Part shown: piece by piece, positions 1 to 64,000 of the stretch
How positions within the stretch are numbered: position 1 is the first letter of the stretch
Layout: the number at the start of each line of letters is the position of its first letter
Assembly (NCBI GenBank): GCA_041690135.1
Contig: JAWLHY010000004.1
Coordinates: 128,001-192,000 of the forward strand
Direction: 5' to 3'
From: Armatimonadota bacterium
GTDB taxonomy: Bacteria > Armatimonadota > SYMT01
DNA: 64,000 nucleotides
Made by a program: the position numbers and the translations under genes
Notes under the pieces: generated by a model
Seen by the model: only the letters and a program-made list of their open reading frames with translations
Told to the model about the DNA's origin: nothing
Database searches by the model: none

Positions 1-904
1 CGCCAGCTCCTTCGTCGCGGGGGACAGGGGTCAGGAGTCAGGGATTGGGGGATCGGGATGGACACAACTATCACCCACACCCCGCTGGGGTACCCCGCAT
101 CCAGACGCTGCGCCGCGGCGGCGCCAAACCGCTGCGGCTTCGAGTTCCCGGGGTTCCCATTACGCATTACGCAATACGCATTACGCCGGCGCACCCCGCC
201 CCCCAGCCCCCAACCCCCAGCCCCCCACCCCCAACCTGGCCTGGTCCACCAAGGCTCTCCACCGCCTCATGCTGCTCTCCGCCACCTACCAGCAGTCGTC
301 CCGGCCCGACGACGCACGGATGAAGGCGGGCATGGCAAAAGACCCGGAGAACCGGCACTACTGGCGGATGCCGGTCCGCCGCCTGGAAGCGGAGGCCATC
401 CGCGACAGCATCCTGACCGTGGCCGGCACCTTGAACCGGGAGATGGGAGGACCGCCGGTCTACCCGCCGGTCGATCCCAGCCTGCGAGCCGATACCTTCC
501 AGGGGGTCAACTGGCCGGAAGGCGAAGACAGCTTCAAGACCCGGCGTCGCAGTGTTTACGTAAAGGTCAAGCGCTCGCTCCTGCTGCCCCAGCTCGAAGT
601 GTTCGACTGCCCGGAGATCACTTCGTCGGTGGCGCAGCGGAACGTCACGATCACTCCGCTCCAGGCGCTGACGCTCTTGAACGATCCGCTGATCGTGCGG
701 CAGGCCGGGCTGTTCGCGGAACGGCTCCGGAAAGAGGTCGGCGACGAGCCGCGACGCCAGGTAGAGCGCGCCTACCAGCTCGCCCTGGGCCGCACCCCCA
801 CCCCGGCCGAGCTCCAGTTAAGCCTGCGCTTCCTGGCCAAACGGCCCCTGGCGGACTTCTGCCACGCCGTCCTGAATCTCAACGAGTTCATCTACGTCCC
901 GTAG
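1..904 (+). CDS. DUF1553 (PSD1)-domain protein, C-terminal part (5' end lies outside the window)
   Basis: Frame 2 is open from base 2 to the stop at 904. Motifs WSTKALHRLMLLSATYQQSS, RRLEAEAIRDSIL, RRSVY, TPLQALTLLND and CHAVLNLNEFIYV are typical of DUF1553. Confidence 0.85.
   Translation, partial: ASSFVAGDRGQESGIGGSGWTQLSPTPRWGTPHPDAAPRRRQTAAASSSRGSHYALRNTHYAGAPRPPAPNPQPPTPNLAWSTKALHRLMLLSATYQQSSRPDDARMKAGMAKDPENRHYWRMPVRRLEAEAIRDSILTVAGTLNREMGGPPVYPPVDPSLRADTFQGVNWPEGEDSFKTRRRSVYVKVKRSLLLPQLEVFDCPEITSSVAQRNVTITPLQALTLLNDPLIVRQAGLFAERLRKEVGDEPRRQVERAYQLALGRTPTPAELQLSLRFLAKRPLADFCHAVLNLNEFIYVP
19..236. repeat. Heptamer-repeat element (G-rich arm, CATTACG x4, C-rich arm) lying in frame inside the DUF1553 gene
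   Basis: GGGGACA-GGGGTCA-GGAGTCA-GGGATTG at about 19-57; CATTACG-CATTACG-CAATACG-CATTACG at 158-185; CCCCCAG/CCCCCAA units at about 194-236. Confidence 0.7.
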
Positions 905-919
905 GAACAAACGAAACCC

Positions 920-1159
920 ATGAGTATCACGGTCACCCTGGATGAGGCACGGGCCGGCATTTCGGACCTTCTGGAACGCGTCATCACCGAAGACCAGGAA
1001 GTCATCATTTCGCAGGCGGGACAGCCCGTCGCGCGGCTACTTCCAGTTGGGAAGAAACCTGCCCAGCGCGTCCCCGGCACCGCCATCGGGCGAATAACCC
1101 TCGCCGAGGACTTCGATGCCCCTCTCCCTGAGGAAATCCTTGAAGATGCCCACTCTTGA
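920..1159 (+). CDS. Phd/YefM family antitoxin
   Basis: 79 aa; VTLDEARAGISDLLERV...EVIISQAGQPVARLLP and a C-terminal DFDAPLPEE are typical of prevent-host-death proteins. Confidence 0.85.
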   Translation: MSITVTLDEARAGISDLLERVITEDQEVIISQAGQPVARLLPVGKKPAQRVPGTAIGRITLAEDFDAPLPEEILEDAHS

Positions 1160-1574
1160 AGACGCGATTGCCCTCGCTGCCCAAGCCCATAAGGGCCAAC
1201 AGGATAAGGCCGGCGCCCCCTATATCCTGCACCCCATCCGGGTGATGCTCCGGGTCGAATCGGAGGAAGAGCGGCTGACGGCGATCCTACACGACGTGGT
1301 GGAAGACTCCCCCTACACCGTGGAGAAGCTGCGCGAGCTGGGCTATCCCGAGGCGGTGGTTTCCGCCGTCGATCGCCTGAGCCGTCGGGAGGACGAGACC
1401 TACGACGAGTTCATCGAGCGGATCGCGCCGGACCCCCTCGCCCGCCGCGTGAAGATCGCGGACCTGGAAGACAACATCGACCTGACGCGCATCAAAGACC
1501 CCCAGCAGCGAGACTACGACCGCCTCGCCCGCTACGAAAAGGCCCTCGCTCGTCTCACCGGCTTGCCGGGTTAA
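1146..1574 (+). CDS. HD-domain RelA/SpoT-like small alarmone hydrolase (Mesh1/SAH-like)
   Basis: AHKGQQDKAGAPYILHP, ILHDVVED and VKIADLEDN motifs; the ATG at 1146 overlaps the antitoxin gene. Confidence 0.8.
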   Translation: MPTLEDAIALAAQAHKGQQDKAGAPYILHPIRVMLRVESEEERLTAILHDVVEDSPYTVEKLRELGYPEAVVSAVDRLSRREDETYDEFIERIAPDPLARRVKIADLEDNIDLTRIKDPQQRDYDRLARYEKALARLTGLPG

Positions 1575-1771
1575 CTGACAGAGCGCCGCCAGCCCACCTT
1601 TTGGGGCAGCGAGTGCTCACCGTTGCGGGCAACTCCAGGACCATCCGACCACCGGCGCAAATGCCCCTGTGCACACCCTCAACAGCTTCAACCGTAGGGC
1701 GCACATAGCCTTAACTCCTCAAGGCATATGCCAGTCCATACCTCTCGCACCTGCTGGGAACACTGCGACTT

Positions 1772-1893
1772 CCATCCGTACCCCTTCTGGTCTCCCAATA
1801 CTCCGTGTCCATCCGTTCGATCCGTGCCATCCGTGTCTGAATCCCGCCCGAAGTCTGTGTCCCTTCTCGTACCGTCTCGTGTCCATCTGCGTC
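1772..1893. repeat. Intergenic ATCCGTG-type short tandem repeats
   Basis: tccgtgtccatccgttcgatccgtgccatccgtgtc; similar arrays recur at about 59918-60092. Confidence 0.6.
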
Positions 1894-1951
1894 GGAATTG
1901 AACCCGGAATCTACAGCAGGCAGACCGGCGCCCGCCGCCGAACATCACCGC

Positions 1952-2974
1952 ATGTCCAACCCCTTCCGTGTCGGCCTCACCCGCGACTTCCTGAAACCCG
2001 ACGGCACCCTCGGCTTCGGGGATATCGGTCTCGACCTGCTCGACGCCGCTCCCGGCCTGGAGTGGGAGTTCCTGGCGGAGAACACGCCCGAGCTCACCCC
2101 TGACCAGATTCGCGACTACGACGCCCTGCTCGTCCTCTCCCCCCAGATCACGGCGGCCACGCTGGAGGGCGTGGAGCGACTGTCGGTGGTGGCGCGGTTC
2201 GGCGTGGGGTACGACAACGTCGACGTGCCCGCCTGTACCCGCAGCGGCGTGCTCCTCACCATCACGCCCGACGGCGTCCGCCGGCCGGTGGCGGTGACGG
2301 CCATGACCTTCCTGCTCGCCCTCAGCCATCGCCTGCTGCAGAAAGACCGCCTCACCCGCGAGGGCCGCTGGGCAGAGAAGTTGGACTACATGGGAATGGG
2401 CGTCACCGGCCGCACGCTGGGGGTCATCGGGTTCGGCAACATCGGGAGGGAGATCTTCCACCTCGCCCGGCCGTTCGGGATGCGCCACTTGGCCGCCGAC
2501 CCCCTGGCTTCCGCGGAGGCGGCGCGGGAGTTGGGCGTGGACCTCGTGCCGCTCGACACGCTGCTGGCCGAGTCGGATTACGTCTGCATCTGCTGCGCCC
2601 TCACGGCGGAGACCCATCACCTGCTCGATGCCGCGAAGCTTTCGCTGATGAAGCCGTCGGCGTACCTCATCAACGTCGCCCGCGGGCCCATCGTCGATCA
2701 GCGGGCGCTCACGGAAGCCCTGCGTGAGGAGCGGATCGCCGGGGCGGGACTGGACGTGTTCGAACGAGAGCCGGTCGATCCCGAGGACCCCATCCTCACC
2801 CTGGATAACGTGATCGTGGCGCCCCACGCCCTTTGCTGGACCGACGAATGCTTCCTGGGAAACGGCCGCAGCGCGTGCGAGAGCATCCTCGACGTGGCCG
2901 CGGGACGTGTGCCCCGGTATGTGGTCAACCGGGAGGCGCTCAACCACCCCCGGCTCAAGGAACGACTGAAATGA
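1952..2974 (+). CDS. D-isomer-specific 2-hydroxyacid dehydrogenase (SerA-like)
   Basis: RFGVGYDNVD, Rossmann GFGNIG, INVARGPIVD, GAGLDVFEREP and APH motifs. Confidence 0.9.
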   Translation: MSNPFRVGLTRDFLKPDGTLGFGDIGLDLLDAAPGLEWEFLAENTPELTPDQIRDYDALLVLSPQITAATLEGVERLSVVARFGVGYDNVDVPACTRSGVLLTITPDGVRRPVAVTAMTFLLALSHRLLQKDRLTREGRWAEKLDYMGMGVTGRTLGVIGFGNIGREIFHLARPFGMRHLAADPLASAEAARELGVDLVPLDTLLAESDYVCICCALTAETHHLLDAAKLSLMKPSAYLINVARGPIVDQRALTEALREERIAGAGLDVFEREPVDPEDPILTLDNVIVAPHALCWTDECFLGNGRSACESILDVAAGRVPRYVVNREALNHPRLKERLK

Positions 2975-3753
2975 GAGAGAACCGCGTCAAGCGCATGCTG
3001 CAGCAGGGGGGGACTGCCCTCGGCACGATGGTGATGGAGTTCAACACCAGCGGGATCGGCCGGATCGCCGCCGACGCCGGCGCCGAGTTCGTGGTGTTCG
3101 ACCAGGAGCATACCGGCTGGAGCGTGGAGACGGTCCGCGCCCTGATCGCTACGTCCCGCTCCGCCGACCTGGCCCCCTTCGTGCGCGTCCCTGCCACCCA
3201 GTACCACCTGCTGGCTCGGGTCATGGACATGGGCGCGATGGGCCTCATGGTCCCGATGGTCGAGACAGAAGAGCAGGCCCGCCTCGTGGTGCAAAGCGCG
3301 AAGTACCCCCCGGTGGGGCGCCGGGGTGCCGGCTTCGGCCTCGCCCACGACGATTACCTGGACGGCGACATCCTGGAAAAGATGCGCAGCGCCAACACGG
3401 AGGGCCTGATCATCACCCAGATCGAAACGGCCCTCGGCGTCGAGAACGCCGAACGGATCGCGGCAGTGGAAGGGGTCGACGTCCTCTGGATCGGGCACTT
3501 CGATCTCACCAACTCGCTCGGCATCCCCGGCCAGTTCCGCCACCCGGACTACCTGGCCGCCGTCGACCGCGTCCTCGCTGCGTGCTCCCGCCACGGCAAG
3601 GCGCCCGGCATCATGGTCGGCAGCGTGGATGAGGGCCGCGCCCACCTGGAACTGGGGTTCCGCATCGTTGCCTACTGGGCTGATCTCTGGATCTACAAGT
3701 CCGCCCTGCGAGCGAGTCTCGCCGCCCTCCGCTCTCCTGGCGAGAATGCGTAA
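2971..3753 (+). CDS. HpcH/HpaI aldolase family protein
   Basis: FDQEH, VRVP, MVPMVET, KYPPVGRRG, QIET and DVLWIGHFDL motifs; ATGA overlap with the upstream dehydrogenase. Confidence 0.9.
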   Translation: MRENRVKRMLQQGGTALGTMVMEFNTSGIGRIAADAGAEFVVFDQEHTGWSVETVRALIATSRSADLAPFVRVPATQYHLLARVMDMGAMGLMVPMVETEEQARLVVQSAKYPPVGRRGAGFGLAHDDYLDGDILEKMRSANTEGLIITQIETALGVENAERIAAVEGVDVLWIGHFDLTNSLGIPGQFRHPDYLAAVDRVLAACSRHGKAPGIMVGSVDEGRAHLELGFRIVAYWADLWIYKSALRASLAALRSPGENA

Positions 3754-4229
3754 TCGCGATCGTGATCGTAATCGAGATCGAATCTATCCCGGCCATCAGA
3801 GCAGACGCCATGGTTGGTTGACGGGCGCATTGTCAGCCTCTGGGGAAGGGACAGCGCGTTGTTCCTCGGGCCCGCTCCAACTTCAGTCGGGGTATACTCG
3901 TCCTATGGCAAAGGATGTAGCGGCGCATCCGGTAAAGAGAGTGCGTTTTCCCGACCAGGCCATCGCCGTCTTGAGGAGAGAATCCCACCTCCGGACCTGC
4001 ACTGTAGGGAATGCGATGCCGTTCCATTCCGCTGTCGGTGAAGCTGAAGCCGTTACGCCGACCCGGATCGGCCTTGGACGTGGACTTCCGCGAGTTGGCA
4101 GGACCTGATCGCATCCGAAACAGCGGAACGCTGCGGCGAGACGTTCCCTACGGGTGCCATTTTCCGAGGTCCGCCAGCTGTAGAACAGGAGTCGAGGGGA
4201 GATTCCGAGAGAGCACGAGGGTTGATGAG

Positions 4230-5690
4230 ATGGCGAGCAACAAGCGATTACTCAACCAGTCCACCTGGGTCAGCCGGCGCGACTTCCTGAACCGTGCCGG
4301 GGGCGGCATCGGGGGTCTCGCGCTTGCCACGCTCCTGGCGCAGGAGTCCCGAGCCGCCGCACCGGAAGCCGGCCCCAAACCGGAAGTGGATCCCCTCGCC
4401 GAGCGGGAGCCGCACTTCCGGCCCCGCGCCAAGCGCGTCATTTCCATCTTCCTCTTCGGCGGTCTCAGTCATATCGACAGCTTCGACCCTAAGGAAGAGC
4501 TCACCCGGCGCGACGGCGAACCGGTGGCCGGCAAGCAGGGATTCGACACCATGGGTCGCAGCGCTCCCGGCAAGCTGATGAAGAGCCCGTGGTCGTTCAA
4601 GCGGTACGGCCGGTGCGGCATGCCAGTCTCGGACCTCTTCCCCGCCATCGGCGCGTGCGCGGACGAGCTGGCGCTGATCCGCTCCATGAAGTCGGAGAGC
4701 AACAACCACGTCCCCGCCCTCTATCACATCCTCACCGGCAGCACCTTCGGCGGCCGCCCCGGCCTCGGCTCCTGGGTCACCTACGGCCTCGGTACGGAGA
4801 ACCAGAACCTGCCGGCCTTCGTGGTGATGACCGATCCTCGGGCCCTCGTGGGCGGCGGCGCCAGTAACTGGAGCTCCGGGTTCCTGCCCTCGAACTACCA
4901 GGGAGTGCAATTCCGCAGCTCGGGGCTGCCGGTCCTCAACCTCAAGCCGCCGGACGGAGTGACGCCGGAAAAGCAGCGGGAACAGTTGGATCTCATCGGG
5001 CGGCTCAACGAGGAGTTCCTGAAGACGCGCCCCTGGGAATCGGACCTGGCCGCCCGCATCCGGTCCTACGAGCTCGCCTATCGCATGCAGGCGGAGGCCA
5101 CCGAGGCCGTGGACCTCACTCGGGAAACGGAGACCACCCGCAGACTCTACGGGATGGACCAGCCGCAGACGGAGATGTTCGGGCGCCAATGCCTCCTTGC
5201 CCGGCGCCTGGTGGAGCGCGGCGTCCGGTTCGTCCAGCTCTTCAGCGGCGGCGGCGTCTTCGACCAGAACTGGGACGCGCATAACGGCATCGTCAAGAAC
5301 CACGAGATGCACGCCCGCGAGGTGGACGTGCCGGTCGCCGGACTACTCCGGGATCTCCGCCAGCGCGGCCTGCTGGACGAGACCCTCGTGGTCTTCCACA
5401 CCGAGTTCGGCCGGATGCCGTTCACGGAGGGGAGCACCGGACGGGACCACAACCCCCATGCTTTCAGCGTCTGGCTGGCGGGGGCGGGCGTGCGGGGCGG
5501 AACGATTTTCGGCGCGTCGGACGAGATCGGGTACCGCGTGGCGGAGAAGCCGCAAAGCGTTTATGATTTGAACGCCACCCTCCTGCATTTGCTGGGGCTG
5601 AATCACGAGCGCCTGACCTACCATTACAATGGGCGCGACATGCGCCTGACCGATGTCAGCGGGATCGTGATGCGCGAGATCCTCTCCTGA
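4230..5690 (+). CDS. DUF1501 domain protein with twin-arginine signal
   Basis: SRRDFL Tat motif; GGLSHIDSFDPK, GSWVTYGLGTENQNLPAFVV, CLLARRLVERGVRFVQ, TEFGRMP and GRDHNP. Confidence 0.9.
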   Translation: MASNKRLLNQSTWVSRRDFLNRAGGGIGGLALATLLAQESRAAAPEAGPKPEVDPLAEREPHFRPRAKRVISIFLFGGLSHIDSFDPKEELTRRDGEPVAGKQGFDTMGRSAPGKLMKSPWSFKRYGRCGMPVSDLFPAIGACADELALIRSMKSESNNHVPALYHILTGSTFGGRPGLGSWVTYGLGTENQNLPAFVVMTDPRALVGGGASNWSSGFLPSNYQGVQFRSSGLPVLNLKPPDGVTPEKQREQLDLIGRLNEEFLKTRPWESDLAARIRSYELAYRMQAEATEAVDLTRETETTRRLYGMDQPQTEMFGRQCLLARRLVERGVRFVQLFSGGGVFDQNWDAHNGIVKNHEMHAREVDVPVAGLLRDLRQRGLLDETLVVFHTEFGRMPFTEGSTGRDHNPHAFSVWLAGAGVRGGTIFGASDEIGYRVAEKPQSVYDLNATLLHLLGLNHERLTYHYNGRDMRLTDVSGIVMREILS

Positions 5691-5694
5691 GCCT

Positions 5695-7557
5695 ATGCCC
5701 GAAATTCTCGATGTCCAGAAGCTCCGCCTGATCCAGCAGGCGGAGGCGCCCACAGCCGATGCCGTGCTCGAATGCGACCTCCTGATTGCCGGCGGAAGCC
5801 TGGGAGGGTGCGCCGCCGCCCTGGCCGCCTGCCGCGCGGGCCGAAAAGTGGTGTTGACGGAGGAAACCGACTGGCTCGGCGGGCAGATCACCAGCCAGGG
5901 TGTTTCGGCCCTGGACGAAAACCCCTACATCGAAACGTTCAGCGGCACTCGCTCCTATTACGAACTGCGCGACCTGATCCGCCGCTTCTACCGGGAGAGG
6001 GCCACGCTTTCGGATGCGGGCCGGCAGGCGGCGGCGTTTAACCCCGGCAACGGCTGGGTCAGCCGCCTCTGCTTCGAACCGCGCGCCGGCCTGTGGGCGC
6101 TGGAGCAGTTGCTCCATCCATTTGAAGAGTCCGGCCAGTTGACGGTCCTGCTCCGCTACCGCGCCGTCTCGGCGGAAGTAACGGACGACACGGTGCGCTC
6201 GGTGCTGTTCCGGCATCTCGACGGGCCGGAACACGTCGCCGTCCGGGCCGACTTCGTGCTGGACGCCACGGAGCTAGGGGACCTGCTGCCGCTTACCGGC
6301 GCGGAATATGTCTTGGGCGCGGAGAGCCGGGAGGAGACCGGCGAGCCGCACGCTCTCGACGGGCCCACCCGGCCGGAGTGGGTGCAGTCGTTCACCTACC
6401 CGTTCGTGCTGGAACATCGAGCCGGAGAGCGTCACTCGATCGCGTGCCCACCCGACTACGCGCTCAATGCCGAACGGCAGCCGTACACTCTGCGGCACTG
6501 GTACGACGACGAGCGCGGCTGGGTGACCTACCGCATGTTCGCGGAGACGGAAGGCACCGCCGGCCCCTTCTGGACTTACCGACGGTTGGTCGACGCGCGT
6601 AACTTCGACGACTCTCGCTACACACACGACCTGGCGATGATCAACTGGCCGGGGAATGATTACCGCCACGGAGGCATCGTCGACGTGCCGCCCGCACAGG
6701 CCCTGGCCGCATTGGAATCCGCCCGGCGCCTCAGTCTGGGGTTCTGTTACTGGCTCCAGAACCACTGCCCTCGCGACGACGGCGGCACGGGTTACGGGGA
6801 GCTGCACCTCCGCCCGGACATCCTGGGCACCGGCGACGGTCTCTCCCGCTATCCCTATATCCGCGAGTCACGGCGAATTCGCTCCGTGCGCCCGATCCTG
6901 GAAACGGATATCAGCGCGGCCTACCATTCCGGAGCGCGCGCCGGATACTTCCCCGACAGCGTCGGCGTGGGCTACTATCCCATCGATATCCATCCCACCG
7001 AGGGGGAGGGGAAGATGCCGCCGGCACGGACCCTTCCCTTCCAGATCCCGCTTTCGGCCCTGGTGCCGGTGCGCATCAAGAACCTGCTGCCGGCCTGCAA
7101 AAACATCGGCACGACCCACATTACGAACGGGGCTTACCGCCTTCACCCGACGGAATGGAACATCGGCGAGGCGGCGGCCCTTCTGGCGGTCTTCTGCCTG
7201 GACCGCAGCCTCTCGCCGCAAACGGTCCTGGAAGATGGTCACCGCCGCCGCCGCTTCCAGCGCCGCCTGGTGCGCTCGGGACTCCCGATCCACTGGTTCA
7301 CCGACCTTCCCCTCTCCCATTCCGCCTTCGAAGCGGCCCAACTGGTGGCCGGATGGGGCGTATGGACCGGCGATCCGAATTCTCTCGAGGCCCGGCCCAC
7401 GCAGGCGGCGGGACCCGCGGAGTTGCGGACGTTCACAGAGGCGCCGCGGTGGGCCCGCGAGCGAGTCGAGCGGCTCCTGTCCACCTGGCTCCCCCGCTGG
7501 CCCGACACGGATCGCGCCACCCTCCTCCGCGCCGCCTACGCTGTGCTGAGCATCTAA
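5695..7557 (+). CDS. FAD-dependent oxidoreductase
   Basis: N-terminal IAGGSLGG FAD motif; DATELGDL, PYIRESRRI, PFQIPL and KNIGTTHITNGAYRLHPTEW. Confidence 0.85.
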   Translation: MPEILDVQKLRLIQQAEAPTADAVLECDLLIAGGSLGGCAAALAACRAGRKVVLTEETDWLGGQITSQGVSALDENPYIETFSGTRSYYELRDLIRRFYRERATLSDAGRQAAAFNPGNGWVSRLCFEPRAGLWALEQLLHPFEESGQLTVLLRYRAVSAEVTDDTVRSVLFRHLDGPEHVAVRADFVLDATELGDLLPLTGAEYVLGAESREETGEPHALDGPTRPEWVQSFTYPFVLEHRAGERHSIACPPDYALNAERQPYTLRHWYDDERGWVTYRMFAETEGTAGPFWTYRRLVDARNFDDSRYTHDLAMINWPGNDYRHGGIVDVPPAQALAALESARRLSLGFCYWLQNHCPRDDGGTGYGELHLRPDILGTGDGLSRYPYIRESRRIRSVRPILETDISAAYHSGARAGYFPDSVGVGYYPIDIHPTEGEGKMPPARTLPFQIPLSALVPVRIKNLLPACKNIGTTHITNGAYRLHPTEWNIGEAAALLAVFCLDRSLSPQTVLEDGHRRRRFQRRLVRSGLPIHWFTDLPLSHSAFEAAQLVAGWGVWTGDPNSLEARPTQAAGPAELRTFTEAPRWARERVERLLSTWLPRWPDTDRATLLRAAYAVLSI

Positions 7558-7560
7558 CCG

Positions 7561-8124
7561 TCAGGCGGCCTTGCGTCCCGCCTGCTGTAACCCGAAGAGC
7601 TCCAGCATGGCGTTGTTGAACACGGGGATATCCTTCGGGTTCCGCGCGGTGACGATATTCCCGTCCACCACAGGAGCATCGTCCACCCATTCCGCCCCCG
7701 CATTCAACAGGTCGTCCTTAATCGTGTGGTAACTGGTGACGGAGCGGTCTTCGACGAGATCCGCCGAGACCAGCACCCACGGCCCATGGCAAATCACCGC
7801 CATCGGCTTGCCTGCGTCATCGAAGTCGCGGACGAACTCCAGCACCCGTTCGTCCGCCCGGAGTTGATCCGGGCTGTGGGCGCCTCCGGGCACGAGCAGC
7901 GCGTCGTAGTCATCGGCACTGGCCTGGTCGATGGTCCGGTCCACCGGGAAGGCATCACCCTTTTCGAAGTGGTTGAACCCCTGGACCATTCCCGGTTTGA
8001 GGGAAATCACTTCCACCGTGGCGCCCGCCTGTTGGAGCGCCTTGCACGGTTCGGTGAACTCGATCTGTTCGAACCCGTCCGCCATGAGGGCGGCCACCCT
8101 GAAGTTCTGGTTCTGCTGTGCCAT
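7561..8124 (-). CDS. PfpI/DJ-1 family (type 1 glutamine amidotransferase-like) stress protein
   Basis: DGFEQIE, DYDALLVPGG, nucleophile elbow AVICHGPW and VDGNIVTAR. Confidence 0.92.
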   Translation of the reverse strand: MAQQNQNFRVAALMADGFEQIEFTEPCKALQQAGATVEVISLKPGMVQGFNHFEKGDAFPVDRTIDQASADDYDALLVPGGAHSPDQLRADERVLEFVRDFDDAGKPMAVICHGPWVLVSADLVEDRSVTSYHTIKDDLLNAGAEWVDDAPVVDGNIVTARNPKDIPVFNNAMLELFGLQQAGRKAA

Positions 8125-8274
8125 TCTGAATCCCCATGCCCCATCCTGCGCCATCCTGGTGCTGTCGCGGGGCTGTCTCGGAACGTCTTTACCCCGGCGG
8201 GAGCACAGCATAACTCGGATTGAAGTCGCCGCCCTCGCCGCCGACGATGGCAAGTGGAAGGGGAAAGCTGAAGG

Positions 8275-8559
8275 ATGCAATCACGCGGACAAACCGCCTG
8301 GATTATCGCCGGGGCCGTGCTGGGAGGGCTGATCGTGGGTCCCTTCCGGTTGGAGCCCGGCTGGCTGTGGGGCATGGTCGGGGGTGCGTTCGGAGGTGCC
8401 CTGGGCGCCGCCGCAGCCTTCCTCGCCGGCCGGCCGTGGCATCCCGCTCTCCGGGCCGTGGCTGCGTTCGCCGTCTTCGTCGGCGGCTTTCTCGGGCTGT
8501 GGCTCCTGACCAGCTTCCGGTCGCTCCTCGAGTGGGTGGAAGCCACGCTCCCCCGCTGA
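8275..8559 (+). CDS. Small membrane protein
   Basis: 94 aa with three Gly/Ala-rich hydrophobic segments and GC3-rich codons. Confidence 0.6.
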   Translation: MQSRGQTAWIIAGAVLGGLIVGPFRLEPGWLWGMVGGAFGGALGAAAAFLAGRPWHPALRAVAAFAVFVGGFLGLWLLTSFRSLLEWVEATLPR

Positions 8560-8721
8560 CCCGCAGCTCCGACCCGTTGTTCCGTCCGGCTCCTCCTCCC
8601 GCTCCTTGCGCCGCTGCCACAGAAGCCCAACGTTTGCTCGGTTCGCGGATGCGGGGATAACCGGCGAAAGGCTGGTTCCATGCCAGGCCCTTTTCGGCTT
8701 GATCGGCCCCCTGGGTGTAGA

Positions 8722-10323
8722 ATGATGTTTCCCCGACTAACAGCCCTCATGACGCTCTTCGCCGGCTCGGCCCTACTGGCCGGATCTCCGGTGCACCCCC
8801 TCGAAGCCGGCGGACCGCGCCTCCACGGACCGATCGACGTCTCTGCGCTGTTTCAAAGCCAGCCGCGCACGCTCCAGGTCACACCGCCCGCCGATGGCCG
8901 CCTGGACCTCCTCTGCGACGGCAACCGTCACTCGATCGTCCACGTTTCCCCGCCCCCCGGGAAACCCGCAGCGTTCCAGGTAATCCTGGACCGGCCGCGT
9001 GCCCTGAGTACCGTCAACCTGGAGATCCCGGAGGGGGACACCCTGCGCTGGTCCCTGGAGGGCGCAAACAGTCTCGCGGAACTGAATGGCCGCAAGGGGC
9101 GCTACCAGATGTTGATTCCGGAGCGAGAAGCAAGGGGAGGAGTGCTGGACCAGGCGCCGCTGGAAGCCGCGCCGGCATACCGCGTCTACCGCCTCACAGC
9201 ACGCCCGGCAAGTGGCGCGGGAGCGGTGCGGATTGCGGAGTGGAGCCTGTGGACGGAGCAGGCCATGAAGGCGATCGACGTGGAGTTCGTCGTTCCCACC
9301 GTCGCCGCACAGGGAGGGCTGCTGCAACTCCGCGCCCTGGCCCGACTGGATGCGGGCGCCCGCCAGAACGTCACCCGCCAGGCCCGGTGGGAGGTCACGC
9401 CTCCGGAGCGCGGGACCGTCGATGACCTGAGCCGTTTCGTCGGCAACCAGCCGGGAAAGGCCACCCTTGTGGCCCACTATGCCGACCTGCCATCGCAGCC
9501 CATCACTGTGGACGTCCTCCCCGCCGACCAGGCGCGGCCGGACTGGGTGGTGACCCACATCGAGCGCCACCCGCGCGTGCCCGAAGATGGCTCCGGCACG
9601 GCACTGCAGCCCGGGCAACTGGTGTACTGGCTGGTCCACGTGAAGAACTATGGGATCAGCGCTGCCGGCCCGGTGGAGGCAGAATGGCGCTGGGACGGTA
9701 AAGTCCTGGGCAAGGGCAAACTCGGCAAGCTGGACCGGTTCGCGCAAACGGAGGTCCTCGTCCGCACGAAATGGGATGCGCAGCCGCACCAGTTCGAGTT
9801 CATCATCGATCCGGAAAACACCGTCGCCGAAACCAGCGAGGAAAACAACCGCCTGGCCATCGCCACGGACGCCATCCCCGTGGGGTTTTGGGTGGAGGAC
9901 AGCCAGCTCACCTACCATCACCGAAACCAGCACCGCCTGGGAATCGGCAGCAACTGCTGGGAAGACTGGGCACAGCGCCAGATCCGCCTCTGGAACGAGT
10001 CCGGAATGAAGGAGAGCAGCAGTCCTTCCGCGCCAAACTGCCAGGCGGATGAGCCGAACAAGCCCCAGGGGACTCCCGGTGCCAGGCCTTCCATCTACCG
10101 GCTGGACCGCATCGTAGTGGTGGCCGACGGCATGCTGCCCCTGGCAGGCGGCTCGCCGCTCCGGGAGCCGGACCGGCGCGAGAAAACCGTGCGTCTGATG
10201 TTCGGCTTTCCCGCGCGTCATCCCAACACTGGCGCGCCCTACCGGCCCGCGTTCGACAAAGTCGAGGGCAATCCGTTCTACCTGGACCGCAGCCTCCTCT
10301 CACTGCTTCCGGATGCGGGCTAG
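8722..10323 (+). CDS. Secreted multi-domain protein with Ig-like and CARDB domains
   Basis: Signal peptide MMFPRLTALMTLFAGSALLAG; Ig-like segment NVTRQARWEV...GKATLVAHY; CARDB signature HVKNYG...IIDPENTVAETSEENN. Confidence 0.7.
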   Translation: MMFPRLTALMTLFAGSALLAGSPVHPLEAGGPRLHGPIDVSALFQSQPRTLQVTPPADGRLDLLCDGNRHSIVHVSPPPGKPAAFQVILDRPRALSTVNLEIPEGDTLRWSLEGANSLAELNGRKGRYQMLIPEREARGGVLDQAPLEAAPAYRVYRLTARPASGAGAVRIAEWSLWTEQAMKAIDVEFVVPTVAAQGGLLQLRALARLDAGARQNVTRQARWEVTPPERGTVDDLSRFVGNQPGKATLVAHYADLPSQPITVDVLPADQARPDWVVTHIERHPRVPEDGSGTALQPGQLVYWLVHVKNYGISAAGPVEAEWRWDGKVLGKGKLGKLDRFAQTEVLVRTKWDAQPHQFEFIIDPENTVAETSEENNRLAIATDAIPVGFWVEDSQLTYHHRNQHRLGIGSNCWEDWAQRQIRLWNESGMKESSSPSAPNCQADEPNKPQGTPGARPSIYRLDRIVVVADGMLPLAGGSPLREPDRREKTVRLMFGFPARHPNTGAPYRPAFDKVEGNPFYLDRSLLSLLPDAG

Positions 10324-10363
10324 AGCCGTCTGACAGCCGAAGATTGCCGGTGGAAACACGCTC

Positions 10364-11626
10364 ATGCTCTACCGGTACGGCATTGTGGCGCTCGTCGTCC
10401 TGATGCCCTGGCACGAAATCATCGTACGGCTCTGGCCGCCCCTGCGCATCTGGGATGAGGTGCTTCTCCTGCTGCTGGCCGGGGCGTTGGTCCGCGACTC
10501 CCTGCGCGAGCGAACCCTCCCGGCGCGCCGTCTGCTGCTCCCCATGGCGGCGCTTCTGGGCGTGGCTTCCGTTTCGGGGATCGCAAACCAGCTCCCCCCG
10601 GGACATGCGGCGGCGGGCATCCGGGCGCTCTTTCCGTACATGGTGGTGGGCTTGGCCGCCGCGAAGCTCCGGGAAGAGGCCGCGATCTGGCGAATTCTGC
10701 GGCTGATGGTCCTCATGGGCACGGTGGCGGCCCTCTACGGCATCGCCAGCTATCTCATGTTCCGTGTCTACGATGGCCGCAGGTTCATGCCCCTGCAGCC
10801 GGGTAATCTCGCCGAGGCCGTGCTGCTCTATCCCTACCAGTGCGGCGGCTATCCTTCCGGCTACCGGCTGGTCGGTACCATCCTGAATGACAACTATATG
10901 GGGGACTGGTTGGCCATGCTGGTACCGGTCGCCTTCGCGATGGTGAAGGTGGAAACACTCCCCATCCGCCGAGGCGGGTACCTGCTGGCGGTAATCGTGA
11001 TGACCATTGCCCTGGCCTGGACCTTTTCCCGAGCAGCATACGCCGCATTCGGAGTGGTCCTGCTCCTAACCGCCTGGAGAGTCGACCGCCGCATCCTTCT
11101 AGTCCTACCGCTCTTGGGCATCTCCGCCGCTCTCCTGGCATTTCCGGCGGATGTGTACCGGTTCTCGAATATCAGAGCGACCGAAGGGGGACGCGTGGCC
11201 GCCGTAAGAAAGGCCGCCGCCGTGCAGACGAGAAGTCCGCTTTACGGACGCGGCCCCGGAACTTCCGGCGTGATGGACCTTCACTATGCTCGCATCGCTG
11301 CCCAGATGGGACTGCTCGGGCTCGCAACCTTTGCCTGGCTGCTGCTGGCGAGCCTGGGGCTGACCCGCCGCGATACCCGAAGATCTCCGAATTGCGCCAC
11401 ACTATCGTCCGTATTGCCCATCAGCATGGGGGCTATCATGGTGGCGGCATTCGGTGGAGATGTCTGGGAAATTCCCCAACTGGCCTATACGTTCTGGACG
11501 GTTGCCGGTCTGCTCCAGGCTATGCCCGCAAGTGCAGGGTTCCGGAGCCCTGCTAACGATCCGGAGAGCGGCGATCAAACAATCCGTGTTGTCGCAGCAA
11601 GCGTACCGGTCGGATCCAGGGGGTAA
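10364..11626 (+). CDS. O-antigen ligase/Wzy-like membrane protein
   Basis: About 10-12 hydrophobic helices; RLVGTILNDNYMG, TFSRAAY, PLYGRGPG and QMGLLGL patterns. Confidence 0.75.
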   Translation: MLYRYGIVALVVLMPWHEIIVRLWPPLRIWDEVLLLLLAGALVRDSLRERTLPARRLLLPMAALLGVASVSGIANQLPPGHAAAGIRALFPYMVVGLAAAKLREEAAIWRILRLMVLMGTVAALYGIASYLMFRVYDGRRFMPLQPGNLAEAVLLYPYQCGGYPSGYRLVGTILNDNYMGDWLAMLVPVAFAMVKVETLPIRRGGYLLAVIVMTIALAWTFSRAAYAAFGVVLLLTAWRVDRRILLVLPLLGISAALLAFPADVYRFSNIRATEGGRVAAVRKAAAVQTRSPLYGRGPGTSGVMDLHYARIAAQMGLLGLATFAWLLLASLGLTRRDTRRSPNCATLSSVLPISMGAIMVAAFGGDVWEIPQLAYTFWTVAGLLQAMPASAGFRSPANDPESGDQTIRVVAASVPVGSRG

Positions 11627-12776
11627 GCCAGACCAAGCCGGGCGGAAGCGGCAGTTCGGACCAGTCCGGCGTGTTGGGCGATAGAACCCCGCGACAATAT
11701 CGCAACTGGTCCCGGAAGCGCTCCATTCCCAACAGGTCCAGGCGGACGTGCTGGAGAAGACCATGCGGCGTAATCGGAAGCGCACGCAAGCGGCGCGCAT
11801 AGTGCGCCGCTAGAACCTCTGCCGCTGGGTCCTGCGGCAATCGAGCCAGCACCCCTTGCGCAACGGTGCTATCCAATAGCTCGGCGCAAAGCAGCAAGGC
11901 CAACTGCACCCGTCGCAGGGTGCCGCTGCGCTGTGCCAAGCGACAACCATACTCCCAGTCCGCAGTCCCGTTGACGTGCAGGAGGGCCGTCAAATCGACG
12001 GCATAGCCCAGGCAGTCCCAGTGGTGGCGCGCCGCATGGACCGCGAGACAGACCAACTGGTCCTCTGGGGCAAGCGAATAAATGCGCCGCCCGAGCACGA
12101 AGCCCTCCCGGCGGCGTTGCCGAAGTTCCGCCATGTCCAGTTCGGCAAAGTACCGGCTCGAAACGCGCCAGTGCACTTCCAGGAGCACACGGTCCTCGGC
12201 CCGCAGGAACTGGAGGTGGTATCCCTCGCGAATCAGCTGCGCCGTCTGCTCCGGAGTGAGGGAGGGTGTAGCCTGGTAACCCCTCTCCACCAGCAGTTCC
12301 TGAACCCGGAAAAGCTCGGCTTCCGGAACGAGCAGATCCAGGTCCCGGAAGGACCGCTTTTCGGGGCTCCCGTAAAGACTTGCCGCCAATGCGGGTCCTT
12401 TATAGGCAATGACTTCGATCCCATGGCGGCCGAGCAGTTCGACCACCCGAAAAAGCTCCGCGGTCAGTTGCAGAGCTCGACGCGCTCCCTGCGACAGAAG
12501 CGGCGAGAGCTGGCCGCCGAGAGCCTGGGCAGCTTCGCCGTGCAGCGACCCAAGCACTCCTGCCGCCTGGGAAGATACCCGGTGGTACCGGCAGAGGGCA
12601 GCCACGCTTTCCGGAGCAAACGATCCGGTTAAGGCTCTCGCTGCATCCTCCAGAGGACGCGTGCCCAGACCCGCTCGCAGCAGGGTCAGTAGGATTTCAA
12701 AATCGGCATCACGCGTGTCCAGTGGAGTGGCTCTTTCCGTCCGCGAAGGGTTCCCTTCGGCCGATCCCGACCTCAC
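11553..12776 (-). CDS. Lasso-cluster-type nucleotidyltransferase family protein
   Basis: YKGPALAASLYG, RSFRDLDLLV (DxD), LEVHW and LAVHAARH motifs. Confidence 0.85.
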   Translation of the reverse strand: MRSGSAEGNPSRTERATPLDTRDADFEILLTLLRAGLGTRPLEDAARALTGSFAPESVAALCRYHRVSSQAAGVLGSLHGEAAQALGGQLSPLLSQGARRALQLTAELFRVVELLGRHGIEVIAYKGPALAASLYGSPEKRSFRDLDLLVPEAELFRVQELLVERGYQATPSLTPEQTAQLIREGYHLQFLRAEDRVLLEVHWRVSSRYFAELDMAELRQRRREGFVLGRRIYSLAPEDQLVCLAVHAARHHWDCLGYAVDLTALLHVNGTADWEYGCRLAQRSGTLRRVQLALLLCAELLDSTVAQGVLARLPQDPAAEVLAAHYARRLRALPITPHGLLQHVRLDLLGMERFRDQLRYCRGVLSPNTPDWSELPLPPGLVWLTPWIRPVRLLRQHGLFDRRSPDR

Positions 12777-12927
12777 CCAGGATCACTGAAATATACGCGA
12801 ATCGGATGGCCGGAGTGTGGCACACCGTGGAATCAAGCCACGAGGTACGGCCACTCGTCGCGCGAGCAACCGACAATCGTCGCGGGAGCATCGCGAACAA
12901 CCCGCGGCTCATCCTAGGGAGTGCACT

Positions 12928-13425
12928 GTGGCCGCGAGGGCAGACGAAGAACGAAAAGAGCGGGGTACGAGTTGGCGCATCCGGGGTATTGCACCCCACG
13001 AGTGGGGCTTGCTGGCAAGTGCCTGGGCAGCGCTGTTGATCGTAGATCTCGCGCTTCGGCTTTCCGGCTACCCGAAGGTGCGCCATTGGAAAGCATTCCA
13101 GGCCCGTTCGCAGCGCGCCACCGGTTCACCGCCCGGGGAACCGCAGATCACCCGGCTTTATCAGCTCGTCGCTATCGCGGCCCGCCACCATCTTTATCCC
13201 ATGCTCTGTTTGCGACGCGCCCTGGTCCTGAAGTGGCTCCTCGCCCGGCAAGGACTGGAAACCGAACTCCGATGGGGAGTCGCTCGCCACACGCCTGCGC
13301 TGAACGCCCATGCGTGGTTGACCTGGAACGGGAGGCCAATTGGTGAGCCTCGAGACCCCCACGAAACTTACACGGAATTGACTGCGGAAGGAAGTGGGAT
13401 TGAGCGCCGTCTGCGGAATAGTTGA
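12928..13425 (+). CDS. Lasso peptide leader peptidase (B2, transglutaminase-like)
   Basis: CLRRALVLKWLL...LRWGVAR...LNAHAWL catalytic Cys/His pattern; GTG start at 12928 follows AGGGAG (start uncertain). Confidence 0.88.
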   Translation: MAARADEERKERGTSWRIRGIAPHEWGLLASAWAALLIVDLALRLSGYPKVRHWKAFQARSQRATGSPPGEPQITRLYQLVAIAARHHLYPMLCLRRALVLKWLLARQGLETELRWGVARHTPALNAHAWLTWNGRPIGEPRDPHETYTELTAEGSGIERRLRNS

Positions 13426-15274
13426 CTTCGAAGAGCGCCCGATAGATCCTGGCAAACTCGCCCGCATGGTCCGCGCGATAGCCTATCGCGGGCCGGACGG
13501 GGCGCATCCGTGGGTCCACCAGAACGTTGGGCTGGCGCATCTTGCCTTTGCAACAACGTCCGAAGCCGGACGAGAACGACAGCCGCTGGTAGACCCGGAA
13601 ACGGGAATCGCGCTGGTCGGCGATATCCGCATCGACAACCGGGAAGACCTGATCGCACGCCTCGCCGGAAGCGGTCAGCTGCATCTGAACACCCCCACCG
13701 ACATCGAACTGGCGTTGGCTGCCTACAAGCGCTGGAAGAACGAGTTTCCACGCGAAATTCTAGGCGATTTCGCCCTGGCGCTTTGGGACCCGCGCGAACG
13801 CCAACTCCTGTTGACCCGAGATATCTTTGGACTTCGGCAACTCGTATACGCGCCCGTGAACGGGACAGTGGTGTTCGGCACCACCGTGGGAGCGGTGCGC
13901 GCCGCGCTGTCCGGCGAGCCGCCAATCAATCCGCGCCTCTTGATGAGCCTCCTGCGGGAGGGGTTCGGAGTGTGGACCCGAGAAACGGCCTATGCCACGA
14001 TATTTCGGGTTCCGCCCGCCACTGTCCTGACCTTTCGCGATTGCACACCTGGGGAGACCACCTACTGGGTGCTCCACCCACGTGCCGAGCGACGCACCGA
14101 TACGGAATGGCTGGATGCGTTTCGCTCTACGTTCGAAGACGCGGTGCGAGTGCGTCTCCGAACGCCTGGTCCGGTCGCCGTAGTGGTAAGCGGCGGGCTC
14201 GATTCATCCTCTGTCGCCTGTGTTGGCCATCAACTCGCGGGAAGCCCCTCACCGGCGGGGGCTCTGCGCCTCTATTCATTAGCGCTTGAGCGCACTCCCC
14301 GTGCAGACGAGCGTCAATACCAACGTGCAGTCAGCGTCGCATGTTCGGGAAGGCCTTTCACGCCGATTCCCGGCGACGATCTTTGCGCGCTCCAGGAGTT
14401 TGGGCGCGATTCCGGCTTCGACCTGGATGAGCCGGAAGTCGAAGTGAACCGCAACTTCCTGTCAGTGCCCTTTCGCCGGGCCGCTTCCGATGGATGCCGG
14501 GTGGTCTTCACCGGCCACGGTGGCGACGAGGTGCTAGGCGGCAGAGCCTACTTTCAACCGGATCTTCTGGCGGATGTAGGGCTGCACCGCCTGTGGACAG
14601 AGTTGGAGCACTTTCGTCGTGGCTGCCGTCAACCCGCCTGGCGGCTCCTACTGTACACCTACGGAAGACAAATTATCCCGCGAGGGCTGGTGCGCGCCGC
14701 ACGCCGGTGGTCGTCTCCCCCTTCGCTCCGCAATCTGGAGTTTGCCCTGGATGTCAATTACGGGAGAAAAGACCGGCGGGCCATGCCCACCTGCTCCGCG
14801 CAGGTAGTCCACGAACGGCTGGACCGTGGCTACTACCGAGCCCACCTGCAAATGCTCGAGCGGGTTGCGGCCAACGAGAGCCTCGAAATCCGCCTGCCTT
14901 TCCTCGACCGTCGCGTTGTCGAATGCCTGGTCTCTATACCGCCACACTTGCGCTTCCGTGACGGCTGGTCGAAATACATCCTACGACACGCGCTTCGCGA
15001 CTATCTTCCGGAGTGTGTGCGGGAACGCAGAAGCCACAGCGAATTCTCCGGATTGATCGACCGCGGACTGCTTGAAGTCAATCGTCAACGCGTGGAGGCC
15101 CTCCTCTCCGGCTCACACGTCGCCCGGGAAGGGTTGCTGGATCCTTCCGCGATCGCGCGTATGTGGAGTGTCTATCGTCAGGGAAGCGTAGCGACCGAGC
15201 GCCTACTCTTGACCCGACTGCTTTGTGTCGAAGAATGGCTACGAACGCGAAACCTTTCCCACGAAATCGGATAG
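13400..15274 (+). CDS. Lasso peptide cyclase (C; asparagine synthetase homolog)
   Basis: MSAVCG N-terminus (TTG start, Cys not at position 2), RGPDG, SGGLDSS ATP-pyrophosphatase loop, TGHGGDE and RLPFLDRRVVE; lies between B2 and the precursor. Confidence 0.9.
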   Translation: MSAVCGIVDFEERPIDPGKLARMVRAIAYRGPDGAHPWVHQNVGLAHLAFATTSEAGRERQPLVDPETGIALVGDIRIDNREDLIARLAGSGQLHLNTPTDIELALAAYKRWKNEFPREILGDFALALWDPRERQLLLTRDIFGLRQLVYAPVNGTVVFGTTVGAVRAALSGEPPINPRLLMSLLREGFGVWTRETAYATIFRVPPATVLTFRDCTPGETTYWVLHPRAERRTDTEWLDAFRSTFEDAVRVRLRTPGPVAVVVSGGLDSSSVACVGHQLAGSPSPAGALRLYSLALERTPRADERQYQRAVSVACSGRPFTPIPGDDLCALQEFGRDSGFDLDEPEVEVNRNFLSVPFRRAASDGCRVVFTGHGGDEVLGGRAYFQPDLLADVGLHRLWTELEHFRRGCRQPAWRLLLYTYGRQIIPRGLVRAARRWSSPPSLRNLEFALDVNYGRKDRRAMPTCSAQVVHERLDRGYYRAHLQMLERVAANESLEIRLPFLDRRVVECLVSIPPHLRFRDGWSKYILRHALRDYLPECVRERRSHSEFSGLIDRGLLEVNRQRVEALLSGSHVAREGLLDPSAIARMWSVYRQGSVATERLLLTRLLCVEEWLRTRNLSHEIG

Positions 15275-15325
15275 ACTCAGGCTGAGAGCACTGTCTCACA
15301 ACCGGATGGCTGTTAGGAGCTAGCG

Positions 15326-15508
15326 ATGATGACTGAAACGGGTACCGCCACGACTGAAGCCGGGGCCGCAGGCCCAAAACAGAATCCGATGCCGCCTTCC
15401 CGGAAGCCTTACGAAGCGCCGCGGATCACCCACCTGGGGCAGGTCGAAGCGGTGACTCAAGATGGTGGCGGGGCGTTCGTCGACGGTCTGGGAACTTCAC
15501 AAATCTAA
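15326..15508 (+). CDS. Lasso peptide precursor (A); predicted core DGGGAFVDGLGTSQI at 15461-15505
   Basis: RBS AGGAG; leader YEAPRITHLGQVEAVTQ places Y-17, P-14, I-12, G-8 and T-2 at canonical spacing; acceptor Asp at core position 8. Confidence 0.88.
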   Translation: MMTETGTATTEAGAAGPKQNPMPPSRKPYEAPRITHLGQVEAVTQDGGGAFVDGLGTSQI

Positions 15509-15523
15509 GGGCACAGCTATCAG

Positions 15524-16708
15524 TTGGGGGGCGGTCTGCAACCTACGCTCGTTCCCATCTCCCTTGACCCGTCCCTCCTCGCGTCCTATGCGACAGCATT
15601 TGGCCTCGCGGACGCCAAGGAGGGTGCACAGTATCTCGCCACGGCCATAGCTACCGGATCTTTCTGGAACGATTACCAGCCGAGTGTACTCGTCATTCGA
15701 CTGGATAGCGATCCGATAGCGGCCGCTATCGGCTTCTTCGATGCCGCTGCCCGTTCCCGATTGGCAGCACAGGCGAAGGCGCTGCATGCGGGCTTGCGCC
15801 GCTTGAAATATGTTGACGATCAAACGGTCCGATCGGCTGTTTCACAACTGGCAAGCAAGCTCCGCGACCGCTTCGGCTGTGACTTTCTCCAATCGTGTCG
15901 CTTCACGGCCATCCCACGGGGCGGGCTGATTGTTCTTGGCTGGCTCTCGTATGAACTGGGTCTGAAACCGGACCAACTAGAGCCTCCCGACGACGCAGGC
16001 GTGCCCCTGGTAGTTGTAGACGACTGTGCGATCACCGGAGCCCGCTTTGGCGCCTGGCTCCGGAAAAACCCACACCGCAATGTCGTCTTCGCACATCTGT
16101 ACTCCCCGGCTGCCACCTGCAGGAATATCCTGGATCGCGAGCCGCGAGTGCAGGAGTGTCTTTCCGCCTTCGACCTCGCTGACTATGGTAGGGAAGATCT
16201 CGGCGGTGGCCTGGGCGATTGGGAACAGGAATGGACCGCCCGTATGAGCGGCTCTCGCTACTGGATTGGCCGCACCGACTACGTTTGCTTTCCCTGGGGT
16301 GAACCCGATCGGTCGGTTGCCGACCCGCTAACGGGCGGAACTTTGCCCGCCTGGCCTCTGGTCCCCGGGTGCCCAAACAAGAGCCCCACACCTCTCCAGG
16401 ACCCTGGGGTGACTGTAAGCTCGATTCCGGGTACCTTGGGGGGACATCGCCTGCCGGATGGCGTCGTTTACGGTGAGGTGGCGGGTTGGACCGTGGTAGG
16501 AAACCTGTACACGGGGGCCTGCATAGGCTTGCGGGAGAGCGGTGCCAGCTTCTGGGAAGCCCTGCGGATATCCTCTTCCCGCCGAGAAGCCCTGGAGACT
16601 CTGCAGGCGGAATATGGGGTCGATGCCGCGACTCTCGAAACGGACCTGGAACGGTTCGTCGCCGAATTGGCACAACTCGGTTTTCTCCACTCCCCAGCCG
16701 ATGCCTGA
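15524..16708 (+). CDS. Type I phosphoribosyltransferase-like domain fused to a C-terminal PqqD/RRE (lasso B1) domain
   Basis: FTAIPRGG (PPi loop), LVVVDDCAITG (PRPP-binding motif) and VCFPW; the last ~85 aa (GLRESGASFWEAL...LQAEYGVDAATLETDLERFVAELAQLGFL) match the PqqD pattern. Start uncertain. Confidence 0.8.
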   Translation: MGGGLQPTLVPISLDPSLLASYATAFGLADAKEGAQYLATAIATGSFWNDYQPSVLVIRLDSDPIAAAIGFFDAAARSRLAAQAKALHAGLRRLKYVDDQTVRSAVSQLASKLRDRFGCDFLQSCRFTAIPRGGLIVLGWLSYELGLKPDQLEPPDDAGVPLVVVDDCAITGARFGAWLRKNPHRNVVFAHLYSPAATCRNILDREPRVQECLSAFDLADYGREDLGGGLGDWEQEWTARMSGSRYWIGRTDYVCFPWGEPDRSVADPLTGGTLPAWPLVPGCPNKSPTPLQDPGVTVSSIPGTLGGHRLPDGVVYGEVAGWTVVGNLYTGACIGLRESGASFWEALRISSSRREALETLQAEYGVDAATLETDLERFVAELAQLGFLHSPADA

Positions 16709-17735
16709 TCTAGAGTTCCAGCAAGCCTCCCCGTCCCGCTCATACCCCTCGCCACCGACGTATGCAGTCTACGGCGTGTGCTTCGATTCGGATTTCGCGT
16801 TTCGCACACCGCTCCCTCGCGTGACGGGGAAACCCTCCTTTCGTTACCTCTGCCGGGCCGACCGATACCGAGTACCGGTCCCAGCGCCAGAGATCTATCG
16901 GAGCCGAAGGGTCGCTACCGATGGCACTCCCAGCCTTATCCTCCGACAACATGGGGATACGATTGCCTTTTGCCTCCCTGACGGCACCCATCTCGTTCTC
17001 CGTCCGGACCAGATCGAGGCATACGCGGCGGATGAGCGACAGCAAACGATGGCGGAAATCTGCCTACTCGGGACCGTTCTCTCCTACTTGCGAGAGAGGG
17101 AAGGAATCCCTGTTCTCCACGCATCCGTAGTCGCGGTGGAGGGGAAAGGGGTGGCATTCCTGGCAGGAAACGGCGGGGGAAAGAGCAGTTTGGCGGCCGC
17201 TCTGATGCAGAAGGGATATCCGTTGGTGTCGGATGACCTGCTGCCGATCTTGACCCACTCGGGACGCTACGTAGCCGCCGCCGGGTACCCGCAGATGCGC
17301 TTCTGGCCGCAGGAGGCCCGCTTCTTCGTGGATGAGAGCAACAAACTAGAGCGGGTCCATCCGGACTTGGAAAAGCGACGCGTGCCGGTCGGTCTCCACG
17401 GCTTTGGCTCGTTCTGCGCACACGCTCTTCCCCTCTCGGCGATTTACCTACCGGAGCGCCACCCTGCCGCAGAACTCCAAGCACGTGTGGAAATTGTCCC
17501 CGTTCCACCTCGCGAGGCACTCGTTGCCCTGACTTCCCAGTTATTCATCCGCCCCCTCCTTGCCGAGTTCGGTTGGCTGGGCGAGCGGCTGCGCTTCCTC
17601 GCGCAGTTGACCCAGTGTATCCCCGTGCGACGACTACGCTATCCCTCGGGGATGAGCCGATTGGGCGACGTCGTGGAGCGAATCCTCGAAGACTTGGGCC
17701 ACGATCCACACCCAGGGTCCCCTAGCCCAACGTAA
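16701..17735 (+). CDS. HPr-kinase-like lasso peptide kinase
   Basis: LHASVV, Walker A AGNGGGKSS and LVSDD motifs; overlaps the PRTase-RRE stop. Confidence 0.85.
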   Translation: MPDLEFQQASPSRSYPSPPTYAVYGVCFDSDFAFRTPLPRVTGKPSFRYLCRADRYRVPVPAPEIYRSRRVATDGTPSLILRQHGDTIAFCLPDGTHLVLRPDQIEAYAADERQQTMAEICLLGTVLSYLREREGIPVLHASVVAVEGKGVAFLAGNGGGKSSLAAALMQKGYPLVSDDLLPILTHSGRYVAAAGYPQMRFWPQEARFFVDESNKLERVHPDLEKRRVPVGLHGFGSFCAHALPLSAIYLPERHPAAELQARVEIVPVPPREALVALTSQLFIRPLLAEFGWLGERLRFLAQLTQCIPVRRLRYPSGMSRLGDVVERILEDLGHDPHPGSPSPT

Positions 17736-17777
17736 AGAATGCCCCAGCAGAAATGCCGGGGCCATTCACCCAGTCCT

Positions 17778-17808
17778 AAAAAAAACCGGCTGGGTGACCC
17801 AGCCGGTT
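17778..17808 (-). terminator. Intrinsic terminator for the minus-strand surface-protein gene (possibly bidirectional)
   Basis: Perfect stem AACCGGCTGGG-tga-CCCAGCCGGTT with an A-run on the left, which reads as a U-run on the minus strand. Confidence 0.75.
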
Positions 17809-17876
17809 CAGGTTGATGGTGGCTTTTAGGGAACTGCCGCACGGGCCGCCATTCCTCAGTTGCCACTACAATTGCC

Positions 17877-20800
17877 CTACTTTTTCTTGCCTTTGCCCTT
17901 TCCGCCGCCAGCCTCGCTGTCACTGGTGCCGCCGCCGGTGGTATCACCGCTGCTACTACCACCAGTGCTACCACTCGACGATCCCGAAATCGCTACGGTG
18001 GCGGTATCCGCCGCCGTCACCGTCTCGTCGCCGTAGCGAGCCGTCACCGTGGCCGTGTTGGTCACGTCCTGCGCCGTGGGGGTCAGGTTGATGGTGTCGA
18101 TCTTGGCCGGCGAGTTGTGGACATCCGGGGAGGTCACCGTGCCGAACCCACTCGTCCCGAAGGCCGCCGCACTCACTTCCACGCTGTAGATGCTCCGCAC
18201 TTCCCAGTTCGGATCCCCCACCGGAGAGTTGGTCGTATAGCCGTGGTAGGCCGGCGACTGGTTCAGGTTGTCGCTCGCGGACGTGCTCACTGCCAGCACG
18301 TGCGCTGCGCTCCCCTTGATCATGTAGCCGTCCCCACCACTCACTCCCAACGTGCCGTAGCGCGAGGGGAACTGGCTCGAAGCGCTGATGCAGTCCACGT
18401 AGAAGTCCAGCACCACCTGCCCGGCGGCGTTGGTGAACCGGAACTCCGCGTGATCGCTGTTCAGCAAGTCCTTGAAAGTATGACCCTTCCCGGACCCGCC
18501 TCGGTATCCAGGCGCCGATCCCGTGCCGTAGGTGTTGTCCACCACGGCCAGGCTCTGGATGAACGTCGCCTTCACGTTGCCGTTCGCCAGCTTCTCGGCA
18601 ATCAGCACCCCGGCGATCGTGCCATCGGAGGAAGCCATCACCAATGGCGGGACCACCGTCTTCGTCAGCGTCGTGCTGGCGCCAGGGGCCAGAGAAGCCA
18701 CCGTCCCCACCACAAAATCGTCCGCTCCGAACTCCGGCGTGGCGTTGTCGTCAGTCACCGTCACGTCCGTGAGGGTCACGTCGCCCGTATTGGTTACCTT
18801 GTAAGTGTAAGTCACCGGTTGGCCGGGTGTGGCCTGCGCGGTAGCCGCTGTCTTCTCCAGCGCGATCTCCGGCTCGCCGCCCACGATTCCGGCGTCCACC
18901 GACAGGTCAGTCTGACCGGGGGCGAGGGTGATAACCCCGGTGCGCCCGGTGGCCGCGTCCACGTCGCTGTCGGAGAGGTCGCTGCCCTGGTTGGCGGTGG
19001 TGAACTGCGCGCCACCTGCGGGGACAAACTCCACACTATAGCTGCCGGCCTGAAGACCTTCAAACAGGTAGAGGCCGTCCGCATCCGTGGTATCCACGGC
19101 CACGACACTGCCGCTGCCATTCAGCAGCCGCACGGTCACTCCGGAGACGCCCGTCTCGCCGCTGTCCTGCTGACCATTTCCGTTGGCGTCGAGCCATACC
19201 CGGTCGCCCAGGTTTGCCGGCAGGGGCTTGTAGCCGAAGTCCACGTCCAGCCGGATGGCGTTCACCCCCAGCGTCGTTAGCGCCGTGTGCGCCGTCCCCA
19301 CGCCGTCCAGGTCGTAGGTCTGCCCCAGCCCGGGCAGCAGCGTGCTCGGGTCCACCACTACCGTGTAGCTCCCCGCTTCCAGTTGCGTGAACAGGTACTG
19401 CCCATTCGCGCCGGTCACCTGGCTCGCCACCACGTTTCCGTCCGCGTCCCGCAACTGCACGGTGACGCCCGTGAGCCCGGCCTCGCCTGGGTCCTGCAGG
19501 CCGTCCCCGTCCTCGTCCAGCCACACCCGGTCGCCCAGGTTCGAGTTGAACAACCGCGGCGCATAGCCGAAGTCATAGGTCAACACGTCTTCCGCCGACA
19601 CGTTCCGGGTCAGCACATCCCCGCCCGTGGTGCTGCGCAACTCCGCCAGCGGACCGCCCGGCAGGAAGTTGTCCGGAGCTACCCGCACGGTGTAGTCGCC
19701 CGCCGTGGCCACCGGGTAGTAGTAGAGGCCGTCCACGTTCGTGTAGATGTAGTCCAACAACGTGCCATTGCTGTCATACACCCCCAACTTCACCCCGGCA
19801 ATACCCGCGTTCAGCTCGTCCTGGTCACCCTCGTGATCGCTGTCCAGCCACACGTAGTCGCCCAGGATCCCCGCCACCGGCCCCGGTGGGAACCGCAGCT
19901 TCGGATCTCCGTTCTCGTCCATTCCCACCGCGTCGTGGAAGAACCGGAAGGCGTTCAGGTTGTGCAGGTCCATCCCCTTCACCTTCACCTGGTAGTTGCC
20001 CGCCCGGAACCGCCCGTTGGCGTTCACATCCGTTGGTGCCACCGTCGTCACCCCGTCGGCCGACGCCACCGGGCTGTAGTCTGCCTGGCTCCGGTCCAGC
20101 GGGTCCGTGGTGATCAGGAACCGCTCCCACTCCTGGTTGCCGGACGTGTTCAGGTTCCGGAACTCCTTCACGCTCGGCTCCGGCTGCAGCACCTTCCCCT
20201 CCGCCGTGTCGACCAGTGCATGCGTGCGACACACACTGTATTCCACGCTCGGCTCTCGCCGCTGATACGCCACGCCGGTGTCGTCGTTGGGCGCGCCTTT
20301 CCCCTTCGCCCCTTCCGCCAACGTGTACTTGTTCGCCCACAGGGGCAGCACCGCCGACGTATCCGGGTCGTCTGTGTCGTTTGTTTGCGGGACCAGTGCC
20401 GTGTTATTGCCGTAGTCCAGGTCCCCGTCCCACACTTCCAGGAAGGCCGTGTCCTCCGGTACCGTCAGGTTGATATCCCAGGTGCCGTCATAGTTAGTGG
20501 GGGTGGTGGCGGGCCAAGCCGGGTAGATGGTGGTGATGTCGTTCATCGAATACATGGGCGACATCACCGAGATTGCCTGGGCGAGAATGCTGATGGTGGC
20601 GTTGCTGCGGATCTTGAAACAGCTCACCGAGTTCACGTCCGGAAGCGGGTTCTCGATGCGCAGCACGTAGTAGAAATGCCGGTTGTGCGGGTTGCGCGCC
20701 GCGGAGTTGGTGCGGATGACGCGGTTGCGGTCTTCCGGCGCGCTCGGCGGGCTCAACTCCGACTGGTCGGCCTGGAGGTTATACCAGGCGTTGTTGGGCA

Positions 20801-21266
20801 TGGGGCTCTTGTTCAGACCGCCGGCAATGGTGCCGTCGCCGCCGTTGCCCATCCACCGGCCGACCAGGTAACGCCCGGAAGCATCGCCGCGGGGGTCGGC
20901 GTAGAGGGAGTACCGCAGGGAAGTGTAGAAGGCGTCCCAGTGGCCGTGCTGGAAATTGCCGCTCATAACCGGCGCTTGGGGCGGACCGGAAGCGCCGGTG
21001 TCGCCGTCGAAGATGCCGATCTCGAAGTCGGTGGCGTCGGCCGGCACCTCGAAGGCGATGGTGATGGTGTTGGCGGAGAGGGTCGCGGGGGCGGGCCCGC
21101 CGGCCATCACGAGGGAGCGGCCGTCGAGGACGTTCCCGGTGGGAAAGTAGTTGTAGTCGCTCGACGCCTGGGCTCGCGCGCTACGCACGGCGACCGAGGC
21201 GGGGAGGAGCAGGGCCGCCAGCACCCCGGCCATGCCGAGGAAGGTCGACCTCTTCAGAAACCTCAT
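17877..21266 (-). CDS. Large secreted/surface protein with three SdrD-B (Cna-B-like) repeats and a DUF11/DUF7507-like Ig domain
   Basis: RBS GGAGG; signal peptide; LGD(Y/R)VWLD x3; TYTYKVTNTGDVTLTDVTVTDD; Ser/Gly tail ending GKGKGKKK. Confidence 0.85.
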   Translation of the reverse strand: MRFLKRSTFLGMAGVLAALLLPASVAVRSARAQASSDYNYFPTGNVLDGRSLVMAGGPAPATLSANTITIAFEVPADATDFEIGIFDGDTGASGPPQAPVMSGNFQHGHWDAFYTSLRYSLYADPRGDASGRYLVGRWMGNGGDGTIAGGLNKSPMPNNAWYNLQADQSELSPPSAPEDRNRVIRTNSAARNPHNRHFYYVLRIENPLPDVNSVSCFKIRSNATISILAQAISVMSPMYSMNDITTIYPAWPATTPTNYDGTWDINLTVPEDTAFLEVWDGDLDYGNNTALVPQTNDTDDPDTSAVLPLWANKYTLAEGAKGKGAPNDDTGVAYQRREPSVEYSVCRTHALVDTAEGKVLQPEPSVKEFRNLNTSGNQEWERFLITTDPLDRSQADYSPVASADGVTTVAPTDVNANGRFRAGNYQVKVKGMDLHNLNAFRFFHDAVGMDENGDPKLRFPPGPVAGILGDYVWLDSDHEGDQDELNAGIAGVKLGVYDSNGTLLDYIYTNVDGLYYYPVATAGDYTVRVAPDNFLPGGPLAELRSTTGGDVLTRNVSAEDVLTYDFGYAPRLFNSNLGDRVWLDEDGDGLQDPGEAGLTGVTVQLRDADGNVVASQVTGANGQYLFTQLEAGSYTVVVDPSTLLPGLGQTYDLDGVGTAHTALTTLGVNAIRLDVDFGYKPLPANLGDRVWLDANGNGQQDSGETGVSGVTVRLLNGSGSVVAVDTTDADGLYLFEGLQAGSYSVEFVPAGGAQFTTANQGSDLSDSDVDAATGRTGVITLAPGQTDLSVDAGIVGGEPEIALEKTAATAQATPGQPVTYTYKVTNTGDVTLTDVTVTDDNATPEFGADDFVVGTVASLAPGASTTLTKTVVPPLVMASSDGTIAGVLIAEKLANGNVKATFIQSLAVVDNTYGTGSAPGYRGGSGKGHTFKDLLNSDHAEFRFTNAAGQVVLDFYVDCISASSQFPSRYGTLGVSGGDGYMIKGSAAHVLAVSTSASDNLNQSPAYHGYTTNSPVGDPNWEVRSIYSVEVSAAAFGTSGFGTVTSPDVHNSPAKIDTINLTPTAQDVTNTATVTARYGDETVTAADTATVAISGSSSGSTGGSSSGDTTGGGTSDSEAGGGKGKGKKK

Positions 21267-21987
21267 TACGAACCTCCAATTATCTGGAAGCGGATGATTC
21301 CCGGATCGCTGCCGGGTTGCACGTCGGTTGGCTGGGTCTTGACCAAACAATACTGCTAGTGGACGACAGTCCCTACACCCTAAGTGCCACAGTCGATCCA
21401 CCTTCTGAAGGGATGGTTGTCCCTATGGGCAGCCATATTGGGGGACTTTCATCCACCAGGAGAAAGGTTTGCGGTAGGTCGCGGGGGCTAGAGGCGAGTA
21501 GCTCTACTACTGACGGTGACCATACCATTCCTTTGGTGGACAAGCATTCAACCGTTCGGTTTATAAGAAGGCAAATGGTACTGAGAAGGGGGGGCCGGAG
21601 GTCCGTTGACCTCGCGAGTACCGCACGGTCGAGATTCACGTGAGAGTGCCTCGTAACGTGAACGAGGCTCATGGGTCCCTGGGCGCGGGGTGGGAGTCCC
21701 GGCGGTAGTCCGGTACTTCGTGCGACCACCGATTCCGAACCCCGGGCTGCCGTCCGGCCTCCCCTCCCGCGCCAAATGAGGGCGATTGGGTCAAACTGTC
21801 GCTCACGGGAGAGAGGGAGCACCGACCCGGACCCCGGACTGCCGTCTCGCGCCGGATGGGGATTGGGATCCGGGCTTATGGCGCGCGTTAGGGTTGAAGG
21901 ATGAGAACCCGCAGCTCCGCGAGGAGGGTAGGGCGAAGCAATTCGCAGTAACCCTTGATCACCGTCGGCATGGTTGGCGGATCCCGC

Positions 21988-22821
21988 TCACCCCCTGGGT
22001 TCTGGAGGCGCCGTGGCTGCATAGTAGCGCCGCATTTCGGCGGCCACCCCGTCCAGGTCCGGGAAGAGGCGGCGCTCGCTGATACCGCAAAGGTCCAACT
22101 GGTCGCGGACCCGCTGCACCGCCCGCGCGGGGATTACACAGCGGGTGAGGGAGTCGCCCAGGCCGGCGGCAGCCAGGACCTGCTGGAGCGAGCGGGTCCG
22201 GTCCGTGCTGAAGGTAAAGGCGGCCGACTGTGCCATGATCCGCTGGTCGATGGCGGGAGGCTCCAGCAGAGCCACGAAGGTCTCCACCTCGCACGTTCCC
22301 GGGTCGATCAGGTTCCAGAGGGAGGCGATGCCCCGCTCGCGCAGCACGGTTTGCAGATCGGAGCTCAACAACGCCAGCGGGGGGAGCCCGTAGTGGTCGT
22401 GCAGGCGTCCCCAATCCAGCCGCCAGACGACCCGATCCCCACTGCGGTCCTCGTTCTTGGTCGCAAAATGGGCCGCCACCAGGGGAGAGTGGGTCCAGTC
22501 GAGCAGCCGGGTGGGGAGTCCATGATGCTGGGCAATGACCAGCAACTCCAGATCGCGCTCCGGCAGCGCAGCCAGGTGAGGGCGCGAATACCGGATGAAG
22601 TTTCGCAGGAGGTGCGCCTCCAGATGGGACTTGGAATGGGGTGGTAGCTCGGGCGTACCGAGACGGTCGAGACTGGTCAACAAGGAGCAGTCGGCCACCG
22701 GTACGCCCCGGTAGACGGCACGCTCCCGCAGCCTCCCGCTTTGGGGATCCGGGCGATCGGGCGTAACCGCTTCCACCAGATCGCCCAGAGTGCGGATCCG
22801 GATCTCCTGAATACCTCCCAA
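21988..22821 (-). CDS. FRG domain protein
   Basis: VYRG, AQHHGLPTRLLDWTHSPLVAAHFA, RIMAQSAAF and LFPDLDG; start (TTG) uncertain. Confidence 0.85.
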   Translation of the reverse strand: MGGIQEIRIRTLGDLVEAVTPDRPDPQSGRLRERAVYRGVPVADCSLLTSLDRLGTPELPPHSKSHLEAHLLRNFIRYSRPHLAALPERDLELLVIAQHHGLPTRLLDWTHSPLVAAHFATKNEDRSGDRVVWRLDWGRLHDHYGLPPLALLSSDLQTVLRERGIASLWNLIDPGTCEVETFVALLEPPAIDQRIMAQSAAFTFSTDRTRSLQQVLAAAGLGDSLTRCVIPARAVQRVRDQLDLCGISERRLFPDLDGVAAEMRRYYAATAPPEPRG

Positions 22822-23083
22822 GAACCTGCCCTCCCGTGACCTGCCCGCACGATATTCGTACTCGCAATCCAATTCTCCCAAACCTCCGCGGGCTTCTGCG
22901 TGGACAGTCATTCCGTGCCTATCCGTCTCGTCCGGACCCTCCGTGTCGAAAGCTCTTACCGCCGTAGATGACACGCACCTTGACACGGAGACGTTTGCCT
23001 CCACGCGACTGCGGGTAGGGTAGAGCCGTCGGTAGGCGGGCGGAGAAGCGCTGTGGCCCGTCGTGGAGGCACGGCTGGGAAGT

Positions 23084-24394
23084 ATGGCATTTCGGCGCTC
23101 GGAACTTGACCGCATCACCGACCCGGACACCTTCCTCTGGGCCACCGGGATCGAAGACACGTTCATCACAGACCCATGGCCCGCTACCGGGCGCATCCTC
23201 GATGAGTACGAGCTGACCGGGCACTATCAGCGCCGGGATGAAGACCTGGACCTGATGGCCGAACTGGGAGTCCGGATGGCTCGCTATGGGATTCCCTGGC
23301 ACCGGGTGAATCCCGAGCCGGACCAGTGGGATTGGTCCTGGTCGGACCAGGCGTTGGAGGGTCTCCTCGATCGCGGGGTGAATCCCATCGTCGATCTCGT
23401 CCACTACGGCCTTCCCGGCTGGCTGGAAGGAGCCTTCCTGAACCCCGACTTCCCCGAGCGGATGGCGGAGTATTCCGGGCGCCTGGCCCAGCGGTTTCGC
23501 GGCCGCATCCGGTGGTACACCCCCCTCAACGAACCTCGCATCACCGCCTGGTACTGCGGCAAGCTGGGTTGGTGGCCGCCCTATCGTCGGGGCTGGAAGG
23601 GGTTCGTCGCGGTGATGCTCGGCCTGGCGCGGGGCATCGTCCGGACATGCGAGGCGGTCCGGAGCGTGGATCCGGAAGTGGTCTTCGTCCACGTGGACGC
23701 GACCGACATTTACCTCTCGCCGGACCCCAACCTGCAGGAGGAGGTCCACCGGCGACAGCAGATCGGCTTCCTGGCGCTGGACCTGGTAAGCGGGAGGATC
23801 ACCGAAGACCACCCGCTTTGCGGCTGGCTGCTGCGGCACGGCGCGCGGGAAGACGACCTGGCGTGGTTCCGCGACCACGCGGTCCGGCTCGACGTGGTGG
23901 GTCTGAACATGTACCCCATGTTTTCCCAGAAGCGCCTCGTCCGTTCGCCGCGCGGTCTACGTATCCAGATGCCTTACGGCTCGGATGAAATGGTGGAACG
24001 GCTGGTGGAGTGCTATTGGGAACACTACCGGCTGCCCATGATGATCACGGAAACGGCGGCGCGAGGGCCTGTCCATCGCAGGCGCGCGTGGCTGGACCAA
24101 TCGGTGGGAGCGATCCGCCGCCTGCGGGCACGGGGCGTTCCCCTGGTAGGCTACACCTGGTGGCCTATGTATGCGCTGGTGGCCTGGGCCTACCGCCAGA
24201 GCCACCGGCCCGCGAGCGAGTACCTGGAGCAAATGGGGCTCTGGGATCTGGACCCGCACCCCGAAGCTAACCTCCGGCGCGTGAAAACGCCGCTGGTGGA
24301 TGCCTATCGGGCGCTGGTGGACGGCGGCTGCGAAGCCGTAGGGAAACTGGCGGCGCGGGGACCAACCCAGGGCGGAGGACAGACGAGTGTTTAG
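23084..24394 (+). CDS. Glycoside hydrolase family 1-like beta-glycosidase
   Basis: LTGHYQR, RYGIPWHRV, DLVHYG, acid/base PLNEP and nucleophile ITET. Confidence 0.85.
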   Translation: MAFRRSELDRITDPDTFLWATGIEDTFITDPWPATGRILDEYELTGHYQRRDEDLDLMAELGVRMARYGIPWHRVNPEPDQWDWSWSDQALEGLLDRGVNPIVDLVHYGLPGWLEGAFLNPDFPERMAEYSGRLAQRFRGRIRWYTPLNEPRITAWYCGKLGWWPPYRRGWKGFVAVMLGLARGIVRTCEAVRSVDPEVVFVHVDATDIYLSPDPNLQEEVHRRQQIGFLALDLVSGRITEDHPLCGWLLRHGAREDDLAWFRDHAVRLDVVGLNMYPMFSQKRLVRSPRGLRIQMPYGSDEMVERLVECYWEHYRLPMMITETAARGPVHRRRAWLDQSVGAIRRLRARGVPLVGYTWWPMYALVAWAYRQSHRPASEYLEQMGLWDLDPHPEANLRRVKTPLVDAYRALVDGGCEAVGKLAARGPTQGGGQTSV

Positions 24395-25586
24395 GAGCTT
24401 CTTCCTGGCTGGCTTCGAATGCGCGACCGGTTACAACAAGCACAACGAATGGATCGATCAGGTGGCGGCCACGCACCACGACCGCTTCGTTAACGAAGAT
24501 TATGCGCTGCTGCGCGAAGTGGGCCTCCACGGCGCGCGGGAAAGCGTCCGCTGGCCGCTGGTCGATCGAGGTGGCGGCAAGTACGACTTCTCTACGATCG
24601 CGCCCTTCATCCGGGCCAGCCGGGAAAACGAGGTCGAGGTGATCTGGGACCTCTTCCATTACGGATATCCGGACGGTCTCGACCTCTTCTCCGCCGAGTT
24701 CCCCCGGCGGTTTGCCGACTACTGCCATGCCGTGGCCAAGTACATCTCGGCCCGTACCGACGGCACCTGTTACTTCACCCCCGTCAACGAGCCGAGTTTC
24801 TACTCCTGGGCTGGCGGGCAGGTCGGGCAGTTTGCACCGCATGTGAAGGGGCGTGGGGGCGAACTGAAGCGCCGGCTCATGGCTGCGGCCATCCAGGGAA
24901 TTGAGGCGATCTGGGCCGCCTGTCCGGGAGCGCGGATCGTCAATGTCGATCCGATCTGCCGCGTTGTGCCCGCACTCGACGAGCCGCACCGTCGAGACGA
25001 AGCAAATCACTTCAACAACTGCGACGTCTTCGAGTGCTGGGACATGCTGGCCGGAAAGCTCCACCCCGAGATGGGGGGGAGCCCTCGGCACCTCGACATC
25101 ATCGGCATCAACTATTACTGGACCAATCAGTGGGAAGTTGGCCATCCCCACCGCCTGCTCGACCCTTCCGACCCGCGGTGGTGGCCGCTCCGTAACCTGG
25201 TGCGGCTGGTGTGGGAGCGTTACGAGCAGGACGTGCTGATTACCGAGACCAGCCACCGCGACGAAATGCGCCCAGCGTGGGTGCGGGAAGTCGCCGCGGA
25301 TTGCGAGGCACTCCTCGACGAAGACGTGCCCTTACGCGGCGCCTGTCTCTACCCCATCCTGGGCATGCCCGAGTGGCACGCACCGGACGAGTGGACGCGC
25401 ATGGGGCTGTGGGACCTCTTCCCGCACGAGCAGGGACTGAAGCGGGTGGTCCACCAGGAGATGCTCGCAGCCCTCCGCGAGGCTCACCGCCTGGACCGCC
25501 GGCTCGAACGGGCCGAGAAGCGCATGCTGGAGCAGCGGCACCCGGAAGAACTGACTACTTCCGGCCGGCACTCTTCCAGGAACTGA
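24387..25586 (+). CDS. Second GH1-like beta-glycosidase
   Basis: FRSFFLAGFEC, WDLFHYGYP, TPVNEP, GINYY and ITETS; overlaps the upstream GH gene. Confidence 0.8.
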   Translation: MFRSFFLAGFECATGYNKHNEWIDQVAATHHDRFVNEDYALLREVGLHGARESVRWPLVDRGGGKYDFSTIAPFIRASRENEVEVIWDLFHYGYPDGLDLFSAEFPRRFADYCHAVAKYISARTDGTCYFTPVNEPSFYSWAGGQVGQFAPHVKGRGGELKRRLMAAAIQGIEAIWAACPGARIVNVDPICRVVPALDEPHRRDEANHFNNCDVFECWDMLAGKLHPEMGGSPRHLDIIGINYYWTNQWEVGHPHRLLDPSDPRWWPLRNLVRLVWERYEQDVLITETSHRDEMRPAWVREVAADCEALLDEDVPLRGACLYPILGMPEWHAPDEWTRMGLWDLFPHEQGLKRVVHQEMLAALREAHRLDRRLERAEKRMLEQRHPEELTTSGRHSSRN

Positions 25587-25806
25587 ACCAGCTCCCCAGC
25601 ATCCCGCCGACCACCGTGGCCGGAATGGCGAACACGATAGAGCGGGTGCCCAACATGCCGGAGCCGGGGTTATTGAGCGCGTCGTAGATCAACGTGCCGA
25701 AGAAAACGGCGGCGCCCAATACCCCGGCGCCGATCCCCATCTCCAGCGCGCCGCTCTGCGGCGCCCGCACGGGGCCCGAGTTCCTGTGGAAACGCTTGTT
25801 GCTCAT
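25555..25806 (-). CDS. Small two-helix membrane protein
   Basis: RBS GAGGT; two hydrophobic segments flanked by basic ends. Confidence 0.6.
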   Translation of the reverse strand: MSNKRFHRNSGPVRAPQSGALEMGIGAGVLGAAVFFGTLIYDALNNPGSGMLGTRSIVFAIPATVVGGMLGSWFSSWKSAGRK

Positions 25807-25971
25807 CGTTTTTACCTCTGATTGCGATTCTACCAGTTCTCACCATCTTCCGCCGGAATCGTCGCGCCCGGGTTTGCTCGGGTATCCGGCATGGGCAAGA
25901 GGGGCTGTGATAGCGGGGACCGTAAGCCGTGAACGGCATGGGGTCCCCGCAGTGATCTGGAGGAGGCGATT

Positions 25972-26322
25972 GTGGCGGAGAGGCAGCGCAACCACGAGCA
26001 GGAACGCGAAGATTGGAACCCGTCCGGGGTCACCGGCGGGACCCTCGCGGGGGAGGACGTCGAGGGGGGCTCCGTTTTGAAAGGCGGGCCTTCCGGTGAC
26101 GAGGATCGACCGAGGTGGTCTCATGCACCGGACTCTACGGGGCGCTCGGTAACGCTGGCGCCGGAGTATGCCGGCACCGTGGCGGGGAATACCACTGGAG
26201 CCGGCGGCACCGTGCTAGGCGGCCTGGAAGATGAAGCGGAGCACGACGAAGACACCACGGAACGAGCCCGCGGTCTCGAGGGAGTGACGGTTCAGGAGAT
26301 CGGAGGGGAGGCCCGTCGATGA
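25972..26322 (+). CDS. Small acidic Gly/Glu/Thr-rich hypothetical protein (probably disordered)
   Basis: Strong RBS GGAGGAGG before GTG; low-complexity hydrophilic composition. Confidence 0.6.
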   Translation: MAERQRNHEQEREDWNPSGVTGGTLAGEDVEGGSVLKGGPSGDEDRPRWSHAPDSTGRSVTLAPEYAGTVAGNTTGAGGTVLGGLEDEAEHDEDTTERARGLEGVTVQEIGGEARR

Positions 26323-26546
26323 GCACGGAACACACGCGAGTTCATCCTGATCTGGAAGAAGAAGAACAGGCGCCAGAACAGCCGACCACCAGTCGCGGCA
26401 TTCCCGCACCCCGAAGACCGGGAGATAGCGACACGGGCGATACCTTCACCGCCACCTCGGAACGCGGAACCACGGCCGGACCAGGGTTTGGCAGCGTCGT
26501 CACGGTTCCCGGCGAAGGCGGCGTCCCCTCTCGCGATGAGGAGTAA
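26319..26546 (+). CDS. Small acidic hydrophilic hypothetical protein
   Basis: ATGA overlap with the upstream ORF; RBS GGAGG. Confidence 0.55.
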   Translation: MSTEHTRVHPDLEEEEQAPEQPTTSRGIPAPRRPGDSDTGDTFTATSERGTTAGPGFGSVVTVPGEGGVPSRDEE

Positions 26547-26623
26547 AAGGGGGCAAATGCGTTAACATACGGCAACTTGACCTCAAAGACGGCAGCCAAC
26601 ACCCCAAGAACCGCCCTCGTCCT

Positions 26624-26662
26624 GGGTACCTAGCCTCTCTGTGTCGGAGAGGCTAGGTACCC
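26624..26662. terminator. Perfect 16-bp inverted repeat between convergent genes
   Basis: GGGTACCTAGCCTCTC-tgtgtcg-GAGAGGCTAGGTACCC; no clear U-tract. Confidence 0.5.
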
Positions 26663-26779
26663 TCTGGGTGGCGGGGGTGAGATCACCTCGGTCACCGCAG
26701 CAGCTAAAGTTACCGAACATGCCCTCACTACGCCCGTGCGGCCAGTGATCTTCGCACATTCGTTAGCAGAGAGTTTCTC

Positions 26780-27583
26780 TCAGCCCTCCGATTTTTTCCC
26801 CGATCGGGAACCTCCGCTCTTACTCCGCGTGCTCTTGCTCTCCGATTCGGTGGGAGCCTGGCCGGAAGTCTCCGTTTCAGTTCGCCGGCTGGAGGTCTCT
26901 CCGCCTTTGCTGCCGGCCATCGCCATCCCGCTCTCTTCTTCCTCGCCCTCGGTCATCTCCATCTCGCGCCGGGTACGCCGCCGGCCGGTCGCTGTTTCCG
27001 AAGGGAGTTCATCCGCCGAGTAGACCGGAATGCGCCGCGCTCCCTGCTGGCTCTGTTCCGTCTTCGGTATATGGACGGTGAGCACGCCGTTGCGAAAGTC
27101 GCAAGAGATCTCTTCTTCATTGGTGTTCTCGGGCAGGGGAACAACCCGCTGGAAGAAGCCGTAGCGTCGCTCGCGCCGCTGGTACTGGCGCTGCTGCTGC
27201 CCGTTACCGCCTTCCGGCTGCTCTTCCTGATTCATCTCCGCCGTCAGGATCAGGTGGTGGTCTTGAACCTGGACGTTGATGTCGTCCTTGTTGACGCCGG
27301 GGAGATCCGCCTCGATACACCACTCCCGGTCCGTCTGGCTCACGTCGATGTTGGGAGCCCACTGCATTCCACCGCCACTCTGGCCGGCCGGCGACCCCTG
27401 GCGCTCTCCGCCGCCCCAAACCTGGTCGAAGAGACGGTCCATGTCTTCCTGCATCCGCCGCATCATCTGCCAGGGGGACGAACTGAACAAGCTCGATGGC
27501 TGCGCCCAGGACCCTTCACTCCAGGGCGACAGGTCCCAATCCTGGCTCCGGCGCGCCGGAAGCCAATCTCCGTTGCGTCGCAT
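26780..27583 (-). CDS. Hsp20/alpha-crystallin small heat-shock protein with a long disordered C-tail
   Basis: WAPNIDV, ADLPGV, ERRYGFFQRVVPLP and FRNGVLTVHIPK; RBS AAGGAG. Confidence 0.92.
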   Translation of the reverse strand: MRRNGDWLPARRSQDWDLSPWSEGSWAQPSSLFSSSPWQMMRRMQEDMDRLFDQVWGGGERQGSPAGQSGGGMQWAPNIDVSQTDREWCIEADLPGVNKDDINVQVQDHHLILTAEMNQEEQPEGGNGQQQRQYQRRERRYGFFQRVVPLPENTNEEEISCDFRNGVLTVHIPKTEQSQQGARRIPVYSADELPSETATGRRRTRREMEMTEGEEEESGMAMAGSKGGETSSRRTETETSGQAPTESESKSTRSKSGGSRSGKKSEG

Positions 27584-27811
27584 GGGTTTTACTCCTTTCA
27601 AATCTCCGCCGCGATGTGGGCGGGAAGGTTGCTATGAGGTCTACGGGAAGGAGGGCAACTCGCGCCGCGGCGTTGGCGAGATGCCCCTCGCCCCCCTTAT
27701 TCCCAGGGCTCCGGACGGAAAACCCCGGAGTACGGCGGGTTTCGGACCCGGGTCGCCGGGAACAATCGGAAGAACATGAGACCGGATGTAGGTTGGAAGG
27801 AAAGGGACTCC

Positions 27812-28186
27812 ATGGGGAAAAAGCATCATACCGGCGATGTATCGCCCGCTGGCGAAGGCGGAGCAGGCACTATCCCAGGAGATGTGATTGGGGCAGGAGG
27901 CGTCACGGGAGGTCCGGGGGCTCACCACGCCACCGGGGCGGCCCCGCCGCGCACCGAATCGCTGGGTAGCCACGGCAGCCGCAGCGCGGGAGACACTCCC
28001 GATCCCGGGCGGGCGGGGGGTGGGGTTCCCGTGCAGCAAGGCGAAGGAGCGCTCGGCGACACCCTCCGGGAACACACGGTCGTTCCGGAAGCACCATGGG
28101 GTCTCACTTCCGGCGCGCCCTCGGGAGGTACGGCCGGCGGAACTCCCGCGCAGCAATTGGCCGAGGAAGAGGAAGAGCTGGAGTAG
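27812..28186 (+). CDS. Gly-rich hydrophilic hypothetical protein
   Basis: Divergent from hsp20; Gly/Thr/Pro-rich with an acidic EEEEELE end. Confidence 0.55.
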   Translation: MGKKHHTGDVSPAGEGGAGTIPGDVIGAGGVTGGPGAHHATGAAPPRTESLGSHGSRSAGDTPDPGRAGGGVPVQQGEGALGDTLREHTVVPEAPWGLTSGAPSGGTAGGTPAQQLAEEEEELE

Positions 28187-28207
28187 GGTCTCCGACCTCA
28201 GGTCGTT

Positions 28208-28236
28208 TTGACCCTCCGGGGTTCCCGTGGTAGGAT
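28208..28236 (+). promoter_or_regulatory. Sigma70-type promoter for the Fur-family gene
   Basis: TTGACC-N17-TAGGAT. Confidence 0.5.
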
Positions 28237-28265
28237 GTTTTCAACATCCAAGCGAGGGAACGCTC

Positions 28266-28697
28266 ATGACTCTTCACGAATATGTCGAACACTCGGTGAA
28301 CCGGCTGCGGGAGCAGGGTTTCCGCATCACCCGAGGCCGTCGCCTGGTGCTGGATGCTCTCTGGCGCGCGGAGAAACCGCTTTCACCCTACGCGCTCCAC
28401 GACGCGATCGCAGACCGTGGAGAGTCGGTGGATACGGTCAGCATCTACCGGACCCTGGAAACCCTGGAGGATCACGGCCTGGCGCACCGCGTCGCCTTCT
28501 CCGGTGGCTACCTTCCCTGCCGGCTGGAGGACCATCCCGGGTGTCATCATCACCTGATCTGCCGCGAATGCGGTCGCGTGGACGAGGTCGACTGCCCCGG
28601 AATGCATGCGGTGGAGCAAGACGCCGCGAAAGCTTCCGGCTACCGCATCGACCGCCACCTGGTGGAGTTCGTGGGCCTCTGCCCCACCTGCCAGTAG
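28266..28697 (+). CDS. Fur family transcriptional regulator (possibly Zur-like)
   Basis: GFRITRGRR, VSIYRTL, HHHLICRECG and GLCPTC. Confidence 0.92.
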   Translation: MTLHEYVEHSVNRLREQGFRITRGRRLVLDALWRAEKPLSPYALHDAIADRGESVDTVSIYRTLETLEDHGLAHRVAFSGGYLPCRLEDHPGCHHHLICRECGRVDEVDCPGMHAVEQDAAKASGYRIDRHLVEFVGLCPTCQ

Positions 28698-28715
28698 AGA
28701 ACTAACCACCGTCAC

Positions 28716-28758
28716 GAATAAAGCGGGCGACGCCCTTCGGCCTCGCCCGCTTTATTCG
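28716..28758. terminator. Bidirectional intrinsic terminator
   Basis: GAATAAAGCGGGCGA...TCGCCCGCTTTATTC inverted repeat between convergent genes. Confidence 0.75.
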
Positions 28759-28771
28759 TGCATCCAGAGGA

Positions 28772-29914
28772 TCAGAGCTCCTCGTAGCCCTTCACCTCGA
28801 AGATTTTGGGGGTTGGCGGCGGATCGTCATCCCAGTCGGTCCACCGGGTGATGTCCGGAGTGCCTCCCAGGTCGATCGTTTCCGCGAGAATGCTTCCCAT
28901 GTACTTCGTTGTGCCCCGCAGGCGGACGCCGCCGTTCGGCGCGTAAATCACGCCTTTGAAGGTGCGGTTCCCCGTCAGGTCCGCGGCGGTAGCCGACGTG
29001 CTGGTGGTGATGAAGAGCAGACTTTCCAGGGCCGTGGACGGGTAGTTGAACTTGGCGTTCAGGCTGATCTCGCCGTCCACGATCACCGTCCCCTTGCCGG
29101 TGATTGGGCCCGCGATCGTGAGATCGCCCGTTACCCACACCACTCCATCTACATGGAAGCCGTTCGGCGAACTGGCCACCAGGTTTCCGTTGACCTTCCC
29201 CTTCACCCGGTCTCCGTCCTTCTCGTTAACGTTTCCCTGTGTGATCCCATCGGCAAGCGCCTGATCTTTCAGGCCCTGATCCACCTCCGGGAAGGTCATC
29301 GGCGGCACTCCCGAGACCATGCCCCGGGTTACGTTCGGACTTCCATTCTCGATCACGGTTCCGGACGCCGTTCCCTGTCCGTAAATATCCACCGCTGATC
29401 CGCTGAGTTCCAGATCGCCGTTGGCGTGGACATCACCCACGTTGGCCAAGGGAGAGGAGTCCACGGTGACGTTGCCGTGGATCCGGAAATCCTTCTTGGT
29501 CGCCAATGCCTTGTAGAACAGAGGCGGCACGTGCCCCGTCTCCAGCGTCACGCGCACACTGCGGGCGATGGTATACTGGCCTCCGCTCACGGTGCCGGTA
29601 GCGGTAACCACCCGCCGCCCGGGATGTCCCGCCGGGGTGGCTACGGTAACGGCGATGTTCCCGCCGCCGAAAGAAGTGGATGCCAGACCCTTCCAGTCCG
29701 GATTGCTCTTGATCTGCGAAATCGCTTCTTCCAGGGCTCCCTGCGCCAGGTTCAATGCAATGGTCGAATCTTTGCGGCGGAATGCCTGGCGGATACTGGT
29801 GCTGGCCATCCCGAATATGCCGATGCCCAGGATCGACATAAAGGTGATGATGATCATGCTCATCAGTAGCGCATAGCCGCGGCGGCTTCGCCTCTTTCCG
29901 CACCGGATCGTCAT
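28772..29914 (-). CDS. PilX-like minor pilin with a C-terminal beta-rich domain
   Basis: RRG|YALLMSMIII class III signal lacking Glu5; ALNLAQGALEEA; GVIYAPNG. Confidence 0.75.
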   Translation of the reverse strand: MTIRCGKRRSRRGYALLMSMIIITFMSILGIGIFGMASTSIRQAFRRKDSTIALNLAQGALEEAISQIKSNPDWKGLASTSFGGGNIAVTVATPAGHPGRRVVTATGTVSGGQYTIARSVRVTLETGHVPPLFYKALATKKDFRIHGNVTVDSSPLANVGDVHANGDLELSGSAVDIYGQGTASGTVIENGSPNVTRGMVSGVPPMTFPEVDQGLKDQALADGITQGNVNEKDGDRVKGKVNGNLVASSPNGFHVDGVVWVTGDLTIAGPITGKGTVIVDGEISLNAKFNYPSTALESLLFITTSTSATAADLTGNRTFKGVIYAPNGGVRLRGTTKYMGSILAETIDLGGTPDITRWTDWDDDPPPTPKIFEVKGYEEL

Positions 29915-29944
29915 CTGGATCTCCTCCCTCTCCCTGGCTCGCGT

Positions 29945-30547
29945 CTACAGGCGATTCCGGAGCAGTAACTCTTGCGATGTGGTGAAATAGCTGGTCTTGG
30001 TGCCGGTCGTGTTCGCTGTCTTGATCGTTACCGTCACCGTCTCCGGATCGTTGGCGGGATAGTAACTGAATTGGATGCCGTCCGCGGCAGCCACCACGAT
30101 CCGGCCCTTGCCGTTCTGGAGCGACCAGCCGCGGTCGGCGGTCCCGTTCACGGCGCGCCAGAGGATCGTGCCGTCTTTCACATCCATCTTGCCGCTGGTG
30201 TCCGACAGGTAGTACTTTTCCGTGACACCATCCTGCATCGGGATGATCAGGTTCCCGTTGGCGTCATACTTGGGCATCTGCAGCATCAGCACCGTAGAGG
30301 AAGACTGCGCCGAGAGTACTTTTCGTGCGGTGCGGACCTGGGGAGCCATCCGCTGCACGGCCATCTGCCCGGACATCTGGGCACTGCCGTCGGCCATGCC
30401 GTTCTGCCACACCCGCGAGTGAAAGCTGGCCATCCCCACCAGGAGCGTGGTCATCCACAGCGCAATGGTTCCCGCCACCATCACTTCGACCAGGCTCATT
30501 CCCCGGCGGATCCGCCGTTCCATTCCACGTTGATGCTGCATCCTCAT
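29945..30547 (-). CDS. PilW-like prepilin
   Basis: RRG|MSLVEVMVA prepilin cleavage/methylation motif. Confidence 0.8.
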   Translation of the reverse strand: MRMQHQRGMERRIRRGMSLVEVMVAGTIALWMTTLLVGMASFHSRVWQNGMADGSAQMSGQMAVQRMAPQVRTARKVLSAQSSSTVLMLQMPKYDANGNLIIPMQDGVTEKYYLSDTSGKMDVKDGTILWRAVNGTADRGWSLQNGKGRIVVAAADGIQFSYYPANDPETVTVTIKTANTTGTKTSYFTTSQELLLRNRL

Positions 30548-30598
30548 CGGTCTCTCCCGAAACTCCCCCGGACGATCGGTGCGTCCGGCCCACCCGCA

Positions 30599-31033
30599 TT
30601 AGCGCACGATCAGCGTCGTCAGCGTCACGTTCCCCTTGTCCAACCCGTATCCGGACCACTTGATACTGGCTTCCACCTTCAGCCTGCCGGTGTCGCTGCC
30701 GGTTGCATTCAGGCTGTCATTGACGCGGGTGAAAGTCACCGTCCCCGTGGCCTGCGTAAGGGCGTCGGGAGGGGTGAACTCCACTTTGGTGGACGTGCTT
30801 CCGGCGGAGATGGACGGGCAGGAGTTGTAACCCACGCTCCGGTAAACCTCCAACTCCTGCTGGCAGGCATTAGCGGCCAGGTCCATGTGCCGGCTGCGTG
30901 TAATCGTCTGCGAGGCATAGGGGAACGAGGCCCCGAATACGACCATGATGAGGCTGAGAAGCACCATCGCTATGATCGCTTCCGTAAGCGTGAAGCCCCG
31001 CCGGGCTCCGCGTCGGTGTATGCGTTGGGTCAT
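30599..31033 (-). CDS. PilV-like prepilin
   Basis: RRG|FTLTEAIIAMVLL prepilin motif. Confidence 0.82.
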   Translation of the reverse strand: MTQRIHRRGARRGFTLTEAIIAMVLLSLIMVVFGASFPYASQTITRSRHMDLAANACQQELEVYRSVGYNSCPSISAGSTSTKVEFTPPDALTQATGTVTFTRVNDSLNATGSDTGRLKVEASIKWSGYGLDKGNVTLTTLIVR

Positions 31034-31475
31034 CAGGGGATTACCTCTGTCCTCCGTCTTCCGGTCCGTGGGTATTGTGCCCGACCCATCCGGAAGTTTG
31101 AGATGGAATTCGCCTCGAAAAAAGAATACGGGTTGACGAAAGTGATCTCCGTGAGCGAGTCTACCTGCCCGGTGTGAAACCCGACACACGTCGGGCCGAA
31201 TGTCCCCCAGGTACTGGCCGGGTTCCGGCACAATCGTCCTACTACACGCACAGCAAGCATTCCTGCGCTTTGCCATTCTTTTGACCTACGTCACCCGAGC
31301 TAGTCACTCCTACTTTCGGCGTAATCCCCTCTCGGATTTAGGGCCTGGTGTCCCGGTCACCGGTGGCCAGGGGGGACATAGCCTGCCCGCACGTTTCCCG
31401 GCCGGCATCCATCGGTATAACGGGCGGAGATATCCGCCATCTGACGGCGGCTGTAGCGGGACGGGAGCAAAGGAA

Positions 31476-32690
31476 ATGGCGATTGCGAGAGAGAGGCCGG
31501 AACCGCGGCGACTGAACTGGACCTGGGCGGTAGCCGCGGCGGTGTTGTTGCTGCTGGGACTGGGAGTATGGGCCTACCTCGGCTCACGGCCGGAGTCGGC
31601 GCAAGTGAGCCGGAGGACGATCGTCGCCACCGTACCCCTGGAGGGGGAGATCGTGGTGCCACCCGGCGAGCGAGCCGATGTGATGGCCCCCTATCGCGCG
31701 CCCGTAACCAAGGTGTACACCTCTGTGGGTGGGAACGTGAAGCGGGGTGAGACGCTGGTGGAGTTGTCGATGCCCTCCGTCCAGGCCGCCTACGAACAGG
31801 CCCGGCAGAATGTGCAGGCAGCCGAAACCGCGCTCGCGAACGCCAAAGCCAGCTACGGCGCCGAAGTAGCCGCGGCGCGAGAGCGCTTGAAGCAGGCCCG
31901 GGCCGCGGAAAAATCCGCTCTCCAACCCCCTCCGGTCCCGGCAACTCCGGATGCCGCGGATCCGGCGGTTACTATCCGCGAGCCCGTAGCGGAAGCCCAA
32001 CGAGCGGCCGAAGCACGCGTGGCAGCGGAGCAGGAGGTGGCCCAGGCCCAGGCGCGCATGGATGCGGCCCTCCTCCCGTATCAGCAGCAACTTCAGGCGG
32101 CTCGCGAGGCATTTCAGGACGCGCAATCGGGGCGGAAGCTGGCCCTGGTCCGCGCGCCGATCAGCGGAACGGTCCTGGTGCTGAACGCGCAGGCGGGCCA
32201 GGAGGTGGGGAAAGACCGCAAGACGCCGCTCGCCACCATTGTCGATCTGGATGAGCTCGAGCTCCACGGCAAGCTCTCGCCGGAAGCGGCCGGAGAGGTG
32301 AAACCGGGGACCCCGGTCACGGTTACCGTGGAGAAGGTGCCGAACGAGACCTTCGAAGGCACGGTTGAATCGCTGACCACCCGTACCGCGGGGCCCTTGA
32401 AACGGCAGGAGTATGTAGCGGTGGTCGGTCTCAAAAACCGGGGCGGCCACCTGAAGCCAGGGATGGAAGCGAACGCCGCGGCGCGGCTGGGGAAGGCCGA
32501 AAACGTCCCGGCGGTCCCGGCGGGTGCCCTCCGCAGCGACGATGCCGGACGACCGGTGGTCCACGCCCTGCGGCAGGGCCAATGGGTGCCGGTGGTAGTA
32601 GAACCCGGCCTGTCGGACGGACGTTATGTGGAGATCCGCTCCGGCCTGAAAGAGGGAGATATCGTTCAGGTCAAGCGGGATGTGTTGTAA
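31476..32690 (+). CDS. HlyD/RND-type periplasmic adaptor (membrane fusion protein)
   Basis: N-terminal TM helix, VKRGETL lipoyl half, coiled coil, VRAPISGTV, LKPGM and GLKEGD. Confidence 0.88.
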   Translation: MAIARERPEPRRLNWTWAVAAAVLLLLGLGVWAYLGSRPESAQVSRRTIVATVPLEGEIVVPPGERADVMAPYRAPVTKVYTSVGGNVKRGETLVELSMPSVQAAYEQARQNVQAAETALANAKASYGAEVAAARERLKQARAAEKSALQPPPVPATPDAADPAVTIREPVAEAQRAAEARVAAEQEVAQAQARMDAALLPYQQQLQAAREAFQDAQSGRKLALVRAPISGTVLVLNAQAGQEVGKDRKTPLATIVDLDELELHGKLSPEAAGEVKPGTPVTVTVEKVPNETFEGTVESLTTRTAGPLKRQEYVAVVGLKNRGGHLKPGMEANAAARLGKAENVPAVPAGALRSDDAGRPVVHALRQGQWVPVVVEPGLSDGRYVEIRSGLKEGDIVQVKRDVL

Positions 32691-33294
32691 GACTTTCCTG
32701 CAACCGCGCCACGATCACCCCGAGGGCGGCCGGGTTCTCCCCGCCCTCGGGGAGGATCAGGTCCGCGTGTCGCCGGCTGGGCTCCACGAACTGCAGGTGC
32801 ATCGGACGAACGGTCGATTCCCACTGCTCGACGACACTTTCCACCGTCCTCCCCCGCTCCGCGAGGTCCCGCCGGAGGCGACGGATGAAGCGGAGGTCCG
32901 CGTCCGTATCCACGAACAGTTTCAAGTCCAGCAGGGACCGGATCCGCACGCTGGCCAGGATCAAGATTCCCTCCACGACCACGCACGGCTGGGGTGAGAT
33001 CAGGCGGGTTTCGGGACGCCGCAGATGCGTAACGAAGTCATAGAGCGGTGCATCGATCGCGCGGCCGGCTCTAAGGGCGAGGAGATGCGCGGCCAGCAGT
33101 TCCTCATCGATGGCGTTCGGATGGTCGTAGTTCAGCGCGGCGCGCTCGGCGGGGGAAAGATCCTGGCGGTCACGGTAGTAGGCATCCTGCTCCACCAGGG
33201 CTACGTGCTCGCTGCCCAGGGCCAGGATGAGGTTTCGGGCTACCGTCGTCTTCCCCGAACCGGAGCCGCCGGCCACGCCCACAATGAGTGGCAT
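32671..33294 (-). CDS. udk: Uridine kinase
   Basis: GVAGGSGSGKTT, QDAYY, NYDHP, VVEGIL, RRLRRD and FVEPS. Confidence 0.95.
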   Translation of the reverse strand: MPLIVGVAGGSGSGKTTVARNLILALGSEHVALVEQDAYYRDRQDLSPAERAALNYDHPNAIDEELLAAHLLALRAGRAIDAPLYDFVTHLRRPETRLISPQPCVVVEGILILASVRIRSLLDLKLFVDTDADLRFIRRLRRDLAERGRTVESVVEQWESTVRPMHLQFVEPSRRHADLILPEGGENPAALGVIVARLQESLTTHPA

Positions 33295-33404
33295 CGCTCC
33301 TCCGCAATCAGGCGTATTTCAGCGCGCACGGGGAACGCGGTCGGCTCGAAAGAAGGGAACCGGGAGCGCCATCCACCGTGGGGGACGCTCCCGGTGCGGC
33401 TCGC

Positions 33405-33533
33405 TTACCGTCCGAAAGGCACCCACCAGTTGAAGTAAACCATGGCGGCAGCCCCGGCGGCCAGCATTCCGAGGGTCACCGTTACCCCCCAGAAGAGTGC
33501 GTCGGTCCAAGAGTCCCGGCTGTCGTGGTACAT
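33405..33533 (-). CDS. 42-aa single-helix membrane protein
   Basis: MYHDSRDSWTDALFWGVTVTLGMLAAGAAAMVYFNWWVPFGR; RBS GAGGT; SigB-like promoter upstream. Confidence 0.55.
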   Translation of the reverse strand: MYHDSRDSWTDALFWGVTVTLGMLAAGAAAMVYFNWWVPFGR

Positions 33534-33808
33534 GAAAGCGCCCACCTCGAATCCGTGAAGTAGATTACCAGCGTTGCTAACCGTATACCCGGTGGAGCAA
33601 CTCTCCCAAACGGCTCGCCCGGCGACTGGTGAACGAAGAGAGCCGTGGGGTGTGAAGGGCCGTTCGCTGTGGGTATACACGACCGTCAGGCCCGGCAGCG
33701 CTCATGCACGACAGCGGTTTCGCCGCTCCGGGCTCTCCTGTGGAATTGAGACAGATTTGCCGGCCCGCTGCGGCCACTGCATCACGAAAAGGTAGGACGG
33801 ATCGTAAC

Positions 33809-34195
33809 ATGGCGACTCCACTGCGGCTGGAATACAACGTAAGACGGATTGATGGGCTGCCCGTGCTGGCGGTGGCTGGGGAGATCGATATCTACACCGC
33901 TCCCCTCTTCAAACAGGCGGTCGTGAACTTGGTGTCGGAAGGCAGCACCCAGGTGATCATCGATCTCTCGGAAGTCACGTTCATGGACAGCAGCGGGTTC
34001 GGGACGCTGCTGGGGGCTACCAAGCGGCTGCGCCCGCTCGGTGGCGGGCTGCATCTGGCCGGCGTCAACGGCACCATCCAGCGGATGCTGCACCTCACCC
34101 GCCTCGACACGATCATGCGGGTCTACCCCACGCCCGAGGAAGCGGTCAAGGCAGTGCAGGCTAACGAACAGGCCGAAGCACGCCAGGCAGCCTGA
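33809..34195 (+). CDS. STAS-domain anti-sigma factor antagonist (RsbV/SpoIIAA-like)
   Basis: GEIDIYTAP and IDLSEVTFMDSSGFG, including the phosphorylatable Ser. Confidence 0.92.
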   Translation: MATPLRLEYNVRRIDGLPVLAVAGEIDIYTAPLFKQAVVNLVSEGSTQVIIDLSEVTFMDSSGFGTLLGATKRLRPLGGGLHLAGVNGTIQRMLHLTRLDTIMRVYPTPEEAVKAVQANEQAEARQAA

Positions 34196-34437
34196 CCGGC
34201 ACCAGCGTGTTTCCCTGAACGGGTGAAAAAGCCCGGAGAACCGAACGGGGTGAAGTCCCTGATGGCGGGCCTGGAGCCGAGCTGAAAGAGGCGTGTACTC
34301 TGTCCTCACCCAGGAACAGACCCCTTGCCGTCTTGGTCCGAACCGGATTCCCCCTTCTCCGCTGCGGCAAACGCGTCCGCAGGGAGAAGGGGGGTAGGGA
34401 TGGGTAGTTCAGTTTTCGGTAGGAGTCGGCCGGTAGA

Positions 34438-34520
34438 CCCGGAGGGGCGACAAGAGGTTAGCCGGGGGTGCGAACCCCCGGATGTGAAGCCCGCACAGAG
34501 CAGCCCTGGAAGGGCGACAG
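34438..34520. repeat. REP/MITE-like palindromic element, copy 1
   Basis: CCCGGAGGGGCG...TTAGCCGGGGGTG-N-AACCCCCGGATG...CCCTGGAAGGGCG; related copy inverted at 61587-61673. Confidence 0.7.
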
Positions 34521-34615
34521 AGCACCGCGCCGTGAGGAAAACTGAACTGCACTGGGGGGTAGGGGGAGGAGGCCCTCCTGGTCGGGTGGCGCTGTCGGGC
34601 TGGGCTCCGGAAACC

Positions 34616-35671
34616 CTAGAGCACCGCCGCTAACAGGCGCATCAGGTTGCCCCCCAGAATCTTACGCACGTCAGCTTCGCCGTATCCACGGCGAAGCAAC
34701 CCCTCCGTTAGGCCTGGAAACTCCGTAGCGTCGCGGAGGAGGGTCCCTCCCCCATCGAAGTCGGAGCCGATCCCCACGTGATCGATTCCCGCCACCCGGA
34801 CAGCGTGATCGAAGTGATCCAGCAAGCGTTCCAATGATGGCGCGTGAAGGTCGACGAACGAGGGCACGAAAGTAATGCCCACTACCCCCCCGTGGGATGC
34901 CAGCGCCTTCAACTGGCAGTCTGTGAGATTCCGAGGATGCTCGCAAAGGGCTGCGCAGCAACTGTGGGAGGCGATCACCGGTCGCCCTGAGACTTCGAGG
35001 GTATCGTAGAAACCCCGCTCCGCGATGTGAGAGACGTCCACCAGCATCCCGAGGCGGTTCATCTCCCGTACCAGTGCCTCGCCGAATTGGGTAAGCCCGC
35101 CGCCGCACCGGCTCTCACCGTTCCCGGCCGCCGCCCATGAACTGGGGTTGTGGGTCAGGGTGATGGATCGGATGCCCAGGTGATGGAACGCCTGGAGCAC
35201 ATTCAAACTGCCCTCGAGAGCGTCGCTGTTCTCTACCACCAGCAGGGCAGCCAGTTCCCCGGCCTCTCGCGCCGCGGGGAGGTCGGACGCCATGCGAACC
35301 ACCCGCACCTCGCCGGGCGATGTTTCCAGGTCGGCCAGAAAGAATCCGAAGGCATCCAGGGCATAGGCCAGATGGTTCTTCCAGGCGCGAGTCACGTCCA
35401 CCGCAAAGAACGCGGCGTCGATGCCACCTTCCCGCATCTTGGGGAACGTCATCTGCAGCGGCTGGGCCAGCGCCGCCAGGTCCAATGGGCCCCGCAGGAA
35501 AGACACGGTCCCTTCTCGGCCAACGAGGCCGGGGCGACCGAAGAAGCTCAGGTTGCCCCGCCGGATGTGCGCGACAATAGCGTCGTTGTGCGCGTCGATC
35601 ACCCACGCCCGCTGGTGAACCTGCCGAATTTCGTCGTCTAACATCAGCTTTCCCCGGAACTCTCGACCCAT
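34616..35671 (-). CDS. Membrane dipeptidase (peptidase M19)
   Basis: IDAHND, TLTHN, MNRLGMLVDVSH, IASHS, HPRN, GIGSDFDG and ILGGN; alternative start at 35644. Confidence 0.92.
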   Translation of the reverse strand: MGREFRGKLMLDDEIRQVHQRAWVIDAHNDAIVAHIRRGNLSFFGRPGLVGREGTVSFLRGPLDLAALAQPLQMTFPKMREGGIDAAFFAVDVTRAWKNHLAYALDAFGFFLADLETSPGEVRVVRMASDLPAAREAGELAALLVVENSDALEGSLNVLQAFHHLGIRSITLTHNPSSWAAAGNGESRCGGGLTQFGEALVREMNRLGMLVDVSHIAERGFYDTLEVSGRPVIASHSCCAALCEHPRNLTDCQLKALASHGGVVGITFVPSFVDLHAPSLERLLDHFDHAVRVAGIDHVGIGSDFDGGGTLLRDATEFPGLTEGLLRRGYGEADVRKILGGNLMRLLAAVL

Positions 35672-35750
35672 GCACCGAAAGCCCCATCGCCCTGACTCCT
35701 GCCAGGGTGTATAGTATTACTGGAACTGATTAGTCCGTCAGGAGAATCGA

Positions 35751-36302
35751 TTGAAGCGAGTAATCTGCATCAGTGGTGACGCCGCCTCCGGTAAGACAAC
35801 GGCGGCCAAGCGCGTCTTGGCGCGCCTCCCAGGATGGAAACGTGTCAGCACCGGGCAGATGTTCCGCGAGTTCTGCGCCGAACGCGGCATCGACCCGCAA
35901 CAAATCCCGCACCTGGGCGACGACTTTCATCGGTCTGCCGACGAGCACATGCGCCAGACGCTCCTGCACGACCGCCAATTGATCGCGGAGGCCCGGCTCG
36001 TCGGTTACCTGGCGCGAGATCTGGAGGATGCCCTGCGGGTTTACTGCGACTGCCCGCTGGATGTTCGCGCCGAGCGCCATCAACAGCGGGAGCGGGAGTT
36101 GGGGCGGGACATGGATCTGGCCCAGGCACGCCGCGAGATCCGGGACCGCGACGCCGCCGACACGGCCAACCTGCGCCGTCTCCATGGCGTGGACTATCAC
36201 GACCGGCAGTACTACCACCTCTTCCTCGATACCCACGCGCTGGACCCGGACCAGATCGCCGAGGCCATTCTCGCTGCGGCTGCCGAATCCGATGAGGCGT
36301 AA
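35751..36302 (+). CDS. cmk: Cytidylate kinase-like protein (short, archaeal-like type)
   Basis: ICISGDAASGKTT P-loop, STGQMFRE, EARL and YHLFLDT. Confidence 0.75.
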   Translation: MKRVICISGDAASGKTTAAKRVLARLPGWKRVSTGQMFREFCAERGIDPQQIPHLGDDFHRSADEHMRQTLLHDRQLIAEARLVGYLARDLEDALRVYCDCPLDVRAERHQQRERELGRDMDLAQARREIRDRDAADTANLRRLHGVDYHDRQYYHLFLDTHALDPDQIAEAILAAAAESDEA

Positions 36303-36450
36303 ACCTCAAAAAGATCTTTCCCGTACAAGACCTGTTCTCTACAGCAATTCAACACCGGCCGTGCAACATGCAGCCCGTCGCTGGTGTCATTCCTGAACGG
36401 CACGGGAACAAATCGCCGGGCATCAATTTAGCTGTGGAACGAACAAAGAG

Positions 36451-37020
36451 ATGGTAACACTCCGGAACCGATGGTCTTATGCCTGCCTGGTCGGCGGCGC
36501 CACCGCGGCCCTGCTGCTCGGTACGGCCGCGCTGGCCTTCCAGAACGAGCAAAAGAAGGACGCCGACCTGCCGCCCGACATTGCCAAACTTCCTTTTGAA
36601 ATTCGGGACGGCTACCGGAAATTCGTGAAGCGCTGCACCACCTGCCACGATCGCAAGCGCGTGGACGAGGCGAAGAAGTCGCTCTTCGAATGGCAGGGCA
36701 CCATCGGGACCATGGCGTTCAAAAAGGACGCCGACATCCCCCTGGACGAGCGCCACAGTATCTTCCTGTATCTCACCTACCTCCATGGCACCAAGGGCAC
36801 TCCCGAGCAGAAGGAGCAATACCTCGCTTTCCTGCAGAAGTGCGAAGACTGCCATGGCGTGAGCCTGATGTACAAAGAGAAGTACTCGATGAAGAAGTGG
36901 CCCGGCATCATTCACCGGATGGCCGGGAAGAACCAGGCGATGATCACTCCGGATGACGAGCAGAAGATCATGGGCTACATCTCCCGGATGCACCCCGACC
37001 TCTTCGGCGTCGACGAGTAG
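36451..37020 (+). CDS. Secreted di-haem cytochrome c
   Basis: Signal peptide; CTTCH and CEDCH haem motifs, each followed by W-x-G-x-I-x-x-MA-x-K (internal duplication). Confidence 0.82.
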   Translation: MVTLRNRWSYACLVGGATAALLLGTAALAFQNEQKKDADLPPDIAKLPFEIRDGYRKFVKRCTTCHDRKRVDEAKKSLFEWQGTIGTMAFKKDADIPLDERHSIFLYLTYLHGTKGTPEQKEQYLAFLQKCEDCHGVSLMYKEKYSMKKWPGIIHRMAGKNQAMITPDDEQKIMGYISRMHPDLFGVDE

Positions 37021-37207
37021 TCTCCGGAGGCCGAAAACAGATATTACACGGACCATCACCCCGGCGCGGAGGTATTTCCGCGCCGGGGTTTGCGTCTGTT
37101 CCGTAGGCAAGCAGTGTCTACAGAGGAGTAGTTCCAGCCCCTACAGAAGGATTCGGATGAGCACAAGCACATTTGGATCGTGCTCACGCGAATACTCCTA
37201 ACTTCCA

Positions 37208-38611
37208 TTGCCTGGGCAGATCAAACGGGCGCGACTCGCCCTGATCCTCTCCACCGGTGCGCTGCTTTTCCTCGTGGCGGTCTGCTGGTTTGTCGTGAGT
37301 GCCCTCCGCCCACAGACCCGTCTGCCGGACGGCACCGTGCTCGTCTTCGAAGGGGTCACCTACGGCACGGAGCACCGGCACCGGAGCGGCCCTGTCCTCG
37401 GGTCGTTCCTCGCTCCCATACTCCCCCCGGAACTCGCCCGGCGTATCGGCATCAGGGAAGCGACCCTCAGTCCGGTGAACATCGGACCGAGCCCGGCTCC
37501 CGAGCCTCCCGGGGCGCCGAGGGACTTTCTGGTCTTCTGGTTCCGTCGTACCGGTCCCAGGTCGTCCCGTTTTCAGAACCGGCTGGGATTCACCTACAAC
37601 CCGTCCCTTCCCCATGCCCCGACGGGACAGGCGCGGAGCGTCCATCCCGGGAACGCATCGCGAGACCTGGAAGCCTGGGTGGTGACTTCCTGGGATCGCC
37701 GCGCGCCGCAGATCGGGTTGGCCCGGGAGATCAACGGCTTGAAACAACCGCTACGCCTCGTCGTATCGAACCCCGGCCGGGTGGTTGGGTCGCCACCGAA
37801 AGTACCTCCTTTACCCGTAAAGGCTCGTGATCGAGAGGTGGAGGTGAGCCTGAGCACGCTGGTGGCCAATGTCCGTGACGAGCGCCTCTTCGCCGGGCGG
37901 CCTCCGCACCGGATCAGCGTGGCGATCCTGCAGACGCGCGACCTCCAGCACACAGGTCGAACCTGGACTCCCGGCCAGGTAGATCTCACCGATACTTCCG
38001 GGAACTGGTTCCTGGGCCATCCCCCTGCCTTCCGGCCTTCACGCAAGCTACACCGGTCGCTGGCCATGTTCCCCACCCATTTTCCGGTGGATGAACCGTG
38101 GGAATTCCGGGTTGAGCTGGTGCAGTCCGGAGGCTACGCGCCACACCAACTCTGGAAGGTGGGCCCGGTCGTGCTGCCTCCCCGCAACCAGATCCAACCC
38201 TTCCCACCTCAACGGCGCTACCAGTTCTCGGGTTACCGTTTGCTGGGGATCACCGGACGAAACGTGGGACGCGCCTTTGGAGTGTACTCGCCGGAGTGGT
38301 CACCCTCCGTTTACCTCCAGGCACCGAGCCGCGATGCCGCCATCACTCTGCTCCAGGCCACCGACCAGCAGCAACGCCCCGTAAAAATACGGCTGTCACG
38401 GGGACACGGGTTGATTCGGGCCTTCAGTCTCATGCCCGATACCCATGTACGCAGCGTGAATCTCACCCTGGCGTTGCAGGAACAACGCCAGGTGACGATA
38501 AGAGCGCTTCCTACGTCCGAGCGGCTTCCGGACGAACTTTTCGCCGGCAGGCGCCGCCGAGACCGAAACAACTCGCGGAGAGGACCCGTCGCAACGCAGC
38601 GCGCGAATTAG
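37208..38611 (+). CDS. Hypothetical membrane-anchored protein
   Basis: 467-aa ORF with an N-terminal TM helix; no family recognised. Confidence 0.55.
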   Translation: MPGQIKRARLALILSTGALLFLVAVCWFVVSALRPQTRLPDGTVLVFEGVTYGTEHRHRSGPVLGSFLAPILPPELARRIGIREATLSPVNIGPSPAPEPPGAPRDFLVFWFRRTGPRSSRFQNRLGFTYNPSLPHAPTGQARSVHPGNASRDLEAWVVTSWDRRAPQIGLAREINGLKQPLRLVVSNPGRVVGSPPKVPPLPVKARDREVEVSLSTLVANVRDERLFAGRPPHRISVAILQTRDLQHTGRTWTPGQVDLTDTSGNWFLGHPPAFRPSRKLHRSLAMFPTHFPVDEPWEFRVELVQSGGYAPHQLWKVGPVVLPPRNQIQPFPPQRRYQFSGYRLLGITGRNVGRAFGVYSPEWSPSVYLQAPSRDAAITLLQATDQQQRPVKIRLSRGHGLIRAFSLMPDTHVRSVNLTLALQEQRQVTIRALPTSERLPDELFAGRRRRDRNNSRRGPVATQRAN

Positions 38612-38631
38612 CGACAGAACAGCGGATCCGG

Positions 38632-38672
38632 CAAACAGATTTTCGACCGCGCAGGACCGGATCCGGTATAAT
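38632..38672 (+). promoter_or_regulatory. sbcC promoter with a degenerate LexA box
   Basis: CAAAC-AGAT-TTTCG overlaps TCGACC-N18-TATAAT; the ATG lies 8 nt after the -10 element. Confidence 0.5.
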
Positions 38673-38680
38673 GACAGGCG

Positions 38681-41236
38681 ATGATTCCCCTTCGTCTCCA
38701 CCTGCAGAACTTCCTTTCGTACGGCGACTCCGGTGCGCCCATCGACTTCGAAGGCATCCACGTTGCCTGCCTTTGCGGCCCCAACGGGCACGGTAAGAGC
38801 ACTCTCCTGGATGCAATTACCTGGGCGCTATGGGGCCAGGCCCGGACGAACACGGCCGATGACCTGGTCCGGCTCGGCCAGACCTCCATGCTGGTCGACT
38901 TTGAGTTCCTGGTAGACGGACAGCACTACCGCGTGACCCGCCGCCGCACCAAGGGGAAATCCAGCCAGAGCGATCTCCAGTTCCAGGTCCGCGAGGGAGA
39001 GGGCGAATGGCGGGCCCTTACGGGGCAGGGGGTTCGCGGCACCCAGGAGAGGATCGTCCAATCGCTCCGGATGGACTACGAGACGTTCATCAACTCGGCG
39101 TTCATCCTTCAGGGCCGGGCCGACGAATTCGCGCGGAAGACACCGGGAGACCGCAAGAAAATCCTGGGCGAGATCCTCAACCTGGGGCAGTACGACCAGC
39201 TCCACGACGCCGCGCGCGCCCGCCGGGCCGACGCACGGATGCGGGTCAACGCCCTGGAGGCGGATCTCCAACGCATGGAAGCCGAGCAGCGCCGCCTTCC
39301 CGAGCTAACGGCCCAGGTGGAAAAGCTGACCCAACTCCACACCCAGGCGGAGTTGGCCGTGGAGCGTTCCCGCACGGAGCTCCAGCAGATCCTGCTGGAG
39401 CAGGCCCGCCTGGACGAGCATCGACGCCAACGCGAAGACCTGGACCGCCGCCTCGCCGGCGCCGAGGCGCGCTTGAAGTCGGACCGACAGCTCCTCGCCG
39501 CAGCGCAGGCGCGGATAGCGCAGGCCGAAACCCTGGTCAAACGCGCGCCGGAGATCCGCGGTCGCGCCCAGGAGTACTACGCCCTGTGCAAAGAACGGGA
39601 CGAGCTCGCCGCGGCGGCCGCCCAGCTCCGGACCCTGGAACGCGAGCGAGAGATGCTCCAGCGGCGCGTGCGCGAGGCGGAGTACCAGATCCAGAGCCGT
39701 CTCCAACTGGTCCGCCAGCGGGTGCGCGAATTGCGAGCCCGCACCGAACAGCTCCCCAAAATCCAGGAGCAGGTAGGCGACCTGGACCGGCAGGTGGCAG
39801 GGCTGGACCGTCTCCAGGAGCAGTCCGCCGCGCTCCAGGCACGCCTTCAAGATCTGGCCGCCGTCCGGGCGGAAGCAGCAGCCGAACTCCGCCGCTGTGA
39901 GGAAGAGCTGACCAAAGCCGATGAACGGTTCCAGACCCTCAAGGCGGCCCGCGCGCAGTGCCCCATCTGTGAGGGCGCACTGCCCGAAGAGAAGCGGCTG
40001 GAGCTCGGCCGGCAACTCCGGGACCAGAAAAGTGCGCTAAAAACCGCGCAAGGGGCGGCGATCCAGAAGGAGGCGGATGCCCGGCGTGCGGACGAGGAGA
40101 TCCGCCGCGGGCTGCAGGACCTGGACCGGAAGCTCAAGACTGGGCAGCACATGCGCGACCGCCTGGCCCAGGCCCGCCAGACCCTGCTGGAACTGGAGAC
40201 CGCGACGAAAGAACTACCCGGAGAGCTGAAAATCGCCGCAGAGTTGGAAAAGCAGCTCGAGGCCGGAAGTTTTGCTGCCGAGGAACAACAGCAACTGCGT
40301 GAGCTGGAAGCACGCATCAAAGCCCTTAACTACGATGAACGCCGAGCGACCACGCTCACCTCGCGCATTCAGCAACTGGCCTCTGCGGAACGTGACCTGC
40401 ACAGCCTCGAACAGGCGGAAGCCGCCTTGCCCGAGCACCGGCAGCAGGTCGAAACGCTGCAGGCGGCACTCCTGACGCAGGAAGAAGCACTCGCCGACGA
40501 CCGCGCTGCCCGGGCGCAGGCGGTTAAGGAACTGGAGCGGGTCCCCGCGGTGGAGGCCGAAACCCGCCGCCGAGACGGTGCGCTGGCCCAGGCGGAGCGG
40601 GAAGAAGCAGGGCTGGCGAAGCAGCTCGGGGCCGCTCACGAGGCCCTGAAGCAGTGTGAGGCCCTCGCCGCCCAGATCGCGGAGCGGCGGAAAGAGCGAG
40701 AGGCGGCGGCCCGGGACGAGGCGATACACGAGGAGTTGGCTAAAGCCTTCGGGCGCAACGGTATCCAGGCGCTCATTATTGAGAACGCGCTCCCGGAGAT
40801 CGAGACGGAAGCCAACCTGCTCCTGGCCCGGATGACCGAAGGCCAGCTCTCAGTCCGCCTCAACAGCCAGAAGGAGCTCAAGTCCGGTGGCCAGGCCGAG
40901 ACCCTGGAGATCGAGATCAGCGACGGCATGGGCCCGCGGCGCTATGAGTTGTTCAGCGGCGGGGAAGCGTTCCGGGTCAACTTCGCCATCCGGATCGCGC
41001 TGTCCAAGCTCCTGGCCCGCCGCGCCGGCGCCCGCCTGGAGACGCTGGTCATCGACGAAGGCTTCGGCTCGCAGGACGAGGAAGGTCGCACGCGTATCAT
41101 CGAGGCGATTGGCGCCGTGCAGGAGGACTTCGCCCGGATCCTGGTCATCACCCACCTGGATGAGCTGAAGGAGAAGTTCCCCACGCGCATCGAAGTCACC
41201 AAGGGAACCGCCGGAAGCCAGGTAGCGATCTACTGA
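38681..41236 (+). CDS. sbcC: SbcC/Rad50 SMC-family ATPase
   Basis: Walker A GPNGHGKS, Q-loop LQG, long coiled coil with CPIC zinc hook, FSGGE signature, Walker B VIDEGFG and ITH. Confidence 0.93.
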   Translation: MIPLRLHLQNFLSYGDSGAPIDFEGIHVACLCGPNGHGKSTLLDAITWALWGQARTNTADDLVRLGQTSMLVDFEFLVDGQHYRVTRRRTKGKSSQSDLQFQVREGEGEWRALTGQGVRGTQERIVQSLRMDYETFINSAFILQGRADEFARKTPGDRKKILGEILNLGQYDQLHDAARARRADARMRVNALEADLQRMEAEQRRLPELTAQVEKLTQLHTQAELAVERSRTELQQILLEQARLDEHRRQREDLDRRLAGAEARLKSDRQLLAAAQARIAQAETLVKRAPEIRGRAQEYYALCKERDELAAAAAQLRTLEREREMLQRRVREAEYQIQSRLQLVRQRVRELRARTEQLPKIQEQVGDLDRQVAGLDRLQEQSAALQARLQDLAAVRAEAAAELRRCEEELTKADERFQTLKAARAQCPICEGALPEEKRLELGRQLRDQKSALKTAQGAAIQKEADARRADEEIRRGLQDLDRKLKTGQHMRDRLAQARQTLLELETATKELPGELKIAAELEKQLEAGSFAAEEQQQLRELEARIKALNYDERRATTLTSRIQQLASAERDLHSLEQAEAALPEHRQQVETLQAALLTQEEALADDRAARAQAVKELERVPAVEAETRRRDGALAQAEREEAGLAKQLGAAHEALKQCEALAAQIAERRKEREAAARDEAIHEELAKAFGRNGIQALIIENALPEIETEANLLLARMTEGQLSVRLNSQKELKSGGQAETLEIEISDGMGPRRYELFSGGEAFRVNFAIRIALSKLLARRAGARLETLVIDEGFGSQDEEGRTRIIEAIGAVQEDFARILVITHLDELKEKFPTRIEVTKGTAGSQVAIY

Positions 41237-41505
41237 CATTCCCATCCTACCTGAAGGGTAACCGTCAGATCCCGAGTAGTGGGTCACTTGGCACCCAGCT
41301 TCTGATGGTCCGCGCCCGCTCTGCATCGCATCAGGAATGGCTCCTGGGGACTGGAACGGTACTCTGTCCTTGCACCCGCAGAAGTAGGGTGGGATCTCCG
41401 TCCCCGCCGGGCCTTGGGCTAGCACCCGTCATGCCGTGTGGAACTCCGCTCACCCCGGATTATGGAGCCCACGAACCCAATACCCCGTCAGGATCACCTA
41501 TCAAT

Positions 41506-41533
41506 AAGACCCCGGCTTTCCAGCCGGGGTCTA
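41506..41533. terminator. Hairpin between convergent sbcC and gltD
   Basis: AGACCCCGGCT-ttcc-AGCCGGGGTCT. Confidence 0.55.
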
Positions 41534-41583
41534 CTCGGTCCTCTCTGTGCACTCCGCGTCTCTGCGGTGGGTGACCCCATTCC

Positions 41584-43113
41584 TTACGAGAACGGCCGCT
41601 GGTCGTTTTCGTTGTCGAGGGGCCGGGGCAGGCTGGTCTCGCCCATCAGGTAGGCGTCCACGCCCGCGGCGGCGTGACGTCCTTCCGCGATGGCCCACAC
41701 GATCAGGCTCTGACCACGGGTGATATCCCCGGCGGTGAAGACGCCCGGCACGCTGGTCATGCGGTTCAGGTCGGATTTCACGTTACCGCGCGGGTCGTAC
41801 TCGACGCCCAACTGCTCGAGGACACCGCCCTTCTCCGGGCCGACGAAGCCCATCGCCAGGAAGACCAGGTCGGCTTCCCAGATCTGCTCCGTGCCGGGGA
41901 CGTCCACGAACTGCATCCGACCGTTCTCGACCTTCATCTCCACCCGGGTCGTCCGGAGAGCCCGGACGTTTCCGTCCTCGTCGCCCAGGAACTCCTTGGT
42001 GTTGATCGAGTACTCCCGGTCGCAGCCTTCCTCGTGAGCGCTGGAGACGCGGAAGACGTTGTTCCACTGCGGCCACGGGTTGTTCGGAGCGCGGCCGTCC
42101 GGCGGGCGGGAAACGATCTCGAACTGGGCCACGCTGGCGCAGCCCTGGCGGTGCGCCGTGCCGAGGCAGTCCGCCCCGGTGTCGCCGCCGCCGATGATGA
42201 TCACCTTCTTGCCCTGGGCGTGGATGTAGTCCGCCGTTTCCGCCCCGTTGCCGTAAGGGGGCGTGTTCTTCAGGTAGAGATGTCCGTCCTGCTCTTCGTA
42301 GTCTCCCAGCGCGAACCGGTTCGCCTGCGGGAGGTACTGCATCGCCTGGTAGATGCCCTTCAAGTCGCGACCTGGAATCGGCAGGTCGCGCGCCTGCGTG
42401 GCCCCACCGGCCAGCACCACTGCGTCGAACTCGCTGCGGAGCTGCTCGGCGGCGACGTCCACCCCGACATTGACCCCGGCACGGAACACCACGCCTTCGG
42501 CTTCCATCTGGGCGATGCGGCGATCCAGGTAATGCTTCTCCATCTTGAACTGCGGGATGCCGTAGCGGAGGAGGCCCCCGATCTGGTCCGCGCGCTCGAA
42601 GACGGTAACCTCATGCCCTACCCGGCGAAGCTGCTGTGCCGCGGCCAGACCGGCGGGACCGGAACCGACCACGGCCACCTTCTTGCCCGTCAGCTTCTTC
42701 GGTGGCTCGGGAGCGACCCAACCCTCGTCCCAGGCGCGGTCGATGATCGTCACCTCGACCTGCTTGATGGTGACCGGGTCGGCGTTGATACCGAGCACGC
42801 AGGAGGCCTCGCACGGGGCCGGGCAGAGGCGACCGGTGAACTCCGGGAAGTTGTTGGTCGCGTGGAGCCGGTCGATCGCGTCCCGCCAGTGGTTGCGGTA
42901 CACCAGGTCGTTCCAGTCGGGGATCATGTTCCCCAGCGGACAGCCCTGGTGGCAGAACGGAATGCCGCAGTCCATGCAGCGCGCACCCTGCTCCTGGACC
43001 TTGAGCATCGGGAACGGGTTATACACCTCATTCCAATCATGAATCCGCTCGGCCACGGAGCGCCGGGTCGGCAGCTCACGCTTGAATTCCAGAAATCCCG
43101 TTGGCTTTCCCAT
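41584..43113 (-). CDS. gltD: Glutamate synthase small subunit
   Basis: [43 protein letters not shown] and [13 protein letters not shown]. Confidence 0.97.
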
Positions 43114-43120
43114 TTTTCTC

Positions 43121-46100
43121 CTACTCCGCGCCGGCCAGGGTTCCACCACCCGGGGCTTCCAGCTTCTGTCGCTTCTGTTCTTCGAGGACCCGCTTATAGT
43201 CGGTCGGCATGACCTTGCGGAACTTCGTCTTGGCCGTGTCCCACTGGTCCAGGATCTCCTGCGCCACGGTGCTGCCCGTATAGAACACGTGCTGCTGCAG
43301 CAGGTCGCGTACCAGTGCCTGGTCTTCCGGATCCGTGAACGGCTCCAACTCCACCATCTCGGTGTTCAGGCGGATCGGGAAGTCGCCGGCCTCGTCGAGG
43401 ACAAAGGCCATCCCGCCACTCATCCCGGCCCCGAAGTTCCGGCCCGTCCGGCCGATGGAGACCACGATACCGCCGGTCATATACTCGCAGCAGTGGTCGC
43501 CGGTGCCTTCCACCACGGTGTGAGCTCCGGAGTTGCGGACGCAGAACCGTTCGCCGGCCTTGCCGCGGACGAACATCTTGCCGCCCGTGGCGCCGTAGAG
43601 GGCCACGTTGCCGATCAGGATATTCTCTTCCGGCTTGAAGGTGGACGCCCGCGGCGGGAACACCACGACCTTGCCGCCGGACAGGCCCTTACCGCAGTAG
43701 TCGTTGGCATCGCCTTCCAGGGTGAGGGTCATCCCCCGCGGCACGAAACCGCCGAAGCTCTGGCCGGCCGAGCCGTGGAACTTGATCTTGATCGTGTCCT
43801 CTGGCAGACCCTCCACACCGAACTTGCGGGTCACTTCACTGCCGAGGATGGCGCCCACGGTCCGGTCCACGTTGTGGATGTCCACCTCGAACTCCGCGGT
43901 AGGCAGCTCGATTTCGGAGGCGCTGGTGATTTCCTGCTGGCCGTTCCACTCCTGGACCGCCGGGCACCAGTTCACCTGGTAGGGCAGGTCGAGGATCTGC
44001 CGGATCTCGGGCCGCGCCAGCAACTGGTAGTCGAGCACGTTCTCCAGACCGTGGTCCTGCGGGACGACCTGGTGCACCGCCACCTCGGGACCGACTTCCG
44101 GACGATGGAGGATCTTGCTGAGGTCCAGCCCCTTCGCCTTGTAGTGCTCGATCGCATGGCGCATCTCCAGCAGGTCGCTGCGGCCGACCATCTCGTCCAG
44201 GGTGCGGAACCCGAGCTTCGCCATGATCTCGCGGATCTCTTCCGCGACGAACATGAAGAAGTTCACCACATGGTCCGCCTGGCCCGTGAAGCGCGCCCGG
44301 AGGTCCGGGTTCTGGGTCGCGACCCCCACCGGGCAGGTGTCGAGATGGCAGACGCGCATCATGATGCAGCCCATCACCACCAGCGGCGCCGTCGCGAAGC
44401 CGAACTCCTCGGCTCCCAGCAGCGCGGCGATCGCCACGTCGCGGCCCGTCTTGAGCTGGCCGTCGGTCTGCACGCGGATCCGGTCGCGGAGCTTGTTCAG
44501 CACCAGGGTCTGCTGCGTCTCGGCGAGTCCCAGCTCCCACGGCGTCCCCGCGTACTTGATGGAAGTCAGCGGGCTGGCGCCGGTGCCGCCATCGTGGCCG
44601 CTGATGAGTACCACGTCCGCGTGGGCCTTGGAAACCCCGGCCGCCACCGTGCCGACCCCGATCTCCGCCACGAGCTTCACGCAAACGCGGGCGCGCGGGT
44701 TGGAGTTCTTCAGGTCGAAGATGAGTTGGGCCAGGTCTTCAATCGAGTAGATGTCATGGTGCGGCGGCGGGGAGATGAGGCCCACGCCCGGCGTCGTGCC
44801 GCGGACCTTCGCGATCCACGGGTAGACCTTGTGTCCGGGAAGCTCGCCGCCTTCGCCCGGCTTGGCGCCCTGGGCCATCTTGATCTGGAGCTCGTCGGCG
44901 CTCACCATGTAGCTGCTGGTCACCCCGAACCGGCCGCTCGCCACCTGCTTGATCCGGCTGCGGCGGCTATCACCGTTCGGCTCGGGCAGCCAGCGGGCGG
45001 GGTCCTCGCCGCCTTCCCCGGTGTTGCTCCAGCCGCCCAGGCGGTTCATCGCGATCGCCAGGGTCTGGTGCGCTTCCATACTGATGGAACCGTAGGACAT
45101 CGCGCCGGTGCAGAACCGCTTGACGATCTCTTCGGCCGACTCGACCTCTTCGATCGGGATGGGCGTGCACTCGTCGAACTTGAACTCCATCAGCCCCCGC
45201 AGCGTGCAGAGCCGCTTGCTCTGGTCATCCACGCGCTCCGTGTAGCTCTTGAAGATATCGTAGCGGCCGCTGCGGGTGGCATGCTGCAGGCGGAACACCG
45301 TTTCCGGGTTGAAGAGGTGATACTCCCCTTCCCGGCGCCACTGGAACTGCCCGCCCCACCGGAGATGGTCCGGCCCCGCGGTCCGGTCCGGGAAGGCGCG
45401 CCGGTGGTGCTGGAGCACTTCCTGGCAGACCTCTTCCAGGCCGATGCCGCTCACCTGGGACGCCGTCTTGCAGAAGTACCGGTCGATGAACTCCTGCTTG
45501 AGACCGATCGCCTCGAAGATCTGCGCACCGCGGTAGCTCTGGACCGTGGAGATGCCCATCTTGGCCATCACCTTCACCACACCCTTGTAGACGGCCTTGA
45601 TGTAGTTCTTGACCGCCTTCTCGAGCGTGAGGACCGGCGGCAGCATCCCCTGCCGGATCATGTCGTCCAGGCTCTCGAACGCCAGGTACGGGTTGATGGC
45701 GCTGGCGCCGTAGCCCAGCAGCAGGCAGAAGTGGTGCACCTCGCGGGCATCACCGCTCTCCACCACCAGGCCGACGCGGGTCCGCAGCTCTTCCCGCACC
45801 AGGTGGTGGTGCAGACCGGAGGTGGCCAGGAGCGAAGGAATGGGCGCCCACTCCGCATCGACCCCGCGGTCGGAAAGAATCAGGATACTGGCGCCGCCGC
45901 GGATCGCCTCCGCCGCCGCCTGGAATAGCTCCTCGAGCGCCCGCTCCATCCCGGCGGCCCCGTCCGCGGCCCGGAAGACCATCGGGATGGTAACCGCCTT
46001 GAAGCCGTGACCGCCCGGCGTGTTGCCGTCCAACTGCTTCAGCTTGGCCAGTTGCTCGTTCGTGAGCACGAAGGTGTCCAGGTCGATCTGGCGCGCCGCA

Positions 46101-47782
46101 TCCGGAGTGGGCTCCAGGATGTTCACTTCCGGCCCCAGACTCGTGTAGACGGAGGTGATGATCTCCTCGCGGATACAGTCGAGTGGCGGGTTGGTGACCT
46201 GGGCAAAGAGCTGCTTGAAGTAGTTGAACAGCACCTGCGGCTGGTCGGAGAGCACCGCCAGCGGCGTATCCGTGCCCATGGAACCGATCGCCCAGAGGCC
46301 CTTTTCCGCCATGGGTCCGAGGATGTACTTTTGGTCCTCGACCGTGTAGGCGAAGGCCTGCTGGCGATGGAGCAGCGTTTCGTGGTCCGGCAGCGGCAAC
46401 TCGGGAGCGGCCGGGATCTCGTTCAGGTGGATGGAATGCTCGTTCAGCCACTCGCCGTAGGGCTGCGCCGTGGCGAGCTGGTGCTTCAGCTCCTCATCCG
46501 CGACGATCCGGCCCTCTTCCATGTTGACCAGGAACATCCGGCCCGGCTCGAGGCGACCCTTGATCGCCACGTCCTCGGGGGCGATCTCAAGGACGCCGAC
46601 CTCGGAGGCCATGATAACCAGGTCGTCCTTGGTCACCCAGTAGCGGGAGGGACGCAGGCCGTTCCGGTCCAGGGTGGCGCCGATGCTCTTGCCGTCGGTG
46701 AAGGCGATGGACGCGGGGCCGTCCCACGGCTCCATGAAGCAGGAATGGAAGCGGTAGAAGTCCTTCTTCTCCTGCGACATCGACTCGTGATGCTCCCAGG
46801 CTTCGGGGATCATCATCATCATCACGTGGGCGGGGCTGCGGCCGGCCTTGATCAACAGCTCCACCACGTTGTCCAGCACGGCGGTGTCGCTGCCGTCTTC
46901 GTTGGCCACGATCGGTAGGAGCTTCTCCACGTCGCCGGGCTCGAACAGGCTCGACTTCAGCAGCGACTGGCGCGCGCGCATCCAGTTGGCGTTGCCGCGC
47001 TTGGTGTTGATCTCGCCGTTATGGGAGATCATCCGGTACGGGTGCGCCAGTTCCCAGGCGGGGAAGGTGTTGGTGCTGAACCGGGAATGGAACATGCAGA
47101 GCGCGCTCTTCAGGTCCGGATCGTTGAGGTCCGGGAAGTAGAGCGGCACCTGGTCCGGCGTCAGCATCCCCTTGTAGACGATGGTGTAGCAGGAGAGGCT
47201 GGGGAAGTAGAAGAAGCCCTTCTGCTCCAGGTCCGACTTGGCGGCGATGTTCTCGAACCGGCGGCGGATGACGTACAGCTTCCGCTCGAACTGGTCGGCG
47301 TCGCGGATGTTGTCGCCCCAGGCGATGAACGCCTGCTCCATGTCCGGCTCCACGTCGAGCGCCGTCTGGCCCAGCGAGCTGTTCTCCGTCGGCAGTGGGC
47401 GCCAGCCCAGGAACTTCTGGCCCTCGTCCGCCACGATCTGCTCGAACAGCCGCTTGCCCTCGGCCTTCGATGCCTCCACCTTGGGCAGGAAGAGCGTTCC
47501 GGCGCCGTAGCGACCGGGCTCCGGCAGCTCAAAGCCGAGGGGCGCGGTCACCCGCAGGAAGAACTCGTGGGGAAGCTGGATCAGGACGCCCGCCCCATCA
47601 CCCGTGTTGACTTCGCAGCCGCAGGCGCCGCGATGGTTGAGGTTGATCAGGGCCTTGACGCCGTCCTGAACGATCTTGTGGGATTTCTTGCCCTTCAGGT
47701 GGACGAGAAATCCAACGCCGCACGCGTCGTGCTCGTTTGCGGGGTCGTAGAGACCCTGCTTATCAGGAAGACCGATAGCCAT
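43121..47782 (-). CDS. gltB: Glutamate synthase large subunit
   Basis: [51 protein letters not shown] and GXGXG domain. Confidence 0.98.
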
Positions 47783-48020
47783 CTGTCACTTACCTCTCTG
47801 CGGGATAGCCGGTGTCGGGGTGCCGGGCTCGAAACTGGGCGATTGAAGGTCGGAGCAAAGGATGCCGGCGATGCCGTTCGGCGCTCCGCATGCGAAAGCG
47901 TGGGGTGTCTGTTGCACGCCGCGGGCGCTGGGGGCGCCCTATTGCGGACCTTACAAGCTCTTCACTTGTCAACCCGGCCGTGCGTCCTGTGATTTCGGAC
48001 CCGCACCCGGGATAGAAACG

Positions 48021-48061
48021 CAAAAGGGCAGCGGTCCGCGTACACGCGAATCACGCTGCCC
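48021..48061 (-). terminator. Terminator-like hairpin in the gltB 5' leader
   Basis: Minus strand reads GGGCAGCG...CGCTGCCC followed by TTTT. Confidence 0.6.
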
Positions 48062-48178
48062 CACGCTGGGCGGACCGGGCACGCCGCCATTGGCGAAACC
48101 GGCTGCTTCTCTTACGGACGGTATTCTAAAAGTCTGCTTCCACCGGAGCCTCTTTGCTCGGTCTGGAAATGAGATCGT

Positions 48179-48207
48179 AATATATCAAATCACAACCGGC
48201 CCGTAAA
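48179..48207 (-). promoter_or_regulatory. Candidate sigma70 promoter for gltBD
   Basis: TTTACG-N17-TATATT with an extended -10 TG. Confidence 0.5.
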
Positions 48208-48543
48208 GGGTCAAGTGGCAAGTAAGAGGAGCGCGGGCACCTCGCCCGCCCAAGAAGGGGCGCGATTCGCAAACCCAGCGGGATGGATGGATCCGCGAAC
48301 TGGACGAATGGGACGAAGGGGAAGGATGTTCAGGCTTTCAGGCCTTCAGGCAATGCCCACGCTCGTCATGGCGAGGAGCGACAGACCTGAAGCAACTTCT
48401 CAGCCCAGATGAGCATCCCGTCGAAGCACCAAGCATCCTGCGCCCGTACCCATAAGCGACGTGGCCATCCCCCTGGTCAGGGAAGTCGCAATTACACGTT
48501 CGGGCAGCCTCCTGGTCAAGATGCGGTCCTGGAACCGGGACTC

Positions 48544-48730
48544 TTTATCCTTATCCCGGTCCTAATCCATCCCGCCCCCTGGCCAGGGCACCTGTCCCTA
48601 CCCGGCGTCCTAATCGCAATCCTTATCCTAATCCATCCCGCCACTGACCAGGGCACCCGCCCATTACCCAGGATCCTTATCCTCATCCCGGTCCAAATCC
48701 GTCCCGCTCCCTGGTAAGGACACCCGACTT
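48544..48730. repeat. Degenerate 66-bp tandem repeat (about 3 copies)
   Basis: Unit resembles ATCCTTATCCCGGTCCTAATCCATCCCGCCCCCTGGCCAGGGCACC; 22-aa periodicity in ORF 48409-48717. Confidence 0.7.
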
Positions 48731-48996
48731 GCATTCCGGTTGTCGCACTGCAGACGGCGAGTAGGGTCGGTGCCGCCGTCCCCGACCAGGATCAAGCCTC
48801 CGCACACGGAATGCACCGTGGTAGCCAGCGAAACAGGACGGCAATTGCGTCGGATCTACCGCAACCGCCACACAAGCACAGGCCCCGGACGTAACTACCG
48901 CCCGAGGCCCAAACCTTCGCCATTGGCCCCGAGGGGGCTTCGACCTGCCAACCTGCCAACCCAGACCCCGACTCGGATAAACCGGGCACTATCGGC

Positions 48997-49608
48997 TTAT
49001 CTGAATTGCCGGATGCTGAGGATGACCTTGCCCAGGATCTGCACGTTATCCGTCTCGATCGGATCGTAGGCCGGGTTCTCGGCGACCAGCTTAACCTTGC
49101 GCCCGTCCTTGTAGAACCGCTTGACGGTGGCTTCTTCTTCGATCATGGCGGCCACGATCTCGCCGTTGTGAGCCACGTGCTGCTGCCGAATCGCCACTAG
49201 GTCCCCGTCGAAGATGCCGGCGTTGATCATACTGTCGCCCTTGACGCGCAGCATGAAGACCTCGTCGCCTTCGCGGACCAGGTCCATCGGCAGGGGGAAG
49301 GTATCCTCGATGTGCTCCTCGGCCATAATCGGCGCGCCCGCGGCGATTTGCCCCACGATCGGCACGTTGACGGCGCGGATGAACGGCGGAATCAGCGAGT
49401 CGGTCAACTCGATCGATCGGTACTTGTAGCGGTCCCGCTTGATGAAGCCCTTCTTTTCGAGGGCATCCAGGTGGCGCTGCACGGTACAGCTCGACTGCAC
49501 CCCGATCTCCAGGCCAATCTCACGAACCGTCGGTGGCTGTCCTCGCTCCCGCATTGCGTTCCGGATCACGTCCAGAACCCGCTGCTGCTTGCTGGTCAAT
49601 CCCTTCAT
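48997..49608 (-). CDS. lexA: LexA repressor
   Basis: PPTVREIG HTH region, Ala-Gly cleavage site IAAG, GDSM catalytic Ser and TVKR catalytic Lys. Confidence 0.96.
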   Translation of the reverse strand: MKGLTSKQQRVLDVIRNAMRERGQPPTVREIGLEIGVQSSCTVQRHLDALEKKGFIKRDRYKYRSIELTDSLIPPFIRAVNVPIVGQIAAGAPIMAEEHIEDTFPLPMDLVREGDEVFMLRVKGDSMINAGIFDGDLVAIRQQHVAHNGEIVAAMIEEEATVKRFYKDGRKVKLVAENPAYDPIETDNVQILGKVILSIRQFR

Positions 49609-49628
49609 TTCAAGCTCCTCTCTCGCGG

Positions 49629-49668
49629 AGTATAACACGAACAGATGTTGGCAGCAAACAGAAGTTCC
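49629..49668 (-). promoter_or_regulatory. lexA promoter with two GAAC-N4-GTTC-type SOS boxes
   Basis: CGAAC-AGAT-GTTGG (49638-49651) and CAAAC-AGAA-GTTCC (49655-49668) lie next to an extended -10 TGtTATACT. Confidence 0.7.
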
Positions 49669-49703
49669 AGGTTTCTGGATAAGCAAACCGAGAATCTACA
49701 GAG

Positions 49704-50615
49704 TCAGTACCGAACGCCCGCCGGCTCGTCTTCCTCCTTCCACCCCATCACCGAGGTATCGTGCAGCCAGAAGAGGGTGCTTTGCCCCTTTTCCTGGGCG
49801 TCGCAGGCGTCCTGCACCACGAGGGGGCGGACCTGGTCGATTAGCCGCGATTCCTCTTCTTCGGTGAGCGGTTGGAAGTCCGCCGCGATTCCGGCGATCT
49901 GGCTGATCTGCGTCTCGCTGTCCATTCCCACAATCGCCAGGGAGACGCCGGGAAGTCCCAGCGAGTAGCGTAAGGCAAGGTCCACGTCCGGGAAGGCGCC
50001 GTGCCCCAAGACCTTCATGGCGATGACTCCCGCGTTCCGCTCCACGGCTTTGGGGAGGAAGAAGGTGTCCGGCGCGGTCACCAGGCGGTCCGCCATGCCC
50101 AGCGCCACCAGCACGGTATCGAACGGGTACCGCTCCAGAGCGTGGGCCAGGATCTCCGGGCGCGCGTGGCCGGTGATGCCGATGAAACGCACCAGGCCCT
50201 GGTCCCGCGCTTCCTCCAGGCCCGCCACCGCGCCATCGGGCGCCAAAGCCTGCTCCAGGTCGGCAAAGGCGTTGCAGGCGTGGACCTGAATCAGGTCCAC
50301 GTGGTCCGTCTGCAAGCGCCGGAGCGACTCCTTTAACTCGTCGATCACGCTCTCCTTGCGCCGGCAGTTGACCTTGGTCGCCAGGAACACCTCGTCCCGG
50401 CGGGTCTTCATCACCTCCCCCACCTTCGGCTCGCTACCGTAATCCGGCGAAGTGTCCAGGTAGGTGATCCCCAGGTCAATGGCGTGGTTGAGGCACCGGA
50501 CCGCATGGTCCAGCGAGACTTTGTCCTTGCCCAGCGGCGCCGTTCCGTACCCGACAAGGGGAACCATGACCCCCGTGTTGCCCAACGCCCGCTGCGGTGA
50601 AAGAACTGGCGGCAT
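49704..50615 (-). CDS. Aldo/keto reductase
   Basis: GITYLDTSPDYG, FLATK, SLRRLQTDHVDL, IGITGH and IAMK. Confidence 0.92.
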   Translation of the reverse strand: MPPVLSPQRALGNTGVMVPLVGYGTAPLGKDKVSLDHAVRCLNHAIDLGITYLDTSPDYGSEPKVGEVMKTRRDEVFLATKVNCRRKESVIDELKESLRRLQTDHVDLIQVHACNAFADLEQALAPDGAVAGLEEARDQGLVRFIGITGHARPEILAHALERYPFDTVLVALGMADRLVTAPDTFFLPKAVERNAGVIAMKVLGHGAFPDVDLALRYSLGLPGVSLAIVGMDSETQISQIAGIAADFQPLTEEEESRLIDQVRPLVVQDACDAQEKGQSTLFWLHDTSVMGWKEEDEPAGVRY

Positions 50616-50847
50616 ACGTCCTCCCCGGCTGCGCCCCGGCGGTCCCCCACCCGGTCCCCGCCCGGCAGCCTTCCCGGCCAGTTATTGTCAGCGCCCCGCG
50701 CGGGCCAAACGACGATACGGGGGAGCCACAGATTTCACAGATTGGTGACTGATGATGAACCGGTGGAATCCACAGATGACGCAGATCGCGCAGATTGGGA
50801 ATGGAAGATGGCCCTGTTGAGGGCATCTTGTAGGAGGCTTCTCCCGT

Positions 50848-50941
50848 TGCGTTCAGCGTAAACGGGCGAATCCCGGGCAATGAACTCTACAATCCCACGC
50901 AAATCCTCTATCGCCGGTTCGTTCCAGATGACTGCAGCCAT
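50848..50941 (-). pseudogene. Truncated ParE/RelE-family toxin
   Basis: MAAVIWNEPAIEDLRGIVEFIARDSPVYAER is a typical ParE/RelE N-terminus; similarity is lost after about 31 codons. Confidence 0.7.
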
Positions 50942-51113
50942 TCACCCAGCTTCGCCTCCACCTCTTCCTGCGTGTAGTGCGGGCCCGCGTCGATTGCCTG
51001 GAGACCCTGCTCTATTTCCCCCGAACATAGAGGTGATATTGGATGTCTTCCAGGGAACAATCGTCCGGCAAAGCGCTAATGAGAGCGCTGGCGTCTTGCT
51101 TGGCGTGCGGCAT
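50908..51113 (-). pseudogene. Frameshifted antitoxin
   Basis: RBS GGAGG; MPHAKQDASALISALPDDCSLEDIQYHLYVRGK ends at TAG. Adding one A restores IEQGLQAIDAGPHYTQEEVEAKLGEWL, which overlaps the toxin start. Confidence 0.7.
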
Positions 51114-51591
51114 GTGGCCTCCGACATTGATGATGCATCAACGTGCTTGACCTATATTATTCCACCTCCTGGCGGGCTATGAACTCGGGACCGACCTTGT
51201 GCCCTATCCCGCCGGGTGATGGGGCCCGCGCTACGTGCCCACGTTGCGATTACCCCCCAGCATCACTACTGTGGCGGCCTAACGGACACACTTGCACAGA
51301 GTACGGGCTCCTGGTAACCACCCGCCCCCCTCGGGGGGGTAAACCTACGTCCAAGTTGCCCTGCCGGGCTCTCGGATATCCGGAACTTGCCTTTTAATCC
51401 GAGATGCCCCAACGCCCCCTACGGAAGCAACTACACCCCTACGACTAACCATGAAAACCGCCCGATTCCCGTGAGCCCCGTGGGGCGGCTCGAAGGTAGC
51501 CAGGCGGTTACCAGGGCGGCACGCCGAAAGCGACCTATCACTCGTTGGCACGGGTGCTTGTTTGAGCGTCGTACCCTATCCGGTCCTTCGT

Positions 51592-51689
51592 GCCGCCCAT
51601 CGCCTGGCGGGCCGTGCCCTTGAACTGTGACCGTCCTCTTGAGCGGCAAATCCGTTGCCTGCGCGCCGCCCATCGCCTGGCGGGCCGTG
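51592..51689. repeat. Two exact 25-bp direct repeats separated by 48 bp
   Basis: GCCGCCCATCGCCTGGCGGGCCGTG at 51592-51616 and 51665-51689. Confidence 0.8.
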
Positions 51690-51746
51690 TATACGAGCAA
51701 CAGCCGGCATGCCCCCATTCCCCTGATGGAAAACCAACATGGCTAC

Positions 51747-52049
51747 TCACTCCCAACCGGGGTCTCGCCGGGGCGCCATCACATAGTTCCCGCTCACGAC
51801 AGCCTTGGGACCCAGAAGCTGACCCATAAGCCACACCGTGCCAACCGGACAGGATAAGTGGTTATGCGTGGAGCTCCAGTACTCCATGATGCCGACCTCA
51901 TGACCGTCCCAGCGCGCCGCTAACTCGCGCAGTCGCGCCAGGGCAATGGGGTCTCCGGAGAGTATCCCGTCATTCCACCGGAGCGCGACGACGCGGCCTT
52001 CCAGGGTACCGGTCATCGTGAAGTCGTAGGTTTCTTCCATTTCCGACAT
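51747..52049 (-). CDS. Hypothetical protein
   Basis: 100-aa ORF with globular-looking composition; no family recognised. Confidence 0.45.
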   Translation of the reverse strand: MSEMEETYDFTMTGTLEGRVVALRWNDGILSGDPIALARLRELAARWDGHEVGIMEYWSSTHNHLSCPVGTVWLMGQLLGPKAVVSGNYVMAPRRDPGWE

Positions 52050-52247
52050 TCCATTCCGCCGATCTTGCTTTTCTGAGTCTCTTGACCGGTGCCCTGCCCT
52101 TCTGAGGCATAGAAAAGCCACGGCCGTGCGATTCCGGTGCGGCCGCGATCCTAATCCTTACCACATTCACGGTGAGGGTTTCGCCCTCTCCGTGTCGAAC
52201 CTATCCCTATGCCGCTGCCAGCCCCTGCGCCGAACCGAGGTCCAGTG

Positions 52248-55200
52248 ATGTACCGACGTCTTCTCCTACTTCTGCTCTGCCTCTTTACTCTCACGGCCGC
52301 CGCGCCCAATTGGGCACAGTCTCGCCGCAGCCGCGAGAAGACCCAGACGAGCCGGAAGAAGTCCCCCGACCGCTCGACGTCCAAGCGCTCCACGTCAAAG
52401 GAGTCCGTGTCGAAGCGGACGTCGCGGACTGGCAAGTCGGAGAAGACGACCCGAACCACGGCGAAGAAGTCGGACAAGAAGCCGGAGAAAGCTGCCGCAA
52501 AGAACACCGGCAAGGCGTCTCCCAAAGCCACCGCGGCGAAGAAGCCCGAGGCCCCGGCGAAGAAGACTGCGGCCACCGATAAGCCCGCCCCAGCCAAGGC
52601 GGCCGCGACACCCGCGGCACCTGCCACCGCCGCGGCGCCGAAGACCGGCGGTGAGCCGTCGCCCGCGACCGGAAACCCGCTCGCGGACGGCGACCGCTGG
52701 TACGGCGAGCAGAGCTGGGCCGCCGCGCTGAAGGCCTACCGGCAGGCGGTGAACCGGAAGCTCGTTCCGGCCGAGCGGCGGGCGCTGGTCGATTACCGCA
52801 TCGCGCGTTGCTACGGGCTCACGAAGGACTGGAGCCAGGCGACGAACGAGCCGTACGCGGTCGCCACGCGGTATCCGAACACCGTGTGGGACGCCCGCAT
52901 GCGCGCCTGGTTGATGCGCGTCTACCTCTCGGCGCCGCACACCGGCTGGAAGGTGGGGGAGCGCTACTTCCGCGGCGAAGAGATGCCGGAGGTCTCCGGC
53001 GATGCCCGGGCCGAGCGCGTCAGCCTGCATGAGGATGACATGCGCAAGGCGGTCCTCTACGGGGAACAGGCCAAAGCGCTTTATGAGAAGCTGCGCAAGG
53101 ACCTCCCCGACACCACCGAAGAGGCGGACCACGCCGCGGATCTCGCCCGCACCGTGGCCACGATCCAGCTTCCGGACTGGGCCTGGGAGCAGAAGTGGAA
53201 GGGACCGCAGGACCCGTCCTGGACGCCCGAGCCCGAGGCGGACCTCGACCCGACATGGGCGCCGCCGCGCAAGGTGCTGCAACTCTTCCTGGCGGCGGAG
53301 CGCCTCGGGGGTGAGAAACAGAAGCCGCTGGCCCGGCTGGCCCAGGCGACCTGGCTGCGGGGTTACCACCAGTTAATGGCGCGTGTCGCCGTGAAGCACC
53401 CGTTAATGGCGCGTGTCGCCGTGAAGCACCCGCCGATGGGGCCGCCGGAGCCGATCCCGTACCCGTACCAGGAGCGGGATGCGGTCTTCGCCCTGCGGAG
53501 TATGATCCAGGACTACCCCGCCCACCCGGAAGCGGAGCATGCCCGCCTGATGGTCGGCGACTGGCTGAACCAGGACGGTCAATACGCGGCGGCGCTCGCC
53601 GTCTATCGCGGGCTGCTGGTCGATAAGCCCGAGAGCCCCTGGGCGCCGCACGCGAAGACCGCCTCGGACGAGATCACCCGTAAGGCGCTGGTGATCGAGA
53701 GTCCCGCGCCACAGGCTCCGGGCAGCCGGGCGCGCCTGGAGCTCTCCGCGCGGAATATCCCGGTCCTCAAGTTCACAGCCCAGCGCGTGAAGCTGGAAGA
53801 GGCGGTGAAGGACGCGAAGGTCCTGATGCGGACGCGGAACGGCTTCGAGGAGCTGTTCGCGCGGATCGGCAAGGTCGCCGGCCTCAAGAAATACCTCCAT
53901 GCGGAGGAGCCGGTCACGTGGGAAGCGTCGCTTGCCGCTTCCGAGCCGGGCCAGCCCGCGCCCGCGGAGTTCGCCCCCCTCCGCCGGACGGTATCCACGC
54001 CCCTCACGAAGAACGGCGCCTACCTGGTGCAGGCGGACGGCGGCCCCGTACGGCAGGCAGTCCTCCTCATCATCTCCGACCTGGCCGTGATCCAGATCGT
54101 CGACGACCGGCGCGCCCACGCTATGGTGGTGAATGCCGCCACCGGCGCTCCCGTGAAGGAGGCCTCCGCCCTGATCCGGGAGTTGTATGAAGACGCCAAG
54201 GATAAGGAAGCGATCTCCGCCGCCACGGTGACCACGGATGCGGATGGGGTGGGGGAGAAAGCGCTCTCGCCGGCCCGCAAACGCACGGAAGGGGTGGCGG
54301 TCTTCGCCTGGAAGGACGATCGCTACGCCTTCACCCCCAGCGCCGGTTACGGGGCGAGAGCGGAAGACGAAAGCGAGCACACCGCCCTCGTTTACACCGA
54401 CCGGCCCGTCTACCGGCCGGGGCAAAGCGTCTACTACCGGGCGCTCCTCGCGCAACGCAAACCGGACCAAGCCTGGAAGCCCCTTGCCGGCCTCAAGGCC
54501 GTGATCCGTCTCTACAACGATCAGGACGCCGTAGTGGAGGAGCAAAAGGTTACGGCCAATCGCTTCGGCAGCGTCCACGGCCGGCTACGGTTGGGGCCGA
54601 GTGCCGGGTTGGGGCAGTATCGGCTTGCTGTCGCCTGGCCCCAGGATGAGGAGAGTGACCGCCCCGAAGCGCGGGTGGCCGTGGAGCGGAATAGCGGCAC
54701 CTTCTGGGTGGAGGAATACAAGAAGCCCGAGTTTCAGGTAACCGTCTCCCCGGCCATACCCGCCGGCACCTACCCCCGGCCCGGCGAACCGGTCGAGTTG
54801 AACGTCACCGCCCGGTATTACTTCGGCGCGCCTGTGGGGGGCGCGTCGGTGAGGTATCGTGTCGAGGCGGAGCAGACCTATCCGGTTTCACCTTTTGACG
54901 GCCGGCTGGGAGAGGAGGACCAGGCCTTCTATGCTTACTGGAGCATTGGCGATCCGGATGAAGCTCCCTATGACTTAACTCACGGCTCCATGGAGCTAGC
55001 GGCCGGCACGGCGGTGACCGACGCCCAGGGGAAGGCGGTCATTCGGTTCAAGCGACCGGTTCCAAAACCGGGAACCAAACCGATGCACCTCGCTTTCCAG
55101 GTGGTGGCCGAGGTTACGGATGCAAGCCGCCGCACCATCGAAGGGCGCGGCAAGGTGGTGGCCCCGGACACGCAGTTCGACGCGTTCCTCCGGCCACGGA

Positions 55201-58200
55201 AGGGGTTCTTTGCCACCGAGGAGCCGCTTGAAGCCGAAATCGCGACCCAGGACTTCGACTGCCGCCCCGTGTCGGCGACCGGGACGGTCGTGGTTCTCCG
55301 GCGTACGTTCGTCGACGGGAAGCCCAGTTTCAAAGAGGTCCACCGCGGCCCGGCTCGCACCGACGCCGCCGGGAAAGCCGTCTTTGCTTGGACTGCTCCG
55401 ATGGGGGGCTATTACGAACTCCGCTTCGAGAGTGCGGATGCCTGGGACCGCCGGGTAACCGGGATAACCGGCGTCTGGGTGGCCGGGGACAACGCGGGTG
55501 AGTCCGTGGACCCAGAGGAGGGGGTCGCTCTGGTCGCCCAAGCCGGGGAGTATCAGACCGGGCAACCGGCGCGGCTGCTCGCGGTCTCCCGTTCACCCGA
55601 GCAGCCGCTCTACCTCACACGGGAGGCCGGCAACCGCCTCGTGGAGAAGCGGTTCGTGCACGTATCGAGTCAGAGCCGCGTGCTGGAGGTGCCGCTGGCC
55701 ATCGGGGATGCCCCCGACATCCTTCTGGCCGTAACGGGAGTCCAGAGCCGCCGGATGTTCCGGCAGCACGTTAACCTTCAGGTCCGCCCACCCGACCACC
55801 AGCTTGATGTCCGGATCACCGCGGACCGGGAGAAATACAAACCGGGGGAGAAAGCCGTCTTCAAGGTCCGCGCACGGGATTCCCAGGGGCGCCCGGTGCG
55901 CGTCGAATGCAGCGTTGGGGTGAGCGACGCCTCGCTCCACTACATTGCGCAAGATGAGAGTGACTTCGGACGCGGCCTCTATTCCCCCGGCCGCGGCAGC
56001 GACCTCGGCGCCCACGACGGACTGAAATCGACGCTGGACGTGGTGACCGAGGACGACCAGCCGTCGCTCAAGTGGCCGGAACTGGCATGGAACTTCCCTG
56101 GCGGGCTGGGATCCGCGGTTTCCGGTGCGTTCAACTCCATCGACGCAGGAGCCTACATCGTCATCCAGGGGAGCACCCAGCCCCTGGCACCCGTGGCGTA
56201 CCGCAACCCATTCACCTCCAATTACGAAGGTTCGACTCTGGGCCTGGGACTGCCGGGGGCGCCCGGACCTGTAGGAATGGTGCCGACGGAAGCTGCAGTC
56301 GTACGGTCTCCCGTCGCCAAGGATGCAACTACGGGCCCACCACCAGAGTTCACCGATGGTACGCCACCCCCGCCGTCCATCCGGAGCAACTTCGCGGATA
56401 CCGCCTTCTGGAAGGCGGATGTGCTTACCGATGAGAACGGCGAGGCGACCGTCACCTTCACCTGGCCGGACAACCTGACCCGCTGGCGCGCCACCACCCG
56501 CGGCTGGACGGAGCAGGCCCAGGTGGGTGAAGGGTCGGCGGAAGTGGAGACGAGTAAGGAGTTGCTCGTCCGGCTCCAGGCGCCGCGCTTCTTCGTGGAG
56601 CGCGACGAGATCGTGCTTTCCGCCAACGTCCACAACTACACCAGCCAGGACCGCCGTGTGCGGGTGGCCCTGCAACTGGAGGGCGACACGCTCTACCCGA
56701 AGGACGCCAGCCCCTTCGGCCCGCCGCAGCCGCGCCAGTTCGAGGTTCCCCGCGCGGACCGCCCGCAGCCGGTGAAGCTGGATGGCGCCTCCGCCGGCCC
56801 GGGTTCATCCGCGGCCAGCGCGGCTTCCGGCAGCCCTTCCCAGGTGCGCTGGATCGACGTTCCCGCCCAGAGCGAGGCGCGGGTCGACTGGACCGTGCGC
56901 GCGGAGCGTCCCGGCGAGGCGAAGGTGCGCGTCCTCGCGGATGAGGGGGTTCTCTCGGATGCCGTCGAGCTGCGGTTCCCCACCTACGTCCACGGGGCCG
57001 AGAAGCTGGTGGTCCGCAACGGCGCGCTGCTGATGGGCGCGGGGGAGAAGCCCGGCAAGCGCGAGACGAAGCTCTCCTTCGACGTGCCGCTGGAACGGGT
57101 CCCGGACGCGGGCCAACTCGTAATCCAGGTGAGCCCCTCCCTGGCGGCGACGGTCCTCGACTCGCTGCCCTACCTGGTGGACTATCCCTACGGCTGCGTG
57201 GAACAGACCCTCAGCCGGTTCCTGCCCGCCGTCGTGTCGGCGAAGACCCTGAAGGACCTGGGGCTGGAGCTGGCGGACCTGCGCAAGCGGGCGGAAGCGG
57301 AGTACGAGCGACGGCGGACCGCGGCTCCCGCGCTGGTGGTGGCCGGCAGTCCCTACAGCTCGCCCGAGGCGATGGCCTCGGCACGGGGCGACCTGGAGCG
57401 GTCCCGCTGGCACGCCCAGCGCAATCCCGTCTACCAGCCAGCCGTGATGCGTGCCATCGTGCAGGAGGGCCTCAACCGGCTCAAGCAGTTCCAGAACGCG
57501 GACGGCGGTTGGGGCTGGTGGCAGGAAGACGGCAGCGACGAGCGGATGACCGCCTACGTCCTCCAGGGGCTCCTCACCGGGCAGGCCGCGGGGATGGCCG
57601 GCGTGGAAGTGCCTCCCGCCATCCTCGAGTCCGGAATGAATTACCTGGCCGCCCGGTTCGCGAAAGAGACGAACGGCCACGATCTGGCGCTGCTGGGCTG
57701 GGTGCTCACGCTGGATCGCAAGCGTGCCCCCGCCGTTGGCCAGGATCTCCTCAAGCGGGCCTACCCCTACCGCGACAACCTCACCGCCTACAGCCAGGCC
57801 CTCCTGGCGCTGGCGTTGAAGCAGGCGGGCCTGACCAAGGAAGCCATGATCTGCCTTGCCAACCTGGAGAACACCGCCGCCGTGGACCGCAAGGCCGGCA
57901 CCTGCTACTGGAAGCAGGACCGCGGCGCCGGTTGGCTCTGGTACAACAACGACGTCGAGACGGCGGCGATGTGTCTCCACGCCTACAACACCCTGAGCCC
58001 GAAGCACCGCCTCGCGCCGCTGGTGGTCCGCTGGCTGGCCAATAACCGCCGGGGCACCGCCTGGGACACCACGCGAGAAACGGCGATGGCGGTCCAGGCC
58101 CTCATCGAGTACGTGAAGGTCCACAAGGAGCTGCTGCCGGACTACCGCGTCACCGTGGCGGTCGCGGACGGACCGACTCGCACCTTCACCATCCAGCCGG

Positions 58201-58841
58201 AGAGCGCCCTCAGCGGCGACGTGCGCCTGGTGATCCCCGCCTCGCAGCTTGGCGCCGGGCCGCGTACGGTCACCCTCACCCGCGAGGGGATGGGCAACCT
58301 CTACTACACCGCTTCCCTCAATTACTTCACGCTGGAAGAGGGGATCCGGGGCACGCAGGGCGAGGTCCGGGTCGCCCGCCGCTACTTCCGCCTCACCCGC
58401 CCCGCCGAGAAGCCCGGCGACGGAGAGGAGAAGCCCGCCCTTACCACGGACGGCTACGTCCGGTCCGAGGTCCGGCCCGGCGAGCGCCTCACCAGCGGCG
58501 ACCTGCTGGAAGTGGAGCTGGTCCTCGAGAGCAAGAACAGCTACGAGTACCTGGTGCTGGAAGATATGAAGCCCGCCGGCTGCGAGCCGGTGGACCTGCG
58601 CAGCGGGACCCGGTACGGCGACGGCCTCTGCAGCAACATGGAGCTGCGGGACCAGAAGGTCGCCTTCTTCCTCACCCGCCTCCCGCAGGGCCGGCAACGG
58701 ATCAGCTACCGCCTGCGCGCCGAGGTTCCGGGCACCTTCCACACCCTGCCCGTCAGCGGCTACGCGATGTATGCCCCGGAGATCCGCTTCCTCTCCGACG
58801 AAACCATCCTCGGCATCGACGACCCGAAGGGGAAACCGTAA
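52248..58841 (+). CDS. Bacterial alpha-2-macroglobulin (thioester-containing)
   Basis: Signal peptide, YTDRPVYRPG (MG2), VEEYKKPEF, RSNFADTAFW, PDNLTRW, thioester YPYGCVEQ, QNADGGWGW and a C-terminal MYAPE. Confidence 0.93.
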   Translation: MYRRLLLLLLCLFTLTAAAPNWAQSRRSREKTQTSRKKSPDRSTSKRSTSKESVSKRTSRTGKSEKTTRTTAKKSDKKPEKAAAKNTGKASPKATAAKKPEAPAKKTAATDKPAPAKAAATPAAPATAAAPKTGGEPSPATGNPLADGDRWYGEQSWAAALKAYRQAVNRKLVPAERRALVDYRIARCYGLTKDWSQATNEPYAVATRYPNTVWDARMRAWLMRVYLSAPHTGWKVGERYFRGEEMPEVSGDARAERVSLHEDDMRKAVLYGEQAKALYEKLRKDLPDTTEEADHAADLARTVATIQLPDWAWEQKWKGPQDPSWTPEPEADLDPTWAPPRKVLQLFLAAERLGGEKQKPLARLAQATWLRGYHQLMARVAVKHPLMARVAVKHPPMGPPEPIPYPYQERDAVFALRSMIQDYPAHPEAEHARLMVGDWLNQDGQYAAALAVYRGLLVDKPESPWAPHAKTASDEITRKALVIESPAPQAPGSRARLELSARNIPVLKFTAQRVKLEEAVKDAKVLMRTRNGFEELFARIGKVAGLKKYLHAEEPVTWEASLAASEPGQPAPAEFAPLRRTVSTPLTKNGAYLVQADGGPVRQAVLLIISDLAVIQIVDDRRAHAMVVNAATGAPVKEASALIRELYEDAKDKEAISAATVTTDADGVGEKALSPARKRTEGVAVFAWKDDRYAFTPSAGYGARAEDESEHTALVYTDRPVYRPGQSVYYRALLAQRKPDQAWKPLAGLKAVIRLYNDQDAVVEEQKVTANRFGSVHGRLRLGPSAGLGQYRLAVAWPQDEESDRPEARVAVERNSGTFWVEEYKKPEFQVTVSPAIPAGTYPRPGEPVELNVTARYYFGAPVGGASVRYRVEAEQTYPVSPFDGRLGEEDQAFYAYWSIGDPDEAPYDLTHGSMELAAGTAVTDAQGKAVIRFKRPVPKPGTKPMHLAFQVVAEVTDASRRTIEGRGKVVAPDTQFDAFLRPRKGFFATEEPLEAEIATQDFDCRPVSATGTVVVLRRTFVDGKPSFKEVHRGPARTDAAGKAVFAWTAPMGGYYELRFESADAWDRRVTGITGVWVAGDNAGESVDPEEGVALVAQAGEYQTGQPARLLAVSRSPEQPLYLTREAGNRLVEKRFVHVSSQSRVLEVPLAIGDAPDILLAVTGVQSRRMFRQHVNLQVRPPDHQLDVRITADREKYKPGEKAVFKVRARDSQGRPVRVECSVGVSDASLHYIAQDESDFGRGLYSPGRGSDLGAHDGLKSTLDVVTEDDQPSLKWPELAWNFPGGLGSAVSGAFNSIDAGAYIVIQGSTQPLAPVAYRNPFTSNYEGSTLGLGLPGAPGPVGMVPTEAAVVRSPVAKDATTGPPPEFTDGTPPPPSIRSNFADTAFWKADVLTDENGEATVTFTWPDNLTRWRATTRGWTEQAQVGEGSAEVETSKELLVRLQAPRFFVERDEIVLSANVHNYTSQDRRVRVALQLEGDTLYPKDASPFGPPQPRQFEVPRADRPQPVKLDGASAGPGSSAASAASGSPSQVRWIDVPAQSEARVDWTVRAERPGEAKVRVLADEGVLSDAVELRFPTYVHGAEKLVVRNGALLMGAGEKPGKRETKLSFDVPLERVPDAGQLVIQVSPSLAATVLDSLPYLVDYPYGCVEQTLSRFLPAVVSAKTLKDLGLELADLRKRAEAEYERRRTAAPALVVAGSPYSSPEAMASARGDLERSRWHAQRNPVYQPAVMRAIVQEGLNRLKQFQNADGGWGWWQEDGSDERMTAYVLQGLLTGQAAGMAGVEVPPAILESGMNYLAARFAKETNGHDLALLGWVLTLDRKRAPAVGQDLLKRAYPYRDNLTAYSQALLALALKQAGLTKEAMICLANLENTAAVDRKAGTCYWKQDRGAGWLWYNNDVETAAMCLHAYNTLSPKHRLAPLVVRWLANNRRGTAWDTTRETAMAVQALIEYVKVHKELLPDYRVTVAVADGPTRTFTIQPESALSGDVRLVIPASQLGAGPRTVTLTREGMGNLYYTASLNYFTLEEGIRGTQGEVRVARRYFRLTRPAEKPGDGEEKPALTTDGYVRSEVRPGERLTSGDLLEVELVLESKNSYEYLVLEDMKPAGCEPVDLRSGTRYGDGLCSNMELRDQKVAFFLTRLPQGRQRISYRLRAEVPGTFHTLPVSGYAMYAPEIRFLSDETILGIDDPKGKP
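53372..53431 (+). repeat. Exact 30-bp in-frame tandem duplication in the alpha-2-macroglobulin gene
   Basis: GTTAATGGCGCGTGTCGCCGTGAAGCACCC x2, encoding LMARVAVKHP twice. Confidence 0.9.
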
Positions 58842-59761
58842 TGGCGGAACATACCTTCCAGCCCACCCACTACCACCGCACCCTGGGCTCTCACGCCCCG
58901 GTCCTCCGCATCGCCGATGGGGACACGGTCCACACCACCACCGTCGACGCGGGCGGCAAGGACTTCCGCGGAGAGCAGGTCACCCCCGGCGGCAACCCGC
59001 AGACCGGCCCCTTCTATGTGGAAGGGGCCGAGCCGGGCGATACGCTGGCAGTCACCTTCGACCGCCTGTACCCGAACCGCGACTGGGGCTACACCGCCAC
59101 GGTGGTAGCCCCCAACGTGGTCGATCCCCACCACGCGCGCCAGCTTCCCAGCGGAGGCCGGGCCGAGTGGCGCATCGACCGGGAGCAAGGGACGGCCACG
59201 CTCGTGAGCCCGGAAACCAGGCTTGGCAACCTGACCCTCCCCCTCCGGCCGATGCTGGGCTGCTTCGGGGTCGCGCCACCACTGGAGCAGGCGATCTCCA
59301 CCGCTACCTCCGCCGAGCACGGCGGAAACATGGACTACCGGGGCTTTACCGAAGGGGTGACGGTCTACTTTCCCGTGTTCGCCCCCGGCGCGCTCCTGCA
59401 CGTGGGAGACGGGCATGCCATCCAGGGCGACGGAGAGATCGTCGGCACCGGCATCGAGATCAGCTTCGACGTCACCTTCACCGTCCGCGTCTTGAAGGGC
59501 AAGAAGATCCACTGGCCCCGGGGCGAAAACGCCGACTACCTCTTCACCGTCGGCAACGCGCGCCCGCTCGACCAGTGCGTCCAGCACGCCACCTCCGAGA
59601 TGCTCAGGTGGCTGGAGGAGGACTACGGCCTCGACGCCATTGCCGCCAGCCTCCTCCTCGGCCAATGCGTCGAGTACGACCTCGGCAACATCTTCGACCC
59701 CGCCTACACCATGGTCTGCAAGGTCCCCAAGCGCCACCTGCCCGCCGCAGCCAGCACCTGA
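58841..59761 (+). CDS. Acetamidase/formamidase family protein
   Basis: TGPFYVEGAEPGD, HGGNMD and GDGHAIQGDGE; TAATG overlap with the A2M stop. Confidence 0.92.
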   Translation: MAEHTFQPTHYHRTLGSHAPVLRIADGDTVHTTTVDAGGKDFRGEQVTPGGNPQTGPFYVEGAEPGDTLAVTFDRLYPNRDWGYTATVVAPNVVDPHHARQLPSGGRAEWRIDREQGTATLVSPETRLGNLTLPLRPMLGCFGVAPPLEQAISTATSAEHGGNMDYRGFTEGVTVYFPVFAPGALLHVGDGHAIQGDGEIVGTGIEISFDVTFTVRVLKGKKIHWPRGENADYLFTVGNARPLDQCVQHATSEMLRWLEEDYGLDAIAASLLLGQCVEYDLGNIFDPAYTMVCKVPKRHLPAAAST

Positions 59762-59917
59762 TTCCCTACTCCGACCGTTGCGCTTCTCCATTGGTGAGCA
59801 AGGTTCAGGCTTCGTGCCGCGATGAGCTACAGGCACGCTCCAGTTCGTTTCGTAGTTTTGGGTGAGCGTGAGGAGCGAGAGCAGACGGACCGAGGGATAG
59901 TGGCCGTCTTATTCCCC

Positions 59918-60092
59918 CGTGTCTCTCCGTCCAATCCGTGTCATCCGTGTCAGAAGCCCGGGAACTGCGAAACGAACTCCCCTCATCGCCCTCCTCCGTG
60001 CCCATCCGTCCGATCTGTGTAATCCGTGTCAGAAACTCGGAGGATGCGGAGCTCTGCGTCGCTTCGCGTCCCTTCTGTGTCCCTCTGTGTCG
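59918..60092. repeat. Intergenic ATCCGTG/CTCTGTG short tandem repeats
   Basis: tccgtccaatccgtgtcatccgtgtcagaa and atccgtccgatctgtgtaatccgtgtcagaa blocks. Confidence 0.6.
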
Positions 60093-60112
60093 AAAAGAAG
60101 CTCGCTTCAGGC

Positions 60113-61132
60113 TTAGACGCCGACATACCGCGCATAAAGCCCTCGCGCTATGCTCTCCTCGGTGGTGCCCTGGATAACGGCCCGGCCGTCGGGGAAGAGG
60201 GTGATGCCATGCTCGCCCACGCGGAACTTCAGGAGGAAAGGGTTCACCGTCACCTCGCCCAGAGGGCGGAGGCGCTCCGCCATGGCGGCCAGGTCGAGCG
60301 TCGCCGGCCGGGTAGGGGTGATCTGGATGGCGTTGCGACCGCACAGCGAGGTCGCATGGCTGGCGGCCCCCACCTCCAGGTAAGGAAACTGCCGCTGGGC
60401 GCAGCACGGACAGTCCTCCCCGCGCTTCAGGTTGAAGACGTGCCAGGAGAGGTCCCAGACATCCAGCTGAACCAGGCCGTCCGTCCGCGCGTCTTCCGCC
60501 CCCAGCAGCCACTTCAGGCCCTGGGTCGCGGCCAGGGACGCGATCACGCTCACGGCGGGGCCGAGCACGCCGGCCGTGTCGCAGGTCGCGGAGGTGCCCG
60601 GAGGTGGCGGGTCGGGGAAGAGGCAGCGCAGGCAGGGGGTCTCACCGGGCCGGACCAATAGCGTCATGCCGTAAGTCGAAACGGCGCCGCAGTACACCCA
60701 CGGGGTCCCGGCTTCCACGCACGCGTCGTTCACCAGGTAGCGGGTCTCGAAGTTGTCGGTGCCGTCCATCACCAGGTCGGCGCCCGCGATCAGCTCCCGG
60801 ATATTCCCGGCGTTCACGTCCGCGACCACCCCGTCGATGGAGATCTCGCTGTTCACCGCCCGCAGCCGGGCCGCCGCGGCGCTCGCCTTCGGGACGTTAT
60901 TGCGGACATCATCCTCGTCGTAGAGGAGCTGCCGCTGCAGGTTATTCCACTCCACCCAGTCCCGGTCCACGATCCGCAAATATCCCACCCCCGCCCGCGC
61001 CAGGTGGTTCGCGATCACCGTCCCCGTCGCCCCGCACCCCACCACCGTCACGCGGCTCTCCAGCAGCTTCCGCTGCCCCGCCTCCCCCACCATCGGGAGG
61101 ACCACCTGTCTCGCGTAGCGTTCCGGTATCAT
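60113..61132 (-). CDS. ThiF/MoeB-family adenylyltransferase
   Basis: RYARQ, GCGATG, DRDWVEWNNLQRQ, DGTDNFETR, CLRC/CPCC zinc motifs and LCGRNAIQI. Confidence 0.92.
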   Translation of the reverse strand: MIPERYARQVVLPMVGEAGQRKLLESRVTVVGCGATGTVIANHLARAGVGYLRIVDRDWVEWNNLQRQLLYDEDDVRNNVPKASAAAARLRAVNSEISIDGVVADVNAGNIRELIAGADLVMDGTDNFETRYLVNDACVEAGTPWVYCGAVSTYGMTLLVRPGETPCLRCLFPDPPPPGTSATCDTAGVLGPAVSVIASLAATQGLKWLLGAEDARTDGLVQLDVWDLSWHVFNLKRGEDCPCCAQRQFPYLEVGAASHATSLCGRNAIQITPTRPATLDLAAMAERLRPLGEVTVNPFLLKFRVGEHGITLFPDGRAVIQGTTEESIARGLYARYVGV

Positions 61133-61586
61133 CGTGATCTCAAGCGGCGTCTGCAAAAAAGAGCCCCCTACGGACGTGAAGGCGTCAACTTCGCCCCGTA
61201 ATCACCACTCTGCAGTGGACGTAGGCTCCCCCTCCTCCGTGCGGACCGGGTATCCACGAGTGGGTAATGGGCCACGTCGGAAGGTTTTGCGCCTCAAGGG
61301 GATGGAGCAGAGGCTTGCGCGTTAACCTTGCGGTGAAACAACTGTGAGTGCGTCGGAAGCGAACTGATCCTCCACCTCGGCTTGAGCGTAGATTCCCCCT
61401 TCTCTGCGTCGGAGAGGTTTACGCCCCGAGGGGGTGGGGCAGGGGGATGAGGTTACCCTGCGCACCGCACCCGCCAGAGTCAACGCACCGCCGAGATGAT
61501 GCCATAAGGGTCACCGCACCTGCCCAAGTTAAAAGCTCAGCGGGCAATCCTGAAGGGTGCCTCTTACCCCCACACCGCCCCGAGCT

Positions 61587-61673
61587 CCGCCGCCCCTCCA
61601 GGGCGGGAAATTCGTTAACCCCAGCATCCGGGGGTTAACACCCCCGGCTAATTTCCGCCGCCCCTCCGGGGCT
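61587..61673. repeat. REP/MITE-like palindromic element, copy 2 (inverted relative to copy 1)
   Basis: Reverse complement reads AGCCCCGGAGGGGCGGCGGAAATTAGCCGGGGGTGTTAACCCCCGGATG...CCCTGGAGGGGCG. Confidence 0.7.
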
Positions 61674-61941
61674 AACGCACGCCACGCCCTGGGCTCATCA
61701 TCAACCCCGCGCCCCTTCGTACCATCCCCTCTTCTTCCCTTCCTTTGCATCCTTTGAGGCTGTCTTCATCTAATGCGCACTGTCTAGCCATTGCCCCTTC
61801 GCACCATTCCCTCTTCCCCTTCCCTTTTCCGCGCCTTTCCGCGCCTTCCGCGGGCAATCCCTCTTCTTCCCTTCCTTTGCGGCCCTTTGCGGTTCTTTGC
61901 GCCGCCGTTCGGGCCCGTATGGGTTTGCGGTTAAACCCGGA

Positions 61942-62766
61942 TTAGCTCCGTGCCCCGAGGTTGCGCATGATCCTGTCCGTTTCGCGGTAGGCCTCGGTGA
62001 CCCACTCCACGATCTTCTCCGGCTCGGGCGAGTATTCCAGCTCGATGCTGACCACCCCGTCGTACCCGGTCTGCTGGATCGCCGCCAGGTAATCCTGGAT
62101 GGGGGTCACGCCCCGGCCGGGGGGCAGGTCGCCGTGGACCTTGCCGTCGCAGTCCGAGAGATGGACGTGGCTGATCCGGCCCGCCAGCCGGGCCACCTCC
62201 TCGATCGGTGTGCGGACCAGGTCGAGGTGGCTGATGTCGCAGTTGGCGCGGACGGTGTTGGGCAGCGCTACGTCGTCGAGGAACCGGACCATCGTGTCCA
62301 CGCTGTTCACCAGCGACAGCTTGAACGGCTCCAGCTCGATGGCGATCTCCAGGCCCAGGGAAGCGGCGTACTCGCCGGCCTTGCGGACGTTCTCCACGCC
62401 GATCTGCCACTGCTCCGCCGGCGGGATCACCTGCTGCTCCCAGATGTACTCGCCGATCACCAGGAGCAGGTTCTTCGCCTCGAACTCGTAGCACATGTCG
62501 AGGTAGGCCTTTACCCGGTCGAGGTGAAAGCGCTGGACACTGGGGTTGAAGTCGATCAGGCCCACGGCCACGCAGCAGACAGAAACGATCGGCAGCCCCA
62601 GCTCATCCGCGGTGTCCTTGATCAGCTTCCGCTCCCGGACGTCGGCGTCCAGCGGGTCGGCGAAGATGTCGATGGTATCGAACCCGATCTCCTTCGTCTT
62701 GTAGAGCCCGAAGGCGGTCTCGCGGCCGGCCTGCGCCCAGGCCGAGTTGATCAATCCTAGTTTCAC
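61942..62766 (-). CDS. Sugar phosphate isomerase/epimerase (xylose-isomerase-like TIM barrel)
   Basis: Metal-ligand motifs AIELEP, DISH, HVHLSD and SIELE; GDLPPGRG. Confidence 0.88.
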   Translation of the reverse strand: MKLGLINSAWAQAGRETAFGLYKTKEIGFDTIDIFADPLDADVRERKLIKDTADELGLPIVSVCCVAVGLIDFNPSVQRFHLDRVKAYLDMCYEFEAKNLLLVIGEYIWEQQVIPPAEQWQIGVENVRKAGEYAASLGLEIAIELEPFKLSLVNSVDTMVRFLDDVALPNTVRANCDISHLDLVRTPIEEVARLAGRISHVHLSDCDGKVHGDLPPGRGVTPIQDYLAAIQQTGYDGVVSIELEYSPEPEKIVEWVTEAYRETDRIMRNLGARS

Positions 62767-62787
62767 TAGACCCCTCCCTTTTGAGGA

Positions 62788-63843
62788 TTACAGAAGTCCC
62801 GCTTCTCGCAGCAGCCGCTGCAACACCGGCTCGATCTGCCGCCGCAGTGTCTCGTTGGCGTAGGCGATCCACCCTACGTTATGGTGGACATCCAGCGGCG
62901 CGTCCAGCGGCCCACCCAGCGCATCGGTAACGATCACGCCCGCTTCTCGCGCGATCAGTTCGGTGCAAAGGTCGTAGGGATGGGCGCAGAGCCGCGCCAC
63001 CCCTTCCCCGGCGCAGGCACGCGGCAGGATCAGCGGACGCAGGTCCGCCACGAACCGGTCGTGCCCCACCATCACCTCGTAGAGCTGCCCTCCGCTCGAG
63101 ATGTACTCGTCGTCGAACACCTGGGGCGTGCCGTCCACCGGTGGTCCCAGCAACTCGTGAAAGAGCGTCTCCTCAAGGCGGGCGGTGAGCTCCTTGCCGC
63201 CGGGGAAGAACTTGGCGATGGTCGCGAACCCGTGCCGCAGATCCGTGGCCCCACTGGGGCAGATCGCCGCCGACCCCACCGGCTGCGGAACGTCGGTCGT
63301 GAGGTCGTAGGTCGTTCCGCGGGCGCCCTGTCCGGCAATGGCGGTGCACTGGTCGGCGTAGCGGGCGCGGGTGGTGGGCACCTCGGTCATGGCGGACCAG
63401 CGGATATCTCGGAGACCGGTCGCCTCGCCGCGCTCGGGCGCCACTCCGGACAGGATCCAGGCACTCCGCTTGTTGTACATCAACCCCCGGGTACCGTCGA
63501 TCGGGTCGACGATCAGCCGAAACCGGGCGGAAGCGCGGGCGGCGCCGGCGGGGAACATTCGCTCCCCGCTCTCCGTGATGCCTTCCGCGATCAGCAGGAA
63601 AGGGGCCTCCCGCGACCACTCCTCACAGAACTCGACCAGGATCTCCTCGCCCTTCTGGTCGATCCGATAGATGACATCCCCGCCCCGTACTTCGGTAACT
63701 GCCGCGCGTTCCTCGGCGGTGGTCCGCAGCATCTGCTCGCGCAGGCCGCGGAGCATCCGCCCGTGCAGCTCGGTCAGGGCGGGGATTACGCCCCAGGGGT
63801 CGTCCGGGTTGGACGGTCCAGGTCGAGGGCCCCCCGTCATCAA
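62788..63843 (-). CDS. Inositol monophosphatase family protein
   Basis: IAEG, IVDPIDGT and HPYD...LIAREAG motifs. Confidence 0.85.
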   Translation of the reverse strand: MMTGGPRPGPSNPDDPWGVIPALTELHGRMLRGLREQMLRTTAEERAAVTEVRGGDVIYRIDQKGEEILVEFCEEWSREAPFLLIAEGITESGERMFPAGAARASARFRLIVDPIDGTRGLMYNKRSAWILSGVAPERGEATGLRDIRWSAMTEVPTTRARYADQCTAIAGQGARGTTYDLTTDVPQPVGSAAICPSGATDLRHGFATIAKFFPGGKELTARLEETLFHELLGPPVDGTPQVFDDEYISSGGQLYEVMVGHDRFVADLRPLILPRACAGEGVARLCAHPYDLCTELIAREAGVIVTDALGGPLDAPLDVHHNVGWIAYANETLRRQIEPVLQRLLREAGLL

Positions 63844-64000
63844 GCAGTGCCGCCCTGCACCACCGGATTGCGGAGGGTGCCGATCCCCTCCACGGTGATG
63901 CTCACGTTATCCCCCGCTTCCAGGGTGAAGTCGTCGCCCGGCACCAGGCCCGTACCTGTCAGCAGGAAGGCGCCGTGCGGGAAAACGTTGTCGCGGCCCA
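63840..64000 (-). CDS. Fumarylacetoacetate hydrolase family protein, C-terminal end (partial)
   Basis: Minus strand reads ...FPHGAFLLTGTGLVPGDDFTLEAGDNVSITVEGIGTLRNPVVQGGTA then stop. Confidence 0.85.
   Translation of the reverse strand, partial: GRDNVFPHGAFLLTGTGLVPGDDFTLEAGDNVSITVEGIGTLRNPVVQGGTA

Follow-up and report, generated by a model that had tools for sequence, protein, structure and literature searches.

The window analysed here, a stretch of 64,000 nucleotides from an Armatimonadota bacterium (GCA_041690135.1 JAWLHY010000004.1:128001-192000), carries a six-gene lasso-peptide locus at 11553-17735, in which every gene is free of internal stops. Gene order and strands are as the first-pass annotation had described them, and the coordinates confirm its picture of a minus-strand nucleotidyltransferase gene diverging from B2-C-A-PRTase/RRE-kinase with tight or overlapping junctions. 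The locus and its downstream flank comprise the following features:

11553..12776, minus strand: PF14907 nucleotidyltransferase (NT); PF14907 match, E 4e-47
12928..13425, plus strand: lasso leader peptidase B2; NF033537 64 bits (cut-off 33), CLRRAL Cys and AHAW His motifs
13400..15274 (likely start 13400), plus strand: lasso cyclase C; Asn_synthase match, NF033535 358 bits, below the 525 cut-off
15326..15508, plus strand: precursor A, 60 aa; YxxP-I-x3-G-x5-T leader, weak matches to leader models, 23.4 bits with our leader profile
15461..15505, plus strand: predicted core DGGGAFVDGLGTSQI, 15 residues, its cleavage site placed by the Thr(-2) rule
15524..16708, plus strand: phosphoribosyltransferase (PRTase)-RRE fusion, 394 aa; PqqD match, E 6e-12
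15524..15799, plus strand: residues 1-92 of the fusion, a small N-terminal alpha/beta domain; conserved at R59 and G70, with no clear structural match
15800..16300, plus strand: type I phosphoribosyltransferase (PRT) fold, residues 93-259; invariant PRGG (PPi loop) and DDCxx(T/S)GxR (PRPP loop)
16442..16693, plus strand: C-terminal RRE (PqqD), the only RRE in the cluster
16701..17735, plus strand: HPr-type peptide kinase; weak Hpr_kinase_C match, E 4e-6
17783..17809, minus strand: terminator-like hairpin, a pattern match (5 found in the region, 5.2 expected by chance)
17877..21401, minus strand: SdrD_B-repeat surface protein; conserved N-terminal domain of ~420 aa without a Pfam match

A stretch of 151 nt separates the divergent NT and B2 genes, B2 and C overlap by 26 nt, gaps of 51 and 15 nt separate C from A and A from the PRTase gene, and the latter overlaps the kinase gene by 8 nt. 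B2 likely starts at 12928, where a GTG is preceded by a GGGAG ribosome site (the longest ORF runs from 12817), and the true start of NT may also lie later than its longest ORF. Catalytic motifs were found in B2, C, kinase and NT. The cyclase has an asparagine-synthetase fold with the SGGLDSS ATP loop and no Cys at position 2; NF033535 is its best model, and cyclases of sister PRTase clusters score similarly (271-332 bits). With a B2 bearing its Cys and His, an RRE and a YxxP/Thr(-2)/Asp8 precursor, the locus shows these features of a class II lasso system. Judged from its genes alone, it is an intact lasso-peptide cluster of the type that encodes both kinase and NT, supplemented by a PRTase-RRE, and a threaded product is predicted. 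The first-pass annotation had called it a complete lasso cluster with three tailoring enzymes; the lasso cluster and the three tailoring genes stand, and completeness does not, as a discrete B1 is absent from the cluster and an ABC exporter from the window ORFs scanned. Of 33 long-flanked genome loci, 15 do have such an exporter.

The cluster genes have a GC3 of 0.62-0.69, as against 0.75 and 0.85 in two flanking genes, and a full PRT domain was absent from 400 other genomes sampled from the same phylum; together, the lower GC3 and this absence suggest that the cluster was acquired by transfer. The downstream hairpin most likely belongs to the convergent SdrD-like gene. An SdrD_B-repeat protein lies beside 9 of 80 genome loci of the fusion (the best 80 of 143), being a recurring neighbour in one subclade, and was noted at L025, L031, L042, L047, L049, L055, L060, L064, L071, L137, L139, L170 and L214; precursors at loci with this neighbour, where seen, are nearly always of the short-core type. 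The same genome holds three further copies, one on contig C9 beside a lasso cyclase and two on contig C2 beside a PF14907-type gene. On C9, locus L102 (G000:C9, 6967-16616) comprises a cyclase, a precursor (Gly1, Asp8, Gly-Thr at -4), SdrD-like and beta-propeller genes and, after the beta-propeller gene, a PRTase-RRE remnant whose catalytic core is missing; B2 and kinase were absent within the 20 kb read. Another contig carries a lasso-type cluster (RRE, cyclase, kinase, B2, NT) without a PRTase (L103; G000:C1, 6100-11300). Elsewhere in the window we noted, all on the plus strand, an O-antigen-ligase-like membrane protein (10364-11626, weak Wzy_C) whose 3' end overlaps that of NT by 74 nt, an ordinary tandem pair of GH1-like glycoside hydrolases (23063-25586) and an ordinary bacterial alpha-2-macroglobulin of 2210 aa (52209-58838).

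A Pfam scan of the window fusion by itself returned no PRTase call, and the identity is confirmed by structure and by homologues, with PRTase-CE matched in 84 and Pribosyltran in 66 of 121 (E up to 0.1). The PRTase of the first-pass annotation is therefore real, it is probably leader-directed by its RRE fusion, and the suggestion that it allows new chemistry now appears likely. Both PRPP loops and the charged residues R59, R174, D220, E260 and D262 are near-invariant across phyla. In the structural model, as we read the secondary structure, a short helix takes the usual place of the flexible catalytic loop. The fusion has a type I PRTase fold with intact PPi and PRPP loops, and the predicted activity is transfer of phosphoribose from PRPP. 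Nitrogen acceptors are the norm for type I PRTases. With purine PRTases of type I, namely Sulfolobus HGXPRT (4z1o) and the XGPRTs of E. coli and Yersinia, the fusion shares ~21-24% identity; it differs from them by its additional N-terminal domain, its C-terminal RRE and its peptide-cluster context, and it lacks Asp at the catalytic-base position of 6-oxopurine PRTases.

Scans of genome contigs gave 143 relatives and those of metagenome contigs 182, of which the 80 best from either source were retrieved, and a scan of viral contigs found none; by record titles they belong to 11 phyla of bacteria and to methanogenic archaea. Neighbouring genes were scored with profiles for which genes of the window, together with the hits these gave, had served as the basis. 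Of 39 loci flanked on either side by 8 kb or more, three were duplicates; the remaining 36 contain the following genes, with the number of loci in brackets: kinase (33), cyclase (32), precursor (32), B2 (24), discrete RRE (23) and NT (17). As a control we used 14 cyanobacterial lasso loci picked by cyclase alone, three of them cut short; the PRT domain was absent from all 14 and from five control genomes searched whole. Several variants deserve mention. Methanogenic archaea (L033, L037, L044) have PRTase-RRE lasso clusters with tandem precursors. Ten PRTase clusters (L032, L035, L041, L059, L066, L067, L068, L151, L177, L189) each contain two full-length asparagine-synthetase-like genes, the second of which may encode another amide-forming enzyme, and their cores are mostly of the Thr1/Val1, T-G-x-T-x-P-G-x-D type. 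Four PRTase clusters (L011, L031, L039, L065) also encode a PRMT-like methyltransferase.

PyrR and PurR appear among the structural matches to the PRT fold, and such folds can also act as non-catalytic PRPP sensors. The PRT domain might be a PRPP- or nucleotide-binding regulator or scaffold, with the fusion serving as the cluster's B1 and the product being a lasso peptide akin to pseudomycoidin, phosphorylated, perhaps hexosylated, but at an internal site. We consider this unlikely, since a discrete RRE is also present in the 23 loci mentioned above and since the PRPP loops and the five charged residues are so strongly retained.

The window kinase has the HPr-type His-Lys-Asp-Asp motif (H140, K161, D178, D179), and its His140, Gly158, Gly160, Lys161, Ser162, Asp178 and Asp179 occur at the spacing of BsfK, one Gly being replaced by Ala155. 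In a set of 89 loci whose flanks both reach 1 kb or more, the kinase gene adjoins the fusion in 59 and NT in five. One lineage of cyanobacteria keeps the two genes for kinase and fusion side by side with the cyclase located elsewhere, and at L016, L021, L028, L040 and L072 a kinase plus PRTase-RRE cassette lies away from cyclase and B2, several times after a CHAT-domain gene; at L021, the leader-bearing peptide next to the cassette has no Asp or Glu at position 7-9. It is this adjacency and these cyclase-less cassettes that argue for a kinase-PRTase partnership. Co-occurrence does not, because all 14 PRTase-less controls also encode a kinase and there is hence no enrichment over cyanobacterial lasso clusters. 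In a quick tree, the fusion pairs with two separate kinase clades. From gene order, then, the predicted partner of the PRTase-RRE is the kinase.

The predicted core has Asp1, the ring acceptor Asp8, adjacent Thr12 and Ser13, and a Ser-Gln-Ile C-terminus; Thr12 (codon 15494-15496) corresponds to a conserved Ser/Thr four residues from the end. Across 20 aligned precursors, Y29, P32, G38 and T44 are invariant and Asp8 is near-invariant. A leader profile retrieved 132 precursors in PRTase loci, which came to 105 after nine from second clusters had been moved to the control and duplicates removed. Asp or Glu occupies core position 7-9 in 97 of these 105 (Asp in 95); Asp at position 1 is rare (3/105), so that the window core is unusual in this respect. 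The first-pass annotation had invoked the C-terminal Ser modification of paeninodin and pseudomycoidin; this model is inapplicable here, as the window core ends in Ile and just 6 of the 105 PRTase-linked cores end in Ser. What is conserved instead is an internal motif. Gly-Ser or Gly-Thr occurs in the tail of 84 of 97 cores compared with 49 in shuffles (maximum 63 in 2000), and Ser/Thr stands four residues from the end in 22 of 34 short cores compared with 8.0 (maximum 17), both contrasts being overstated to the extent that related sequences are not independent. The window PRT domain groups with the short-core clusters (FastTree, support 90). The same motif is found in 15 of 20 control cores with kinase but without PRTase, which means that Gly-Ser/Thr tracks the kinase rather than the PRTase. 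Rather than being a modification site, the motif could have a structural role as a turn where the tail threads. In 45 of the 84 tails it is followed by no Phe, Trp, Tyr or Arg. In cyanobacterial kinase-type lasso clusters without PRTase (L104-L110), long cores, often with two Cys, retain Gly-Ser-hydrophobic-Asp, which is likely an internal phosphorylation site.

The reading that we favour, tentatively, is that the kinase phosphorylates Thr12 and the PRTase adds 5-phosphoribose to this phosphate while the RRE holds the leader, before B2 and C mature the lasso. What is observed are the genes, their folds, the intact motifs, the linkage of kinase and PRTase and the conservation of Gly-Ser/Thr; every chemical step, and the order of steps, we infer. 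The fused RRE would bind the precursor by its leader, the kinase would phosphorylate internal Thr12, and the PRTase domain would move 5-phosphoribose from PRPP onto the Thr12 phosphate (+292 Da in all); removal of the leader by B2 and closure of the ring between Asp1 and Asp8 by C would come afterwards. Where present, NT may add a further group, most likely a hexose, as PsmN does. A bulky group placed where the tail passes the ring would be a possible steric plug. The favoured reading coincides with what the first-pass annotation had offered as its alternative, the extension of phospho-Thr/Ser. Against it stand the preference of type I PRTases for nitrogen acceptors, the short helix at the catalytic-loop position, the non-catalytic PRPP sensors of PRT fold, the presence of the kinase in all 14 controls, the possible structural role of Gly-Ser/Thr, the departures of this fusion from conserved positions in the narrow set and the rare Asp1.

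Adjacent Thr12 and Ser13 would also offer hydroxyls for direct transfer, in which the PRTase puts 5-phosphoribose onto Thr/Ser or another side chain (+212 Da) and the kinase marks a second site or the ribose. The same PRT fold and motifs would serve, butirosin BtrL is a precedent for O-phosphoribosylation by a PRTase, and three of the 36 loci have no kinase nearby. We nevertheless regard direct transfer as decidedly unlikely: in all five genomes tested whose PRTase locus lacks a nearby kinase, a related kinase is encoded elsewhere beside a discrete RRE, and the occurrence of the motif with the kinase alone indicates that the kinase probably owns that residue.

NT is of the PsmN/BsfN/LppN kind, with a DLD metal motif at residue 145. 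The first-pass annotation had proposed that PRTase followed by nucleotidyl transfer mirrors NAD biosynthesis and could build an ADP-ribose-like group. On this route, NT would add AMP to the 5-phosphate, for a gain of +541 Da, or of +621 Da if phospho-Thr is the acceptor. NAD synthesis itself uses type II PRTases and a nucleotidyltransferase of a different fold. In favour of this route, NT is present in the window cluster and in the 17 sisters and comes directly after the gene for the PRTase at several loci of cyanobacteria (L001, L007, L012, L125); a PF14907 gene was found elsewhere in all 10 NT-less genomes tested, where it might act in trans; and in one class it occurs in 78 of 121 genomes, that is, in 7/7 PRTase genomes and 71/114 others (Fisher p = 0.05, with two of the seven pre-selected and genome size uncontrolled). 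However, the co-occurrence of NT and PRTase in sister clusters is not obligate and no commoner than in PRTase-less controls (6/14; Fisher p = 1), NT never occurs without a kinase, and 4 of 6 decidable loci in the window's own PRTase clade have no NT. A second kinase is also present in 4 of the 17 NT-bearing loci, and this second kinase cluster may own the NT there. Deleting lppN had no effect according to PMC13381572, and LppN was silent when expressed without a further partner or prior modification, which speaks for the route. In pseudomycoidin, the sole characterised NT homologue yields a PsmN-dependent hexose on the phosphate, not a nucleotide (PMC6993621; review PMC9266682; PMC11912497), and the known ADP-ribosylated RiPP relies on an NAD-dependent ART (PMC12912966). 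Weakened in this way, and by the scarcity of NT next to the fusion, the ADP-ribose route is improbable. By analogy, NT is an optional extra that the family's core chemistry would not need and that most likely adds hexose to the phosphate.

A repurposed PRT fold might also act on the phosphate itself, for example by elimination to dehydrobutyrine (-18 Da), as in RiPP kinase-lyase pairs. Tight kinase pairing and the phosphate-binding loop fit this idea, and dehydration in RiPP pathways is commonly laid out as a kinase with a partner enzyme, but the full PRPP signature is retained, PPi loop and DD pair included, and we know of no lyase of PRT fold; this makes elimination very improbable. Decay of the window copy, with little or no product, is scarcely credible, for although Asp1, the GC3 shift, the truncated paralogue on C9, a 2-residue deletion in the fusion and its departures at 11 of 62 conserved positions (median 1.5, narrow set) point that way, there are no stops or frameshifts, all catalytic motifs are present, and in a wider set the fusion departs at just 3 of 45 conserved positions (46th worst of 144) and is no outlier.

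Phosphoribosylation of the Thr12 phosphate, our preferred reading, may extend beyond this cluster. It is possible, and we suggest it with still greater reserve, that a widespread lasso subfamily builds from PRPP a ribose-phosphodiester on an internal phospho-Ser/Thr as a steric plug for tails that often lack bulky residues, which in clusters such as the present one NT would extend to a hexosyl or ADP-ribose-like group without NAD+. If true, a RiPP pathway would for the first time be seen to employ a type I phosphoribosyltransferase directed at a peptide. Should the fusion prove active as a PRTase, PRPP would join the co-substrates used on ribosomal peptides, and leader-directed, site-specific peptide phosphoribosylation could become a tool for ADP-ribosylation research and lasso engineering. 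The cluster, at 6 kb, makes a sharp prediction (Thr12; +80, +212 or +292 Da) and may also reveal the substrate of PF14907 enzymes, which were silent or ambiguous in two studied pathways.

The fusion is widespread and catalogued, and within the literature covered it exists in print as a model name alone. Table S1 of the 2025 RRE-Finder update lists the HMM RREFam048, 'Phosphoribosyl_Transferase_RRE', with a 19-bit cut-off (PMC12710340), which, going by its name, very probably represents the family of the window fusion; the main text of that update does not feature RREFam048 and gives neither function nor cluster type. The 2020 RRE-Finder text and those of its supplements that are readable do not mention a PRTase-RRE fusion. 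Our literature searches, whose coverage mostly excludes subscription journals, found no work on lasso clusters with a PRTase and no ribose-phosphate decoration from a PRTase-RRE on a lasso peptide. One ADP-ribosylated RiPP emerged from the literature searched: minviopeptin (PMC12912966), which shares with our prediction a ribose-phosphate group on a RiPP, but is a triceptide that receives ADP-ribose from NAD+ through the ART MicD and not from PRPP.

Other related systems are found among kinase-bearing lasso clusters. The bsf cluster of Bradymonas sediminis (PMC10368454) has in common with the window a kinase plus nucleotidyltransferase and the same His/Gly/Lys/Ser/Asp-Asp kinase motif, and BsfK phosphorylates an internal Ser/Thr of the precursor with a boost from the RRE; its site is Ser3 in the ring, its leader has Ile(-2), its RRE is discrete and a PRTase is missing, all unlike the window cluster. 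The psm cluster of Bacillus pseudomycoides (PMC6993621) shares the split B, the cyclase, the HPr-type kinase, an uncharacterised NTP transferase and, as predicted for the window product, a sugar on the phosphate of a phospho-residue; it encodes an ABC exporter and a separate B1, carries no PRTase-RRE and modifies a C-terminal Ser, whereas the window core ends in Ile and its candidate site is the internal Thr12.

Follow-up and report, generated by a model that had tools for sequence, protein, structure and literature searches.

A lasso peptide gene cluster whose only predicted B1 protein carries a conserved phosphoribosyltransferase-like domain

Lasso peptides are valued as scaffolds, and any tailoring reaction added to their repertoire extends the range of products open to synthesis and engineering. 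In their biosynthesis, the known discrete B1 proteins, such as TbiB1, TfuB1 and PadeB1, are small RRE proteins of ~90–120 aa. Kinase-type lasso clusters are described as phosphorylating or polyphosphorylating Ser and as adding a hexose onto the phosphate, pseudomycoidin carrying its hexose on a phosphoserine (PMC8498205, PMC9266682). In clusters of the paeninodin, pseudomycoidin and SyanK type, an HprK-like kinase and an NTP_transf_5 protein stand beside A, B1, B2 and C, and paeninodin-type systems are reported to use a C-terminal Ser as acceptor together with an ordinary B1 (PMC8498205, PMC9266682). According to the same sources, B1 proteins promote tailoring reactions, and NTase-B2 proteins represent a tailoring enzyme fused to a B protein (PMC8498205, PMC9266682). 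Outside lasso biosynthesis, the LPP clusters of Bacillota combine an RRE and HprK-like kinase module with a lasso-like [Y/W]xxPx[L/V/I] leader (PMC13381572). Here we describe a cluster resembling these systems, in which the B1 protein itself is enlarged by a phosphoribosyltransferase (PRT)-like domain.

The lasso cluster and its B1 protein

The window, a 64,000-nucleotide stretch of an Armatimonadota genome, contains a lasso operon with the gene order B2-C-A-[PRT-B1]-K:

11553–12776, minus strand: NTP_transf_5 nucleotidyltransferase-like gene, divergent from the lasso operon (PF14907, E 4.4e-47)
12817–13425, plus strand: leader peptidase B2, transglutaminase-like (PF13471, E 1.2e-21, aa 72–188)
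13394–15274, plus strand: lasso cyclase C, asparagine synthetase-like (PF00733, E 2.1e-48, plus GATase_7)
15326–15508, plus strand: precursor peptide of 60 aa (weak NF033521 match; leader pattern)
15524–16708, plus strand: fusion gene of PRT-like N-domain and lasso B1/RRE (TTG start, 394 aa)
16439–16693, plus strand: RRE/PqqD-like domain of the fusion, aa ~306–390 (PF05402, TbiB1 match, AF2)
16701–17735, plus strand: HprK-like P-loop kinase (Hpr_kinase_C and TIGR04352, both below cut-off)
17783–17809, unstranded: 12-bp GC-rich hairpin, a terminator-like site on the minus strand between the kinase gene and a convergent gene (17877–21401)

The B2 reading frame passes the NCBIfam model NF033537 lasso_biosyn_B2 (64.1 bits against a cut-off of 33), and its true start may lie downstream of 12817. 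The cyclase matches NF033535 at E 1e-106, which is under the cut-off of that model (358 versus 525 bits). The precursor matches NF033521 lasso_leader_L3 weakly (E 0.005, 16.8 bits against a cut-off of 19); its leader bears YEAPRITHLGQVEAVT-Q, and its core would be DGGGAFVDGLGTSQI, or GGGAFVD... if cleavage occurs one residue further on. Translation from an internal ATG at 15389 would shorten the precursor to 39 aa. The peptide ends in ...GLGTSQI, with a conserved hydroxyl residue four from the end; in the precursor family this Gly-Ser/Thr is internal, between four and about ten residues before the C-terminus, and it also occurs in loci that lack a kinase. Among His, Arg, Lys and Trp, no residue is noticeably conserved in the precursor cores. 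The hairpin at 17783–17809 likely marks the end of the operon, in a region where terminator-like sites are not more numerous than in shuffled sequence.

Between the precursor stop and the start of the fusion gene lie 15 nt. Its product carries ~300 residues N-terminal to the RRE, making it about four times the size of a usual B1, and its homologues are named 'PqqD family protein' in databases, and nothing more. AF2 models the protein as a single confident chain (pLDDT 92.5, pTM 0.88). Four soil metagenome runs share a small part of the fusion sequence (0.05–0.09 of words), and among the matches listed in this sequencing-run search there were no RNA runs.

Several lines of evidence identify the C-terminus as an RRE. 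The Pfam model PF05402 matches aa 330–388 (E 5.8e-12, 46.2 bits against a cut-off of 23.4); the profile of the family matches the lasso B1 protein TbiB1 (PDB 5v1u) over 84 residues at E 1.2e-16, and its C-terminal ~85 residues match TfuB1 (6jx3) at E 2.5e-6. The NCBIfam lasso_PqqD models match the protein weakly (20 bits against cut-offs of 70–80). In the AF2 model, this region consists of three strands (314–319, 322–327, 332–336) followed by three helices (339–349, 353–364, 368–384), with a pLDDT of ~95. When the entire 9.1-Mb genome was searched in six frames with PF05402, seven matches came back, of which the fusion reading frame was the only one in the window, while B2 matched only Transglut_core3 and lasso_biosyn_B2 (aa 66–188; Pfam, NCBIfam) and thus carries no RRE detectable with these models. 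A first-pass annotation of this DNA had placed the gene directly after the precursor, ended it in a PqqD/RRE domain and seen neither a separate B1 gene nor an RRE in B2; these observations are borne out, as is its view of the fusion protein as the B1/RRE of the cluster with a PRT-like domain attached. The fusion is also conserved and tied to lasso genes. The first-pass annotation had not mentioned the kinase or the NTP_transf_5 gene.

The PRT-like N-terminal domain

The region preceding the RRE contains a conserved domain with three motifs:

15689–16339, plus strand: conserved N-domain, aa 56–272, with a PRT-like core at aa ~96–240 (alignment, hhalign, AF2)
15908–15925, plus strand: AIPRGG, putative pyrophosphate-binding loop, aa 129–134 (conservation and alignment)
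16010–16045, plus strand: VVVDDCAITGAR, PRPP-loop-like motif, aa 163–174 (conservation and alignment)
16289–16306, plus strand: FPWGEP, motif C-terminal to the core, aa 256–261 (conservation; weak alignment with 1vdm)

All three had been noted in the first-pass annotation as PRTase-like, and their invariance makes a chance resemblance improbable. In a set of 39 homologues that are 31–42% identical to the window protein, P131, G133, G134, V165, D166, D167, C168, G172, F256 and W258 are invariant, and R132, R174 and E260 are each at least 90% conserved. Across the best 150 of 497 representatives of 50%-identity clusters, PRGG is found in 145, DDC in 140 and FxWx[ED] in 138. The PRT-like core is the best-conserved region of the protein (mean pairwise identity 52%, versus 37% for the RRE), and mean column identity in the N-domain alignment A2 is 50%. 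AIPRGG aligns with the PRGG of TT1426-like proteins and the RGG of PDB 1vdm, and VVVDDCAITGAR, in which a hydrophobic strand leads into two Asp and then a Gly loop, aligns with the VDD..TG of 2yzk, 1vdm and 1wd5. FPWGEP aligns weakly with the C-terminal FPWEE of the purine PRTase 1vdm, a stretch that is not significant by itself.

By profile-profile comparison, the N-domain is homologous to TT1426/1wd5-like PRT-fold proteins. A 162-sequence alignment of the N-domain matched 29 TT1426-like proteins in hhalign with a probability of 93.4% (P 2.4e-7, 130 columns), compared with 0.7% for the reversed control; a smaller N-domain alignment gave 86.6%. The template family is tied to PDB 1wd5 (E 2.6e-42) through the one such protein in the genome of the window (L090), while direct PDB profile matches of the N-domain family are weak (E 0.13–0.7). 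These stand-alone proteins, which we take to be COG1926, are the closest family found, with PRGG and VDD..G aligned. They have no known function, so the match gives a fold and not an activity.

Further support for the fold comes from sub-threshold matches and from structural models. At E≤1, PF00156 matches 20 of 39 family members and PF24390 (PRTase-CE) matches 32 of 39, the latter with a best E of 7.1e-5 and always below cut-off; among four members scanned individually, P0035 alone passed the PF00156 cut-off (28.8 versus 26.3 bits). The ESM Atlas model of the homologue P0016 matches PRTase-CE and Pribosyltran clusters with TM scores of 0.50–0.66; another homologue, P0051, has no model there and gave no such lead, its Atlas search scores all being below 0.85. 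In the AF2 model of the window protein, a strand (126–129) leads into P131-R132-G133-G134 and a helix (133–145), the layout of a pyrophosphate loop; LVVVDDCAITGAR has the PRPP-loop layout of type I PRTases, with a strand (162–168) ending in DDC, G172 and a helix (173–181). The core continues with a strand (187–194), a helix and a strand (209–217). The motifs are thus placed in the model as they are in type I PRTases. Homology to PRT-fold proteins is supported by the profile comparison, the sub-threshold Pfam matches, the Atlas match and the modelled motif placement. The profile search gave a divided answer, with PqqD above its cut-off and Pribosyltran (PF00156) failing to match the window protein.

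Indeed, no PRT model reaches threshold on the window protein: Pfam gave neither PF00156 nor PF24390 at E≤0.1, the NCBIfam scan gave weak PqqD matches and no PRT model, and a six-frame PF00156 search of the genome at E≤0.001 did not recover the fusion reading frame. The domain also deviates from type I PRTases in its details. An invariant Cys directly follows the two Asp of the PRPP-like loop, and the last residue of its phosphate loop is Arg where Thr or Ser is usual. In type I PRTases, the flexible catalytic loop or hood sits between the PPi-loop helix and the PRPP-loop strand. Both the alignments and the AF2 model show this canonical segment to be absent from the window protein, in which ~16 residues (146–161) with one short helix and no strand join the RGG helix to the DD strand; in every alignment the segment is 12–66 residues shorter than in 2yzk, 1vdm and TT1426-like proteins. 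Residues 1–125 or 241–300 might stand in for the flexible loop.

Spread of the fusion and its link to lasso genes

A profile of the N-domain alone matched 497 representatives of 50%-identity clusters (E≤1e-3), and in species-representative genomes it picked out 88 loci. The hosts include Acidobacteriota, Gemmatimonadota, Halomonas and relatives, Spirochaetes, Chloroflexota, Cyanobacteria, Salinibacter, Trueperaceae and two methanogen MAGs. An RRE is carried by 138 of the best 150 N-domain representatives; of the 12 without one, 10 are plainly truncated. A search among shorter proteins for a stand-alone N-domain gave 9 matches only, mostly fragments, and longer fusions of the N-domain with kinase or other domains were not found, which is weak evidence.

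A survey of gene neighbourhoods, suggested in the first-pass annotation, also favoured an association with lasso biosynthesis. A lasso cyclase is present in 35 of 39 related loci of at least 14 kb, and a cyclase or kinase in 38 of the 39; of 80 related loci, about 54 have the YxxPxL...T leader pattern upstream of the fusion gene, and 13 have an NTP_transf_5 family gene. Since B2 went undetected within ~7 kb in 25 of the 39 long loci, the N-domain was considered as a substitute leader peptidase; this idea was rejected because PF13471 B2-like genes occur elsewhere in the genome in 5 of 5 genomes tested (26–60 kb away in two), and because the window has both genes. Some cyanobacterial loci combine a CHAT protein, a kinase and the fusion with no cyclase nearby. 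The proposal that they form a non-lasso system is weakened by the finding that 3 of 4 genomes tested encode elsewhere a lasso cyclase that passes the NCBIfam cut-off, and by the peptide of one such locus (L012), which is a member of the lasso_cyano family. The CHAT protein of L012 has a weak BovA match in PADLOC (E 0.0062).

Taken together, we consider it very probable that the fusion protein is the only B1 of its cluster, predicted to bind the leader and present the precursor, and that its PRT-homologous N-domain is well folded, conserved and obligate across many phyla. We found no paper on a PRT-B1 fusion or its domain in the literature searched (lasso, RRE/PqqD, phosphoribosyl/PRPP and COG1926), which makes the fusion an unreported lasso B1 variant that is widespread in bacteria. 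A whole branch of lasso clusters uses a B1 of about four times the usual size that carries PRT ligand-binding loops.

Possible roles of the domain and comparison with known systems

We propose that the fusion protein may be a leader-guided, PRPP-dependent phosphoribosyltransferase housed within B1. The C-terminal RRE would bind the YxxPxL...T leader and present the precursor to B2, to cyclase C and probably to the kinase (16701–17735). The PRT-like domain would bind PRPP, or a related ribose-5-phosphate ligand, through its RGG loop and its DD...G...R loop, and would act on the linear precursor tethered to the RRE. The likeliest product would be ribose-5-phosphate attached to the Gly-Ser/Thr that is conserved in the tail (Thr57/Ser58) or to a phosphate placed there by the kinase, giving a +212 Da adduct analogous to the hexose on the phosphoserine of pseudomycoidin. 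We give this reading as a whole a probability of roughly 0.28. That the domain modifies the peptide at all is conceivable, at rather worse than even odds, and that the group it transfers is a phosphoribosyl is a shade more doubtful. Against an active tailoring domain, no PRT model matches at threshold, the flexible-loop segment is missing, Arg replaces Thr/Ser and a Cys follows the two Asp. The type I PRTases known to us act on N or C nucleophiles of small molecules. If the proposal is correct, the product would be a phospho(di)ester-linked ribosyl lasso peptide and the enzyme the first of the type I PRT fold with a peptide acceptor, amounting to a new RiPP modification in several hundred clusters from more than 10 phyla. 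The literature searched agrees with the first-pass annotation that no PRPP-dependent lasso tailoring is known.

The neighbouring kinase bears on an alternative, in which the PRT-like domain binds a ligand and transfers nothing, acting either as an adaptor that docks the kinase, and perhaps B2 and C, or as a sensor that gates maturation on a phospho-ligand. The ligand could be PRPP, a nucleotide, an alarmone or the polyphosphorylated Ser/Thr itself. The kinase matches Hpr_kinase_C at E 4.8e-6 and TIGR04352 at E 4.5e-8, each under its cut-off; its P-loop reads GNGGGKSS, and G160, K161, D178 and D179 are invariant in 31 orthologues. Its presence assigns the cluster to the known phosphorylating lasso type. 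It is translationally coupled to the fusion gene, its ATG overlapping the fusion stop by 8 nt. It lies directly downstream of the fusion in 49 of the 74 loci with sufficient flanking sequence and adjacent on either side in 47 of 63, and the two remain side by side in cyanobacterial loci whose cyclase is ~70 kb away. This tight linkage fits an adaptor equally well. So does the missing flexible-loop segment. PRT-fold regulators exist, PurR being one and PyrR, which was among the matches of the TT1426-like relative L090, another; PRT-like sensors such as PyrR likewise keep their RGG and DD motifs. The non-catalytic E1-like RRE scaffolds of cyclodehydratases offer a precedent for an adaptor role, although to our knowledge such scaffolds have lost their catalytic motifs, whereas the PRT core is the best-conserved part of the fusion protein. 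In reviews, B1 is suggested to assist phosphorylation (PMC9266682).

However, 11 cyclase-bearing loci have no kinase within ~7 kb and nevertheless retain the domain with all of its motifs intact. These motifs are also kept in the cyanobacterial loci, and together the two observations argue that the N-domain is not merely a dock for the kinase. Moreover, the kinases of firmicute paeninodin- and LPP-type clusters are described as using a small discrete RRE (PMC8498205, PMC13381572), so that a kinase needs no such domain. We regard an adaptor or sensor role as a real possibility, albeit with the odds somewhat against it.

Less probable still, though worth weighing, is that the domain performs a different chemistry, acting on the (poly)phosphate made by the kinase (by trimming, pyrophosphorolysis or nucleotide-linked transfer, for example) or making a co-substrate for NTP_transf_5. 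Loops of the RGG and DD...G kind serve to bind phosphate and ribose phosphate, and Arg for Thr in the phosphate loop and the invariant Cys are atypical of PRTases. Related HprK-like kinases are reported to polyphosphorylate Ser (PMC8498205, PMC9266682, PMC13381572), which is consistent with such a substrate; on the other hand, we know of no precedent, NTP_transf_5 is found in only 13 of 80 loci, the kinase is missing from the 11 cyclase loci, and fusion to an RRE points to a peptide substrate rather than a small molecule.

That the fusion is an artefact (two genes merged by a frameshift or an assembly error), that its motifs are a chance resemblance or that the locus serves defence is very improbable: the window protein has no PRT match in Pfam or NCBIfam, and PRTase-CE, the family weakly matched by most members, marks the effectors of type III retrons (PMC13712802), but the same architecture recurs in 138 of the best 150 representatives and in 80 loci of many phyla, AF2 gives one confident chain (pTM 0.88), and precursor, B2 and C share the locus. 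A defence system was also rejected on the lack of a PADLOC match for the fusion, kinase and NTase, and for the cyanobacterial kinase and fusion.

Whichever role holds, the domain would be informative. A catalytic domain would mean a new peptide modification and a class of acceptor new to the PRT fold; an adaptor or sensor would reveal the way in which an RRE recruits a kinase or gates it, a point that reviews leave open.

Each of the known systems resembles the fusion in part. PRTase-CE, described as the effector domain of type III retrons (PMC13712802), shares weak matches in family members, a TM score of 0.66 for one homologue and a DD-x-x-x-S-G loop, but hhalign against its 5 true members aligned just 23 columns with Prob 5.3 and the window protein has no match and stands in no retron or defence context, so that the kinship is limited to the DD loop and was rejected as a sign of defence. 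The TT1426-like proteins have ~66 more residues between the two motifs and Thr/Ser where the fusion family has Arg, and they have no counterpart of the RRE, of the N-terminal 125 residues or of the FPW(N/G)EPD segment of the fusion. In LPP clusters the RRE is small and discrete and the leader peptidase signal-peptidase-like, with neither a cyclase nor a PRT-like domain (PMC13381572). The NTase-B2 fusions of firmicute lasso clusters also place a tailoring-type domain on one half of the B protein in a kinase-type cluster (PMC8498205); there an NTase sits on the peptidase half and is already in print, whereas PRT-B1 did not appear in the literature searched.

Unlike paeninodin-type systems, the window has a precursor without a C-terminal Ser (it ends ...GTSQI), the order B2-C-A-[PRT-B1]-K and a kinase far under the TIGR04352 and Pfam cut-offs. 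Like TbiB1, TfuB1 and PadeB1, the fusion has at its C-terminus the RRE layout, facing a YxxPxL...T leader, and it is the sole RRE of a cluster with split B2 and C. It differs from these discrete B1 proteins in the ~300 N-terminal residues that include the PRT-like domain, an addition better conserved than the RRE itself.

The lasso-peptide cluster and its fusion gene

The window contains a compact lasso-peptide cluster at 11553-17735, made up of the following features:

11553-12776, minus strand: NTP_transf_5 (NTase) gene (PF14907, E 4.4e-47)
12817-13425, plus strand: leader peptidase B2 (Transglut_core3, E 1.2e-21; NCBIfam lasso_biosyn_B2 above cut-off)
13394-15274, plus strand: lasso cyclase C (Asn_synthase, E 2.1e-48)
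15326-15508, plus strand: precursor, 60 aa
15524-16708, plus strand: fusion ORF, 394 aa
From the ATG at 16701, plus strand: HprK-like P-loop kinase, directly after the fusion ORF

The kinase ATG overlaps the stop of the fusion ORF by 8 nt, and a strong hairpin (17783-17809) lies 3' of the kinase gene. No transporter gene was found near this cluster, whereas the Halomonas cluster L066 includes an ABC transporter. A large, secreted-looking SdrD_B-repeat protein adjoins the cluster both here (17877-21401, minus strand) and in the Holophagales locus L031 (8246-10537), and PKD-OmpA proteins lie 3' of the fusion gene in L002 and L008; these neighbours may be coincidental.

The first-pass annotation had described the fusion ORF as a phosphoribosyltransferase (PRT) joined to the RRE (B1). 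Its three motifs are indeed present (AIPRGG, 15908-15925; VVVDDCAITGAR, 16010-16045; FPWGEP, 16289-16306), as is the C-terminal PqqD/RRE domain (PF05402, aa 330-388, E 5.8e-12). The accompanying claims, that there is no separate B1 gene and that B2 lacks an RRE, also hold: a six-frame PF05402 search of the 9.1-Mb genome found seven PqqD domains, the one in the window being that of the fusion ORF, and Pfam and NCBIfam profiles detect no RRE in B2. Among PDB entries, the family profile hits two lasso B1 proteins: TbiB1, at E 1.2e-16, and TfuB1, at E 2.5e-6. The long N-terminus is real, since homologues align from about residue 10 and TTG 15524 is the sole in-frame start after the upstream stop.

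We conclude that the fusion gene represents a widespread and new form of lasso B1, in which the RRE is permanently joined to a constrained PRT-like domain and which forms a module with the HprK-like kinase. A word-index search returned 88 homologues (233-444 aa, 31-48% identity), named, where at all, 'PqqD family protein' or 'peptide modification chaperone'; their precomputed domains include PF05402 in 81 and PF00156 in 2. A profile of the N-domain (A2; aa 56-272, 41 sequences), run against 1.84 billion representatives, matched 497 at E<=1e-3; of these, 421 also pass 1e-10 and 378 pass 1e-30. The RRE is also present in 138 of the best 150 of these 497 matches, and 10 of the 12 RRE-less members appear truncated, ending no more than 43 residues past the N-domain. 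Nine shorter proteins with the N-domain, mostly fragments, were found; a search for longer ones found none. An artefactual fusion is excluded, as the same architecture recurs family-wide.

Relatives are encoded at 88 loci in species-representative genomes, 80 of which were kept; these span Acidobacteriota, Gemmatimonadota, Halomonas/Litchfieldella/Billgrantia, Spirochaetes, Chloroflexota, Cyanobacteria, Salinibacteraceae, Trueperaceae, Actinomycetota and two methanogen MAGs. Within the window's own phylum, the N-domain occurs in one of 201 sampled genomes, that of the window itself. Together with the dip in G+C (62.4% in the cluster vs 66.2% and 65.1% in its flanks), this suggests that the cluster was acquired by horizontal transfer.

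Related loci and their precursors

Iterated HMMs of the window's proteins, run on six-frame ORFs of the 80 loci, picked up the kinase at 62 loci and the cyclase at 61; for B2 and the NTase the counts are 20 and 13. Downstream sequence of 1 kb or more is available for 74 loci, and in 49 of these the kinase comes directly next on the same strand. Of 39 loci that extend over 14 kb or more, 35 contain C, 31 the kinase and 38 at least one of the two. Eleven loci have a cyclase but lack a kinase within ~7 kb. B2 was undetected nearby in 25 of the 39 long loci, which we regard as split clusters because PF13471 genes lie elsewhere in all five genomes tested.

In several Halomonas-group genomes, a cyclase-precursor-fusion(-kinase) block stands beside truA and trpF (L056, L061, L077; by arrangement also L047 and L062). 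B2 is not within 7 kb of the Halomonas-group blocks, with B2-like genes 26-60 kb away in two genomes, and the kinase is also absent in L056, L062, L073 and L077. The fuller Halomonas version, L066 (1369-9225), comprises NTP_transf_5, the ABC transporter (606 aa), cyclase, precursor, fusion and kinase. The cyanobacterial block consists of CHAT protease, kinase, fusion and precursor; protease, kinase and fusion are seen in L012 (4145-8437), which also has a 50-aa lasso_cyano precursor, L013 (4103-8182) and L060 (6032-8125). A bona fide lasso cyclase lies elsewhere in these genomes, ~70 kb away in the complete L012 genome.

Candidate tailoring or processing genes, encoding PRMT-like and FkbM-type methyltransferases and an S8 subtilase, directly follow the kinase in L071 (8702-10015), L075 (8552-9403) and L032 (9768-11672). 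Two Methanomicrobia MAG contigs, L025 (3330-3770) and L029 (539-1000), each carry cyclase, fusion and two tandem precursor genes, an unusual find on archaeal contigs if the binning is right. The acidobacterial L008 (4765-6717) has its cyclase gene broken into ORFs of 363 and 269 aa, which could be a frameshift or sequencing error; the cluster may be decaying.

Directly 5' of the fusion gene, about 54 of 80 loci have a precursor with the leader (K/R)xYxxPxLxxWGxVxDLT-x (57 loci matched, three matches being judged implausible by reading). Aligned on the Thr at position -2, the cores fall into two groups. The window belongs to the first, in which Asp8 closes an 8-residue ring with position 1 and the short tail ends Gly-Thr/Ser-x-x-x (GLGTSQI in the window), placing the Gly-Thr/Ser four residues from the C-terminus; the second has [V/T/A]GxTxPGxD followed later by an internal Gly-Ser-[V/I/A]. 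Since the tail Gly-Ser/Thr (window site 15494-15499) is also kept in kinase-less loci, it would be the best candidate acceptor for the kinase and, if that domain is active, for the PRT-like domain. Should the family alignment and the usual Thr(-2) rule apply, the window's core would begin at codon 46 (15461-15463) as DGGGAFVD, with an Asp1-Asp8 ring. An Asp at the first position would be unusual among lasso peptides; with the cut shifted one residue downstream, the ring would be Gly1-Asp7.

Fold and possible roles of the N-terminal domain

Support for a PRT fold comes from family-level comparisons. The window protein itself has no Pfam PRT match at E<=0.1, and in NCBIfam it gives weak PqqD matches and no PRT model; a six-frame PF00156 search of the genome found eight other PRTases, the fusion ORF not among them. 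At E<=1, PF00156 was matched in 20 and PF24390 (PRTase-CE) in 32 of 39 family members, one of which exceeded the PF00156 cut-off; the likeness to PRTase-CE is restricted to 23 columns around the DD loop. Profile matches to the PDB are weak (2yzk, E 0.13; 1vdm, 0.48; 1wd5, 0.61), and their alignments pair RGG and VDD..G, for 1vdm also the C-terminal FPWE.

L090, a stand-alone PRT-like protein of the same genome, matches 1wd5 (TT1426) at E 2.6e-42. With hhalign, the N-domain aligned to a family of 29 L090 relatives from the same phylum at Prob 86.6 with 41 sequences, and at Prob 93.4 (P 2.4e-7, 130 columns) with 162; a reversed template gave 0.7, other PRTases used as single-sequence templates stayed <5%, and unrelated proteins of the window scored <=0.5%. 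An ESM Atlas model of the homologue P0016 (mean pLDDT 0.64) reached query-normalised TM scores of 0.50-0.66 against PRTase-CE and Pribosyltran clusters.

Alignment A1 yielded an AlphaFold2 model of high confidence (mean pLDDT 92.5, pTM 0.88). In it, strand 126-129 leads through PRGG into helix 133-145; strand 162-168, which ends in DDC, precedes helix 173-181, and strand 187-194, a further helix and strand 209-217 come after. In type I PRTases, the pyrophosphate and PRPP loops sit in strand-loop-helix placement, and the modelled motifs are predicted to occupy just these positions.

We consider a leader-guided tailoring enzyme the most likely role of this domain, at a probability of roughly 35%. 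Several features argue for activity: P131, G133, G134, D166, D167, C168, G172, F256 and W258 show no variation, and R132 and R174 almost none; the motifs are kept in 134-145 of the best 150 of the 497 representatives, and also in kinase-less and cyanobacterial loci; and conservation along the protein peaks in the PRT core (52% mean pairwise identity, vs 46% for the post-core segment, 37% for the RRE and 22% for the first 55 residues). The specific proposal is that the tail Ser/Thr, or its phosphate, would be phosphoribosylated with PRPP as donor, which we hold only slightly less probable.

We give equal weight to a ligand-binding adaptor or sensor that would couple the precursor to the kinase. 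Several points argue against activity. The same motifs persist in PRT-fold regulators, and the nearest relatives of the N-domain offer no assigned function. The flexible catalytic loop or hood of PRTases lies between the RGG helix and the DD strand; here that stretch spans only ~16 residues, 12-66 fewer than in all aligned PRTases. The phosphate loop ends in Arg, and DD is followed by a Cys that is invariant and unusual. Some other chemistry is improbable.

Comparison with known lasso systems

Literature searches that combined phosphoribosyl, PRTase or PRPP with lasso or RRE terms found nothing relevant, and two reviews contain no word beginning 'ribosyl'. The portions consulted of four related papers (PMC8498205, PMC9266682, PMC5067487, PMC13381572) make no mention of a PRT-like domain. 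What the first three, reviews and primary papers, describe in those portions are kinase-type lasso clusters, polyphosphorylation of Ser, an NTase adding hexose to the phosphate, NTase-B2 fusions, and hydroxylation and epimerisation promoted by B1 proteins; the fourth, from 2026, describes in the part consulted linear polyphosphorylated peptides made by a discrete RRE and an HprK-like kinase. Characterised kinase-type lasso peptides carry a C-terminal Ser, whereas the precursors 5' of the fusion genes have Gly-Ser/Thr instead.
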